Assembly: GCF_032191835.1 (NCBI RefSeq)
Contig: NC_083224.1
Coordinates: 52,018,001-52,082,000, forward strand
Direction: 5' to 3'
Length of the DNA: 64,000 nucleotides
From: Heteronotia binoei
Taxonomy: Eukaryota
Below are positions 1 through 64,000 of the stretch, in pieces. Numbering within the stretch: position 1 is the stretch's first letter; every line of letters starts with the position of its first letter. The notes under the pieces were generated by a model that was not told the origin of the DNA, ran no database searches, and was given only the letters and a program-made list of their open reading frames with translations. Made by a program: the position numbers and the translations under genes.

Positions 1-791
1 CATATACATTAAATTATGGAACACTCCACAGCCCTTTTTCATGGAACTGTAAGGTAAGTAGTGTCCAAACAATTCATGAAATTTAGTCACAGGATGGTAC
101 AACTATTGAGATTTACATGGATACATAATTGTCATAAATTTATATTTACTTGCACTACTCCAGTAATTTCAAGCACAATCCAAATGAAAGACAACTTCCA
201 ATCCTTCCTCCTTCAATTATTCTACTGAATTATTCTCCCACATAGGGGAGCCCACATTCACACAGGATCAAATATATGGCATTTTTACTCGCACAGGTCG
301 AATAGTGCTACTGTTGCTTTTTTGGAAAGAGATACGACTTTGATGTCAGTTGTAAATGTACTATATGAAGAATTTATGTGAGTATGTTAGGTGGTAATTT
401 ATAGTTAAGGGTTGTAGGGTGAGTAGATGTATAGTAATGGTTTATATTATGTTTCAGTAGAATAATTGAAGGAGGAAGGATTGGAAGTTGTCTTTCATTT
501 GGATTGTGCTTGAAATTACTGGAGTAGTGCAAGTAAATATAAATTTATGACAATTATGTATCCAAGTAAATCTCAATAGCTGTACCATCTTGTGATTGAA
601 AATTTCATGAATTGTTTGGACACTACTTACCTTACAGCTCTGTGAAAAAAGGACTGTGGAGTGTACCTTGCTGGAAGGAACTTTGAAGCAGGATATGAAG
701 TCGACCTCCTGTGACAATGGGACTCTACTTTGTATTGTGAATTTGTAATGTACTGAGATATTTTTGAGTGTTCCATAATTTAATGTATGCA
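1..791. repeat. Long inverted repeat (arms about 21-229 and 453-664, plus 1-26 pairing with about 766-791; spacer 230-452)
   Basis: 453-664 reads as the reverse complement of 21-229 with few mismatches. Confidence 0.9.
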
Positions 792-961
792 TGTATTGCA
801 TTTCACCTATAAATTTGGAATTATAGTGCATGAAATATTAGTACTTGTAGTCACTATAACCCTGTGGGTTGTTTCCATTTTGCAATCTAGAGTGACCTCT
901 CTCTGTATCTTTTATTTTCAGTGGAGGCAGTTCATGGTAAATCATGGAGTATGTATGCATG

Positions 962-1081
962 CAAGGCTTTTTTTGAGCAGGAACGCAGTTCCAGCTGGCT
1001 TGGTGTCAGGGGGTGTGGCCTAAAATGCAAATGAGTTCCTGTTGGGCTTTTTTTTTTTTTTTTTTACAAAAAAAAGCCCTG
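962..1081. mobile_element. Non-autonomous hAT MITE (CAGGGCTTTTTT-type TIR)
   Basis: TIR CAAGGCTTTTTT/AAAAAAGCCCTG; near-perfect 8-bp TSD tatgcatg/catgcatg. Confidence 0.75.
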
Positions 1082-2727
1082 CATGCATGTGTGAATGGAT
1101 CAAACTGCTTGGAACACCTGTGTTTATACCTGGGAAGAAGGCTGCTTTCCAAAATTTTCTAACAGTCCAATCCTATGAATCATTGCACCAGCAAAGCAGT
1201 AGATAAGGTCAGGCACTGGAGTCCTGATGCAGTGCCAGATTGATAATGTAGTGATATCACTAACACTAATCTGCAGGATAGAAATGATTTCCTTACACTT
1301 CTGCCACATTAGAGCTCATTCCTGCCTTGTGCCACTGGCAGTTTAGCCCTTATGCTTTTGCTATAGTGTCATCCATTCCATGCAAAATTCTTACCATGAA
1401 TCTGACAAAGCAGCCTTATTCCTCCGTAACATCCTCTCCATTGGGCTTGCCAGTGACACGGAGAGAGCTCAGGCATGCAAAAGGTAGTTGCCATTCCTAG
1501 TTGCTGCTGCTTCTTACTCACCTGCCTAGGCGAATGTGCAGCCATTGCCACTTGCTTGCCTTCCCTCACCCTCTTGTTGGCAGCAGCAGGTCAGGGAACC
1601 AGTGTCTGGCAGAAGGGAGGTAGCTGTGGAGGCTGCACAATAGCGGACTCCCCCAAGGTTCTGGGGCCTGGCCAACTGCCCAGTGATGCCAACCCTTGGT
1701 GCTGGCCTTGCTGATAAGGGAGGAGGTGTAAGATATTGCTCAGCTTTGGCATCACCTCAGCCTCTCGCACAGAGCTGGGTGCTGCTTTTGCTGTGGTGTT
1801 GCAAGCGACGGATATCTGTTGCCATAGTTTTGTGAAGGCATAAGACTGGGATGTGAGGCAATTGCACTGTTGTTTATACATCCAAGATAAAAATGAACCC
1901 CCCCCCCCCCCCAGAGAGCTGGATTTTGCAAAGAATGCTATTCTGCATGGCACTGAGAGTGTTTTCATCGGTATCTGCAGCTTACTGGTCACATACCTGC
2001 TTTGCTCTCACTAATATCTTTGAACCAGATAAATGGTTCCCCAACCCCAGTCTGCAGTGCAATACTAATTCCAATGAAGGAACAAGAACTGAGTCCTAGT
2101 TCACACATGCAGGGAAAATTAATTGGCAATGACGGGGCAGAGACCTGTGGTGGAAGAATGGCCTGCACAACTATGGACTGTTGGTGGAGGATCACATTGT
2201 GGAATGTTCTCATATGTTAAGCACTCCCTGCAAAAGCAGCACAGCAAGTTTGAAGCTGCAGAAGAACCTTTCTTCCTGCTGTCCTAGTTTTCTATTTGTA
2301 TAGAAATCTTGTTTTGATGTAATGGACCCTTCCAAACTGGAGTCCATCCCCTACAGTCTGAAGCAGTACAGTCCATTCTGCCAGTTCATTTACCAGCATG
2401 TGCAAACTGGATTTGAAGATGCCTAGCAGCTAGCCAGTTTAGTGCCCTTGGGAAATCTCACATCCTTGGTTCAGTAAGGGCCTTGGTTCACTTGTCTAGC
2501 CAGAGGTGGGCTCAGTTTTTTGCTGCCTGCATGTTAAAAGTTGTCACACACTCTTCCTCTGCTGGTCTCTTCCTTCCACTTCTGACTCAGGTAGCCCTAT
2601 ATTAATCCTGGCTATAGTGCCAGCATACAAATAGGTATTGCTAGTGCTGCTAGCCAGTATCCCAAACACTCTTGGCTCAGGGTTTAGGATTGTGCTGTAA
2701 TTCCCAAGAAAGCACCTCCACTAATAA

Positions 2728-2936
2728 CAGGGTTGCCAGCGCCTGGGGTGATGGAGGAGATGTCCTGGGATTACAACTGATTTCCAAGTGACAGAGATTA
2801 GTTTCCCTGGAGAAAATGGCTGGTGGACTCCATGACATCATGCTCTGCTGAGGTCCCTCCCCTACCAAACCCCTACCTTCCCCAGGCTCCATCCCCAAAT
2901 TTCCAGGAATTTCCCAGCTTGGAGTTGACAACTCCA
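2728..2936. mobile_element. TAGGGTTGCCA-type (hAT-Blackjack-like) MITE
   Basis: Starts cagggttgcca; body shared with copies near 13520-14300 and 33721-33940. Confidence 0.6.
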
Positions 2937-4374
2937 GGCATTCTCAAGGCAGTTGTATGCTCCTCCTTTCCAGTGGAGATCTCTAGACTGGCGGAAGAAA
3001 GCTATTCTACATCACAAGTCTGTATGGCCTTTCCACGAACCTCCCTTCTCTGTGCTTAGTGATGCTGGGATATGTTGCATTATGCCCAGGAAGTGCCAGC
3101 CTGAAATTTGTCGTATGAGAGATAGTGGGATTTCTTGTCATCTGCAAAGGTGAGTCAAAGACTGCAGCACCCCTTTCTTTGCTTGAACTGTCAGTCCAGT
3201 TCTCTGTTTCTGACTTGGGAGTCTCAACTCATTCCTACTTCCTCTACCCTGCACTGCTTGGAGAAGAAATTCAGCATAGTTTAGTGGTCCAAGTGATATT
3301 ATTGCCCTGGCTGTGGTTCACCTTTCTATGGTCCCACTGTGATGTAGTATTTTATCTAGCTGGACTAGACCAGTGAGGTCTGAGTTCAGATGCATATTTT
3401 GTCATGAAGTCTCTTTGGATGACTTTGGGCCGGTCGGTGCCTCTTAGCCTTACCTACCTCGCAGGATTGTTGCTGTGAGGGAGGAGATCAGGTTTGCTGT
3501 CCTGAGCTCCTTGGAGGAAGGATGAGAAAAATATGTAATGAATCTCAAAAGATCTGCTCACTTTAAACCCAATCCACCGGGTCTCACTATTACACTTGCA
3601 GGTACAAGTTATCCCCCCCACCCCCCACCCAAACAAACAAACATTGAATCTTAGAATCTGGTAACCCTTATGTATTTTCTTAGTACTAAAAGGTCTCTTA
3701 GGATGTTTTTCAAACAAATGATCTTCTGTGCTTCTAATACCACTATCAGGGTCACTTTGCACTGGGAATATTCTATGTGGTGTACAGCAGTGATATTAAC
3801 CAAGCCTGGGGGTTGATATCCTATTTTGGATACACTGGACAGCATATTCTCATACTAACAACACTAGGGTCTTTCTAAGTTAAAAAAAGAGCAATATGAA
3901 TTGTGCCTAGAAACAATCTGGCAGCCAGTGTAGCTCTTCAACTATGGGGGAAGTGGATCCCAGTTAAGGCCCTGGCTGCTGTATTTCTGGAAGGACAGAT
4001 GTTTCCAAACCCTTTTCAGAGGCCAATGTGAAGCAGAGGCTAGAGCGGAGGTCGCCAAAGTGTTGCATGGGGGCACCACCTACTGACACCTTTCCTGGTG
4101 CCTGCCAATTGTTTTTAGAAAGTGGGTGAGATCAGATGGGGCTTTTGCTCAGCACGACTTCTGATTGGCCATTGGAGATATGATTGGCTGTGCAGATTTT
4201 TAAAAACATTGCTTTGGCAGCAGCTGCCACCACAGCACAAGGATCTTCACTGTGTGACTGAAGGTAAGCTGCAGCAGCCATTTTGTAACACCATGCACCA
4301 CGTAAGCTGCAGCAGGTGTTTTTGTGACACCATGTTGTGTCAAAATTCCAAATGTGCCTGTAGGGTCAAAAAGA

Positions 4375-4715
4375 TAGGGGACTCCTGGGCTACAGTGATG
4401 GGCAAGGATCCGGGAGGCCCATGTTTGATTCCCTGATCTGCCATGGAAACTTGCTGAGAGATCTGGGGCCAGTAGCGCACTTTCAGCCTAACCTGCCTCA
4501 CAGGGCTGCTGTGAGGGAAAAATGGAGGAAAGGAGGACGTGAGCCACTTTGGGTTTCCACTTGGGGGGAAAGGCAGGGTATAAGTAAAGTAAAACGTATT
4601 TAAATTGATCTCTGTTAACTTTTTTCTGTTGTAAGCCGCCCTGAGCCCACCTCGGTGGGGAGGGCGGGATATAAATCGAATAAAATAAATAAATAAACAA
4701 ACAAACAAACAAATA
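4375..4715 (+). mobile_element. tRNA-derived SINE with L2-type 3' tail
   Basis: Degenerate tRNA-like head, ctcacagggctgctgtgagg core, tail gtaagccgccctgagc...gggcgggatataaat plus (AAAT/AAAC)n. Confidence 0.7.
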
Positions 4716-6678
4716 AATGGAAAAAAATAAGAGACAGCTTCTCATAAAAGACAGTGCATCTGAAAAATGTTTGGAAAGCTCTGCGCTTCCTGAATTCTAT
4801 AAGTGATCCGAATATGGGGAAATGTAGCGAGTTAATTTTTTTGCCAGGAGGGAATGCTGCTGGTGCCCCAGGAGACAATGGTGAAAGGCAGTCTCCAGTA
4901 CCACAGGTATCATGTAGGTGTTATAAGCAAAGCTGGATCGGATGGCACTTCAACACTAAAGGCTTGACCTTTGGAGTCTGGAGTGAAACTCCATCCAGCC
5001 CAGACCATGTACCTCCTCAGTAGTCAAGTGTCCACCTACCCTCTGCATTGTCCAGATTAAGCTCCAGGTTACGTGCTCCTGTGGATGAGGCTAAAGGTGT
5101 TTCTAAGTTCCTTATTTGCAAATATAGTCAGCATGGGGGTAGTGGTTAGAATGTCAAAATAGGATTTGGGTGACCCAGAGTCAAATCCCACTCCCTTCCT
5201 TGGAAACTTGCTGGGTGCTGCTGGGTTAGTCACGCACACCAGGAAGGAAGGAAGGAAGGAAGGAATTTTAAATGTCATGCACCCCAAAGAAAGCTTTAGA
5301 CCACCACAAATCTTGTATGCCCAGACTCTGGGGCCTGTGCCCTATAAAGTGATCTTCATCACTATTTGTGGTTATCTCCGCAAGCAACGAATTAGGAACC
5401 AGTTTCAACTTCATTCCCATCCAGTCCATTATTGTCCCCAAGCACTTGTGGAAGGAATCCAGGTCTAAGGAAAAGGTGGAACCATCTGTCATCTACATTC
5501 CTATAAAATCTCATTGCAAACCATGAAATAGTCATAAATCATGGGTGTACTTATGAGCATATGTAAAATGCATGCTCTTCACCATTGAGCACCTACATGC
5601 TCCCCTCCTCTCAAACCCCACATCTAGAACTGATGATCTGGCTTTCCATGTCAAAGAGCATTCTTGAGCTCTCTTTGCATCATAGAATCATACAGTTTGA
5701 AGGGACCTCCAGGGTCATCTAGTCCAACCCCCTGTACAATGCAGGAAATTCACAAGTACTCCCACCCCTTTTGAAGGGTATAACTATTTGAAGAGTATTA
5801 TCAGGTAAAAGTCTTGGGGGAGGGGCAAACCTGTTCCATACAACTTGCTCTCTAACCAGCCCTATGCACCAGTAGTCCAATGGCAAGCCCAGGGTGGCTA
5901 GAAGGTCCACTGTCCAGTGCATTCAACCCTACCACGTTCCCAGTCCCCAAGCTGCCTTTTACACCTAGGGGTTGGACCTGGGGCCTTCTCTACCATGGAG
6001 CCAGGGCCCCACCCCCGAAGTGGGTACTTCTTCATGGACATTCCCCCTCCCGGTATGGACAGAGCTTCAGAAATGGACCACTTCTCGAGTGCAGGGGGGG
6101 ACATGTCTGTGCAAGCAATCTGAACGCCCTCCCCCTAACGCCTTTCATTAGGACCAACCAAATGAGACTTAGCAGCCTGCCAGCATTCAAGTTCACTAAT
6201 CCCCTTCACCAGGCCGGGTGTCACGAAAATATTTAAAATGTGTTAAAAAGAGAAAGGAAAAATTCTCAAGACCCCCCCCCCCCCCCAGGCTGCTAGCAAT
6301 GTAAGCGTAGGCTGTGTTTCAGACATGAATTTAAGGACCCAGACTGGCACCAAAGATCACCTCTTGACTAGTAATCTGCCGCCCCCTCCCCACCCAAAAT
6401 GTGGAGCTTTAAACTCTTGTCCTGACATAAACTTTCCTGGCTCGGAGCCCACTTCATTCAGATCAAGTAAATTCCAGAGGCTCTCCTTGTTAGTCTGTCT
6501 GCCCCCCCCCCCCGACGGTAGGAGTTACTCTGGACAGCTGCATGCGGCGCCGTAGCAGAGAGATCTAGCACGTAGGGCACTATGGCCCTCTCATCTTTTA
6601 TTTTCCTGCGAAGGGGAGATGTCTCTCTTTCCCCACCCAAGCGTTCGTTAAGCAGAAGTCAAGGAAGCGCTCTCTTAC

Positions 6679-7110
6679 CTGCCTCAGCCAGAAACCTGCT
6701 CGACCCCTTCGAGGTGGACCAAAGGGTTTCCGATTCCCGCAAAGAGGTGAAATTAACTAGCTGTTTGTTTTAATCTCCCTAGTTTGGGAAAGAGCGGGAT
6801 CAGATGGAAGCAGCGGCCAATGGAGACTAGAGTTTGCCCAAACTGTTCCCTCCCACCCCAAAGGATTTGGCCATACAAGGCAAAAGAATGCTGAGCGCCG
6901 AGGGGTGGCAGCAGCCCAGCTGTGGGACGCTGGATTTGGGTCTGTGAGAAGGAAGAGAATGGAGGGGGGGAGCGAGAGGGAGAAGAGAGGATTCTGCCTT
7001 ATATAGCTGAAACAGCTCGGGAGGCGGCAGGGCGGGGGCCGCGGGGGTCCCGGTGCGCTCTGGGCAGGCAGCCTGGGTTGCCACCGAGAGGCAGCTTCCT
7101 TTATAAGGGT
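6679..7110 (-). promoter_or_regulatory. CpG-rich promoter and probable non-coding first exon of a minus-strand gene continuing left of the window (possibly MYL9)
   Basis: Strong donor CAG|gtaaga at 6679/6678 on the minus strand; CArG-like CCTTGTATGG (6871-6880), CCTTATATAG (6997-7006), CTTTATAAGG (7099-7108); M-CAT-like GCATTCTT (6884-6891); CCAAT near 6816; I found no coding exon in 1-6678. Confidence 0.5.
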
Positions 7111-8177
7111 ACAAGCCGGGCGAAGGACCCGCTTTCATGCTGCCTTGGGTGCAGGAGCTCTAAACAAAGATATAAAAATAAAATGCAAAAAGAAAAGAAA
7201 AAGGCAGAGGCTGGTAGGGGCCCTACCGTAGGGCATTGGCATAGTTGGCATTTTTTCCTACGCGCAGTTTTTGACTGCAGGGCTCGGTTGTTCCCTGCTG
7301 TTTCTTTATACAGAATTAAAAACAAACAGGTCAAAAAGTTTTTATTCTGAGGAGCGGTTTGCCTTCACTTGACCCTCGCTAATTTTGAGCGAGCACAGGT
7401 CCCTGCGCAGACCTCCCCCCTCGTGGCGGAGGGTAGCACTGCAGCCGTGGCGAACTACTGCCACTCGACCAGGGCTGGCCCTGATTAGTTTCTGAGGTCG
7501 GACGACATTGGGTTAGTTTCGTTTGCGCTGGTGCTACTAATGTTTTGTTTCTATTTTGACAACAATCCAGCGAGGAGATCAGGCAGCAAGGAAGGGACTT
7601 GTCTAAGATCACTCAGTAAATGTTGTGACTGGGACAATTGAGATCTGAACTCAGGCCTCTCCTGGTCAGCTGTCTAACGACTACGTGTAAAGTCTTCCTA
7701 TTCACCACTTATCTAGGTGGACCTATTGCACCTGCCTGGCCTAGATCTCAATTTAGACTCTGGATTTAGAAAAACCAGGGTTTTCTTTATTACATTTTTA
7801 TCCTGCCCTATCTCAGCCACTTCCTTTTATCCTCTCAACAATCTTGTAGGATAGGTGACACTCAGAGGAAATAACTGTATTAAAAGTCACTTTACAGTTG
7901 AGGTGAGATTTGAACAGGGACTTCCCTTGCCCTGTGGGATTAGACCCCCTTCAATCCAGTTAGGAGGTGGCATGATGTCATCTGGGGTGGAGCTCCACCC
8001 TCTCCTCAGGTAAATTTGAGCCAAAAGTCCAGGTCCCCAATACACACATGATGGAGAAATCAGCGGTGACTAAGCTTTTTAAAAAACCTTATGATGCTGT
8101 CCTCATTGTACAAGTAAGGTGATGAAGTGAAATAGAAGGGGCAGTGAGAAAAATTTTAAAAATATTCTAGGAACAAC

Positions 8178-8284
8178 CAGGGCTTTTTTGGGAGAAAAAG
8201 CCCAGCAGGGACTCATTTGCATATTAGGCCACATCCCTTGACACCAAACCAGCTGGAACTGCGTTCCTGCTCAAAAAAATCCTG
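8178..8284. mobile_element. hAT MITE (CAGGGCTTTTTT family)
   Basis: TIRs and TSD ggaacaac/ggaacagc. Confidence 0.75.
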
Positions 8285-8304
8285 GGAACAGCACTTTTTA
8301 TTTG

Positions 8305-8730
8305 AACATAAGAGAAGCCATGTTGGATCAAGCCAGTGACCCATCCAGTCCAACATTCTTTGTCACACAGTGGCCAAAAAACCCCCAACAAAACCAAGTG
8401 CCATCTAGATGTCCACCAGTGGGGCTAGAAGCCCTTCCACTGTGCCCCTCCCAAACAACAGAATACAGAGCATCACTGCCCCACAGGACCAGATCTACAT
8501 GTTTTTTGAGGGGGGGCAAAATTAAAAAATGGCGCCCCCTTATGGGCCATTCTATCTTATGCTCTCATAGAATACAATGGGCTCCATACCCAATTTGGCG
8601 CCCCTCCTCCGTTGGTGCCCAGGGCAAGCACCTCCCTCTGCCCCCCCCCACTAGATCCGGCCCTGCTGCCCCAGATAGAGAGTTCCAACGATAAACTGTG
8701 GCTAACTCATTTGTTCAAATAATCTATAAA
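8305..8730 (+). mobile_element. CR1 LINE 3' fragment interrupted by a hAT MITE (8484-8665)
   Basis: aacataagagaagccatgttggatcaagccagtgacccatccagtccaaca is a typical squamate CR1 3' motif; inserted MITE has a perfect TSD ctgcccca (8476-8483 and 8666-8673). Confidence 0.7.
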
Positions 8731-8733
8731 CAC

Positions 8734-8932
8734 CAGGGCTTTTTTGAGCAGGAACACACAGGAACGCAGTTCTGGCTGGCTTGGTGTCAGGGGGTGAGGT
8801 CTGATATACAAATAAGTTCTTGTTGGGCTTTGTCTACAAAAAAGTCCTGTGTGAAACAATGGTCATGTCAGGAGGTGTGGCCTAATATGTAAATGAGCTC
8901 CTGCTGGGCTTTTTTTCTACAAAAAAGCCCTG
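8734..8932. mobile_element. hAT MITE (CAGGGCTTTTTT family)
   Basis: TIR CAGGGCTTTTTT/AAAAAAGCCCTG, perfect TSD ataaacac (8726-8733 and 8933-8940). Confidence 0.85.
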
Positions 8933-9438
8933 ATAAACACAGTCTACTGGCAATTGAGTCCACAGAATCCAGGAGTTAAACGTTTTAAAAGAAACAAAAC
9001 TGACGCGTGACCAAGTCAGCTGCAAGGCATCAGCCACCCTGCAGGCTCAGATCTGATCACAGGTGGGACCATTGCTGAATAGGGCAAGGGAGAGCCTGTG
9101 CCTTTTGCAGTTCAGTCCTGTGGAGATTTATTCAGAAGCAAGTCCCACTGAGTTCATGGACCTAACTTCTAAGTACACATGCAAAATATTGCAACCCAAG
9201 GGTTACATGAAAAGGGGAATGTCAGCTGGGCTATTTTGTAATTCAGAAGAATTGTTGTACAGTTGTTTAGTTATCTCCCCCCCCCCCCCCCATTTTACAG
9301 TTCTCACTGAGACACCTTTTGGGTCCAGGTAGATGGATGCGAAGGGTTCTCTCTCAGAAAAGCAGATGGCTGCGCTGAATAGCCATTCATACAATTAATC
9401 TTGAATAAATTAAATTAGACCTACTTTACTTTTGAAAT

Positions 9439-9461
9439 TATATATATATATATATATATAT
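9439..9461. repeat. (TA)n microsatellite
   Basis: Direct read. Confidence 0.95.
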
Positions 9462-10242
9462 TTAATACTGCCACCTAATGGTTATCCCATGTACTCCACC
9501 TCACACTGGAGGGATTAATCAAAAATATCCTATGAAGACCAGCAATCCAGAGACTCATCATCTGATACTTTGCTTCCTGACCTTTGTTATGGCAATTTAT
9601 TTACCTTGTGGAACAGAAATACCTAGTTCTTGACCTCTGTGCCCTGTTTGTTGGCCCTCCAAGGAAACAGAATGGTGGACTTTGAAAATGTAGATATAAA
9701 TATTTTAAAATACAATAAAACATTAAAAGGTACTGGTGCAAGCACCAGTTGTTTCCAACTCTGGGGTGATGTTGCTTTCACAATGTTTTCATGGCATACT
9801 TTTTATAGGGTGGTGCACCAAACCAAACAAAAAAGCCTTTACCCACTGATGGAAGACAATGCCAAAGTAATGGGGCATTTATTTATTTATTTATGCCATT
9901 CATAGTCTGCTATTCTCACTTGGACTCAAGGCAGGTTACACAGAGTGAGTCAATACAATCAACAAGATGGGGCATTCAGGAAGCAATTCAATACAACTTG
10001 GGTTGTAAAACCAATCAGAAATCTAAAAACAGAAGTCTTAACATGACACATCAAATGATACAAAAATTATATAGTGGGATCCTAGTTTCAGTAAGATAAA
10101 CAGTAGCATAGACCACAGTCCCTAACATGTAACCAGCTCAAATGTCCTTTATTGGGTGACAGTCATATTCTGAATCATGTACCTAATTTGCTGTTCAGCC
10201 CTGTCCATAAGTGTGAATGGTTTTCTTCCATTTCATTTTATC

Positions 10243-10320
10243 TGAAGAAGTGTGCTTGCACATGAAAGCTCATACTTGAATAAAACTTTGTTGGTCTTAA
10301 GGGTGCCATTGGACTCTAAT
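10243..10320 (+). mobile_element. Penelope-like element terminal remnant (similar short copies near 11905-11990, 13140-13250, 31665-31765, 59670-59770, 60815-60900)
   Basis: ctgaagaagtg...gaaagctcata...aataaaactttgttggtcttaagggtgccattggactc motif; family assignment is from memory of reptile PLE ends. Confidence 0.5.
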
Positions 10321-10439
10321 ATTATCCATGTACCCAACACTATTTTTTTATCCAATTACTGAGTAAGTTGGCAGAAACATTGTGCCATCCAAAGAGTAAT
10401 TAACGTGAAATTCACTGCCACAGGAAGTAGTGGCAGCTA

Positions 10440-10760
10440 CAAACTTAGACAGCTTCAAGCAGGAATTAGATAAACATATAGAGGTCCATCAGTGGCTATT
10501 AGCCGTAAGGTATAGGTGAAAGCAACATCACCCCAGAGTCAAAAATGACTGGTGCTTGCACAGGGGACTACCTTTACCTTTTTATAGATGGAACACTATA
10601 TCTGGGGCAAGTGATGCTCTGTATTCTTGATGCTTGGGGGGCAACAGTGGGAGGGCTTTTGGAGTCTGGCCCCACTGGTGGACTTCCTGATGGCACCTGG
10701 TTTTGGGCTACTGTGTAACACAGATGGACCTGATCCATGGCTTCTCTTATGTTCTTAACT
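10440..10760 (-). mobile_element. CR1 LINE 3' fragment
   Basis: Reverse complement of the 8305 CR1 motif (gatccatggcttctcttatgttctt). Confidence 0.7.
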
Positions 10761-13700
10761 AAGGGCAGATAAACTCCAGGATTGGGCACCAAATCAATAG
10801 GTTACCAGTCAATGCCTGTGCAATAAGGAAGTAATATTTTTCCTGAGGGTGTGCTTTGGGGGGCTCCTATCAAGTTCCCATTCTGATGGGCTCCTCTTTT
10901 GTCCTGACTTTGTAGATGTTTTTATTGTTCACAGCCCAGCCCAGAAGGATTTTTTTTAAATAAAAAAATTAACTAAACTCACAGTAAAGTTTGGCTTTGC
11001 CAGTGCTGCAACTGTTGAACAGTCCAGTGCTTCAGTATTTCACCACAGAGGAGCCTTAAGCACAGCAGTGTTTATAGGATGTCTGCTCCTACTAGGAGAC
11101 CAGGAGGTTAAACAAATATTGTAAATTCCCCATTGCCTTTTATCTCTAATGGCTGCATCTGAGACCCTAGCAAAAAAAAAAAAAAAAAAAGAGGCTCTCC
11201 AGGGGAAGGTGGAATAAGGGACAATTGTAGAAGCCCTGGAAGATTATACGTTTCTGCCACCTTGTGGCAGATGAAGATAAGTAAAAGAGATCTATTGGAA
11301 GTGGTTGTGCCTGAGTCCGAAGACAGCCTCAGAGAAAGCAACCTATTGCACACTGGTTTCAGATGCAAATTGGCTCTTCTTGCAACACATTGCTCCTCCA
11401 CGGCCTATTGAACTGGTTGAATGAGTCCTTTGCCTTCACCTGCCCCAGCCTTCTTCCAAGGGGTTCAAGACAGCTGGTTCTTTTTATCCTGCAAAACACC
11501 CTGTGAGGTTGATTATGTGCAAATGTGTGGCCCAAGACCATCCAGTCAGTTTCATATGAGAGCCCTGTAAGCTCTTGGAGGATTGGGTACATCAGGGGTG
11601 TGTGGCCTAATATGCAAAGAAGTTCCTGCTACAAAAAAAAAGCCCTGGGTATTTGACCCCCAGCTTAGTCCAACGCTATAACATGCTGGCTCAGCATCAG
11701 GGGTGACAACCTCAAACATGTGCTTATGATTAGAGCCATTTCACAACCAAAACAATTGAGCTGAGGCAGTGTCAAGCAATCCTGGCTTTCTGACAATGGC
11801 ACCTCTATGTTGCAGGTGCTTCACACTTAGATATACTCTTAATAATTACTAATTACTAGTTATATATACTCAATAATTACAAATAATAACAATTAGAGAA
11901 GAGAATAGCAAGAGTCCAGTAGCACCTCAAAAGATTAACAAAATTTGTGGCAGAGTATGAGCTCTCATGAGTCACTGTTCACTTCTTCAGCTGTGGATCC
12001 CCCTTTTTCCTGTCTTCTCCCCACTATTGAGCTTTCACTGCATTATGTACTCTTATGCCAGGATATACTGAAGACATGGAGGGTCAGGATATACTGACGA
12101 TATCGGAGTTATGCCAGCACCAAGCCTGCTAGCAACACACTGTTATAACTCTGCACTGTTGTTAGAATAGGGCAGCATCTGGGTTATATTGCGGGTGGAG
12201 CCAGGCTTAGTCAGCGCCCAAACTTTCTTCAGTCTGCAGCCAATCACAGTCCTTGTATAAAGAGTCATATAAACCCCAGCCAGGACTTGTAAATCTCAGA
12301 TGACAGGGTGCATGGCTTAAAGTCATCACTCCCTGTCCCTCTGGTATGCATACTTTGAATGCAGCTGGTGGAAATTGAGGGTACTTTGCACAAATAGCCA
12401 AGGGAGAAAATAAACTGATGTAGCACACTATGAACTCTTCTGTGTGTAGAACCCTTGCAGGCACTCCAGGTCAGAAGATGGACATCTAACAAGAGTCTTC
12501 TTCACACCTCTGACTGGGTACACAAAGGCAATGCACTCTACACAGCTAAGCATGGGAGGGGCATCTTTTACATAAGAGAAGGACAGGTATAAGTGTTTTA
12601 AGCTGTCCCACCTCCTCATCTGTCCTGTGTATTGCCTCAGCAACCCCCTCCTCCTCAACAACTGCTGGCAGTCAGTAGGGACAGGGTGAAAAGGTAGGGA
12701 CAGGGTGAAAAGGTGGGGGCTACCAATCTGCCAGCAGCAAGTAACTGTTGTGTTCTTAGCTTGCTGCCATTGCTGGTACAACTCCCTATTCATGGAGGGC
12801 TCAAGCCCAGTCTCTTCTGACTAGCAGCTGCTGGCTAAACCCTGATGGTGCCTGTTGCCTTGCAGGATCGGAGCCAGCTTTCATCTTCTGGCCTTGATCT
12901 TGCATCATTGCAAACTGCTTAAAGAATGGGGGGAGGGTTGTTGTTTTTAAACCTGGACAGTTATCCTTCTCATAAGCACACAGTGATAGGGATTCTGCAG
13001 TAAGCTTGATGCTGTTCAAAAAATGTATGGATTCTCTTGCAGTTGCCTGTTTGATTAGAGGTAAGGTAGGGATCAACTTCCACACCATGCTCCAGGCTGA
13101 CCTCCACTGTCTACAGCATGGGAATAGTTTCAGAGGGTAGCCATGTTAGACTGCTGTAGAACAGCTAGATTCAAGTCCAATAGCACCTTAGAGACTAACA
13201 AGCTTCTCTGAGTATGAGCTTTCAAGAATCAAAGCTCCTTTCATCAGGTATCTGACAATCAGTAGAAAGAGGAAAGCCTAGGCCACGTTCCCAGTGTTGC
13301 ACAGGAAGTGCCATCATCACAGTGACTTCTGGGTGATGCTGTGGTATTGGGCAAAAATTCTGTGGTAGAAGTCAGTTTTGCCATGGAGTTTTTGCACAAA
13401 TACCAGAGCATCATCCAGAAATTGCTGGTATGAGACGCCCTGTGTGACACCAGCAATGTGGCCTTTGCCTTTCTTTCAATAAGTCCCTCCCCATCCCCTG
13501 CTGGTTGCCAAGAGGGACCACCTGGCAACCCTATCCACACCCCAAATCTCCAGGTATGTTCCAACCCAAAGCTGGCAGCCCCACTCCAGGTGGGGCCTGG
13601 ACATCTCTCAGAATTACAGCTGATCTCCAGATGGCAGGGATCAATTCCCATTGAGAAAATGGCTGTATTGAAGGATGGACTGCATCAGGTTGCCATCTTG

Positions 13701-13788
13701 CAGGCGGGGCCTGGAGATCTGGAATAACAACTTTTTAGCAGATTTTTAGCAGAGATCAGTTTTCCTGGAGAAAATGACTGCTTGCATG

Positions 13789-14056
13789 TTTGGTGTAGTG
13801 GTTAAGTGTGTGGACTCTTATCTGGGAGAACCGGGTTTGATTCCCCACTCCTCCAATTGCAGCTGCTGGAATGGCCTTGGGTCAGCCATAGCTCTGGCAG
13901 AGGTTGTCCTTGAAAGGGCAGCTGCTGCGAGAGCTCTCAGCCCCACCCACCTCACAGGGTGTCTTTTGTGGGGGAGGAAGGTAAAGGAGATTGTGAGCCG
14001 CTTTGAGACTCTTCGGAGTGGAGGGCGGGATATAAATCCAGTATCTTCTTCTTCTT
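13789..14056 (+). mobile_element. Full-length Squam3-type (gecko) tRNA SINE inserted into a Blackjack-like MITE
   Basis: tttggtgtagtggttaagtgtgtggactcttatctgggagaaccgggtttgattcccc...gggcggggatataaatcc(TTC)n; TSD cttgcatg (13781-13788 and 14057-14064). Confidence 0.85.
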
Positions 14057-14699
14057 CTTGCATGGTGGACTTTATGGCATTATTATACCCCACTGAGGGC
14101 CCTCCTCTCCCCAAACTCTGCCTTCCTCAAGCTGTATCACCCAAATTTCCAGGAATTTCCCAAGCCAGAGCTGGGATTTCAGTGGATTTGATGCCACAGA
14201 GTCCAACTTCTAAGACAGCCATTCTCACCAGATAAACTGATCTCTGCCACTTGGAGACTACTTTTAATCCAGTTCCTAGCAGATCACCAGCCACCACCTG
14301 GAGAGCTGGCTACTAGGCTGGATGCTATGCCATAGCTGTTGCGAGATGCCTGGTACTCCTGTATGCCCAGCTGGGTGCATGATTAGGGAAGTAATCCGGA
14401 GAGTCTGAAGTGTTCAATTTTCGTTTGGCTTTTCCCGGTCTGTTTTGGGGCTGATGATCAGCCTGTTGATAGGCAAAAGGTGGGATTTGCCTTTTTGTGG
14501 TGCTGAGGGGATCCGAATCTCTTTACTAACTTAGCCAATTCCCCAGGGAACTCTACTTGACAACATACAGTCAGTTAATATACTGTTCAACCTGGGGTTG
14601 TGCACTGTACAAATAAGAACATAAGAGGCGCCCTGCTGGGTGCTGCATCACATGGCCACTAAAGCTGATCGAGTGACTGGTTGTCTCTGGAGGATGTTG

Positions 14700-15340
14700 A
14701 GGTTCTGGGGCGAGCCTACCATTTTTAAGCCAGCCTTCTGATTTCCTGTGTGCCTACTGGGAAGACACAGGGTGCCGAAGGTGAGTTGCCATTCACTGTC
14801 CCTTCCAGTTGCCCTTCGCTTTCCCTGCCGCAAGTCTGCGCTCGTCGAGCCAAAGGCTCGCAACTGCAACACCAGTTTCGGCATGACCCTCTTCCCTTGC
14901 CGTTGTCCGCTTATCTCACGTGATGAGAGGCACGTGGCTAAAGCCGTCCCTATTGGTCAGGCCGTGGGGCCGGCGCTCACGTGAGCGTGCGGGTGGCTTC
15001 CGTGCGGTGATCGCGGGGCGCGCGGAGCTTGGGGCCTGGTGGGGGACGATGAGTGGCGGCCGGCGGAAAGAGGACCAGACGTCGCACTCGCAGCAGCACC
15101 TGGTGGCCAACGGCGGCGGCGTCCTGCGGGGCTCGCTGTGGAGCAAGGCGCTGCGGAGCGACTCCGCCTGGGAGGACAAGGTGAGGCTCGGCTGGGGCTT
15201 GCTCGGCCCGTCGTGCTGTCGTCCTGCGGCTCCCTCCGGATAGACAATGTGATAGGGGCGAGCGTGGGCTGCAGCCCTGAGCGCCCCTCAAGGGGAGGAA
15301 GGACGGGTAGGTGGAAGGATCGCCCTGTGGAGGCCCCGTG
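14700..15340 (+). promoter_or_regulatory. RAB5IF CpG-island promoter with three CACGTG E-boxes and an inverted CCAAT box
   Basis: High CpG density; TCACGTGA at 14916-14923 and 14977-14984, CACGTG at 14931-14936, ATTGG at 14952-14956, all just upstream of the ATG. Confidence 0.8.
15049..15180 (+). CDS. RAB5IF: RAB5IF coding exon 1
   Basis: ATG at 15049, 44 codons ending WEDK, donor AAG|gtgagg. Confidence 0.96.
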
Positions 15341-18300
15341 ATTGTCCTGTTATTTGCGAAGTGTCCTGAGAGTGGAAGGGAGACTTGGGAGTCATGTGAG
15401 GATAATTAGCCCTGTCGGTCAGCAATAGAACAGCTAGACTCGAATCCCATAATACGTTACTTAGACTCTCTAAGGCTTAGAGACAGCAAGATTTTCAGGG
15501 ATGAGCTTTCTAGAGTCAGCGCTCCTGTCCTCAGGGAATCCAGAATAGATCTCTTAGTGGAGGAGAGGAGGAGTGGATGGCTGGCCTGTTGATTCACTTT
15601 TCTTAACTTAAGCGCTGGCCTGTTTTTTAAAAATGTGGTGCTGCAATATGTAGAGGATTGCATTACTCGATCACTGGTATGAAAGATTTCCAGGGTAATT
15701 CAGTGAGTTTGTTGTGGCAAAGCTTTACAAAACACTTCATCATCTGACATCAACCATGGTGGCCTCACTTTGATAGGAATGTAGAATATAAATACGTATG
15801 GAGGGGTATTGCCTGCTATTGTTATTCTTTATGTACAGCTAGTATCATATAAAAACATTGCAGATTGTGTTTCATGACCTTTTGACACCAAGCTTAAACT
15901 TTTTCTTTTGTTTGAGTATCTATATATCTGCCAACTGAGAATATACTTCTTGTTTCTGAAGAATGAAGGCCACAAAAAGCTTACTCTATGGTTTTTGTGG
16001 TGCCGTAACCTTCTTTCTTTAAGGTGGTGTGGTTTGTGTTTATGATGTTGGCTAGTGTGAAACAACTTGTTCATGGGGGTACATTATCAGATTGTGTGAT
16101 GACTTGGGCAATTGATGTATTTCTCAATAATTTATAATAAAAAGGCTCTGAAGACAAAGGAGTCCAGATGTTTTCAGAGCCTATTTCCCCCCAATCTTAC
16201 CCAAGGTCAGTAGGTAAAAACAGATTGACCACCCCTGGGCCAAAAGAAGTTAAACTTCGGACTACCTATGCACGGGCCTTCTCTACCGCGGCCCCTTCCT
16301 TGTGGAATCAACTCCCAGAGGAGGTGCGGGCCCTGCGGAACCTTGATCAGTTCCGCAGGGCCTGCAAGACCACCCTTTTCAAACAGGCATTCATGAACGG
16401 CTGACCAAGTCCACAAAGAAACATCAAAATGGTCCAGTCTGGAGATCCGCCATCATTACACAAACTGACAGGCATAGCGTCGATTAATAACGGTACTGTC
16501 AGATCTAACTTAATGTTTTTAGACTTAGTAACTGTTTTAACTAATGTATTAATCGGTTTGGGGTTAATTTAATGTTTTGTTAAATGTATTGTTATTTTGC
16601 TGTTGTTAGCCGCCCTGAGCCTGCTTGGCGGGGGAGGGCGGGATATAAATAAAATTTTACTTACTTACTTACTTACTTACAATCTTACAGGATCCACTCT
16701 GGAAGGTATGTGTATGAATTATAGGGCTATTCACAAATATAAAATTTTGATCTTGTTTTTTCTCTGCAGGATGAGTTTCTAGATGTGATTTATTGGTTCC
16801 GGCAGATCATTGCTGTTATTTTGGGAGTGATCTGGGGCATTGTTCCACTAAAAGGATTTATAGGCATAGCAATGTAAGTTTTTTGTTGTTAAATATTCTA
16901 CAGCTGGTAACAGTAGTAGGTTAAGCACTTGAGATGACAAGGTGATAGAAATCTTTCTCCATGTACATTGCTGGAAGTCATCAATTCACAAATGGTGAGA
17001 GTCTGCAGTCTTCTTGCATTGGATTGTGCATGAAATACAGAAGAGTGAAGGTCAGAGAAGATTATTAATTTTTTTACTCAGTGCAGATAGGAAAAAAGGA
17101 AGCCAAAACATTGGAAAGTATTAATACTGAAGATAATATTAAATTCTTACTTAGAACAGAATAAAGATTTCCCCCCCAAAAAAAGTCATTCTGTGTATAG
17201 AGAATTTTCAGTTGAAAGCCTACAGCAGCTGGGTTGGATCTAGCCTAAATTTTCCAATGGCAGAATGGAACTTTCCTTCCTCCCAGCTCCATGGCATGCT
17301 GCTCCTGGGCTCTGGGGGATCCCAAGGAATGACCGGGAAGGGGGGGGAGGAGGCATGGTTAACAGAAAAGAAGAATCAGTAGAACTTGCCAGTGTAGTCT
17401 GGATCAGGGTAAACTCCTGGATGACAGTCACTCTGATGCCTAAAGTGTTTATACATTTCAAGTCTGTGCAGGATTTGTACCCAAAATGGTAGCTTTGGCT
17501 GAACATTTATACTGATATATTGGAAACCCATGGTTTCTTCTATCTCTAGCGATAACTAGTTTTAAAAAGCAAAGAGTGCTAACTGGAGTTAGTAAACAAA
17601 GTAGCATATGGAGTCCTTGCATGCATTTCAATTCTCTAACTTAGCCAGTTTCACAGCTCTGCAAGAGTGCTTCAGGTGCTTGCTGTAGCTCTTCTTATAG
17701 ATTCATTTGTCTGGCCATCAGGAAAACCTCCTATGCTTGCCATGTTGAAATGCATTGGAGCTGGGTTCTCAAGCATCTTGTTAAATTCACTGAAGCTTTC
17801 ACAGGTTATCTTCCTGATGGATCATGGCTTAAGTATTTGAATGCATACTGTCATTTTAAAATGGTGGCTTTCAATTGCTGTTATTTTCTTCCTCTCCAGA
17901 TTCTGCCTCATAAATGCCGGTGTCCTATACCTCTATTTTAGTAGCTTCCAGCAAATAGATGAAGAGGAGTATGGAGGAACATGGGAGCTAACAAAGGAAG
18001 GGTTCATGACATCTTTCGCATTGTTTTTGGTAAATTTATGTTACATGTTCTTAGATGTGAGGCCTTATGTACAGAGCCACAATATAAAATAAGAGGCAGA
18101 TTATCACTCCATGAAACTTTTAAAAATGTTTAACTAGTGGGAAAAGAAGCAAAGAAGAGGTGAGGGAACAAAAAGATAAGTTGCACTATATGATTGCAGC
18201 TTTAGAGAGTTATATGTATTATTTGTCATTGAGTTTGATAGATACATTAGAAGACTCAGGCAGGCAAAACTTTTCTTTACTGGCATCAGTGATGTCCTTG

Positions 18301-19901
18301 TCTTGTACTACTATGAACAATGAGTCAAGGAAAACGTGGCATTTGACTGTACTCACTGTGCAAAATAACCTAAAATACTAATGACAAGAGTAGGCAAAAC
18401 AAGTTTTCTGGAGTTTCATAGTGCAGTCCTATGCAGACTGAATCTAGTAGACTTAGACCGAAGTAACAGGATAAGATTACTCTGTCAGTCAGACCCTTGC
18501 CAGTCCGGCTTTCACCCGGGTTATGGGACGGAGACAGTACTGGTCGCCCTGGTAGATGATCTCCAATGGCACCTGGATTGGGGCGGTGTGACGGTGCTGA
18601 TGTTGTTAGATCTGTCGGCCGCGTTCGACACGGTCGACCATCGGCTACTGACCCGCCGCCTCGCCGATATAGGGGTGAGGGGGTCTGCCTTACAATGGCT
18701 CTCCTCCTTCCTCGAGGATCGGGGACAAAGGGTGGCAATTGGTGGCGAGCGGTCCCGGAGGCGCACACTGGATTGTGGAGTGCCTCAGGGGGCAGTTCTC
18801 TCACCAATGTTATTCAATATCTATATGCGCCCTCTTGCCCAGATTGCCAGGAGATATGGACTTGGGTGCCATCAATATGCAGATGACACCCAACTCTATC
18901 TGCTGATGGACGGCCGGCCTGACTGCGTCCCTGAGAATTTAGACCGGGCCTTGCAGGATATGGCAACGTGGTTGAGGGGGAGCGGGCTGAAACTGAATCC
19001 AGCGAAGACAGAAGTCCTTTGCCTGGGTCGGGGCGCCCGGGAAGGGGAAATACCTCTTCCGGTCTTCGACGGGGCGCCACTGAAAGTGGCGCACCGGGTT
19101 AGGAGTCTGGGAGTTCTACTGGAGCCTTCATTATCAATGGAGGCCCAGATTGCAGCCACTGCCAAGTCAGCCTTTTTCCACCTGAGGCGGGCAAGGCAGC
19201 TGGCTCCCTTCCTAGAGCGCCAAGATCTGGCAACGGTCACCTCGAGACTGGATTACTGTAATGCCCTCTACATGGGGCTGCCTCTGTACCGAACCCGGAA
19301 GCTGCAGCTGGTGCAGAACGCAGCGGCCAGACTGTTGCTGGGGCTCCCTAAATGGGAGCACATACAGCCTGGACTGTGCGAGCTGCACTGGCTGCCAGTT
19401 ATATACCGGGTTCGTTACAAAGTGTTGGTCATTACCTTTAAAGCCATATATGGTCGAGGACCTGTCTACCTTAGGGACCATCTTTCCCCATATGAACCCC
19501 AGAGAGCACTGAGGTCAGCTGGAAAAAACTTGTTGACCACCCCCGGACCAAGAGAGGTGAAGCTGCAATGCACCCGCAATCGGGCCTTCTCCTCTGTAGC
19601 CCCGAACCTATGGAACCAACTTCCAGAGGAAATGCGGGCCCTGCGGGACCTTGAACAGTTCTGAAAGGCCTGCAAGGCCTTCCTCTTCCGACTGGCTTTC
19701 GCTGACGAAGAAAGTAATTGCTAATGATTACTGCCATCATAAAAGAACAAATAGCATTAGCACTTTTATCACTTAATTAATTAATTAATTTTAAACTTAT
19801 CAGAATTTTAATGTTAAATGTAACTTTGTTTTTTGTATAACTGAATGATGTTGTTGGCCGCCCTGAGCCTGCTCCGGCGGGGAGGGCGGGATATAAATAA
19901 A

Positions 19902-19989
<88 letters not shown>

Positions 19990-22900
19990 GAATATTTGAA
20001 GTTCTGGGTACATTCTGGATTTAAACATAGGCACTATCCTTACACACACACAGGCATATATCTTTGTCTCAGTGTATGTTGGAGAAACATATCTAAGAAG
20101 CCGTTCTTTCTCATTATTATTATTAGTTTATTTCTATTCCACCCCTTCCCCCTTTTGGGGGTCTCAGAGTGGAGTACAACAATTTAAATTAAGATTACAA
20201 TAAAATCATAATAAAATCAACTTCAGCAACCAGTAAAGTGCAATAGGTTAGTTCAGCATGATGATATGAAGCGAGATAGTATAGCACCACAATACAGTGG
20301 TGCAGCAGGCCATAAGGGCGTAGGGGGAGGCCAACCAATCTAATAGGCGGATAGATGCCCGCTACCTCATCCAAAGACCTGGCGGAACAGCTCTGTTTTA
20401 CAGGCCCTATGAAAGGCCAACAAGCCAGGTAGGGCCTGGATCTCCATAGGGAGCTGATTCCACCAGGTCGGGGCCAGGACTGAAAAAGCCCTGGCCCTGG
20501 TAGAGGCAAGACGGGCATCCCTTGGGCCGGCAACTATCAGAAGATCTCGGGAGGCCAAACAAAGCGACCTCTGGGGTGTATATGGAAGGAGACGGTCCCG
20601 CAGGTATGTTGGTCCCAGGCCACATAAGGCTTTAAAAGTCAAAACTAACACCATGAAATGGATCCGGTATTCTATAGGCAGCCAGTGCAGGTCGCGGAGC
20701 GCTGGCTGTATGCTCACCCATATAGGTGATGCAGTCAGCAGGTGAGCTGCCGCATTCTGCACCTGCTGCAGTTTCCGGATCAGTTTCAGGGGCAAACCAG
20801 CGTAGACCAAGTTACAGTAGTCCAGCCTGGAAGTGGCCATTGCATGGATCACTGTAGCCAGATTTTGGGACGATAGGTATGGTGCTAGCTGCCTGATCTG
20901 CCATAGATGGAAGAAGGCAGACCATGCAGCTGTTGTGACCTGGACTTCCATGGAGAGGGAGGCATCCGGAATCACTCCCAGACTCTTCACCTGCTGGGCT
21001 GGTACCAAAGCGGCATCGCCCAGGGCTGGGAGCTGGATGCACGAACCCACCCCCCTCAATTCAGGTACAGAACCTCAGTTGGATTTAACTTCAGTCGACT
21101 CTGATGTAGCCACCCAGCCACGGCTTCTAATGCCTCTGCCAGCTGTTCAGGGGTGGAAGACAGTCTGCTGTCCATCAACAGGTAGAGCTGGGTGTCATCA
21201 GCGTACTGGTGACAACCCAGTCCAAAACCTTGGGCAATCTGGGCAAGAGGGCGCATATAGATGTTAAATAATGTAGGTGAGAGAATAGCTTCCTGCGGCA
21301 CTCCACATATAAGTGAGTGTCGCAGAGAGATCTGCTCGCCAAGCATCACCCTTTAGCCCCGTCCCCGGAGGAAGGAGGAAAACCATTGTAAGGCCACCCC
21401 CCGTACCCCAGCGACGGCAAGGCGGTGGGTCAATAGGTTGTAGTTGACCATGTCAAATGCTGCTGATAAATCAAGAAAAATCAGCAGTGCTGACCCGCCT
21501 TGGTCCAGATGCCTTCTAAGGTCGTCTGTGAGGGCAACTAGTACCATCTCCATCCCATGGCCCGGGCGGAAGCCGGACTGGAATGGGTCCAGGGCGGATG
21601 TTTCATCCAGGAAAAGCTGCAGCTGCTCCACTACTGCTTTCTCAACTACCTTTCCCAGGAACGGCAGGTTCGAAACTGGGTGGTAGTTAGCTAGGATGCT
21701 AGGGTCCAGTGAAGGTTTTTTCAAAAGCGGGCGAATTACAGCCTCCTTTAATCTCTCTGGGAATGTCCCACTTGTCAGGGACAGGTTAACAATATCATCC
21801 AGAGAGTCCCTGATATCATCCTGGCAAGCCTTCACAAGCCAGGATGGACAGGGGTCCAGGGGGCAGGTGGTAGACTTCACTGCTGCTAGGATCCTGTCTA
21901 CATCCTCCAATGCAAGTCAGCTGAAGCGGTCCAATATTGGACCATCCGACGGCCAAGGAGCTTCCAGTTCACATACTGTATCAACCGTGACTGGGAGGTC
22001 CTGGTGGAGAGTCAAGATTTTATCTGCAAAATATGTCGCAAAACCCTCAGAGCCAATATCCAATTCCCTTTTTGGTTGCTCGATGGCAAGGTTGTCAAAG
22101 ACCAAATCATTCTAAATAATTGGGCTGGGCACAACTGCAGACTCTATGGAGGTCGCATAGAAAGTTTTCTTGGCGGACTTCACAGCCTTCTCATAGACGT
22201 CATAAGCGTTCTATAAGAGGTTCTGGACTCTTCATCACGAGCATACCGCAACTCTCTCTCTTAACCGTCTAAGCTACCGTTTCATCCTTAGGTCCAAGGA
22301 ATACCAAGGAGCTGCTTTGGTACGGCAGCAAAGAGGGCGCCAGGGGGCGATGTTGTCAATGGCAGTGGAGAGTCAGGAATGCCAATCCTCCACAAGCTCA
22401 TCTAACGACCCACCAGGGGGCATCAGATCCCGCAGGGCTTCTTGGAACCATTCTGGGTCCATTTGGCTCTGTGGACGAGCGTAAATCTGCTCGCCACTTA
22501 AACAGGGCGGAAGTTGCAAGTCCAGCCAGACTTTCAAGGCATAGTGGTCTGACCATGGAACAGCATTTGCCGCCATCAAATCCACTGATATTCCTGCCCT
22601 GAAGATCAAATCTAGCGTGTGACCGGCCTGGTGTGTGGGAACGAATACAAATTGGTTGAGTCCCAGCGTCTCCATGGATGACACCAGGTCCTGTGCCTGC
22701 AAGGACGCCGCGTCATCAACGTGGACATTGAAATCCCCCAGAACTAAAAGTCAGGGGAAGTCCAATGCCCAAGTGGACACCGTGTCTAGCAGGGCAGGTA
22801 GGCTCTCCGATGGTGCATCAGGCGGTCGGTACACCACCCAGATCGCCACACTGTCCTCAGTTTCCCACATCAGGCCAGTGCACTCTATGCCAGCAATATT

Positions 22901-23807
22901 CAGATCAGGCAGTGCCCTGAAAGAAAAAGAGTTTCGGATGAGCACAGCAACTCCCCTCCACCCATTTGTCCGAGACTGGTGAAAGACATCAAACCCAGGC
23001 GGGGTAAGCTGGTTCAAGGTGACAGTTTCACCATCCCAAACCCAGGTCTCCGTCATACAGGCCAGGTCGATTTGCTGTTCCATAATAAAATCCCGTAACG
23101 TGGCGGACTTATTATTAATGGACCTGGCATTAACACCAGTGAAGGAGATGGGTAATTTATCCTAGCCCCGCAACCAGCATGCCTCGGGATGGGACATCGG
23201 TGGGAGGATATCCGAGTTTTTCCATATCTCCGACTCCCTCTCTGTTTTCGCAACCTATTCCCACCATCATACCTTCCCCGCCCTATTACAACTGAAATCC
23301 CCGACCCTGACATGGCCTCCTCCATGCAATGCTATACAAGCAGTGTAATTTCTAACAGTTGGAATGCTGACCCCTCTTGCAAAGTTTCTTCTTGACCACG
23401 GGACCAAATTGAAGTTTTGTTTTTCAAAAAAGAAGAAAACAGAATAGGAATTTTGTGGGCATGTGGTGCTAGTTAATAATTATTGTATGGCATTGTGTGT
23501 CGCATAGCCAGGAGATCCAAAGATTGTCTGACAGCCTTAAGTTTTAGCTCTTTTGTGGCAAGCTTGACTTGTTCTGAAAGCGCTGTGATGAACCCAAGGC
23601 CACCTAGCTGGCTTTATGTTTAGGAGTGGGGAATTGAACCCAGTTCTGCAGATTAGAGTCCGCTGCTCTTAACCATTACACCTAACTGGCTCTTAATCAG
23701 CATGTGGTGATAAAGAGTAAGACCTCTTGCTGATGCTGCCTTTCTTTTTTTGTGCTCCCTTCTAGGTTGTCTGGATAATCTTCTACACTGCCATCCATTA
23801 TGATTGA
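15049..23807 (+). CDS. RAB5IF: RAB5-interacting factor (C20orf24/RCAF1/OPTI), complete 4-exon CDS: join(15049-15180,16770-16873,17900-18029,23766-23807), 135 aa
   Basis: Spliced translation MSGGRRKE...WSKALRSDSAWEDK|DEFLDVIYWFRQIIAVILGVIWGIVPLKGFIGIAI|FCLINAGVLYLYFSSFQQIDEEEYGGTWELTKEGFMTSFALFL|VVWIIFYTAIHYD* closely matches human RAB5IF as I recall it; all introns are GT-AG with consistent phases. Confidence 0.97.
16195..16681 (+). mobile_element. L2 LINE 3' fragment in RAB5IF intron 1, (TTAC)n tail
   Basis: Encodes TPGPKEVKLRTTYARAFSTAAPSLWNQLP (L2 ORF2 C-terminus); terminal gccgccctgagcc...gggcgggatataaataaa. Confidence 0.85.
16770..16873 (+). CDS. RAB5IF: RAB5IF coding exon 2
   Basis: Acceptor tctctgcag|GAT, DEFLDVIYWFRQ..., donor AT|gtaagt. 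Confidence 0.96.
17900..18029 (+). CDS. RAB5IF: RAB5IF coding exon 3
   Basis: Acceptor cctctccag|A, FCLINAGVLYLYF...EEEYGGTWELTKEGFMTSFALFL, donor TTG|gtaaat. Confidence 0.96.
18485..19989 (+). mobile_element. 5'-truncated L2 LINE with long open RT frame, (ATCT)n tail; RAB5IF intron 3
   Basis: DPCQSGFHPGYGTET, LLDLSAAFDTVDH, GVPQGAVLSP, YADDTQLY, SRLDYCN, LQLVQNAAARL motifs in ORF 18381-19664. Confidence 0.95.
19904..19989. repeat. (TATC)n microsatellite, tail of the L2
   Basis: Direct read. Confidence 0.95.
20112..23330 (-). mobile_element. Near-complete degenerate L2 ORF2 (APE endonuclease plus RT), antisense in RAB5IF intron 3
   Basis: Frameshifted pieces: NARSINNK..IDLACMTETW (APE), WSDHYAL, LDPCPSWLVK, YHPVSNLPFLGKVVE, DLSAAFD, YADDTQLY, SRLDYCN, AFSVLAPTWWNQLP; (AAT)n tail near 20112-20125. 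Confidence 0.93.
23766..23807 (+). CDS. RAB5IF: RAB5IF coding exon 4 (stop TGA)
   Basis: Acceptor ctcccttctag|GTT, VVWIIFYTAIHYD*. Confidence 0.95.
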   Translation, partial: VVWIIFYTAIHYD

Positions 23808-26800
23808 CAAAATAAGCCAAATCAGTTGTCATAAGTTATTGAAGAACACTTTAAGAAACGGCTTCTGATGGATTGGGGGGAGGTAAACTAAGCCTGCTTT
23901 TATGCCCAAGGTCTGAGGAGATGGGACAAGCTTCATGGCTTCTGAGAAGAGAAATTGAGTCTGTGTTGATTATTTTTTAAAAAGTGTTGCTTTTCTGGAA
24001 CTTAAAAAAGCCATCACAATATTAAGCAGTTCAAGACTGTTCAATCTGAATTTTTTCTGTGACTTTCTCCACTACAGTGACAACCAGCCTCTCTTTGCTA
24101 AAGGGTAAACGTAGTAATTAATTTGTGCCCACTGTGTTGCCCTCTCCAAATGAGATCTGTTCAATTTATGTCTTGTCTTCCATTTGACAGTATACGGTTT
24201 TAAAATAGTAGCCGTTATGAGGCTTTTGGCAGGAGGAAAACTCTGTGGAATTTATTATAGAGCACAGAATGTGACAGTTGTCTTTGACTTGTTTTAAGAA
24301 AATTAAAGGTCTGACTTCAGTAAACTGATTGTATTAAGTATTACTGTTTATAACCGGGTCATTGGGGTTTCTTAAACTTTGGTTGCTTAGTTCAGTTATA
24401 ACCAGAATCTTCAGATTATTTCTTAAAACTTTCATATTATAACTCCTGTTGGGGATTGTTAGGTATACTTGGTTTGTTTAACTTTTTAAAAGTCACAATT
24501 TTAAGAGCACCTTAACGTTTCAATTAGCCAACTAATTAACTTCTCAGAGCCTACCTCAGAGTTCAGTGGTCTAAATGCACAAAATAACTCAAGACATAAT
24601 TCAGAACTCAGTTACTTAGGGGTTTCTACAGGTGTTTGGAGTACAAACACAGCTCATTTTTCAGTTTTAATAAATAATTGAAAAATTAATATAAATGAAG
24701 GCAGCTAATTCCATGGAGCTATTCCATGATGGGAATAGATTGGGCTACAGTTTTGATTTTTTTGTGATTATAGTTATTGTAGATAGTGATAATGGATTAT
24801 GGACTATACACTAGTTTAGGCTACTTATGATTCTTATTCATGGATCCCATCCAGGAATATTTTTAAAATATATAAAGACTATCTACATGGGTATCTTCCA
24901 GAAGTAGACCTGACTGTTCAAATCTTAATTGAAGATCAGTCGACAGAGGACAGAAGGAGGTTTGCACTAAGACTGCCTTATAATGAGAACCTGATGTGAG
25001 TCTTAATATACTGTGGATGGATTCTGCTATTCTTCCTGCTCCTCCATTAAGCCGTTATTTTTTGCTTACTTCACTTTTCAAGGCAACTTTCTAGATACCA
25101 CAAATACCACCTTGCCCCCTTCCATTGTTCAGTTCTAACATTAGAGGCAAATTCCATCATAGGGGAGGCAAAAGTACTGTAGGTTCTGAGAGCCATCACA
25201 GGAGCTTTTCTTGCAGGTCTTTTTTTGCCAACTTACTGAATAGTTTTTCATTCAGACTCCTACTGTATGGATTAGTCTGTCATTCTGCTCTAAAACTTGA
25301 TTTCTGCTAGTATTCAAATTATATTTCTCAATCAGCATCTGATTTTGTTTACTTAAAGCTACAGTCACCCACCAGTATATTAGATCATTTTATACATGAA
25401 CATGCTCTAATAAATGTCATGTGGTTATGAAGTTGGTATGGCTTTTTCATTTCTATTAGTGTTCTTTTATATCTGAGTATTAAAGCTTCAGGACTTATCA
25501 CTTAAGTGGATCTATTGATGTCTGAAAGGATGGAAACACAGATGTGCTTGCTTTGGCATTATGACATCACTTGTCCAAGACCAGGAAATGTAATTCTATT
25601 GTGCCTTATAACTGGGTCCTGTAGAGGGAGGAGAGCAAGCTAAGATCATTTAAATAAATTTGCAAGCAGAAAATCTTTGGAAGTATTGCTTTCTGTGGCA
25701 AGCACAGGCCTTTGTTTGCACCTAAACTCAACCCAGTGATTTATTTTGAATGCTAAAGAGTTGGCTCCGGAATCAATGAAAGAGGGTTCTGGAGTGTGTG
25801 AAGGATATCTTTCCCTCAGGCATGTCTTATAACCTACCTGACCCCATGCATCTGGGGCTGCATGGCTGGAACTGTGATTGGTGAACTAATGAGCCAATAG
25901 CAACCCAAGAATGGATTGTATTGTATTTTAAAAATTTGTATCATATCCCACAACCCAAAAACTGGTTCTCAGAATGACTATCAACATACTCAAAATAATT
26001 AAAATTACAATGGTCAAATAATCTAAAATGTAAAGCACTCAAAACATCATACAAACAACAAATTAAAGAAGCAGAATGGTTTCAAAATTCAGCTACAGAA
26101 CAGAAGGAAAACCAAAAAATGTCATCTAACAGTCTAGGGGAGAATAAGTAGGTCTTCACCTGGTGCTGGAAGGACAAAAAAAATCTAGTCTCATGGGAAC
26201 ATCCATTCATCATTTGCCCAGCAACATTCATAGGCATGAATCCCACCATGGAAAAAACCCTCTTCCAAATGGCTGTTTTTCTCATTGTGATGTATTAGTG
26301 GCTGAGGCATGCTGAACTTTCAGCACAAGACAGGAGCTTAGCTAAAAGTGCCTGTGTGCCTTGCTTTTATGTTGCTTGCCTGGATAGGACAGCTTTACCA
26401 GTATGAACTTCATTTTCTGAAATACAGTCTTTAATGATGGTATGACCATGCATGCAGTGCATTACTTGGGCTAATTCATTATGATGCTGTGTCTGACTGT
26501 TAACTTTTAGTCACAGTATGGCGTGTCAGGCATGCTTTCTTGTGGCTAACTCCTTCACTGTCCTAGTAACATGTAGAAATCCATAGAGCATCAGTATTCT
26601 GTGTGAAACCGGATGCTGGATTAGATGGGACCAGTAGTCTGATCCAGCAAGCTCTCATTATGGTTTTATTCTTTTGAGGCATGGAGCTGTCTTAGGAAGC
26701 TCCCATGTATGAGCAATATGAACTGGAAGTCCAGTATGATTTTATGTTGGGAACTACACTAAGTGCATGGAATTAAGAGCTGTCGTTTCCTGCAGGTGGG

Positions 26801-26949
26801 AGTTTATTTCAAGAGGTGTATGGAAATTTTCAACAATTTCCTTCTTTCCTCTCACTACAGATACCATAATTGTATCCAGCACTGTTAACAAGTACTGAAT
26901 GATAGTTAACTGAATTCTACTTGATCTTAAGAATTTTATACTCTGACCT

Positions 26950-27145
26950 GGGTAGCCCAGGCAAGTCTGATCTCATCAGATCTTGGAAGCTAAGCAGAGC
27001 TAACTGGCAAGTACTGGATGGGAGATCTCCTTGGAATACCAGAGCCAGAAAGGCAGGGGGAGGCTTTATTCAGCTACCTCCCTGAATGCCCTCCATGCCC
27101 CCAGTAGGGGTCAGTCACCAGAGGTCACCATGACTTCCAGGTGTA
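26950..27145 (+). mobile_element. 5S rRNA-derived SINE
   Basis: gatctcatcagatcttggaagctaagcag...gtactggatgggagatctccttggaatacc resembles 5S rRNA box A to box C, followed by a non-5S body. Confidence 0.7.
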
Positions 27146-27446
27146 CACATGCTCATATAATATGTGTGCGTGTGTGTGTATATATATATATTTTCCATTA
27201 TGTTAAGTCCTGTCCATAATGGTCTTCTTTCAAAATACTGTACTAATGCAAACAAGAAACTGAACAGGCAGTTGTTCTGAACTATACATCTGCCCATGCC
27301 AAAATCATGGTTTCTGCCCTCTATGGAAGGTTTGTGGAATCATTGTCCTTGAACTTCCAAATTTTAAGAACATAAGAGAAGCCATGCTGGATCAGGCCAA
27401 CGGCCCATTTTCTCTCCCAAAGAGCTGGAAACTGTAAAGAGAGGTC

Positions 27447-27646
27447 TTAGTTTCTGAACTCACAGCTGTAAGAGCTGAATTTTGGTCGTTGGTACATGAA
27501 TGTGTAAGAATCACAGAAGAATCTTCTGGAAAATTGATCAATTTTCTTGATATCCACAGCAGAAATCTCTTCTGATGTCATTGCCAGATAGTGTCCAAGC
27601 TGAGGAGAGGCCTTTACCACAGGGATATATGATCCTTTCTCATTCT
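27447..27646 (-). CDS. CYLD-like last coding exon (stop TAA at 27449-27447)
   Basis: NEKGSYIPVVKASPQLGHYLAMTSEEISAVDIKKIDQFSRRFFCDSYTFMYQRPKFSSY vs human [58 protein letters not shown]; acceptor ttctttatag|. Confidence 0.92.
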
Positions 27647-27897
27647 CTATAAAGAAAACATAACCAGTTAAAAAAAAGTGAATAATGAAAAGATTACCAA
27701 TAGGCTGAGGAACAGCCATCTAAGGGGCTGAGCAAGGCTCGTTAAGTGTCCAAGCTGAGGAGAGGCCTTTACCACAGGGATATATGATCCTTTCTCATTC
27801 TCTAAAGAAAACATAACCAGTTAAAAAAAAGTGAATAATGAAAAGATTACCAATAGGCTGAGGAACAGCCATCTAAGGGGCTGAGCAAGGCTCGTTA
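27590..27897. repeat. Tandem direct duplication (155 + 153 nt) spanning the CYLD-like last-exon acceptor
   Basis: 27590-27744 and 27745-27897 are identical apart from a 2-nt indel; AGTG microhomology at the junctions. Confidence 0.95.
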
Positions 27898-29461
27898 AGT
27901 GCTTTGGATGAAAGCAATAGAGTTAATTTTAACAATACTAAATCTTGAAAAGACCCAGTTAAATTAATGCACAAATTTAAAGTGAAAATACACCCCACAT
28001 ACATTGATCTGTAGAAACCAGTGCCACCAGTATTTTCTTTAGATTTTTTTAAAAAGTCTAGATCAAGGATTTCCCATGTGGCCTCCATGGGTGCCATAGT
28101 GCACAGACACCTTTCCCGGCATCCATCAAGTGCTCCTGTCCAACAGAGCAGGCTTCTGATTTGCTACTGGAGGTCCAGGTGGAGATGCAGATGAAAATGA
28201 CTTCATTGCAGCAGCAACTGCCTCCACAATGCTGGTTTTATTCTTTCCCAGTTTTTAAGTTACCCTTCTCTTCTGGGCTTCCTCTATGTGGACTCTGCCT
28301 CCAGTGGCAACGATTTGTTACCTTGTGTTAGAGTTCCAAAGGTGCCCACAAGTTCAAAAATGTCAGAGGTCTCCAACAGTCCAAAGTAACTTTTGTGTTC
28401 CAAAGAACAATGATTCTCAGCCTTTTGTATCTTACATCCCACCAATCATCTGTCAAAGAACCTTAGTCCTGCCATGACAGAAACAACCCCCCCCACACAC
28501 ACACACACACATCTTTCCATAAAGGACACACAGCCCCAGTCCAGCAAGGGGCTTGCCAGTGGCATCCTTAGCACTCTGCACAAGGATCCAGTAGCAGATA
28601 CCAAACAGTGCAGATGAAACCAGATTAAGAAGGGAGAGCTGTGTGCAGAAACTAGCTTATGCATATAGAGTTTCTCTAACCCAGTCCCCATGCACACAGC
28701 AATTCTTCTCCCTCCCAGCTTTAAAAAAAAAAATTGGCAAGTTAGTATGTTATAACGATTATTGGTATATCAGGTTTCCTGAATCTCCCATTTTCATTTT
28801 TAAAAGTCTCCAGCCCAAGGGTATGAATTTAATCACAAATCAAAAAAGCTCCTCTGTGTGTGTAGGAAATGACTGCTGCAGGTATGGGACAGGGAGAATC
28901 TTGTAGACATGGAAACCATCCAGGCTTTGCTGTGATTTTCCCCAAAACTTTACAACAAAGCAATGTTGGAGAAAAAGTAGGGAAACCCCAGGAAGTACAT
29001 GAATGTATTATGATGCTGTGGGGAAGCAGGAACTCCCCACCCCTGCTCCTATCATCATGGGACCTGGAGTGAATAACCGATGTGGAAGTGGCCATGGTGT
29101 CCTGTCTGGGGATCAGAAGCATGTTGAATGCACTGGCAGCCATCAGGAATGCGGAGGCTGGGCTTAGAGACTCACGTTGTGATAGCTAAGCTCCAGATGA
29201 TAAATACTTCTAAGAAATGTGAGGTGGGTAGGGATCAGTAAGTATGTGGGCATCATTTTCTGCTGCATCCATGTAGCTAAAGAAAACTCAGTCTTGTGTG
29301 TTTACAGGTGGATTGCTCTACCAATATGTATTGCTTCATAGTGTAATCATTAGCAGCAGGAGCAGCCCGCCCACTAGGTGAGAGCTGTAGAGGCTGTTAT
29401 TACACCAACTGGGAACAGTGTTACCACAGTGTCATTCAGGACAACAGAAACTTGCTGAGAC

Positions 29462-29915
29462 TGAGAGGGGAAAAGATCTTGGGGTCATAGTGGATAGCTC
29501 GATGAAAGTGTCAACCTAGTGTGTTGTAGCAATGAAGAAGGCAAATTCTATGCTATGGTTTATTAGCAAAGGGATTGAGAATTAAACAGCCAATATTGTA
29601 ATGCCCCTGTATAGATCTATGTGATGACCACAGGAATCAACAGCTTTAAAAGGGGATTAAATACGACAGATCAGGCAGCTAGCACCATACAGTCTATCTG
29701 TGATTATTAGCAATGGTGACTGAGGGGAACCAACATGTTGAGAGGCTCTAATCCTCTGAATCCCAGAGCCAGGAACCAACATCAGGGAAAGGCCTCAGCC
29801 TCTATTCCCTGTTGTTGGCCCTCCAGAGAAACTGTTTGGTCTCTGTGTGAAACAGGATGCTGGCCTAGATGGACCACTGGTCTGATCCAGTGGGGCTCTT
29901 ATTATGTTCTTATGT
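29462..29915 (+). mobile_element. CR1 LINE 3' fragment (degenerate RT end and 3' UTR)
   Basis: gatcttggggtcatagtggatagctcgatgaaagtgtcaac...aagaaggcaaattctatgct and terminal ggaccactggtctgatccagtggggctcttattatgttcttatg. Confidence 0.8.
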
Positions 29916-30514
29916 GAACCTAAGAGTTGGAAAAGACTGGTGCTTGCACAGAGGACTACCTTTTTAAGCAGAGTTAGTGGCAGTCTCAAGTGCTACCCCT
30001 GGCCTTGGCACCATTGCCTGCTTCTCCACCACCCAGCTCCAACATGCTCCTTCCCTCTGGCTTGGCGGAGGCTTGGGGCATGGTGGCCTGCCTAGCTTGC
30101 CATCTTCTCCCACAGTAGGAGGGAAGGAGACAGGAACAGGCAGGCACCAGCTCCACCATGCTCCTTTTCTCTGGCTTCACAGCTTGAGTTGCAGTGGCTT
30201 TCCCTGCTTGACCCTTCCACCCTGCCCTGTCCTACCAAGAGCAGGCAAATGACAGTTCTGTTGTGCTCCCTCCTTCTGGCTTCACAGAGGCTTTGAGTAC
30301 TTGGAGTGCACCCAGGCCGTGGCAGGGCTGTGTGCTTCTGGCAGGTGGGCACTGTTAGTGGCTGGCCTAAGACACCAAAAGCCCTCAGATGGGCCCTGGT
30401 TTGCTGATTGTTGAGTTGTGTGCAATCTTTCTGGATCAGTAGGTCTTCAGTTTGGCAGACACATTTCTAACACAACCAGCATAAAATCTTTACCATGGTT
30501 ACAAACTTGCTTAC

Positions 30515-30623
30515 CTTGGTCAACCAAGCTTGTGAGGTCAAGTTCTAGAGAAGGATACATTGATGAAAATGTCTTAAACCCCTTTCCAAACCTTGGCATT
30601 TGTAAGATGAGGCATGAAGGAAT
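30515..30623 (-). CDS. CYLD-like USP exon (109 nt)
   Basis: IPSCLILQMPRFGKGFKTFSSMYPSLELDLTSLVDQ vs human [36 protein letters not shown]; ctctttcag| and G|gtaagc. Confidence 0.95.
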
Positions 30624-31309
30624 CTGAAAGAGAAGAGCCATTTTGAAGACTCTCTGCTAACAGATTTGCAGACGTTGGCTCAAGAAAGACTGGACAACAG
30701 ACAAGGGTTGCTACATGTGTTTTTGCTGATATTTGAAAGACAGTTCTCTAGCCTAGAAGACTCTATGAAATTTTCATAGACTTGGAAATGCAGTACATAT
30801 CCGTTTGGATTCAGATTTGAGTTCAGCCACAAGATCCTTCCATGGGCAGGCCACAAATAATAATTTAAAAAATCTTACCCACCTGCCGTTTCCCATCTAT
30901 ATAGTCAGGGTATTGAGAATTTACAGCGGCATTGTTAGACTAAACATAAATGGTATGAAGCACATTACATATTAAAAGTGCTATGGAATTTATGTAAAAC
31001 AAAAATAATGACAAGACTCTGTCACTGAAGACAGGAATCCTCCCTAGCACAGGCACAATGGTCTATTCTCATTCCCACCCAACACTGTACATTAGCATTA
31101 TGAAGAACCTGAGATCCGTCTGTTTCTCCCACATCCCAATATAGCTTTCCCTCCTTGCACTGGCCCTCAAGCTTCAGCGAGATCAGAGGGAAGAAATGGG
31201 GCTCTGTTGAAGTACATGGGACTCCCTGTGCTTACAGGCACTGCTTCCACCAGGAAGGAGTATCGTCTGCAAAAGGGAGTGATACAACATTACTTATCTC
31301 ATTACCTAC

Positions 31310-31439
31310 CTCAGCAAATTTCAAGTCATAGGAAAGCAGAGATTCTTCCAGTCATTGCTGCACAGCGGGCATGTTGACCATACTGTCTCTTGCCACAAGA
31401 ACTTGATAACAATTATACTCAAGTACTTCGTTGCCTGCC
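31310..31439 (-). CDS. CYLD-like USP exon (130 nt) with an in-frame TGA at 31354-31352
   Basis: AGNEVLEYNCYQVLVARDSMVNMPAVQQ*LEESLLSYDLKFAE vs human SAGQKVQDCYFYQIF...[21 protein letters not shown]; cctag| and GAG|gtaggt. Confidence 0.9.
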
Positions 31440-31958
31440 CTAGGATTTCACAGCAAAAGAATACAAAGTTGTTTAGAGGCCTATTATGTCTTTTCCCCCC
31501 AGACAAATGCATCAGCTAGCATCAAAATCTGTTTAAAAATGAGAGATATATAGGAAGCACCTCTGAGCTCACTTCAAATTCTTAGGCCAAAACTAATCTA
31601 GCTGTAGCATGGGAATGCATTTATTGCATCTGAAGAGAAAAGGGCAAGGAGTCTGTTCTATGAAGAACTAGATTCAAGTCCAGGGGCACCTTAGAGACCA
31701 ACAAGATTTTTGGGGTGGGTGGAGTATGAGCTTTCTAGAGTCAAAGTTCTCTTTGTCAGATACCTTCTTTTCATAATGTCACTCAGCAGGAACTCATTTG
31801 CATATTAGGCCATATCCCCTGACATCAAGCCAGCTGGAACTGCATTGCTGTGTATTCCTGCTCAAAAAAAGCCCTGCCGCTCAGTAGATATATGGGCTTC
31901 TAACTCCACCTAGTATGTGCCTGCCAGGCCAGAGGGTGCAGAGTCTCTGAACCAGCTT

Positions 31959-32342
31959 TAGGGCTGCCAAGCCCCCATCTGGGCGGGGATTCCCCCACCC
32001 AGGGGGTTCCCAACCCACTGGCCCACATTGGGCCAGCAGGGGAAACCCCCCCGCAAACGTCATCAGCGCAATGACATCACCAGGAAGTGATGTCATCGCG
32101 CCAGTGCATGGCAGCTGCTCTGAGCATTTCTGGGGAAACTTTATGGTTTTCCCAGATGCTCTAGCCATTTGGGAGGGAAAACTCTATGGTATAAATAGGT
32201 ACCATAGAGCTTTCCCATCCCAAATGGCTAGAGCATCCGGGAAAACCATAGAGTTTTCCTGGAAACACCTAGAGCAGCCACGAGTGCCGTTCCCAGTGCC
32301 ATGACATCACTTCCAGAGAGCGGAGAGGTCTTGGCAACCCTA
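31959..32342. mobile_element. TAGGG(C/T)TGCCA-type hAT MITE
   Basis: tagggctgccaag ... ttggcaacccta terminal inverted repeats. Confidence 0.65.
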
Positions 32343-32602
32343 GCCAGCCTATCCCCACCCAGTCTCAGGCCAATTCACATTCTACACATATTCCCCTCTC
32401 ATAGACTGTTGACATGTTTGGCCTGGGAGTTCCCTGCAACACAAAGGGGCCCATATTGGATCATGACTACAGCACATGTGGGAAAGAACCTTTTCCTGCC
32501 TCCATGCCATTTTCCCTACCTGAAATAGCACCAGGAAATACTATTTGCTGCTCTAGGGAAACTAATGTAACCAGCCACATATGTAAATTTTTGTAACAGA
32601 AG

Positions 32603-32878
32603 AAGGTGATGATGATGATATTGGATTTATATCCCACCCTGCACTCCAGATCTCAGAGTCTCAGAGTGGCTCACAATCTCCTTTACTTTCCTCCCCCACA
32701 ACAGACACCCTGTGAGGTAGGTGGGGCTGACAGAAGCTGCCATTTCAAGGACAACCTCTGCCAGAGCTATGGCTGACCCAAGGCCATTTCAGCAGGTGCA
32801 AGTGGAGGAGTGGGGAATCAAACCCGGTTCTCCCAGATAAGAGTCCACACCCTTAACCACTACACTAAACTGACTCTC
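32603..32878 (-). mobile_element. Squam3-type tRNA SINE
   Basis: Reverse complement of the 13789 SINE. Confidence 0.85.
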
Positions 32879-33405
32879 TGCTGTGGCTGTTCGAGACTGG
32901 GAAAACAGTCTCCTTGAATGTCACAGTCCTGATTCAAGCGAAGTCCCTGTACGCTTGGGAATAAGTTCCAAGCATAGATCTACCAGAGCACGTCTGACTG
33001 AAAGGCCATGGTAGCCAAAAGGCAATCAGCCCATCATACATCAGCAATCCATTGCTTCCTTTTATTCATTGCCAGTGCTAGGGCCTCTTTTGAAAGAAAT
33101 TGGACACAACATTTTGGTTTGCTTTCAAGTCAGTTGCCACAGCTGCAAGGGCTAAGGCTGTTTTCCCACCACCACCCCAGCTTTTAATAAGGAGGATGGG
33201 CAGCTTTGCGTGCCAGGCTCATGTCCCCTCCCCCCTGACTTGTCCAAAACTGCTGGGCTCCACCCTTAGGCTCCATCTAGGTACTGGATTTAAAAAAAAA
33301 CAAATTAATTGCAAGAGTTTTCAGCCTAAGTCATGAATCATGCTTGTGAGACCAAGAGTGGCACTCAAATGACGAGATAAAAAACCCAACACATCAAATT
33401 CTTAC

Positions 33406-33472
33406 TTGATTTTGAGCAAGGGCTCTATAGCCAGGACCTCTCCTAGAAGGACATTCAGGAATTCCTCTGGAT
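33406..33472 (-). CDS. CYLD-like USP exon (67 nt)
   Basis: DPEEFLNVLLGEVLAIEPLLKIK vs human [23 protein letters not shown]; tttacag| and AA|gtaaga. Confidence 0.93.
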
Positions 33473-34420
33473 CTGTAAACCAGATCAGCCATTAGAATAA
33501 CAAAAACCCTGGTGCAGCACAGTGGCTAAGAATGACCTGTGACTGGGAGGTCCTAGTTTAGATTTCATCTTTGTCACAAGCTCACTAGGTGGCCATCTGC
33601 AAGCCAGTCATGGTCAACTCTACTGGCAACATTGGTCCACCTTACAGGAAAAGGATACTGCAGTAAATATATCAGAAGAGCTTTTAACAATGAAATCACA
33701 AGGCATTCATTAAAGCAGTAATAGGGTTGCCACCTCCAGGTGACACCTAGAGATCTCCTGCTATTACAATTGATTTTCAGATGACCAAGATCAGTTCCCT
33801 TGGAAAAAGTGGCTGCTTTGGATGGTGGACTCTGTGGCATTATACCCTGCTGAGATCATCCATCCCCTACCAAACCCCACCCTCCCCAGGCTCCACCTCC
33901 CAAACCTCCAGGTATTTGCCAACCCAGAGCTGGCAACCCTAGAAATATGTCATCCAGGTCAATAGTGTTATGGGTACTGGAGTAAGCTTGGATTCTGGGT
34001 ACTGTGAGTTACTCTGTTTTATGGAATTGGCCAAAGCAGCATGCTAGAGGAAACCAGAGCTCATGACAAAAGAAATGACAATGTTTCTTATTGATATTAC
34101 TTCAGTTAACCTTAATGGCTAGGAAATGACTCTGTCCAAGCACCCATTAGGGTTTGAAGAATATGATCCCCCCCCCCCCGGAGTGATTCTACCTGTGTTC
34201 CATTAATACATCTGCAATTAAAACAAATGGCACAGAAATGCTAACAGACTCCTCAACCTGTCCTCCAAAAGGAATCCACCCAGGTAAACGCTACCTTTTG
34301 AATTTCTCACTGCCCAAGTAAGTGGGAGGGTGTAAAAATATGCAAATTTAAGGGAGGGAGGGGAGTGCAGTGTAGCAAGGTCGCTCTACCCAGCGAAGAG
34401 GTCATGCTCTTGTAGCTCAC

Positions 34421-34500
34421 CTTTCTCTTCTGTAACAAAACTGTCAGATTGCAGCAATTTCCTTAAGTTCATCACATTCTCAGCTCCCACATAGCCACAC
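34421..34500 (-). CDS. CYLD-like USP exon (80 nt)
   Basis: CGYVGAENVMNLRKLLQSDSFVTEEK vs human YGYVCATKIMKLRKIL...GFTSEEK; ccttgccag| and G|gtgagc. Confidence 0.92.
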
Positions 34501-34657
34501 CTGGCAAGGACTGATAGAGTTACAACATTACAAGTACTTAGTAATGCATGTTAAGTAATAGAGGGGGCAGGTCATCTAGTGGAGGATTACAGCTCCCTGG
34601 AAGGGTGGAGGCTGAGATCAGTGTACTGGTGGGTAGGTGAGACAATTTGGTATTGGG

Positions 34658-34692
<35 letters not shown>

Positions 34693-34739
34693 AAGAGAGA
34701 AAGAAGTCTGCTATAATATGTTATAATATGCTGTAGTGG

Positions 34740-34920
34740 CCTGAATAGCCATTAATAGCCTGATCTTATCAGAGTTTGGAAGCTAAGCAGGGTTGGCCAT
34801 GGTTAGTACTTGGATGGGAGAGCACCAAGGAAGTCCAAGGTTGCTATGCAGAGGAAGACAAAGATAAACCATGAGGTTTTCTTGCGTGGAAAACCTCATG
34901 GTTTCAGATCACCATATGTC
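34740..34920 (+). mobile_element. 5S rRNA-derived SINE
   Basis: cctgatcttatcagagtttggaagctaagcagggttggccatggttagtacttggatgggag closely resembles 5S rRNA; diverged body follows. Confidence 0.72.
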
Positions 34921-35904
34921 AGTTGTAAATTTACAGCACACAATGATTATTATAATAATGCTCTGCTCCCTAGATGGCATTGCAGGGTCTGTCATCTCAC
35001 TGTTAGCTTTACTTGCCTATTTGCTAAGCTAACACTCTTCTAATTTTTGATTACTTACAGCTAGAGATCCAGGTTCAAATCCTGTCCTGTAGCCACAAAG
35101 GGGCATTTGGGGGCAATGCCCACCACAGATGATCACTACCCCCACAGAAAAAAATTCCAAAGACTTAAGAAAATTTTAAAAACATATTTTAAAAATAATT
35201 TTTTAAAAAAAGCGATATATGTGGGGTTTTCAAAATGACCCTGGGCACAATCAGGGAAGTTTCAGTCTCGTTTTCTTTTTTTCTGGTCAGGAAATAAATA
35301 GGTTTTTAAAAATGCAAAATAAAATAAATTAAAATTGCATAAAATACAAAAAAAATTGCAAAATGCAAAAGAGAGAGAGACGGAGATTCCCGCCCCCCCC
35401 CCCATGTAAACGAGGAAGCCAGTAGAGTCACGAAGGCTGCAGGTGGGGAGCCATTCTGTCAGCAGCTTCCAACTCTCTTATTGCTCTGTCTCTCTCTCTC
35501 TCTTTCCCCTGGCTCCCCAGCCCCACAGGATTTCCCAATGCCCTGCCACCCAAAATTTTCTGGCTACACCCCTATTCAAAACCCTGCTCTGCAATGAAGA
35601 CTGCCAAGTGATCTTGGGTCCTAGCTTAACATACTTCATAGGGTTGTTGGTTTGCTTTTGTTGTTTTGGTATCTTTGTATTTTTATATGTTCATGTGTGT
35701 GTACATACCAACAACCAAAATTCAGCTCTTACAGCTATGAGTTCAGAAACAAGGATCTCTCTCTACAATTTCCAGCTCTTGGGGAGAGGATTTGGAAATT
35801 CAGGGACAATGATTCCACAAACCTTCCATAGAGGGCAGAAACCATGATTTTGGCATAGGCAGAAGCTTTATAGTTCAAAACAACTATACTCTGTGTGTGT
35901 GTGT

Positions 35905-36075
35905 GTATGCACACGCACCTGGAAGTCATAGCAAGCTCTGGTGACTGACCCCTACTGGGTGGCCTGGAGGATATTCAGGGAGGTGGCTGAATAAAGCCTG
36001 CCCCTGCCCCCCAACTGCTGGTTTTCCAAGGAGGTCTCCCATCCAGGCACTTGCCAGTTGATTAGAGTTAGTCTT
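35905..36075 (-). mobile_element. 5S-derived SINE (same family as 26950)
   Basis: Reverse complement of the 27000-27145 body. Confidence 0.6.
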
Positions 36076-36086
36076 GGCTCATAAAC

Positions 36087-36585
36087 TAGGCTTCCCAACC
36101 CTCCCGCCCTGGCGGGGGACCCCAGAATTTCCAGCCTCTTCCCCTGCTCCCCAAAAAAACGGAAGGGGGGGAACTGTGCCAAGGAGCCTGGCGAGCCGCC
36201 CCATCTCGGAGCGGGCGATGCCGCTGCGCTGCTTCCGCCTCTTCTCCGCTTCACCGTAGCTGCTCCTCCGAGATGGGCTCAGGCTGAGCCCATCTCAGAG
36301 GACCAGCTACGGTGAAGCGGAGAAGAGGCGGCAGCTGCGCAGCGGTGTCGCCCGCTTCGCCTCTGAGGTGAAATCAGAGAAGGGGAGGGTGAAGGGAAGG
36401 AAGGCATTTAAAAAGTTGTGAGGTCCTTTTAATTGTGATGGACAGAACTCCCTTTGGAGTTCAATTGTGCTTGTCACACCCTTGCTCCTAGCTCCACCCC
36501 AGTGTCTCCTGGCTCCACCCCAAAAGTCTCCTGGCTCCACCCCCAAAGTCCCCAGATATTTCTGGAATTGGACTTGGCAACCCTA
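36087..36585. mobile_element. hAT-Blackjack-like MITE with an internal CpG-rich palindrome
   Basis: taggcttccc/ggcaacccta ends, perfect TSD tcataaac (36079-36086 and 36586-36593). Confidence 0.8.
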
Positions 36586-37610
36586 TCATAAACATAGATT
36601 AGCAGCAATTTGGGAAACTCATAATCATAACAAATAATCAGATTGGCATTTTGATCAATGCTTTCAGCCTTTCTGTATACTCATTTTCACTGCCCATTGG
36701 AAAGATTTCTTGTTCTGTGTATGTTTTATAAAATACATAAGATGATATCTTTTAATGGCCTTATGTATTAGGCAGAATGAACTGCTCCAATGAGGAATAA
36801 TGGCTTGTATCCAAGCTTGATTTTCTACCTGCTTAAGAGCACTTCCACTTGGCAGGAGGGAGGCATTTTTGCTGTCTTCCTACTACTACTGAAGACCCCT
36901 ATATTGTACCCAGTGCTGTTTCTACTGGGTTCCCAAGCAGCATTTGTTTATTTATTCATTTGCAAGGGTGTGTGCACTGGACTGCAGCAGAGAAGGGAGA
37001 TAAGAAGTTTCTGGTAGTCTTGCTCAGTGCCTTTCATAGCATTTCAAGAGATTGGGCCATATTTTCTGAGCCTGATACGGCAAGATTTTTCTACTTCACC
37101 TTCCCAGTTCCAGGATATTCAGAATTTATCATTTGTTCTGTTCACTGACCTGGAATAGTAGCTGGTCTGGGTTTACACACACTTGGGGCCAAACTGAACA
37201 TTGCGGTTATAATGTCTGGGTTCCCTGGACCCAACTCATATTACCTGCAGCCACACAGCAGTTGTGGGGAACAGTTTCTTTTTTAAAAGGAGAGCCCAAA
37301 CAAGTTTGGAATGGCTTCTGCCCCCACCAGCCATTTCCCACACAAAAACCACTCGGTTTATTTCCTTGATTTTGTCGCTTGTCATGCACAGATACACCAC
37401 ACAAAGCATCAAAACTGGGTAAATGGCTTTTGTAAAATGGCATTGTGTAAATGTCACCTTTTCCCCTCAAAACTAAAAGCACCTCTACTGATCAGTAGCT
37501 TTATCTGTACAGTAAATAATACACAGCAGTCCAATACCAAAAACTCAACAGCTCGAAGAATCCAATTCATCAATGCAGTACAGACACTTGAGAAATGTGG
37601 TGGAACTCAC

Positions 37611-37718
37611 TGTCTCAATGGTTCCACAATCTCCTGTCTTAGTATTTGCTGTGCTGTTGTATCGTGTACCTCAGCAGAATCAAGGATGCTATCCAAGGCA
37701 GAGGAGAAACTGAATAAA
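37611..37718 (-). CDS. CYLD-like USP exon (108 nt)
   Basis: LFSFSSALDSILDSAEVHDTTAQQILRQEIVEPLR vs human LFAFSSVLDTVLL...QELLRTEIVNPLR; tttatag| and CA|gtgagt. Confidence 0.92.
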
Positions 37719-38102
37719 CTATAAAGAAACACACACAGAATATGTACACTGAAGTATAAAATAGATTGAATCACAATGAATCACAAAACATAGCCTGCTA
37801 TTATCTAGGCCCAGTCCATGTACTGACTACACTGCGCCATCTCTGAGGCAGTAGCAACCCCAGAGCACAACATACAACTGTAACTCCATCCAGTTAGTCA
37901 TTTTGCAGGTGATAAGAAAAATGAATATTCTAAAATGGCCAAAGCATTGTTTTTGGAAGAGGCAGCCGACATAGCAAAGTAAAGGAAGGAAAAGACACTG
38001 GTTTTGAAAAGAGCAGGACTGGATCCAAGCTGGAGTCAATGAGGAGAGGAAACTCACAACCCACGGAACTAGGCTCCCATTCAGAGTTAGCACACAACAA
38101 AC

Positions 38103-38244
38103 CTGAAAAGGGTTGTGTCGAGGTAGCAGGAATTGCATTGTCCCCGGATTCCCTTCATGGCACCTTCCACCTTCAGCAAAATTTCATGTTCCCAAGCTGC
38201 TTCACTGTTATTTTCTGCCCAATTCCGAATTAGGTATCTGCCCT
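38103..38244 (-). CDS. CYLD-like USP Cys-box exon (142 nt)
   Basis: GRYLIRNW...GAMKGIRGQCNSCYLDTTLFS vs human [20 protein letters not shown]; acceptor ttttctag, donor AG|gtttgt. Confidence 0.93.
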
Positions 38245-38275
38245 CTAGAAAAACAGTATGTACTTGTTTAGGCTT

Positions 38276-38758
38276 AGGGTTGCCAAGTCCAATTCAAGAA
38301 ATATCTGGGGACTTTGGGGGTGGAGCCAGGAGCAAGAATGTGACAAGCATAATTGAACTCAAAGGGAGTTCTGGCCATCACATTTAAAGGGATCGCACAC
38401 CTTTTAAAATCCCTTCCTTCCATAATAAACAATGGATAGGGGCACCTTCTTTCGGGGCTCATAGAATTGGACCCCCAGTCCAATCTTTTTGAAACTTGGG
38501 AGAAATTTTGGGGAGAGGCACTGGATGCTATGCTGCAAATTTGCTGCCTCTATCTCAAAAAACAGCCCCCTCCAAAGCCCCAGATACCCACGGATCAATT
38601 CTGCATTATTTCCTATGGGAATAAGACTCCATAGGGAATAATAGAGTTCCCGGTAGCCATTTCCCTCCCCTCACTCCGCTTTCTGATGATTCTGAAGTGG
38701 GTGGAGGGCCTCCAAACTGGGGGATCCCCTGCCCTCACCTGGGGATTGGCAACCCTAC
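38276..38758. mobile_element. TAGGGTTGCCA-type hAT MITE
   Basis: tagggttgccaag ... ggcaacccta; body shared with 36400-36585 and 57545-58000. Confidence 0.7.
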
Positions 38759-39697
38759 ATAAACAGATTCCTATATAAAGACTGTGAAAACAATGCAAAA
38801 CAAGCACAGAGACACACACTTCTGTGCGTTCTTTCTTTTTTTCTTTCTTTCTCTCTCTCTCTCTCTTTCACACACACACTTAACTGTCTCTGGTGCCTCC
38901 ACAAGGAGGTCCGACGAGTACTGGGGCTACGCTGCTCTCTTTTACACACACACTTACTTGCTCTGAAACAAACCAAAAAAAATGGAGGGGAGGGGCTCTG
39001 CTGCTGACCCTTCCCCATAAAGTACTTCCTGCTTAACTTTAAAGGCACACACAAACATTTTGAAACCGGATCTGTTTGCAGGTTTCTAAACCTGCTGGAT
39101 ATCTACAGGTACATGGTGGCTATGGGGGAGGGGATTCCCTCGCCGGCCAGCTGGCTGGGGGCGGGAGGAAGCCTGTAAAACCAGGGGATCCTTTGCTGGG
39201 ACCTGGGGATTGGGAAGCCTATTTAGGCTACATCTCCATTAGAAAGAAGGAGCAATCCAACTTTATTAGAATAACTAGTCATCTGGATTTTTGGCCACTG
39301 TGTGACAGTGTTGGACTGGATGGGCCACTGGCCTGATCCAGTATGGCTTCTCTTACGTTCTTATATTCTTATATAAAGTCTCCACATTATTTATATTCTT
39401 ATATAAAGTCACCACTGGATGGGAGCCTAGTCAAACAAGTGTACCTAATTTAAAAAATGGTGGTCAAATGAAGATTTCAGAAAACGGGCTTTGGAATACA
39501 TTCCACAAGGTTCTATGGAGCTGTAGACCAGCTTAGCCTGAGCTCATCAGAGCTTGGGAGTTAAGCAGGGTTGGTCACAGTCAGTACTTGGAGACCACTA
39601 AGGAAGACTGGGATTGCTGTGCAGAGGCAGCCAATGGTAAATCATCTCTGCTTCACAGCACATTCTTCTTCAGTCTCCTCATGATGGGTACTATATT

Positions 39698-39824
39698 CCA
39701 GGGTAGCTCTCCAGATGCTTTTTGCCTACAACTCCCATCAGCCCCAGCCAGCATGGCCAATGGCTGGGATTGATGGGAGTTGTAGGCAAAAAACATCTGG
39801 AGAGCTACCATTGGCCATCCCTGC
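39698..39824. mobile_element. Palindromic hAT MITE (same family as 62505)
   Basis: Foldback structure; TSD ctatattc/ctatagtc. Confidence 0.7.
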
Positions 39825-40753
39825 TATAGTCCACTTCTGTTGATCTGACAGGCTTTAGCATCTTTCCACATGATGTTTTAGATCTAAGGGATATGACAAA
39901 AATGTCAAGATGTGTTCAGGGGGCACCCTGTTCCCTCCATGTAGCATAGTCTGGTACCAAGGTTGAAAGAGGTTGGGCTGCAGTAGAGACAAGAGGCAAC
40001 TCCCAATCCAACACATTTCTAATGAGCAGATGTGGTCCCTGAACGTTCTCCTTTTCACAATGTGCCTTTTCATAATTTTACCTCTGTGCCACCCAAAGAA
40101 GGAACAAGACATAAAGGGAAACCTAGTAAAAAGTCTGTTAAATGAGTGCAGAAAATACATTCATGTGAGCTGAGGCTGGATCCTAAGGAGAATTTCCCCA
40201 AATGGAAGGGGAAGCAATTTCCCCACATTCCCACCTCTTGCCTCAGACCTCTAACTTCATGCTGTTCCTGGGGAGGGGGCGGATATTCCTTGTCTTCCAG
40301 GAGTAGCATGGGAGACTGAGGGAGGTGGAAGGTGAAGAAGTTCTGTTCTGCTGACAGAAATCACTTCAGCCAGTAGAAATTTTATGCAGGAGCCAAGCCA
40401 TTTTTATCATATCAAGGAGGCTATGGTTGGGTTTGAGTGCAGACCTGCCCCTCCCAATAACAGTTAAAGCTGCATCATGGAGAACTCCAAGACAAAGAAG
40501 CAAGGCACAAGTTTTTTTCAATAAGATGATTATGACAAAAATGTGAGGTTCTGGAATAAAAGGCAATCCTTTGAAATCAGGAAAATTGTGCAGTAGGACT
40601 AGAGATCCCTATGGCAGGTAACAAGGTACAAACAAAGGTGAAATATTAGCCAGTCAAGTAGTCAAGCCCTCTTGCCATTTTTATGAGGTCTTTGCTCAAT
40701 TTCATTACAGCAGGGAGAAATGGCAATAGTGGAGCTAACCCTGAGAATCTTAC

Positions 40754-40808
40754 TTGCATCCACCTTCAGTCTAGAGAACCTGTTACTAAGAGCAACAATC
40801 CTGGGATC
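40754..40808 (-). CDS. Candidate 55-nt CYLD-like linker exon (DPRIVALSNRFSRLKVDA)
   Basis: Acceptor tttttcactgcattag|GAT, donor GCAA|gtaaga; phase 0 in and phase 1 out, which bridges exon 1 to the Cys-box exon; sequence similarity is weak. Confidence 0.4.
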
Positions 40809-41109
40809 CTAATGCAGTGAAAAACATCAGTGTTAAAATGGAAACATTTGTGTCAAGCAAAAATCTATACATTGCTGTGGACTTGTAACTACAGCAATGC
40901 TATATTTCATCAGCAATTCTGTAAATATTTTAGAATATGTGTGTCTTAAAGGATGAGGGATACACAGGTGCATAGACAGGAGGTAGCAGAAGACCCAGAG
41001 AGTAAGAGCTGTGGAGAGAGGAATGGGAAGAGTCAAGTTATTCTGCCAGAAGCTTCCAGTCACCAGAAGGCCCAAAAAACCACCAAAAACACCCTGAACC
41101 AAGTATTAC

Positions 41110-41546
41110 CATGCCCTCACCAGCATTCACCTCAATGAGAACCATTTTCAGATCTTCATTGCCAGGATTCCTGAGCCGTTCCCAGAAGCCTCTCACAATG
41201 CCAGCTGTCATTACGCTGCCATATCTCAGGAAGACCACATCATGGAGTTTCAGGAAGCAAATGGAGGTGAAGTGCTGCTCATTGCAAAAAAGGCTGTACC
41301 TCTTTTTGGGGCTGTCAATGGCGAGCAAGAGGGCAGCCTGATGGTGATTTAGTGGGTTTATGTGGCTGCTCATCAAGGCTATGACAGGCCTAGATTTCTG
41401 GTCAACAATGTGGCCTATGTTGTGTTTCCCCTTGATGAAGCATCCAATAGACCCCAAAGGGATCTTCTTTCTGCCTGCATGGATCTCTTGACTCTCAATG
41501 AAGGCCTCCTTCTTCTCCAGCACAAATTCCATGGCTGGCAATAGAC
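41110..41546 (-). CDS. CYLD-like first coding exon (N-terminal region and start of a CAP-Gly1-like fold); ATG at 41532
   Basis: Acceptor ttttgcag|GTC at 41546, Kozak GCCAGCCATGG, open frame MEFVLEKKEAF...KKIPLGSIGCFIK...LLLAIDSPKKRYSLFCNE...GIVRGF...MVLIE; candidate donors after 41131, 41121 or 41110 (cannot choose between them). Confidence 0.85.
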
Positions 41547-41759
41547 CTGCAAAAATGGAAAAACTTGATGGATTAAGGTTGTTTCAAATGAAAAAAATTA
41601 ATTAATTTTTTTAAAGGTTATTTCAAATGCATGCAAGATTCACTCTAAATCTATATACAACTGTTAGGGTTGTATGGTAGTATTGTAACAATTTAGGCTT
41701 GGATCCTATGAACAAGTTCTGTGCTGCAATCACACTTCCTTTTCCCCTATAGAATGGAC

Positions 41760-42230
41760 TAGGGATGGGCACAGAATGCAAAAATGGTGATTTGTTTTGT
41801 TTTGTGGTTCATTGGTTTGCCCAATTTGGTAGTTTGGTTCATGTTGTTTTTCTTTTTTAATTTTCTGAACAAACTGTGGTTTGTTGGTTTGTTTGGTTCG
41901 GGAGGGCTAGAAAGTGCTGGTGCACCGCAGACATTTTCTGGCATGATGATGTCATCCAGAAGTGACACCATCACACTGGGCACGTTTGCAAGGATGACAT
42001 GCCTGGCACAATAGCATCACTTGCAGGTGTGAAGTCATTGCACCAGGCACATTGTGGTGGGAGAGGAGGATCCCTTGCCTATAACAACACAAACAAACCT
42101 CCCAAAAAACAAGGCACTTCATTTTGCAAGTCATGCATAGTGTGAGTACCTGAACCAATTTGAAATGAACCATGAATCAGCTATTTTAGATTCAAATCAC
42201 GATTTGTAGTTTGATTCGTACCCATCCCTA
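41760..42230. mobile_element. hAT MITE with Ac-like TAGGGATG termini
   Basis: tagggatggg ... cccatcccta; flanks gaatggac/gcagggac match at 6 of 8. Confidence 0.6.
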
Positions 42231-43511
42231 GCAGGGACCCTAGTGCAAACAGAAGTGCTAGCAGAAGAGGAAGTGTGCGCCACAGCAAGACCTAAGCATT
42301 AGCATTTATATAGGCCTTTTTCTTTTGCTTCTGATCTGGAGAGTCAGGACAGGAGGATGACCCATTAGGGTTATGAACTCTGGGCTGGGAAATTCCTGGA
42401 GGTTGGGGGTTGGGGGGGTGGATCACACCAGGCTTTACTATTCTTTGCTTTTCAAACCTCACACAGAAAGGAAGAAAGATTTCTTTGAATTTCTTAAAAA
42501 GAAGAAGAATTGCAGATTTATGCCCCACCCTTCTCTCTGAATCAGAGACTCAGAGTGGCTTACAATTTCCAAAATTTTGGATCCAGTGGTACCTTTATGA
42601 CCAACAAAATTTATTAAAGTTATAAGTTTTTATGTGCAGGCCACTTCCTCAGACACAGAACCCCTGCCGCCCCCCCCCCCCAAAAAAAATTGCCAACCAA
42701 ATGCCATGAACAAATACAGAATGAATTCCCAGTTCAGACTTGGGGGGAGGAGGAACATATTCTTCAAATAATGATACAAAATAGGAGTCGATTCACCTTT
42801 CAGACCAGCTTAGTGCAATTGACTCCTATTTTGTTCTACTACTTCAGACCAACACGGCTGCCTACTTAGATAATGATACAGTTCATCTGAAATGAAACTC
42901 ATGTACAATGAGAATGCCATCCTTAGCTTATACCCGAAGCTTCATACTACCTCTGTTAAGAACACAGTAAAATCTGTCTGTCCTACTGCCATCCCATAAC
43001 TTTACAAAGCAAAACTGTGCATACCTGTTCTGGGAAAGGATCTGATTTCTGTTTTGGCAGTTACTGGTAAGAACTTGGGTTGCTGTTTTTATAAATAGCT
43101 CCAAGGGTGTGCCCTGCTTCTTCTGGAGCAGGCAAGCCTCCAGGGAGGGTTTTAAAAATACAGACAGCATTGGTTCATCTTACTCCTGACCATATCCTTG
43201 GAAATGAGCCCCACATTATCTTTAAAGTACAGCTACTAATCATGTGCATCATACATAGATAGAAGTCAACCTTTGTGACTTTCCTCCCCCACGTTTATTA
43301 AAGGTGGAAGCAGAAATGTCCTCTTTCTGCAAACTGGGCCCCAGTGCTGCTTCATTATTACACTCTGGCTACAGGACAGGGGCTAGTTCTATCCTGGCAC
43401 AAAGGAGGAGGTTCCTCTTGTTGCTTTCCAAGATGGTCATCTGTGCCAGCTCCGAGAGTACATACTCACATCCTAGAGCAACTGGAACAGTGCTGTTGAA
43501 TAAACTGTCCC

Positions 43512-43658
43512 CATGGGTGGAATTCTAGCAAGAGCTCATTTGCATAGCCAATCCTCCAAGAGCTTACAAGGCCCTTTATTGTAAACGCTTAGAGGATTGG
43601 CTACATCAGGGGGTGTGGCCTAATATGCAAAGGAGCTCCTGCTAGAATTCTACCCCTG
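43512..43658. mobile_element. hAT MITE
   Basis: TIR CATGGGTGGAATTCTAGCA/TGCTAGAATTCTACCCCTG, perfect TSD actgtccc. Confidence 0.85.
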
Positions 43659-44689
43659 ACTGTCCCTATTTAGCAGGAAGAGTCCATATTTTCTGTTATC
43701 TCTGAAATCACTTTTCCTATTTTGTCCCTGTTTAGCCATTTTAAGGATTCCTTGTAAAATATGGTGTTATGCACTGTCATGTTTACGACTCCTTCCCTAG
43801 GATCTCCAACAGTTAAAATCTCTGGCAGCTGGATGCATCTCATCTTTAGCTCATATCTATTGCAAACACCTGCACATGAACACCAAAGTGCTGTGCAGTG
43901 CATTGCTGCTGCTGTTTTGAATGCGTGATAACACATTGTGGGATAATTATGTTCATCTAGTGTTTCTTTACCAAATCTTCTTGACCTTTGGGCTGCTGCA
44001 CAATAAATGAATATGGCATGCCTTAGTACTGTGGTTAATATGAGAACAGGGTACTGTAAGCATCGTATTGTTTCATTATGGGAGGTGCACTGTATCAAAA
44101 AAGCGAATTGTTGTTTACAATAGTCTAATTCATCAAGCATCAGAATACTAATGCAATATTGTTCTGGGGACCAGGAAGGAGAGCTTTGTGCTTTATCCAG
44201 GCACAGATCATTGCTCAGCAGGAGATGCTGCTTTATCTATTCAGATTATTTTTACAGGTTGCTCTTCCACCCAATAGGTCTTCGAGGTGGCTTTCAGATA
44301 GATTAAAATACAAAGCAGTTTCAGGTGTAAATGCCATGTGAAGGTGCCCTAAAGTGAGTAAGGCAACTCATCTGTCAAGGACATCATTATCTACTCTGAC
44401 TAGCAGCAGCTTCTCAGGGTCTTTCATGTCACCAGCTACCTGATCCCTTCAGGTACCTGGCATTGAACCTGGGACCTGGAAATGTAACCTTATCTGGACT
44501 AGGTGGAATTTTTGTTCCCAAAATGCCCTTTGCCCCCACCCAGTGCACATTGATCTTGTCTGGATTAAATTTCAGTTTATCTACCCTCACCAGGCCCTTT
44601 ATTGTCTTCAGACATTGATTTACTACTATTCTTCACTTTCATTTAGCCTAGAGGATTGCTCCCTATCTTGACATGGATCAATGCCATGG

Positions 44690-44880
44690 TAACACCAAGG
44701 CTAGACTATTGTATCTCACTTTAAATAGGTCTGCCCTTGAGGACAATTCAGAAACTGCAGCTAGTACAGAATGCTACAACTTGATAATTATCGGGGGCTA
44801 GGCAGAGTATGAGATGACACCTGTTCTGCAGTCACTGCACTGGTTATAGATTCAAAGTACTTCATTACGTACAAGCACTT
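44690..44880 (+). mobile_element. Old L2 fragment
   Basis: ctagactattgt...cagaaactgcagctagtacagaatgct...cactgcactgg (degenerate RLDYC..KLQLVQN..LHW). Confidence 0.6.
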
Positions 44881-46026
44881 CGTGGCCTACCACCCACATA
44901 TCTGCAGGACTGCTTCTCCCATTGTGCTCTGCTTTATCTCTGCAAAGTCTTTTGGTGGTGCAACTCTGAAAATGGGTGAGATTGACAGCTGTTTGCACCC
45001 CACCATTCTCTTTTACGGTGGACGACCTGTTTGGCCAGAAAGGCTCCCACATTCCCATCATTCCTCAGAATACTGAAACTTGGGGGGGGTTATAAAGGGA
45101 TTAAGGTTGTAATTAGTATCTGTGAATTCCTAGGCAGTTCTCATTGTACAGTCACTGTGTGTGGAAAGTGTCATTCCCTAATTTTGTGATCCACTCTTAT
45201 TACACTGTTAGTAGTATGTAAGATATAACTGTTCTGCTCTTGAGTTCTTTAGCTATTATTCTGCACTGGAAATGGGAAGCTGGATACATGCCTATAGTTA
45301 TTTAGATGCATGGCATATTGACATTTTCTTTTTTGTTAGTACAATGCTTACACCACAGCAGCTGAAGTGGCAACATAGCACTGGGATGCCTTTTATTCTT
45401 GCCTGGGCTTTTGTTGCCAATAATCAAGCAGAAACAGAATTCATCTGTCCCCTGCTTTCCGTTTGACCTAGATGCCTGACACTTTCCTCTTCTGAGTCAT
45501 CTAATCATCATTTCAAAGGTCTGCATTGAAAAAATAATAATCAGAGACACTTCGCCTTTTGAAAATACCATATTTGCAAAGACAAAGTTATGAGTAATGG
45601 GCAACTCCTAAGCTATCTTAACATGGAATGTGACTTCACTGAACTAGTTATGACATAACCATACAGTAAAACCCAACTGTTTCAGTGGAAAAATATGTGC
45701 ACTGCACTGAAAAAGTTAATTATTGTTTACAATACTCTTAATTCATCATGTTTGATGTTTCTTTACGGTTTCTTGCATAACCTGTATATTAGATAGTTTT
45801 AAATGAGGTCATTTGGAATGGGGAATTTGGAGCAGAGTTACTTGCCATGACAAATTAATCCCATTGAAAGACTAAACAAGATGTTACAAGAAGCAAACAT
45901 AATGTGGGATGTGATGACATTGCATGGTGTGTTTTCTCACCTCACATAATTGGCTGGAGGGGCCACAGTGGCAGCTTCAAGGCCCTTATCAAGTCAAATT
46001 CCACCCAAATTAATCAAGGTTATCAT

Positions 46027-46210
46027 CACGGCTTTTTTTTGGTAGCAGGAACTCCTTTGCATATTAGGCCACACACCGCTGATGTGGCCAATCCTCCAAG
46101 AGCTTACAATAGGCCCTGTAAGAAGAGCCCTGTAAGCTCTTGGAGGATTGGCTACATCAGGGGGGTATAGCTTAATAAGCAAAGGAGTTCCTGCTACAAA
46201 AAAAGCCCTG
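46027..46210. mobile_element. hAT MITE (CAGGGCTTTTTT family)
   Basis: Same body as 54074-54255. Confidence 0.7.
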
Positions 46211-48224
46211 GTTTTCCCTTTCAGGCTCTTTAACTGAGCAAACCAGAGAGAGTTAACTGGCAGCTCAGGAACCCAGTCTAGCTCTGGGATTTCCTGACAG
46301 GATCCCAGGACAGTGCCTGATTCCAAGAACCCTTATCCCATATACCGTGGTTGGTGAGGCATTCTAGGACTGGGGAGATGCAGATTCCAGTGCTTACTCT
46401 GCCATGAAGTTCAGTGGGTGATCTTGAGTCACTGACTTTCTCCCAGCCTAACCTATTTGACAAGGTTGCTATGAAAATAAAAGGAACCATGTGCACTGCC
46501 TTGAGATCTTTGGAAGGAGGATGAGGTAACAATAGAAGAAAGCTGAGACACAGGCAAACAGCTCTTTAACCCACCTATGTATGAATACAGAGAGGTTCTG
46601 TCAGAGTTCTTCCCCTTATGTTTCTAAGGTGTTAGCAAAAAAAAAAAAAAGGGCAAATGAGGGCAGGTGGTTCAGGAGAATAAAGGGAGAGCTCTTCCAA
46701 AACCACAGCAGGTGTTCATACTGGAGGGGAGAGGACTTCTAGGGTCTTGGCTTGTGTGGGACTGAGTCACTGTGAGGAGTTAATTGTACTCATTTCTTGT
46801 CCTGTTTAAATTAGGCATACTTTAGAAAGCCAGTGCTGTGTAGAATGCCTGACGGACAAGGAGACCTGGATCTGAGACCCACAGCAGTGAAGATCACATG
46901 GGCCAGTAACATTATTTTCAACCTAACCTACTTCAGATCACTGTTGTGTGGAATGGTAGAACCAGGATGCTCTGAGCTCCTTGGAAAAGGGCAGGAAAAA
47001 AGATGTAGCAGCAGGCTCTGTTCTGTGAAGGGAGATGCAAATGCTCTGCCCACATGTAGGCGCTCCCCCAGGCTATATGAGACGCGATTTAGTTCAGCAG
47101 TAGAACACATGCTTCTATGCAGAAGACTCAGACCTTTTTTTTCTTGGGGACCACAGCAGGATGGAGTTCCAGAACCTCTTTGTGGAAACAAATTTTTTTT
47201 AAAAAAAATTAAAAGTTCATGAGTGGCACCCATGTGTTTCTCCTTCCTTTCCCTCTTCAGAGTTCAGCACCTCTTTTCCCAGAAAAAAAAAGTCCTGAGA
47301 AGATCCCAGGTTTAATCTGTACCAACTTCAGTGGAAAGAGTCTTGGGTAGCAGCTGGTCAGAAGGACTGATCTCAGTCAGAGACCCTGAACAGCTGTTGT
47401 TGGTCAAAGTGCTCAGCTGTAAGCTAAACAGACCATTCATTTGACTCAACATAAATTGATTTTTAGATTACCTGAAATGATTCTCCAGAAAGCCTTATTA
47501 TCATTAGATTTTATCAAGCGGTAAAGTTGGTCCCATTTATTCTGAAAGAAAACTTTCTTTTTGGATGTAATAAGCTCCAGATAGGCTGTTTCACAAGCAA
47601 TGTAGGCTTTAATTTTTGTTGGGTCTTTGGAGTGACAGGCCTCAATTCAGCATATATTGCTTGTTTGTTCCTTTTATCATAATCTCTGTAAAGATTTATT
47701 TTGTAAGCTTTCTTTCTCCCCAGATTTGTCTATTCTGCCATCCTGTTATTATTTATTGAACGATACTGAAGGGGAGGTTAGCGAGGCTGTGGCAAAATTT
47801 TTGGCTGACATCCTTAAATTTAAATCTGACCATGTATGAATGCATCTGTAAGCTTGGTTTCATTTTGATTTTATCTCCAATGTTTAAATTTTTATATTCT
47901 GTGTATTTTTATTTGCAACTGTTATGCCATGAAAGGTTTGGTATGGTATGGACTCAACATGAAACAGCTCTATATGTCCATTGCTCCCATAGTGGTACAT
48001 GAGAAAGATTCACACAGCTCCATGCAATCCCCAAAGATTCCAGATTTCAGTGGCTTGCAGACCTATTGTAGGTAGTTGTGAGACTAGGAGACAAGAAGAT
48101 GAACAAGGTGAGCTGGGAGAGGAGGGTTTCTGGGCCTGCCTCTCCCAGTGGTGGGAAAAGGATAGAAGAGGGAGAAACCAGAAGAAAAATGTGCTTTCAA
48201 GTCACAAAGTGCCCTTAGGTTAGA

Positions 48225-48400
48225 ATTAACTCATAGTAACCCCATCCAGAGGGCATTCTAGGCAAGAGACAAGCAGAGTTGGTTTGCCAGTGCCTTCCTC
48301 TGCATAGCAATCCCCATTTTCCTTGGTGGTTTCCCATGGAAGTACTAACTGTGGCCAGTCTTGCCAAGTTCTGACCATCTCAGGTTAAGCTGGGCTGTTC
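48225..48400 (-). mobile_element. 5S-derived SINE (same family as 34740 and 39530)
   Basis: Reverse complement of gttagtactt..gggaaaccaccaagg..gctatgcagaggaaggc. Confidence 0.6.
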
Positions 48401-49516
48401 AGGCTGTGAGGGAGAAACAAGGGGAAAGTAAGTTGAATTTCTTAACAAATGTTGATTTTAATTATATATTATGAAATGTTAATTTTAAAGTGTAATTTTA
48501 TATTTTTATGTTGGTTTTATATATGTTGTAAGCCGCCCTGAGCCACTCGGTGGGAAGGGCGGGATATAAATCCCAGATAAATAAAATAAATAAATAAATA
48601 AACTTTTTCTGCACAGGCAGCAGAAGCCGTATCAGATTATATTTTTAGGAGCACACCTAATATTTTAAGTTCATACCTTCAAAAATACAGCGAGATTTGC
48701 ATTCATATATTTATAAATTTAAGCACTGGACAACACACTAATTTGGAAGGTGATCTTGGTAGCAGTTCCTGTATACTCATTGGCAAATTTGGGTTTTACT
48801 TCTGCATGCTATGCAAAATGGGCAAGAAATTTTTATACAGCCTGTTGATCAATGTTGCCACATACCATTTATATATCTTAAAAAATAAAAATAGAATATA
48901 AATGATTCACTCTTAATCAGTGTGAAACTATTATGTTTCATGTCTGTGAGGGGGAAAGTAGCAAACAGTTCTTTTTTAAGTCAACCCCCAAAGGTAGAAT
49001 AAGTTTCAAAATGGACTCAACTTTAAAAGTTTGGGAACTACTGATACAGGCAATTTAAAGGCCAGGGAGCTTGACCCAGCCTTGAAAATCTTTAAACTAG
49101 GATGGTGATTAAGGGTCAGGATGCTTCTGGGATTTTACCTTTAGATAATATTGTATTGGTTTAGCTAACTTTAACTGAACACCTAATATTTAACCTATTG
49201 TATCATGCCCCCTGTGCTCTTTGGCTGGACCAAGCCTGCAATTTGAACAAAGAAGTAAAGATGACAACAATATGCTGCAAATTACAACTTACTGGATAAT
49301 TTTAAATGTTTTTAAGGTGTGTTACATAACAGTTAACAAACCCAGGGTACAAGGTGTTCCCACCATATAACTACATAGTGTAACTAAGAATGAATGTCTT
49401 ATCTGCTTCTTCAATGCTTACAGGACTTGGAATGAACAGAACACAGTGCTTTTTGTCCTATATTCTAGTAATTTAATACTGGGATTCTTGCAATTCTAGA
49501 ATTATTATATTCAAAA

Positions 49517-49632
49517 AGGAAGTGGACAGAATGGAGTGGGGTGCAGAGGAGAGCAATGAAGATGATTGGGGGCCTGGAGACCAAGCCCTATGAGGAAAGG
49601 CTGAGGGACTTGGGAATGTTCAGTCTGGAGGA
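49517..49632 (+). mobile_element. CR1 RT C-terminal fragment
   Basis: QRRAMKMIGGLETKPYEERLRDLGMFSLE. Confidence 0.85.
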
Positions 49633-50599
49633 GGCTGAGGTGGGGGGCAGTATTGCCTCAAGGCCTCTTTTATTGTTCATTTGTGGAAGGTTCTTTGAGA
49701 CGGTGGATTTTGTGGGGGGTCTTGATGGAGTTTGGGATTTGTTTGTTAAGTTATTGGAACACTATATTTGTAAATTCATTATAATGCAATTTCTAGTAAA
49801 TTCTGTAAGAAACACACATGAAAAATCCTTTATTATAAGATTTGTGTAGTGTCTTTATCACAGTATTGTGTTTTGTTGGGTAGCTTCTATTATACTGTGC
49901 TCCTCTAATTTTCTCTATGTTCTGGAACTAATATGTGGGAAGCAGATTCCAATGTTCTTTCAGTCATGTGATGGTGGTTTAGAGCAGCAACCACCCACTA
50001 AAATGAGTAGCTAAGTAGGATTCCTCTTCTTGGAGGGCGTCAAATAAACTGCATTGATGATCATTTTACCCCACGCATGCCCTGGATGTGTGTAAATTCC
50101 TGACTCCCTCTTGGCATGATATAGCCTCCCCACCCCCCACAGTGTAACTTATGGCCTGATAGGTTCACAGGTGATGACAGAGCTTTGAACAAGTGTGGGC
50201 GGGCTGTACCACTTTAGGCTGCAGACTCAGGATTCCAGCACTAAATAGCCTTTCACATAAAAACATTGCACACCAATAGAACACGAATAGATCTTTTATT
50301 GGTTGGAGCTGCTGGTTTCCTGTTTTAGTTATTCGTTTTAATTCATTTATACCCCGCCATTCTCCTCAGGAGGGACCCAAAGAGGGGGACATCCTTTTCC
50401 TCTCCTGCACCTTTATCTCCACAGCAATCCCGTGAGGTAAGTGAGGATGAGAGAGTGCGACTAGCCCAAGATCACCCTGCAAACTTCTATGGCACCAGTG
50501 GGGATGAGAAGAAGCCGGCTGACGTAGAGACTAGTCCGACCCTCTGAACTTGTTTGGCAGGGAGCATTTCCAAAAGAGTGGCTCCTGAGATCCTCCCCC

Positions 50600-51300
50600 A
50601 GCAGTCCAAAGTCCCATCTCATTGCGCATCCCTCGCACGTGGGAAGCCGACCGGGTGGGGTGTGGGTGACATTCCCCCTGATGCCTACTCGGGTCTTCAG
50701 TAAGGGGCGTCCGCGGCTCACGAAGCTGGGGGGCGGTCCCTGGGTGACAAGCCCCGCCCACTAGCCAGCCTCCTATCGGCCGGGGCCTGCCATCGCTCGC
50801 CCTCCTTTCCCCAGCCGCTGCTGCGCCGGCTCCCCTCCAGCTCCAGCCCGGGCGGGCGGGCGCTTCAGTCACTTCCGGAGCAGGCGCCCGCCTGGGTGGG
50901 CAGAGAGGCGCGAGCAGGATGGCGGCGGCAGTGGCGGCGCCGGGGGCTGCTGCAGGGGCAGCCGAGAAGGAGGCGAGTCAGCAGAGCAGCCTGGGCGCCT
51001 ACTCGCCCGTGGACTACATGAGCATCACCAGCTTTCCCCGCTTGCCCGAGGAGGAGGCGGCGGCGGCTGGCAGCGTCAGCGCGGCCGAGAGCTGCCTGCG
51101 CTCCAGGAAGGAGGAAGATGCGTTCCTGGGAGAGCAGGACACCGGTGAGAGCGGACGCCTGCCTGCCCGCCTCCACCCGACCATCCTTGTGATTCCATCC
51201 ATGCATCACCTCTCCCTCCCTCTCACCATCCCGGCCGCCTGCCGAGCATCCCTCCGCCAGCCTGCCTGCCTTTCCATAGGTGCATTGCTCTCAGGACGCC
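50600..51300 (+). promoter_or_regulatory. GGT7 CpG-island promoter
   Basis: CpG-dense; GC boxes (gggcgggcggg near 50850) and ETS-type ACTTCCGG at 50871-50878 just upstream of the ATG. Confidence 0.8.
50919..51144 (+). CDS. GGT7: Gamma-glutamyltransferase 7, coding exon 1
   Basis: MAAAV...EKEASQQSSLGAYSPVDYMSITSFPRLPEEE...RKEEDAFLGEQDT, matching the human GGT7 N-terminus; donor G|gtgaga. Confidence 0.96.
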
Positions 51301-52703
51301 CCCCCCACCCCGCCTGCGTCATCCCTTCCTCCTGTCCCCAGGCATTTGGCTCCAGCCCAGCCCCCTTTCCATGATGCGGCCATCCTAGCATCCTTGGCCT
51401 CAGAGAGCAGCTGCCCGGCCTCCATCCCTTGGGCTTGCACTCCTCTGGGTGTCCCAGCCCACTGTCCCATGAATCTGTAGCTCGCTGTTCTGCAGCCATC
51501 TTTTCCTATTTCCCCTTTCCCTCCATATCAAGAGATCGTGCTCCAAGCATCTTTTGGTGCATGTCTCGTTGTGCTGTTCCTGCCACTTCCTTCCACATTT
51601 CTGTCGTTTCCTTTCTCTTGCCTTGCTGGCATTCTCCTCTGTCTCCCATTTCATTTTCAGTTCCTTCTCCCTGCTTTTCACTGTTGGGGCAATAAAGTAA
51701 GTGACTTTACTGCTTCTATTTCTCCAAAGCTTGCAGTCTGTAGATGCACCCGCCACCCATATTTTTACTTTTCCAATAAACTAGCTTGCCCCGATCTTCA
51801 TCATCTTCCAAAGTCTCACTTTCTTTAGCAAAATTCCCAAGTGCTGTTTAAGGGAGCTTTTTGGATCTTATGATTTCCCCTCTCTTTCTTTTGTCCATTG
51901 GATAGCAAGGTGAGATGTGCTCAGAGGCTGGTCTTTGGGGTGCTGCCAAGTTAATTACTGAGCCTTATTGATTCCAACCAGAGAATCTGATGCTCTTCTG
52001 TTGAATCCTTTTTGTCCCCTAATGCTTGAAAAGCAGGTGGAAATGGTTTGATAGGAAATAAGAGAGCAAAAACTGGACCACTGCAATTCTAACCCCCCCC
52101 CTCCCAAATCTTTTATTGCCTTACCAACAACAGGTAGTACCAAAGAATATATTTCTGGACTTCAAGATTCACACACTGCAAGAGCCAGATTAAATTAGAC
52201 AGGAGCTGTCAAGACCTACACATTTCATAATTTCAGATTCTTTTACAGTTGTTTAACTGAGTACATGTTTATCCTACCCTTACTCCAAGGAGTTTAGGGC
52301 ATTGTATATGGTTCTGCTTGCCCCTCCAATTTATCCTGACAACAACTTATGGGAAGTAGGTTATGCTAAAAGAGAATGAGTGGCCCAAGGTCAAGTCAGT
52401 AAGTTTTGTGGCAAATGGGGTTTGAACCTGGATCTTCCCTGGCATAGTTAAACACTCTTAACCACTCTGTCATGCTGGGTTTCAGAGGTGACGTGCAGAC
52501 AGTAGAGTTTCTATTTGGTTGTGTGTATCTGGCAAGACTGAAGCAGAATGTCCCTTGTAATATTACAATGGACCCATCCAGCAAAGCTGTCTGAGAGTAG
52601 GTTCAGGACTGACAAAAAGAAGTAAAAATTCTTCACCTGCTGTGTAATGATTTGTAAAGCAAGTGCTTGTGTCATCTCCTGTAGCCTATTTTTTTAGAGG
52701 TGG

Positions 52704-54982
52704 AGGTGTGGCTCAGTGGTGGAGCATCCATGGCATACAGAAGATCTCTGGTTCAATCCCATGGCACTTCTAGTGAGAAGGATCAGTTAGTAGGTGATGT
52801 GAAAGACCTCTCTCCAAGATCCTGGAGGGCTGCTGCCAAGTGCTGGACCATACTGACCTTGATAGACTAATAATATGGTTTGGTATAAAGCCGCTTTATG
52901 TATTCCCCTTCTTTTGTCCAGATCATCTTAGACTCTAATAGAAACAAGTGTTTGTGTGTTTAATATTTTCTTACCCTCCCAGACCTTTGAAACCTGGAAA
53001 AAATAAACATTTAATGTCATACCCTTGTGTTTATATGTCAGTGCATCTGTTCTCATGTGCTTATGCATAATTTGGTTTGAATACTAAAGAATTTCCTATT
53101 TGAAGTTTGTTTGATTGCCTGTCAGTTAGAAAAGCTGGGAAGCATCTTGCTGGGATCTCAGTATCTTTACCAACTTCTCTGCCTATTATTGCATATGTGG
53201 GTCTTCCAGACTTCATAAACACTTGATGTGAACATTTTAACAGTTGCAAATACTGACTATTCCAGCTATGTGGGCTTTTAATAAAACTATATATTTTCCA
53301 TTTTTATAATGGTTGTTCATTATAATAATACTTTGTATAGTAAATTTCAAACGATCAAAGCATATCACATGCCTTATCTCAGTAATCAGAGTATCCTATG
53401 AACAATGCAAGCTTTTTGTTTCTCTGTTGAAATCTAGTCCTCATTTTCCCTTTTCCAAAGATGCTTTCATATCTTAATTTCTCTAATGATTGTAGCCTCA
53501 AAACAGAAAATATTTTATGTATCTGTTATCGTGTGTTGGGTGGAACTAGTCCTTTTGATAAAAGGTTTTGTGTAATAATTGCATCTCCCTGCCCCTTGTG
53601 CTGGCGTTGACCTTTCTAGTACAGACTGTACTCATTCATGCCACACACAGCAACCTCTCCCAAAGCTGATGTATCTTTGTAAAAGATATGCATCTTTAAA
53701 GATGTCTTTAACTTGCTAAGCAACACAAGTTGATTAATAATTGAATTTTGGCCTTTTTGCATTTTTTGTCAACCTTAAAAATTAAAAAATACTCTGCATC
53801 TGAAGCATACTATTAGTCTTCATACCATTTTTTGCCAGAGAGTCATGTGTATTTGGAGAAACTTCCACATTTTTACCTCTCCTTGTATACAAGTATCTCT
53901 GTTAATAGAGAGGCAGGGCACACTTACTGAGTTCCTACTGCTTTCCATGGCTGTGAACATCCACCATCTGATTATTTCTCTGTTCCCCCAACCACAGTGG
54001 CACTGACAAGATCAAGGGAAATTCTCATTTTGTGTGTTTGTATGTGTGCAGAATATTAATGTATACCAGGAATCAGGGCTTTTTTTGTAGCAGGAACTCT
54101 TTTGCATATTAGGCCACACACCCCTGATGTAGCCAATCCTCCAAGAGCTTACAGGGCTCTTCTTACAGGGCCTACTGTAAGCTCTTCAATGATTGGCTAC
54201 ATCAGGGGTGTGTGGCTTAATATGCAAAGGAGTTCCTGCTGCAAAAAAAGCCCTGCCAGGAATATATGTTCCATTTTGGAGGGGCAACAAGCTCCATCCT
54301 GGGGAAATTGCTGGGGTTTTCCCTTGAAGAGGGCAGTTTCACCAGCACAGATGAAACTTGTAAGACTCTCTTCTGAATTATTTTCTCAGCCATGGCTGAG
54401 TGGTCGAGCATTTGCTTGGCACGCAGAAGGTTCAACCCCAAGCATCTCTAGTTTAAAGAATCATGCTGTAGGTGATGCAAAAGACCTCTGCCTGAGATGC
54501 TGGAGAACTGCTGCCAGTCCAAGTGTACAGTGCTTGACCTTAAAGAACCAGTGGTCTGATTCAGTATAAGGCAGCTTCACATTTGTCATGTGCACCCAAC
54601 CTGTCAGCTCCACTAGCATCAAGGTGGTGGTAAAGCAAACAGCAATGGAATAAATGGGTAGGTGATGCAGAAAGGTGGCCTACATACCGTCAAACAATCA
54701 CCAAACAAGTCATGATGGGACTGGAGCCATATCTGTTTACAGGGAGATGTGGCCCATTGTCCAGGTAGACTTGGATAGAGGAGGAGCTGTGGCTGCTTTC
54801 AGTCTGCTTTCAGTGCTGAAGATCCCAGGTTCAATCCCTGGCATCTCCAGTTAAAAGGACCAAGCAGTAGGTAATGTGAAAGGCCTCTGCCCAAGACCCC
54901 AGAGAACTGCTGCCAGTCAGAGTAGACAATACTGACCTTGACAGACCAATGGTCTCAATATAAGGCAGCTTACAGTGTTCAT
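52704..54982 (+). mobile_element. Three copies of a tRNA-head SINE with CR1-like tail (about 52704-52905, 54390-54582, 54783-54982); minus-strand copies near 44345-44480 and 60045-60210
   Basis: gctgtggctcagtgg..gagcat..gaag.tccc.ggttcaatccc.ggcatctc head and ctgaccttga..gacca.tggtctgattcagtataaggcagctt tail. Confidence 0.7.
54074..54255. mobile_element. hAT MITE (CAGGGCTTTTTT family)
   Basis: TIRs and perfect TSD ccaggaat (54066-54073 and 54256-54263). Confidence 0.88.
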
Positions 54983-55777
54983 CAGAGAAGCATGTCTTCC
55001 ACACTAGCTGGAGATGTCTAGGGAAACATAACTTATTGTGAGTGGTGATAGCGTGCATGATATGTGGCAGAGGACAACTAAATGTGCTTAAAAATACATG
55101 TGTCACTTCAGCTCTAGACAACTGGCAATCAGCACCAGGATCAGCAGAGGTGATGTCTAACCTGCAGGTGACAGTCACCATTCTAGTTATCTGAAAATAC
55201 ACTACGATTGCTGAAGAAAGTGGAGGTCTGGAAATGTTAGCTAGACACAAAGTAGATCTCCAGTGGGTCTTCAGATGTCTAATATTTTTTTTAAAAAATC
55301 CAGAGCAGAGGGAGAAATGTGGATTATGGCTGCTGTGCTGAGATGCAGGGGATGTTCCCTCATGCCCCACACAATCACATGTGTAGAGACTAGGGTCAAC
55401 AGAGGCTTCGTGTGTGGAAATGAGCAAGTGAGCTTTTTTGTAGCCTGGCAAATAACATCCCACTGACCCACTATTTAAGAGACAGACTCCTTTTTCCTCC
55501 AGGTAACCCTAGTAAGCCCTGACTACAAATATACTGTACATAACTGGATACTGCAATATCTTTGCTCTACAAGCAATCATTGATTTCCTGGATTGTGTTG
55601 TCTATGCAGGAAAATCTAGCTGAGAAAGAATGTGATCATGAAATACCCAATAATGTCTTGAAAGACTGTTTTCTAATTCATGTTCTTGACTAAGCAGAAA
55701 TAGGTTAAACCAACTTTTGTGGGGTCAGTTTCATTTGTGTGGTAACACCTTGTGCTTCAGAACAATTCTGAAACTAT

Positions 55778-56515
55778 CAATCAATCATTTTATTTATATC
55801 CCGCCCTCCCTGCCGAAGCAGGCTCAGGGCGGCTAACAACATTAAATCAATACATTAAGTTATACAATAATGTTTAAAAACAATAACTAGTTTAACAATT
55901 TAATTAAAATTCTAAAATTAATAAAATCAACATCCTGGTGCTATTTCAGCAGATGGTAAATTTACTTAGCAGTCTCTCTCTTTAATCGGTGAAGGCCATC
56001 CCAAAGAGGATGGTCTTGCAGGCCCTGCGGAACTTCAAAGTCCCGCAGGGCCCGCATTTTTTCCGGGAGCTGATTCCATAGGTGTGGAGCCATAGCAGAG
56101 AAGGCCCGCGTGTGGGTACTCTGTAGTTTTACCTCTTTCGGCCCGGGGATGGTCAGCAGGTTTTTCCCTGCTGACCTCAGTGCTCTCTGGGGTTCATATG
56201 GGGAAAGACGGTCCCTCAGGTAGGCAGGTCCTCGGCCATATAGGGCTTTAAAGGTAATAACCAGCACTTTGTAACGAATCCGGTATATAACCGGCAACCA
56301 GTGCAGCTCGCACAGCCCTGGCTGTATGTGCTCCCACTTTGGGAGCCCCAATAACAGCCTAGCAGCCGTGTTCTGCACCAGCTGCAGCTTCCGGGTTCGG
56401 CACAGAGGCACCCCATGTAGAGGGCATTACAGTAATCCAGTCTCTAGGTGACCGTTGCATGAATCACTATTGCCAGGTCCTGACGCTCTAGGAAGGGGGC
56501 CAACTGCCTTGCCCG
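55778..56515 (-). mobile_element. L2 3' fragment in GGT7 intron 1, same subfamily as 18485
   Basis: RTRKLQLVQNTAARLLLGLPKWEHIQPGLCELHWLPVIYR is nearly identical to the 18485 copy. Confidence 0.92.
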
Positions 56516-59500
56516 CCTCAAATGAAAAAAGGCTGACTTTTTTCATTTGAGGAACATATGAGCATAGGCTGTTTGTAGAAAAATAGAAAGTTGCATTACT
56601 TCCATTACTCACTAGTCCTGTTAATCATCTCAGAAGGTGGAGCCCATAGTTCCCTGTGCTGTACTGATGGAAAATGTGGGATGGTATTCAAGATACACAG
56701 TGGAGAAGGGAAAGGTCAGGAAAGAGCATATTTGCTCTCTTGAGTTTCTGGCAATTTTGATATTCTTCCTGGTGGCCAATTTCCAATGTGGAGTTTAAAA
56801 AATAATTCACAGTTTTAAAGCGACTGCAATGTGTACTGAGTCCAAATCCCCTTTGCTTTTACTGCACTGATTACCAGCTGATTAGAGAAAGCATGGAGCT
56901 GTATCCAGACTAGCATTTCTGTAGGCACAAGGACTTCTACTCATGGAGCAAGATTTTCCGATTCCCTTTCAAGCTGCTGTGGAGGAGGGATGGCAGCGAA
57001 ATCATGCTCCATGGGTGGAAGTCCTTGGTGTGTGGAAATACTAGCATAGACCCAAGCTGTTATTCCCAATCATTCTCCTTGCTCCCAAAGCAGATCATCA
57101 GCACTCTGATACTGTTGGGCAGAAGTACCTTTTAGAGCATAGCTCCATGTTCTCCTTGGATCTGTGTTGTCAAACATGTATTCTGAGTTCCATACTGGGG
57201 TGGGAATTTAACCCCAGACCCATGTAGGATTGATTTGTGTAGCAATCATAATGTGCAAGGAGAGGGATCTGAAACAGCTTTGGGGGCTCCACATGTCCTG
57301 ATGGGGTACACCTAGGTTTCCTGTGTGGGGCCAACAGCTCCCCTAAGGCCATTTCAGGTCAGAGAAAAGGCATGGAGGAAGACTTAAGCTCCCTCCTCAC
57401 ATTCCATGGCCTCAGTCTAAATCAGACACATAGAATTCACAATACATATTAGATCACATGGACCCAAGGAGAAGGAGAAAGCATAACATGTTGTTAGACC
57501 CTTATGCACGTCTCTGGCTTGGGGTGTCAATAGGGTTACTAATCCCCAATTGGAGGCAGGGGACCCCCTTGCTTGGAGGCCCTCCCTTGCTTCAAGGTTA
57601 TCGGAAAGCGGGGGTGGGGGGAGTTGACTGTCCGCTGGCCACTCCATTTTACCCTATGAAGACCAGTTCCCATACGGCATAATGAAGACTCAATCCGTGG
57701 GTATCTGGGGCTCTGGGGGACTGTTTCTCAAAGTAAAAGCACTAAATTTTCAGCATAGCATCTGGTGCCTCTCCTCAAAAACTCTCAAGTTTCAAGAAGA
57801 TTGGACCAGGGGATCGAATTCTATGAGCCCCAAAAGAAGGTGCCCCCATCCTCCATTATCTCCTATGGAAGGAAGGCATTTTAAAGAAACACAGTCCCTT
57901 TAAATGTGATGACCAGAGTTCAATTGTGCTTGTCACATCCTTGCTACTGGGTCCACCACCAAAGTCCCCAGATATTTCCTGAGTTGGACCTGGCAACCCT
58001 AAGTGCCAGAATCCTGAAGACTTTAGGAAACAGACTGGTTATTCCTAAATTGAATATTAGCGTTGTGAGAGCTTTCAGGCTATCACCCAGTGGTGTCACA
58101 GACAAAGCAAAATAATGTTCTAATAAGGAGTAGAGAGCAGAGTAGACTGAAATTCCGATTTACCCCCAAATTAAACTTCTACTACCTTTTATAAAAAGCT
58201 TGGAATATGCTGCTTTAGAAGCACAACACTAGCATTTGATTTACGCTGATTTCTTGAACTCAGCTTGAGACTGGTGGTTAATTATGGGTCATAGTTTTCT
58301 TTTTAAAATTCTCAATTCAAATATGTTTAGATTTCCAGTGCCTTTTGTTGGTAATCTACCTGCATCTGAATAAGTACTGCTTTGAACAGAACAGTTGTTT
58401 ATGTCACCTATTTCAATATGTAATTATATGCATCACAACGTGGAACTGTGTACTATATTTATTCAATGTGTTTTAGAGCAGTGAATCCTTAGGACAAAAT
58501 ACAGGTTAAGTGAGCATGTTTCCTTAACTTTGGCTGCATGGGTTCTTCATTTGTTGTGATGATGATCCAGGCTTCAGCAGTTATCAAGCAAGTGCTGCCA
58601 AGAAAACGGTGTAAAAACATGGTTCTTTCCAGCTTTGAATAATCATCACATTAGAATGTATTTAAATACAAGGTTCATTTCACTTTCTTTCTGACCCCTA
58701 TAAGCAGTGGGACCACTCTGGTGCCACCAAGAGTTAGGTAAATATTTGGGTGTCTTTTTATTGTCTAAACAAGGAATGTCTAAACGTGACCATTTTGCAT
58801 TTTGAATCATGTTCGGGGAGTTCTAAAGGAAATGAACTGAGAGCAAAAGAATGGAATTGTGATTACATACATGGGTGTTAAAGAGATCAGATGCAGTTCA
58901 TATATTGTGTTGTTCTGCCTTCACTGATCCATATTGACAGAGCAGAGAGGGCAACTGCATAACCAGTTTAGATAAGGACTGTGCTCGGTGAGTTTCCTAG
59001 TTTAAGAATTTAGGGACTGCTGGATTAGACGAAAGCAATCCATCCAACATCCATCCATGACAGTAAGCCTAGGAAGATGAAACAGAATATAGTTGTTCCT
59101 TTTTGTTTGTTCTCAGCATCGTGAATGCTCCTTGGAGAATAAGGCTAAAATATGAAGCTACCTCTGAATATGAAGCTGCCATTTTTAGCTGCTCTGGTAT
59201 TGGTAGACCCATCCTTCCTAAATTAGTCACTTGCTTCTGAGAAGTACACCAGCTTGGAGCCATCAGAATATCTATAGGCAATGAATGCTGTCAGATGTGT
59301 CCTGTGTGAAAGTGTGCACTGTCAGAACTCATCAGGTTAAAAATAGGGACTTGACAACTAAAAGTCAGCCTTTGTCTCCAGACCATTTCAGTGCTGCAAA
59401 TACAGAATTAATCTGGAATCATGGGAGCTTTTGAAACTTATAGGGAACATTCAGACTGAAGGAAACAGGCATACAGATGCACAACAGGTTCAAAATATGC

Positions 59501-60488
59501 AATCTGTGAAGGGCAGCATTCCTCCTAACAATTTCCACTATGCCATAAAGGTCGCTGGATGATCTTGGACTAGCTACTCAGCTAAACTTACTTCACAGGG
59601 TTGTTGTGAGAATCAAATGAGTTGGGGAAGAACATGTATGATTTTACCCAGGAAAATTCAATGAGCACACACCCAAAATTAAAAGCTTATACCCAGAATT
59701 AAACTTTGTTGGTCTTAAAAATGCCACTGGACTCAAACTTTGTTCTATGGCTTCAGAACAACATAGCTACCAACCTGAATCAGTTCCAAATGGTCACTGT
59801 AGCACGCTGATTGCACAATATCCACCAAAGAGAGGATGCAGCCAAAGGCTAGTTCTTAAAATTGTATTAAGCATCTTGCCTCCCTGTACTGAAATTTATA
59901 CTAGGCATCCCTCAGCTGCTTTTTTCTTCATAACAGTGCACATTCCCAGTATCATAAGAACACATGACAGGCAAGGTCAGGGTGCAAGCAAAAACCATGA
60001 GTAGCAAGTACATAGGACGAGTGATGCTCCACATTAGCACATGAAGGTACTTTCCACTGTCAGATCATTGGTATATTATTGTCTCTTCTGAGAGGCAGGG
60101 CTTCTCCAGGGTCTCAGACAGAGGTTTCACATGACCTTTACCTGGAGATGCTAGGGACTGGACCTGGGCCCTTCCTCATGCTAAACAAATGTTCTGCCAC
60201 TGAGCCAAAATCCTCTGCTAGGGTGTAGACTGTCCCACTTCACTATAGCACTGCTTTAAGACTGCCAGGAGTTAATGGGAAGTCTGTGTAAGATGACCCC
60301 ATAATAGCTGCAACTGAGCCAGAAAATCTGAAAGCACAGGCAGAGAAAGGAGGCAATAGTCTTTGGAGCAGGTGCAACAGGTGTGTCTGCATATGCTTTG
60401 GAAGAAGGAAAAACTGAGCCTGTGTCTGTTCAGCATCTCACTCCCCTTTGGTTCTCTCTCTTCCTCCCTCCATCCTTCCTGCATGAAG

Positions 60489-60715
60489 ATCCAGACTCCT
60501 TCCTAAAATCAGCTCGCCTTCAGCGTCTGCCTTCATCTTCCTCGGAAATGGGCAGCCAGGACGTCTCACCACTCCGGGAGACCACCAAGGACCCATTCTC
60601 TGGGGACTGCAGCTGTCGCCAGGATGGTCTGACTGTGATCATCACCGCCTGCCTAACGTTTGCTACAGGAGTCACGGTGGCCTTAATCATGCAGATCTAT
60701 TTCGGTGACCCCCAG
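60489..60715 (+). CDS. GGT7: GGT7 coding exon 2 (includes the TM anchor)
   Basis: DPDSFLKSARLQRLPSSSSEMGSQD..PLRET.KDPFS..CSCRQDGLTVIITACLTFATGVTVALIMQIYFGDPQ; long pyrimidine tract then aag|, donor CAG|gtaaga. Confidence 0.97.
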
Positions 60716-60907
60716 GTAAGAAGAGATCTTTGATTGTTTGTCGTTTCCCTCTGGATTAGAACGATGGTACTGACATTCACATGAATAAGAGCAGATTCTA
60801 CTCTTGCAGGGACCACCTAGATTCAAGTCTGGCAGCACCTTAAAGCCCACAAAAATTCCAGGGTACAAGTTTTTAAGGGCCGAAGCTCCCTTCATCTTAC
60901 TTATTTC

Positions 60908-61108
60908 CAGGGCACTTTTTTTTTTAGCAGGAATACACTGGAACACAGTTCCACCTGGCTTGGCATTAGGGGGTGTGGCCTAATATACAAATGAGTTCCT
61001 GCTGGCTTTTCTCTACAAAAAAGCCCTGTGTGAAACAATGGTGACCTAATAATGTGACCTAATATTCAAATGAGTTGCTATTTAGCCTTTTCTACAAAAA
61101 AGGCTCTG
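60908..61108. mobile_element. hAT MITE (CAGGGCTTTTTT family)
   Basis: Perfect TSD cttatttc (60900-60907 and 61109-61116). Confidence 0.8.
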
Positions 61109-61162
61109 CTTATTTCCTACTTGTATCATTCAAAGGGAGCTTTGACTTTCTACAGCTTATAC

Positions 61163-61585
61163 CAAGAGTAGCCAAACTTACTTAATGTAAGAGCCACATA
61201 GAATAAACATTAGATCTTTGAGAGCTGCAAGACATGAACATCAGATGTTTGAGAGATACAANNNNNNNNNNNNNNNNNNNNNNNNNNNNNNNNNNNNNNN
61301 NNNNNNNNNNNNNNNNNNNNNNNNNNNNNNNNNNNNNNNNNNNNNNNNNNNNNNNNNNNNNNNNNNNNNNNNNNNNNNNNNNNNNNNNNGGAGGGAGTTA
61401 GAAAGAAAACAATTTTAACCTTAGATGCCTTCTCTAAGCTGCCAGCTGGCTTGGATTGGAGAAGTGATTTAAAGAGACAAATGCCTTCTCCAAGCCAGCC
61501 GACGGGGCGGTGGGGGCTTCAAGAGCCACACAATATGTGTGAAAGAGCCACATGTGGCTCCTGAGCCACAGTTTGACCACCCCTG
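61163..61585. mobile_element. hAT MITE spanning the assembly gap
   Basis: caagagtagccaaac / gtttgaccacccctg ends, perfect TSD gcttatac (61155-61162 and 61586-61593). Confidence 0.75.
61262..61389. other. Assembly gap (128 N)
   Basis: Direct read. Confidence 1.
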
Positions 61586-62504
61586 GCTTATACCGCCAAA
61601 ATCTTGTTGGACTTTAATAAGGTGCTACTTGACTCAAATCTAGCTCTTCTACTGCAGACCGACATGGCTACACTCCTATGTTGCATGGAAATTGTACCAT
61701 CTCCCCCACAAATAACAGTGTAATTGGGAGCATAATCAGGCATTGCCATCCCTACCCTTCAGAGCATCTTCAAAATCAAATAGGGTCTTCTTGCTTACAG
61801 TAATTTTTATGGACAGTCATAAGTGCTTTCAACTCTTCTTGGACTGGCATTACTTTGAATGGGTTATGTTGTTTCGCCTAAAGATGTCTCAATTCTTGCC
61901 CTCTCTCTTACACACCTTGCATTGGGCAAGTAGTTTCCATGAAGCCCATGAAGGTACATCCTGTAGATATTTTCAAAAGAAACTCCTTCCTCCAAGGAGG
62001 CCAGGGCACTCCCATGTTGATCAGAATGTCCATTCAATTTTAAATGGTGTTGTCTTTTTTTCATGAACATTCAGAAGTGTATGAGAAAGATAAAATGAAA
62101 ATATCACCTGTGAAAACACCATTGGGCCTAATTAAACTGTATACTCAAATGCATGTAATCCAATCCCAGTTTTTTTTTTAAGAGAAAAACAGTTTTTGGA
62201 GAGGGCAATGTGGAGTGGAGAAATGGGTTAGTGAATGCTTTAAACCGTTTCATGCTTGTCATTTCTCTGCTCCAACTCTCCCCCACCCCTCCAAGCCATT
62301 ACCTCCCTGCTCTGTGGGGTTCCAAAACAGGCATTTTAAACTCTATTGTGGAAAAAGCAGCTTGAGGGCAAGTTACAGTGAACAGGGAAAGAAGTTAAGT
62401 ATCCTTATTAACTTGTGCACTGGTTGGATCCAAATGCATTCATGAGTTTCCCCAACAGGCCCCACCCTGGACATTTCAGAAAATGAAAATGGCATGTTCT
62501 AAAG

Positions 62505-62640
62505 CAGGGGTGGCCAACAGTAGCTCTCCAGATGTTTTTTGCCTACAACTCCCATCAGCCCCAGCCAGCATGGCTGATGGCTGAGGCTGATGGGAGTTGT
62601 AGGCAAAAAAAATCTGGAGAGCTACCGTTGGCCACCCCTG
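62505..62640. mobile_element. Palindromic hAT MITE
   Basis: CAGGGGTGGCCAAC...GTTGGCCACCCCTG foldback, perfect TSD ttctaaag. Confidence 0.88.
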
Positions 62641-62835
62641 TTCTAAAGCAAAGAAATGCCCAGACTGAAATTATATATTTAATTTGGGAGGAGGCACTTT
62701 TCAAATTCAACTAATGGTTCAGATATGGAAGGGAGAAGGATGTTGGATTTGCTGGCCACATGAGAGATCAGCATAAATCAGCTGTGACTTGACAGTGTTT
62801 TCCACGAGTGAAAAGTACTATCTGATTTGTGTCCT

Positions 62836-63730
62836 GAGAGCCAGCTGTGGTGTAGTGGTTAAGAGCAGTGGACTCTAACCTGTAGAACTGGGTTTCAGTC
62901 CCCCCTCCTCTACATGCAACCAGTTGGGTGACCTTGGGCCAGTCACAGTTCTCTCAGAGCTCTCTTGGCTTCACCTACCTCACAGGTGTCTGTTGTGGGG
63001 AGAGGAAGGGAAGGTGATTGTAAGAAGACTGCAGATTTATACCCTGCTCTTCTCTCTGAATCAGAGACTCAGAGCGGCTTACAATCTCCTATATCTTCTC
63101 CCCCCACAACAGACACCCTGTGAGGGAGGTGGGGCTGAGAGGGCTCTCACAGCAGCTGCCCTTTCAAGGACAACCTCTACCAGAGCTATGGCTGACCCAA
63201 GGCTGCTAGCAGGTGCAAGTGGAGGAGTGGGGAATCAAACCCAGTTCTCTCATATAAGAGTCTGCACACTTAACCACTACACCAAACTGGCTCTCATTGT
63301 AAGCCACTCCAAGACTCTTTTGGGTAGTGAAGAGCAGGGTTATAAAAACCAACTCCTCCTCCTCTACCCCCGTTTGGTATAGTGGTTAAGTGCATGGACT
63401 CTTATCTGGAAGGACCAGGTTTTATTCTCCTCTCCTTCACATGCAGCTGCTGGAGTGACCTTGGATCAATCATAACTCTCTCAGAGCTGCTGCTCAAGAG
63501 CAGTTCTCGGAGAGCTCTCTCAATCCCACATGCCTGACAGGGTGTTGTGGGGAGGAGAAGGGAAAGGAGATTGTAAGCTGCTCTGAGCAGGAACTTCTTA
63601 GCATATTCAGCCACACTCCCTGACACCAAACCAGCTGGAACTGTGTTCCTGTGCATTTCTGCTCAAAAAAAAGCCCTGGCTCTGAGACTCTATGTAGGGG
63701 TGGGGTATAAATCCAATCTCTTCTCTTCTT
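62836..63730. mobile_element. Nested SINE cluster: + Squam3 (62836-63364) split by a - Squam3 (63025-63295), then a + Squam3 (about 63370-63730) split by a hAT MITE (63588-63678)
   Basis: TSD attgtaag (63017-63024 and 63296-63303) and TSD gctctgag (63580-63587 and 63679-63686). Confidence 0.85.
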
Positions 63731-63883
63731 CCTTTGATCCCTGCAAGACATCATTTCACCAGGAACTTGGGACCACCACAGGCCAGCTAGGTGGATGGTT
63801 TACAAAAATAATATTTTCTTTGTTTAAAAAATGTTTTGTTCCAGCACCTGGAAAATGTATTCTCAGAATGTGGCTTCTTGCAG

Positions 63884-64000
63884 ATATTTCATCAGGGTGC
63901 TGTAGTCACCGATGCTGCCCGCTGCACTGCTCTGGGGATCGAGGTACTCAACAAGCAAGGCTCCTCAGTGGATGCAGCCATCGCCTCCGCCTTATGCTCA
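63884..64000 (+). CDS. GGT7: GGT7 coding exon 3 (truncated by window end)
   Basis: Acceptor ttcttgcag|ATA, IFHQGAVVTDAARCTALGIEVLNKQGSSVDAAIASALC. Confidence 0.96.
   Translation, partial: MFHQGAVVTDAARCTALGIEVLNKQGSSVDAAIASALCS

What the first reader, a model, noticed from the sequence alone, without database searches (positions are those of the whole stretch)
27447..41546. Hidden CYLD-like deubiquitinase paralog between RAB5IF and GGT7
Seen in sequence: eight minus-strand exons, most too short for the ORF track, splice in frame with canonical GT-AG sites and a strong Kozak ATG at 41532. They encode CYLD N-terminal and USP segments, including the Cys-box NSCYLD and the junction EEKD|PEEF. 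With the candidate 55-nt linker exon, the donor after 41131 and the TGA read through, the product is about 430 aa. Established: human CYLD (956 aa) is a K63/M1 deubiquitinase that restrains NF-kB and necroptosis, is single-copy in mammals, and lies far from GGT7 and RAB5IF. Inference: this is a divergent, non-orthologous CYLD-family locus of the kind retained in non-mammalian vertebrates, probably poorly annotated, with an unusually compact architecture.
Basis: partly seen in the sequence, partly recalled or inferred. Interest (0 to 1): 0.9.

Follow-up and report, generated by a model that had tools for sequence, protein, structure and literature searches.

The report
Broken CYLD-like deubiquitinase gene copy
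This is a gecko's copy of CYLDL, an already named sister gene of the deubiquitinase CYLD that mammals have lost; here it carries a stop codon, damaged splice sites and a deletion of its catalytic exons, so it looks like a recently dead gene and not a hidden new enzyme.

Summary
The exon chain is real. Nine minus-strand exons between 41532 and 27447 encode CYLD-family peptides (tblastn E down to 7.5e-63). Spliced RNA contigs of a related species confirm two of the junctions.

It is not CYLD. In a tree it nests inside gecko, squamate and tetrapod "CYLD-like" proteins. It lies between GGT7 and RAB5IF, as in Sphaerodactylus. Canonical CYLD sits intact on another chromosome.

This paralog is already known. 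It was named CYLDL in 2017 and is annotated as "CYLD-like" (551 aa) in Paroedura picta. Having no CAP-Gly domain is normal for tetrapod CYLDL.

What is special here is damage. Gekko kuhli, Paroedura and Sphaerodactylus each keep 11 open exons. This genome differs from them in five ways:
- a 2-nt loss before the exon-1 donor;
- GT>GC at the exon-2 donor;
- TTA>TGA in exon 7;
- loss of exons 9 and 10 (B-box, catalytic His and Asp), which are found nowhere else in the assembly;
- a 153-nt duplication over the last acceptor.

Best reading: a recently inactivated CYLDL, either a unitary pseudogene or a null allele (0.75). The coding sequence shows no relaxed dN/dS yet. No reads of the window's own species were available to rule out assembly or haplotype effects. 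Interest is low.

The parts
41131..41532 (-). Exon 1 up to the cryptic in-frame donor GAG|GTGAAT: ATG at 41532, 134 codons, CYLD-type N-terminal region.
   Evidence: tblastn with P0050 gives E 7.5e-63 at 73% identity. Sequence and frame are shown. RNA contigs of a relative cover 41128-41549.
41111..41130 (-). Lesion 1. A 2-nt loss plus a substitution in the last four codons (VELL) ahead of the ancestral donor CTG|GTGAGG. Using that donor makes exon 1 412 nt long, shifts the frame, and gives a TAG eight codons into exon 2.
   Evidence: DNA alignment: window GTGAA--TGCTGgtgagg against GTGGAGCTGCTGgtgagg in Paroedura. The relative's mRNA carries GAACTGCT at this joint (table 5c).
40676..40808 (-). 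Exon 2, 133 nt (DPRIVALSNRFSRLKVDASK...HKN).
   Evidence: tblastn with P0050 gives E 5.9e-19 at 75% identity. The relative's RNA contig covers 40682-40809.
40670..40675 (-). Lesion 2. The exon-2 donor is GCAAGA, where Gekko, Paroedura and Sphaerodactylus have GTAAGA. A 10-nt intron deletion lies just behind it.
   Evidence: Alignment.
38103..38244 (-). Exon 3 with the catalytic Cys box (KGIRGQCNSCYLDTTLF). The motif GIQGH, shared by the compared tetrapod CYLDL proteins (Q invariant; H in all but one), reads GIRGQ here.
   Evidence: The spliced joint 38103/37718 appears in RNA contigs of a relative.
37611..37718 (-). Exon 4 (SLFSFSSALDSIL...EPLRQ), with AG and GTGAGT splice sites.
34421..34500 (-). 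Exon 5 (CGYVGAENVMNLRKLLQSDSFVTEEK).
33406..33472 (-). Exon 6 (DPEEFLNVLLGEVLAIEPLLKIK).
31310..31439 (-). Exon 7, which holds lesion 3: an in-frame TGA at 31354-31352 (codon 340). The codon is TTA in Gekko, Paroedura and Sphaerodactylus.
30515..30623 (-). Exon 8 (IPSCLILQMPRFGKGFKTF...LVDQ), with donor G|GTAAGC in phase 1.
   Evidence: PDB hits to 3WXG and 2VHF at E 7.5e-12 and 5e-11.
28487..28942 (-). Lesion 4. A 456-nt single-copy filler stands where Gekko kuhli has about 2.3 kb (L009 25430-27748) holding exon 9 (B-box) and exon 10 (rest of the B-box, catalytic His box, Asp). The two exons sum to 306 nt, so skipping them keeps the frame.
   Evidence: blastn collinearity breaks at 28943 and 28486. 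tblastn finds no counterpart of P0050 residues about 390-470 in the window. Neither the exon-10 peptide nor the Gekko segment's exons are found elsewhere in the assembly. The filler is unique in the genome.
27745..27901 (-). Lesion 5. This is the upstream copy of a 153-nt tandem duplication. It carries a second acceptor and the first 57 nt of the last exon, then runs into a TAA. It is absent from the three other geckos.
   Evidence: the repeat finder families D1 and D2, the sequence itself, and the doubly matched L009, L020 and L021 ranges.
27447..27646 (-). Last exon (ancestral exon 11): ENEKGSYIPVVKASPQLGHYLAM...YQRPKFSSYSCEFRN, with stop TAA at 27449-27447.
   Evidence: tblastn with P0050 gives E 2.8e-30 at 79% identity. 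PDB hits to 3WXE and 2VHF at E 3e-11 and 1e-8.
35706..35863 (+). Inverted copy (88-96% alike) of the gene's 3' end (27289-27494), placed in intron 4.
   Evidence: the repeat finder I1 and I2. Only these two copies exist in the genome apart from an embedded 50-nt repeat. No forward-strand counterpart was found in the Gekko intron.
16743..18050 (+). Neighbouring RAB5IF-type gene (EMC6 domain exons at 16743-16874 and 17844-18050), convergent with the CYLDL 3' end.
   Evidence: Pfam PF07019 at E 5e-8 and 5e-4. Collinear with the L021 flank.
50877..51900 (+). Start of the neighbouring GGT7-type gene, upstream of CYLDL. Assigned by collinearity only.
   Evidence: tblastx shows collinearity with the first 2.5 kb of L021, where a G_glu_transpept gene is called.

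Best explanation
The locus is the positional and phylogenetic ortholog of CYLDL. CYLDL is the ancient vertebrate paralog of the deubiquitinase CYLD that mammals have lost. In other geckos it is an 11-exon gene for a USP-class cysteine protease of about 550 aa: a CYLD-like N-terminal region, no CAP-Gly domain, then Cys box, B-box, His box and Asp. In this genome the gene has recently been inactivated and is a unitary pseudogene, or at least a null allele. The normal exon-1 donor is out of frame. The exon-2 donor is GC. Exon 7 has a nonsense codon. The two exons that carry the catalytic His and Asp are deleted. A duplicated acceptor competes for the last exon. Any transcript would meet a premature stop and probably be degraded. 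Even a fully rescued product could not hydrolyse ubiquitin chains. Shown here: orthology, the lesions, and their absence in three relatives. Inferred: the splicing outcomes, decay of the mRNA, the loss of function, and the ancestral enzymatic activity, for which no assay of any CYLDL was found.
For: Orthology:
- In the tree the window groups with Paroedura and Sphaerodactylus CYLD-like (100/100), inside squamates (100/100) and tetrapod CYLDL (100/99). It is apart from the genome's own canonical CYLD and two further paralogs.
- The same neighbours, GGT and EMC6/RAB5IF, flank the gene in Sphaerodactylus; Paroedura and Gekko share the RAB5IF side.

Lesions private to this genome:
- All 11 exons are open in Gekko kuhli, Paroedura picta and Sphaerodactylus townsendi.
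- The window has the 2-nt loss at the end of exon 1, GT>GC at the exon-2 donor and TTA>TGA in exon 7.
- Homology to Gekko and Paroedura breaks at 28943 and 28486, removing exons 9 and 10.
- The exon-10 peptide and the missing Gekko segment's exons are found nowhere else in the 2.63-Gb assembly.
- A tandem duplication lies over the last acceptor.

These are five lesions of four different kinds, which is hard to ascribe to sequencing error. A relative about 91% identical expresses a normally spliced mRNA with the ancestral exon 1-2 joint. The paralog is known to be dispensable in a whole class of vertebrates, the mammals (PMC5381560).
Against: - Private substitutions on the window's branch are 17 nonsynonymous to 19 synonymous. 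That is no higher than in the three intact relatives.
- Hits at otherwise invariant residues are not clearly raised: 2 against 2-3 at deep invariants, and 15 against 6-13 among lizards. So there is no sign of long neutral decay.
- Each small lesion has a frame-preserving way round it: the cryptic donor at 41131, GC-AG splicing or the 55-nt donor, and the in-frame loss of 306 nt.
- No DNA or RNA reads of the window's own species could be listed. Haplotype or assembly effects are therefore not excluded.
Confidence: 0.75

Rival explanations
1. The locus still makes a useful protein: a catalytically dead, shortened CYLDL (a pseudo-deubiquitinase or ubiquitin-binding decoy). It would be produced through the cryptic exon-1 donor, GC-AG or 55-nt splicing of exon 2, some read-through of UGA-C, and direct joining of exon 8 to the last exon.
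For: Every lesion has an in-frame bypass. 402+133 nt (or 402+55 nt) keeps the phase. Exons 9 and 10 sum to 306 nt. The stop is UGA followed by C, which from general knowledge is the leakiest context. The remaining coding sequence shows purifying-type substitution ratios on this branch.
Against: - It needs four unlikely events in one transcript.
- Read-through of UGA-CUG is at most a few percent (general knowledge), and the codon is TTA in three relatives, so nothing was selected for recoding.
- The low dN/dS is equally expected if the gene died recently.
- The Cys-box motif GIQGH, shared by the compared tetrapod CYLDL proteins (H in all but one), is itself altered to GIRGQ.
- The duplicated acceptor leads to an early TAA.
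Confidence: 0.08
2. The species has a working CYLDL. The lesions would then belong to one haplotype (a segregating null allele) or be assembly errors in this region.
For: No reads of the species could be laid to check any lesion. The lack of coding decay fits a very young or non-fixed allele.
Against: - There are five independent differences of different kinds within 14 kb: a substitution to a stop, a splice-site substitution, a 2-nt loss outside a homopolymer, a 2-kb replacement and a 153-nt duplication.
- There is no N run or gap in the gene. The only N run in the window is 61262-61389.
- The neighbouring RAB5IF exons are intact.
- The missing exons are not on any other contig of the assembly.
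Confidence: 0.15
3. It is the canonical CYLD ortholog, or a recent duplicate of it.
For: Shared Cys-box and USP motifs. NCBI names many family members simply 'CYLD'.
Against: Canonical CYLD lies at C14:56.37-56.40 Mb, with a His-box exon 69/73 identical to human CYLD. The tree separates the two with 99-100% support. The window has no CAP-Gly exon, whereas the three other loci have one.
Confidence: 0.01

Closest known systems
CYLDL / 'ubiquitin carboxyl-terminal hydrolase CYLD-like' of geckos, e.g. Paroedura picta XP_077191450.1 (551 aa; P0050) and Sphaerodactylus townsendi (P0069). The paralog was named CYLDL in Vlasschaert et al. 2017 (PMC5381560).
   Same: Same clade in the tree. Same neighbours (GGT7, RAB5IF). 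Same exon boundaries for the nine exons present. 73-87% amino-acid identity per exon. Same native C-terminus ...YQRPKFSSY.CEFRN.
   Different: This genome lacks exons 9 and 10 (102 codons: B-box, His box, Asp). It also has a nonsense codon, a 2-nt loss at the exon-1 donor, a GC donor at exon 2 and a duplicated last acceptor. The orthologs have none of these.
Canonical CYLD (human CYLD, USP domain PDB 2VHF; zebrafish 3WXE-3WXG)
   Same: Homologous N-terminal region and USP core. The Cys box is NSCYLD. Exon 8 and the last exon match at E of about 1e-11.
   Different: It is a different ohnolog on a different chromosome. There are no CAP-Gly domains and it is far more diverged. Canonical CYLD is separately present and intact in this genome.
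Unitary pseudogenes of deubiquitinase paralogs (loss of CYLDL in mammals; lineage losses discussed in PMC5381560)
   Same: Loss of a dispensable DUB paralog in one lineage while relatives keep it.
   Different: Here the remnant is still almost complete and collinear, so the loss is caught early. Mammals are reported to lack the gene altogether.

Membership tests
CYLDL (vertebrate CYLD-like paralog) | Groups with CYLD-like proteins of other tetrapods and not with CYLD in a phylogeny. | tested here: met
   IQ-TREE, 30 rows, 560 columns. The window falls with geckos at 100/100, squamates at 100/100 and tetrapod CYLDL at 100/99.
CYLDL (vertebrate CYLD-like paralog) | Conserved position between GGT7 and RAB5IF, as in other geckos. 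| tested here: met
   Called genes with PF01019 and PF07019 flank the ortholog in L021, and PF07019 in L009 and L020. The window flanks are collinear and the EMC6 exons are confirmed.
CYLDL (vertebrate CYLD-like paralog) | Complete 11-exon structure with an open reading frame of about 550 aa. | tested here: not met
   Nine of 11 exons are present, there is a stop at codon 340, and the ancestral exon-1 donor is out of frame.
Active USP-class deubiquitinase (Pfam UCH PF00443, CYLD type) | Catalytic Cys in the Cys box. | tested here: met
   NSCYLD is present in exon 3. The flanking GIQGH is changed to GIRGQ.
Active USP-class deubiquitinase (Pfam UCH PF00443, CYLD type) | Catalytic His (His box ...SHYVAF...) and Asp (FFDSMA...). 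| tested here: not met
   The exon that carries both is absent from the window and from the whole assembly. It is present in three relatives.
Active USP-class deubiquitinase (Pfam UCH PF00443, CYLD type) | B-box insertion typical of CYLD-family USP domains. | tested here: not met
   Exon 9 and the first part of exon 10 are deleted.
Active USP-class deubiquitinase (Pfam UCH PF00443, CYLD type) | Match to the Pfam UCH profile over the domain. | tested here: inconclusive
   Single exons are too short for Pfam and gave no family. Orthologs P0002 and P0050 do carry PF00443.
Canonical CYLD | CAP-Gly domains (three in CYLD) ahead of the USP domain. | tested here: not met
   No Pfam hit in exon 1. The CAP-Gly parts of P0005 and P0048 find nothing in the window, while they do match loci C7, C15 and C14.
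Canonical CYLD | Near-identity to mammalian CYLD in the USP core. | tested here: not met
   The C14 locus has 69/73 identity to 2VHF. The window's exons match at only E of about 1e-8 to 1e-11.
Programmed stop-codon read-through gene | The stop codon and its context are conserved in orthologs. | tested here: not met
   The codon is TTA (Leu) in Gekko, Paroedura and Sphaerodactylus.

The most novel reading that the evidence does not exclude
The frame-preserving set of changes is not decay but a remodelled gene. It would be a Cys-box-only CYLDL without B-box or His box, made with low-level UGA read-through, that acts as a non-catalytic ubiquitin- or partner-binding regulator (a pseudo-deubiquitinase) in this gecko lineage.
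Probability: 0.06. Interest if true: 0.5.

Novelty: already known. Interest (0 to 1): 0.15.

Why it matters
Its importance is modest.
- It shows that the 'hidden paralog' is the already described CYLDL. This gecko appears to be losing CYLDL, as mammals once did, while three other geckos keep it.
- It is a clean example of a young unitary pseudogene, with the remnant still collinear with intact orthologs. It could help date losses of this uncharacterised deubiquitinase and judge how dispensable it is.
- It is a warning for annotation. Frame-preserving bypasses can make a dead gene look like a compact new one. The intact Gekko kuhli gene, in turn, is mis-modelled as a 267-aa fragment.
- The side observation may be of more use: this genome holds four CYLD-family loci, whereas the literature found here speaks of one duplicate.

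Tried and rejected
- Pfam on single exons gave no CYLD-relevant family; the pieces are too short.
- PDB search with exon 1 gave only chance ribosomal-protein hits. The CYLD N-terminus has no solved structure.
- A run search on 27400-31500 listed none. The search on exon 1 listed only small-share runs of another organism. Laid on 37500-41600, these proved to be spliced RNA contigs of a relative about 91% identical. They are useful for exon junctions but cannot test this genome's lesions.
- I looked for the missing exons elsewhere. The window and the whole assembly, by peptide and by the Gekko DNA segment, gave only the three other paralogs and a common repeat.
- I tested whether the gene's C-terminus comes from a transposon, because 27405-27494 has an inverted copy at 35.7 kb. 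Rejected: the same C-terminus is present in Paroedura, Sphaerodactylus and Podarcis, and only two copies exist in the genome.
- I tested whether the 456-nt filler is a transposon. Rejected: it is single-copy.
- dN/dS and conserved-site counts gave no signal of relaxed constraint.
- A literature search for 'cyldl' mostly returned false matches to CYLD^L475P^.
- No structure or complex prediction was run. Neither would change the verdict.

Full report
**What is there.**
The window is G000:C2:52018001-52082000 of a 2.63-Gb vertebrate assembly. On the minus strand between 41532 and 27447, stop-free segments carry unmistakable CYLD-family peptides. A library-wide search with exon 1 returned two useful proteins. 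P0001 is a 78%-identical partial protein, later identified as Gekko kuhli KAL8179355.1. P0002 is a full-length 553-aa caecilian 'CYLD'.

tblastn with P0002 recovers a collinear chain in the window. The gecko protein P0050 (Paroedura picta 'CYLD-like', XP_077191450.1, 551 aa) and P0069 (Sphaerodactylus townsendi) recover it better:
- exon 1: E 7.5e-63;
- exon 2: E 5.9e-19;
- Cys-box exon: E 5e-17;
- the following five exons: 1e-8 to 1e-17;
- last exon: E 2.8e-30.

Exon 8 and the last exon also match the solved CYLD USP domains 3WXE-3WXG and 2VHF at about 1e-11.

**Exon model.**
From the sequence around each match and alignments to three orthologous loci, the exons are as follows.

| Exon | Window coordinates | Note |
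|---|---|---|
| 1 | 41532-41131 | to an in-frame cryptic donor |
| 2 | 40808-40676 | 133 nt |
| 3 | 38244-38103 | Cys box |
| 4 | 37718-37611 | |
| 5 | 34500-34421 | |
| 6 | 33472-33406 | |
| 7 | 31439-31310 | |
| 8 | 30623-30515 | |
| last | 27646-27447 | stop TAA |

Exons 3-8 and the last exon have AG acceptors, and exons 3-8 have GT donors.

RNA evidence comes only from another species. The runs found hold contigs about 91% identical to the window's exons. These contigs show a spliced joint 38103/37718 and an exon 1-exon 2 joint, in three runs from three studies. In that relative, exon 2 is covered down to at least 40682.

**What it is.**
A maximum-likelihood tree was built from 30 rows and 560 columns. 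It used CYLD-like proteins from sharks to lizards plus query-anchored translations of all four CYLD-family loci of this genome. The window falls with Paroedura and Sphaerodactylus (100/100), inside squamates (100/100), inside tetrapod CYLD-like proteins (100/99). The 700-aa one-CAP-Gly proteins of lungfish, ray-finned fish and cartilaginous fish lie outside these, in species-tree order.

The genome's other three loci form a separate, well supported group. The locus at C14:56.37-56.40 Mb is canonical CYLD. Its His-box exon is 69/73 identical to human CYLD 2VHF.

Synteny agrees. In Sphaerodactylus the CYLD-like gene lies between a gamma-glutamyltranspeptidase gene and an EMC6/RAB5IF-type gene. 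In Paroedura and Gekko it lies next to the latter. The window's flanks are collinear with these, and two RAB5IF-type exons are confirmed by Pfam.

The paralog is not new. Vlasschaert et al. 2017 (PMC5381560) describe a CYLD duplicate, 'CYLD-like' or CYLDL, that was deleted in all mammals. NCBI annotates orthologs of 537-580 aa in amphibians and squamates.

**What is wrong with it here.**
Gekko kuhli (L009), Paroedura picta (L020) and Sphaerodactylus townsendi (L021) each have all 11 exons open and in order. Against them the window shows five private lesions.

1. Just before the ancestral exon-1 donor, the window reads GTGAA--TGCTG|GTGAGG where the others read GTGGAGCTGCTG|GTGAGG (or GAATTGTTG). 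This is a 2-nt loss. With the ancestral donor, exon 1 is 412 nt, and exon 2 is then read out of frame into a TAG after seven codons. Only the upstream cryptic donor GAG|GTGAAT (after 41131) keeps the frame, at the cost of the four residues VELL. The relative's mRNA carries GAACTGCT at this joint, that is, the ancestral form.
2. The exon-2 donor is GCAAGA instead of GTAAGA, with a 10-nt deletion behind it.
3. Codon 340 in exon 7 is TGA (31354-31352). All three relatives have TTA.
4. Homology to Gekko runs up to 28943 and resumes at 28486. The 2.3 kb of Gekko in between hold exon 9 (B-box) and exon 10 (rest of the B-box, catalytic His box, Asp). They are replaced by 456 nt of single-copy sequence. 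No counterpart of these exons exists in the window or anywhere else in the assembly. The exon-10 peptide finds only the three other paralogs, and the Gekko DNA segment finds only a common repeat.
5. A 153-nt tandem duplication copies the last acceptor with the first 57 nt of the last exon. The upstream copy reads on into a TAA. The duplication is absent in the relatives.

In addition, an inverted copy of the gene's 3' end sits in intron 4 at 35706-35863.

**How to read this.**
These are five independent lesions of four kinds within one 14-kb gene. There is no assembly gap in it; the only N run is at 61262-61389. This is the signature of a gene that has lost its function.

With every bypass granted, the spliced frame is 456 codons with the stop at 340. 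Such a product would lack the catalytic His and Asp and could not be a hydrolase.

The read-through idea (s1-340740) is weak. From general knowledge, UGA followed by C is leaky, but only by a few percent at best. The TTA in three relatives shows a recent nonsense mutation and not a conserved recoding signal.

One observation argues against an old pseudogene. Private substitutions on the window's branch are 17 nonsynonymous to 19 synonymous, no worse than in the intact relatives. Changes at otherwise invariant residues are not clearly raised, although GIQGH next to the catalytic Cys has become GIRGQ. The inactivation is therefore recent, or the lesions sit on one haplotype.

Reads of the window's own species could not be found. 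Fixation and assembly accuracy remain untested.

**Odds.**

| Reading | Probability |
|---|---|
| Recently inactivated CYLDL | 0.75 |
| Haplotype or assembly effect in a species that still has the gene | 0.15 |
| Retained non-catalytic function | 0.08 |
| Canonical CYLD | about 0.01 |

**Comparison and novelty.**
The thing works, or worked, like a CYLD-type USP deubiquitinase. Membership in the CYLDL clade is met by phylogeny and synteny. Membership among active USP enzymes fails on the His box, the Asp, the B-box and the open frame. No functional study of any CYLDL was found, so linkage specificity is only inferred from CYLD. The kind is already known. The only new element is a species-level loss in progress. 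Interest is low.

**Noticed on the way.**
This genome has four CYLD-family loci. Besides CYLDL and CYLD, a locus on C7 groups with a widespread teleost clade of about 765 aa, and a locus on C15 is sister to canonical CYLD. The literature found here speaks of a single duplicate.

Noticed in passing
Own genome G000: C14:56370001-56400000; C7:4545001-4585000; C15:16775001-16805000 (loci L010-L019): The genome holds four CYLD-family loci. C14 is canonical CYLD. C7 and C15 are two further paralogs with a CAP-Gly, Cys box, B-box and His box. C7 groups with a widespread teleost clade of about 765 aa (P0030 and its hits), and C15 is sister to canonical CYLD. The 2017 paper that names CYLDL speaks of one CYLD duplicate only.
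   Followed up: partly
L009 (Gekko kuhli, GCA_051903775.1 CM122937.1:132641604-132678667): The deposited protein KAL8179355.1 (267 aa, 'UNVERIFIED_CONTAM ... partial') is a mis-model. It skips the Cys-box exon, reads exon 4 out of frame, and drops exons 8, 9 and 11. The locus itself has all 11 CYLDL exons open. Its last exon shows a 2-nt gap against the other geckos near the C-terminus.
   Followed up: partly
L020:20038-21085, L021:20885-21787, L009:26033-27093: The gecko CYLDL B-box keeps the first four Cys (C..C, C..C). The later Cys and His ligands seen in caecilian CYLDL (KQFCHLCERQVHSH) read KLLRGIAKKAFSH, which suggests a degenerate second zinc site in geckos.
   Followed up: no
window 39281-39417: A very high-copy repeat in intron 2. 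The summed contig depth reaches about 97,000 in RNA contigs of a relative, with many loose ends on both sides.
   Followed up: no
window 35706-35863 (+) and 27289-27494 (-): An inverted duplicate (88-96% alike) of the gene's last coding nucleotides and 3' flank has been inserted in intron 4. No forward-strand counterpart was seen in the Gekko intron. An embedded piece of about 50 nt (query positions 87-135) is a common genomic repeat.
   Followed up: partly
window 36207-36359 and 32114-32278: Two close inverted repeats lie in introns of the gene (76-nt arms 1 nt apart, and 68-nt arms 29 nt apart). They are probably repeat elements or hairpins.
   Followed up: no
one search hit list: No bird, turtle or crocodilian protein appears among the 120 best relatives of tetrapod CYLDL, while amphibians and squamates are many. 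This may mean further lineage losses, but the list is truncated.
   Followed up: no

Follow-up and report, generated by a model that had tools for sequence, protein, structure and literature searches.

The 64,000-nt window, by which we mean the whole stretch of gecko DNA analysed here, contains a copy of CYLDL, the duplicate of CYLD, that is probably a young pseudogene specific to the lineage of this gecko. A first-pass annotation of the window had noticed an in-frame TGA in one exon of this gene and had offered four options to account for it: recent pseudogenisation, a polymorphic null allele, a consensus error and regulated readthrough. Recent pseudogenisation is the option that the present results favour, in that the gene carries several independent disabling lesions while its orthologues are intact elsewhere, as is expected of a unitary pseudogene, and the dN/dS of the window branch (0.33) is no higher than those of its relatives. 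CYLDL is the unstudied sister of CYLD, a tumour suppressor and regulator of NF-kB, and has already been lost in mammals. A gecko in the early stages of losing it would indicate that a second lineage of tetrapods can do without the gene, and geckos without CYLDL would be natural knockouts for research on this gene. For annotation, the locus should be labelled as a pseudogene rather than as a candidate for readthrough or for a selenoprotein.

CYLDL is the whole-genome-duplication partner of CYLD in vertebrates, and Vlasschaert et al. 2017 (PMC5381560) report its deletion from every mammal. Fishes, amphibians and squamates have kept the gene, and the window copy appears to adjoin RAB5IF as in other geckos. 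The last coding open reading frame (ORF) in the window, at 27646-27447, gave matches to structures 2VHF and 3WXE in the C-terminal part of the CYLD USP domain, and exon 3 carries the catalytic Cys box as GIRGQCNSCYLDTTLF, aligned to GIQGHYNSCYLDSTLF in the human CYLD USP domain (2VHF). A profile-free search with the large first exon as the query retrieved a protein of Gekko kuhli (P0001, 77% identical) and a caecilian protein (P0002), and word searches from P0002 and then from the Paroedura protein P0051 led to a family annotated as 'ubiquitin carboxyl-terminal hydrolase CYLD-like'. This family occurs in amphibians and squamates, has proteins of about 550 aa with Pfam domain PF00443 and is separate from true CYLD (900-950 aa). 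It was reached through the representative search and full-length relatives because Pfam gave no match for single-exon ORFs of the window gene; a PDB search with the 28-residue piece preceding the exon-7 stop also gave no match, the piece being too short.

The window exons are 72-77% identical to the CYLD-like proteins of Paroedura, Sphaerodactylus, Euleptes and Eublepharis, and the introns are colinear with those of Gekko kuhli. An EMC6/RAB5IF-family gene is the downstream neighbour of CYLDL in three other gecko loci (L001, L003 and L004, from the species named below), and in the window two exons resembling RAB5IF looked open and conserved, although the tblastx output behind this observation was mostly noise and the evidence is weak. 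With its best similarity to CYLD-like proteins and its conserved neighbourhood, the window locus is, judged by sequence comparison, the orthologous copy of CYLDL. It shares with the CYLDL described previously (PMC5381560) the family, the orthologous locus and the RAB5IF/EMC6-family neighbour, and its Cys box, USP core exons and C-terminus align to annotated CYLD-like proteins of the four gecko genera above, other squamates and amphibians. Unlike intact CYLDL, however, the window copy has a nonsense codon, lacks the B-box exon and the exon with the catalytic His and Asp, and bears further lesions in splicing and phase; and unlike in mammals, where CYLDL is wholly absent, what is left in the window is a decaying copy.

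As a reference for exon structure we used CYLDL of Paroedura picta, in which exact spliced matching of P0051 to locus L002 defined 11 coding exons of 393, 133, 130, 108, 80, 67, 130, 109, 116, 190 and 200 nt. Each of these exons, with 40-nt flanks, was located in the window and in the loci of Gekko kuhli (L001), Sphaerodactylus townsendi (L003) and Eublepharis macularius (L004); the window exons were searched one by one and were never joined into a spliced model. All 11 exons are open in Paroedura and Sphaerodactylus. In the window the gene has the following features:

Exon 1, 41532-41121, minus strand: ATG at 41532; 412 nt; 2-nt deletion between 41126 and 41125.
Exon 2, 40808-40676, minus strand: donor GC at 40675-40674.
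Exon 3, 38244-38103, minus strand: catalytic Cys box; Q>R and H>Q, both window-specific, at otherwise conserved positions.
Exon 4, 37718-37611, minus strand: intact.
Exon 5, 34500-34421, minus strand: intact.
Exon 6, 33472-33406, minus strand: intact.
Exon 7, 31439-31310, minus strand: 130 nt, entered in phase 2; both splice sites intact (AG acceptor, GT donor); in-frame TGA.
Exon 8, 30623-30515, minus strand: intact.
Exons 9 and 10, minus strand: absent from the window; deletion junction at 28487-28530.
Exon 11 (last), 27646-27447, minus strand: intact; stop codon TAA at 27449-27447.
Tandem duplication, 27590-27901, minus strand: takes in the 3' end of the last intron, the exon-11 acceptor and exon 11 as far as its nt 57.

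Exon 3 retains the catalytic Cys box (GIQGHxNSCYLD), with the two window-specific replacements beside the Cys, and the catalytic His box and Asp of a functional CYLD-type USP are missing from the window. The reading frame is also interrupted, both by the TGA in exon 7 and by the phase-changing 2-nt deletion in exon 1.

Exon 7 translates on the minus strand as AGNEVLEYNCYQVLVARDSMVNMPAVQQ, a stop and then LEESLLSYDLKFAE, with the TGA in frame at 31354-31352 in the context CAA-TGA-CTG-G; the translation and the extent of the exon are as the first-pass annotation described them, and an AG acceptor and a GT donor flank it. That annotation had set the exon beside human CYLD, whereas CYLDL orthologues are the appropriate reference. 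It had also proposed that a TTA-to-TGA point change produced the stop and that the codon be compared in related geckos. The comparison bears this out: each of the four other geckos has TTA (Leu) here, and one T>G transversion accounts for the stop. Leu at this site is invariant, being found in 19/19 non-gecko CYLDL proteins as well as in the four gecko orthologues. The orthologous exon is 130 nt long in each of the four other geckos, and skipping it would therefore shift the frame, as had been stated. The expectation of nonsense-mediated decay also holds: from the TGA it is 42 nt to the junction of exons 7 and 8, and the 109 nt of exon 8 bring the distance to the last exon junction to 151 nt. 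The 50-55-nt rule predicts nonsense-mediated decay for a stop at such a distance, and this should be the fate of the transcript. The codon after the TGA is CTG in the window, Gekko kuhli and Eublepharis, CTC in Paroedura and CTA in Sphaerodactylus. Because CTG is common to the window, Gekko kuhli and Eublepharis, the context that had been called readthrough-prone is, as the aligned codons read, a plain ancestral Leu-Leu codon pair.

The TGA had been taken for the only stop or frameshift in the gene, which proved incorrect: exon 1 has a 2-nt deletion, exon 2 a GC donor, exons 9 and 10 are deleted and the exon-11 acceptor is duplicated. In exon 1 the 2 nt are missing eight bases ahead of the conserved donor, with GTGGAGCTGCTG followed by GT in the relatives versus GTGAA--TGCTG followed by GT in the window. 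The 412 nt counted from the ATG consequently leave the conserved donor in phase 1 instead of phase 0, with a stop after seven exon-2 codons. A possible cryptic donor ten bases upstream, GAG/GTGAAT (GT at 41130-41129), would keep the frame at a cost of four residues. The exon-2 donor is GC in the window versus GT in 4/4 relatives, and a 10-nt intron deletion lies just behind it.

Exon 9 (116 nt) encodes the B-box and exon 10 (190 nt) the His and Asp boxes (NHYVAF...FFDSMA). Neither exon had a tblastn or blastn match anywhere in the window, whereas exon 10 is present in all of L001-L004. The introns align colinearly up to approximately 28530, and in each of the comparisons with Gekko, Paroedura and Eublepharis the alignment picks up again at 28486 exactly, with a (GT)n-G8 run at the junction. 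We estimate the size of the deletion at about 1.9-2.3 kb from the sequence that the alignment skips, which holds both exons and amounts to about 2.3 kb in Eublepharis and 1.9 kb net in Gekko. The two exons total 306 nt, so their loss preserves the frame. The tandem duplication is of about 156 nt (27901-27745 versus 27748-27590), its copies are 98.7% identical (2/159 positions differ), and the duplicated acceptor region of exon 11 creates a decoy acceptor. Five differing changes fall within 14 kb: two substitutions, one of them at a splice site, two deletions, of 2 nt and of about 2 kb, and a duplication. Three of these lesions do not strictly disable the gene: a transcript could avoid the exon-1 deletion through the cryptic donor, GC donors such as that of exon 2 are able to splice, and losing exons 9 and 10 keeps the frame.

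We estimated selection with Nei-Gojobori counts over the 429 codons common to all five geckos, summed over per-exon codon columns. Pairwise dN/dS among the five geckos ranged from 0.22 to 0.35, and three-point estimates for individual branches, with bootstrap 95% confidence intervals (CI), were as follows:

Window branch: dS 0.131, dN 0.043, dN/dS 0.33 (CI 0.19-0.58).
Gekko kuhli branch: dS 0.112, dN 0.042, dN/dS 0.38 (CI 0.22-0.66).
Paroedura branch: dS 0.125, dN 0.039, dN/dS 0.32 (CI 0.19-0.55).

Relaxed constraint, in the sense of dN/dS rising towards 1, was not found on the window branch, the value of which equals those of its relatives. The first-pass annotation had suggested comparing dN/dS before and after the TGA, with values near 1 expected of a plain pseudogene; the exons before and after it gave 0.36 and 0.24, a difference of no note. 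Replacements unique to the window number 22, compared with 19 in Gekko kuhli and 20 in Paroedura, and there is no excess of window-specific replacements at conserved sites (5/22 versus 6/20 in Paroedura). CYLDL therefore appears to have been under its usual moderate constraint for most of the window branch, and the upper bound of the CI permits neutrality over at most roughly a third of it. Because the dN/dS of 0.33 is the same as in the relatives, inactivation should be recent relative to the length of this branch. By our own rough estimate from approximate mutation spectra, a coding sequence of this size would collect about 200 small disabling mutations for each unit of neutral divergence, in which case the three small lesions might correspond to about 0.015 substitutions per site, or about a tenth of the branch (dS 0.13). 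Taken with a duplication that differs at 2/159 positions, they would be consistent with a time under neutrality worth about 0.01-0.02 substitutions per site.

The history that we consider most probable is a recent pseudogenisation of CYLDL in the lineage of the window gecko, with the TTA>TGA change as one of about five lineage-specific lesions. Any transcript would have its premature stop far ahead of the last exon junction and should be degraded by nonsense-mediated decay, and any protein product would be without two of the three catalytic residues. The remaining coding sequence would still look constrained because there has been too little time for neutral substitutions. The locus resembles a unitary pseudogene in being a single orthologous copy with conserved synteny that is intact in related species and has accumulated several independent disabling mutations. 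It differs from a typical one in that its dN/dS is still unraised, which would put it at a very early stage of decay.

Besides the three lesions that do not strictly disable the gene, two observations run counter to pseudogenisation. Unrelaxed dN/dS would also fit a gene that is still functional, and the (GT)n-G8 run at the deletion junction is a setting prone to assembly errors. Both also speak for a reading in which the real gene is intact and sequencing, polishing or mis-joining introduced the TGA, perhaps along with the duplication and the two deletions (2 nt in exon 1; exons 9 and 10). A near-identical short tandem duplication can likewise arise in assembly, and contigs of two metatranscriptomic RNA runs covered only repeats over 27475-33474, the depth being zero at the deletion junction as well as over exons 7, 8 and 11. 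An origin of this kind nevertheless seems improbable to us. All five kinds of change within 14 kb would need to be errors, and the 2-nt deletion lies outside any homopolymer. The flanking introns are colinear with those of the relatives, the CYLDL region has no N gap (the only one in the window is at 61262-61389), and the two neighbouring RAB5IF exons are open and conserved, on the weak tblastx evidence mentioned above. With five unlike changes in 14 kb of otherwise colinear, gap-free sequence, wholesale assembly error is unlikely. We give slightly less credence still to the idea that the lesions are real but sit on one unfixed haplotype in a species that retains a working CYLDL allele. The unchanged dN/dS and the 98.7% identity of the duplicated copies point to very young lesions, as such a segregating null allele would require, but several independent lesions on one haplotype imply some time free of selection, which is easier to envisage after fixation.

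Regulated readthrough, which the first-pass annotation had itself ranked as least likely, is not supported. The description of the stop context as leaky stands in so far as UGA followed by C belongs to the weakest class of terminators (PMC4132726). Loughran et al. 2014 (PMC4132726) define the efficient readthrough motif as UGA-CUAG, within which UGA-CUA is universally conserved; by itself UGA-CUA yields no more than 1.5% readthrough. The window has UGA-CUGG. The window therefore shares the C and U after the UGA with the genes of the UGA-CUAG class (OPRL1, OPRK1, AQP4, MAPK10 and MDH1; PMC4132726) but has G instead of A as the third downstream base. Its stop is also inside the USP fold rather than at the end of an ORF and is conserved in no relative, the codon being TTA in four geckos and Leu in 19/19 other CYLDL proteins. 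Its context was inherited from sense codons and, CTG being the ancestral codon, nothing has evolved around the stop.

Readthrough might in principle still yield a low level of full-length but catalytically dead CYLDL, acting as a pseudo-deubiquitinase or adaptor decoy, and the weakness of UGA-C termination, the frame-keeping loss of exons 9 and 10 and the low dN/dS (0.24) in the exons after the TGA are all compatible with such a product. We regard it as very improbable, however. Arg, Trp or Cys would replace an invariant Leu, a probable frameshift and a weakened donor precede the TGA, the low dN/dS is accounted for by the youth of the lesions, and the product would still be without the catalytic His and Asp exons. 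The chance is just as slight that the locus is living as a whole, with the exon-1 cryptic donor in use, exons 9 and 10 lost without a shift of frame and the UGA-C stop decoded at a low level, which together would give a catalytically inactive CYLDL. SPATA2 is an adaptor of CYLD, and an inactive CYLDL, if made, could perhaps still bind ubiquitin chains or a SPATA2-family adaptor; it would then be a naturally evolved pseudo-deubiquitinase, its amount set by readthrough. That the UGA encodes selenocysteine has a probability that we consider negligible, as nothing beyond the codon itself speaks for it and every orthologue has Leu, not Cys or Sec, at this site. The first-pass annotation had suggested a search for a SECIS element below 27447, and an Rfam scan of both strands of 24000-32000, 3' UTR included, matched no SECIS family at E<=1, its sole hit being the sub-threshold 5S-like one described below. 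On these grounds the selenoprotein reading was rejected.

CYLDL also shows small deletions in another gekkonid. Gekko kuhli has a 7-nt deletion early in exon 1 (L001:9880-9910), with a frameshift after MEFVLEKKEAFIVS, because of which the annotated model P0001 starts at a downstream Met, and a 2-nt deletion (L001:28680-28700) that changes the last six residues. These frame-breaking deletions hint that the window gecko may not be an isolated case, and CYLDL may be decaying independently in this second gekkonid. In Eublepharis macularius (L004:23233-23503) the aligned last exon is 9 nt shorter, with an earlier stop, and the annotated model P0134 (313 aa) runs from exon 9 into the intron despite an open exon 10 with the His box at about L004:21120-21310. 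In Euleptes, model P0133 in the same way runs on into intron 7 and ends there. CYLDL of Paroedura is short of 21 nt in the ancestral start region (L002:2961-3010), and its protein begins MEAFIV, versus MEFxxEKKEAFIV in the window and the other geckos.

All squamate CYLDL proteins (P0033, P0039, P0041 and P0051) have lost the Cys and His zinc ligands from the second half of the B-box, which reads FCxLCERQVHSH in the amphibian proteins compared (P0002, P0015, P0016 and P0030). The squamate B-box is thus probably degenerate even where the gene is intact.

Other elements lie within and beside the gene. The CYLDL intron repeats at 29675-30074, 31784-31877 and 32600-32880 reach a summed depth of up to about 700,000 from RNA-run contigs of 90-99% similarity and are likely to be abundant transcribed SINE-type elements. 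In the 3' flank of CYLDL, 26939-27053 on the plus strand gave a full-length but sub-threshold match to 5S rRNA (27.6 bits, the gathering score being 38; E 0.02) and may be a SINE derived from 5S or a 5S copy in decay. Between CYLDL and RAB5IF, 20367-23083 on the minus strand holds long, reverse-transcriptase-like ORFs (e.g. of 230 aa and 185 aa) and appears to be a non-LTR retrotransposon insertion.
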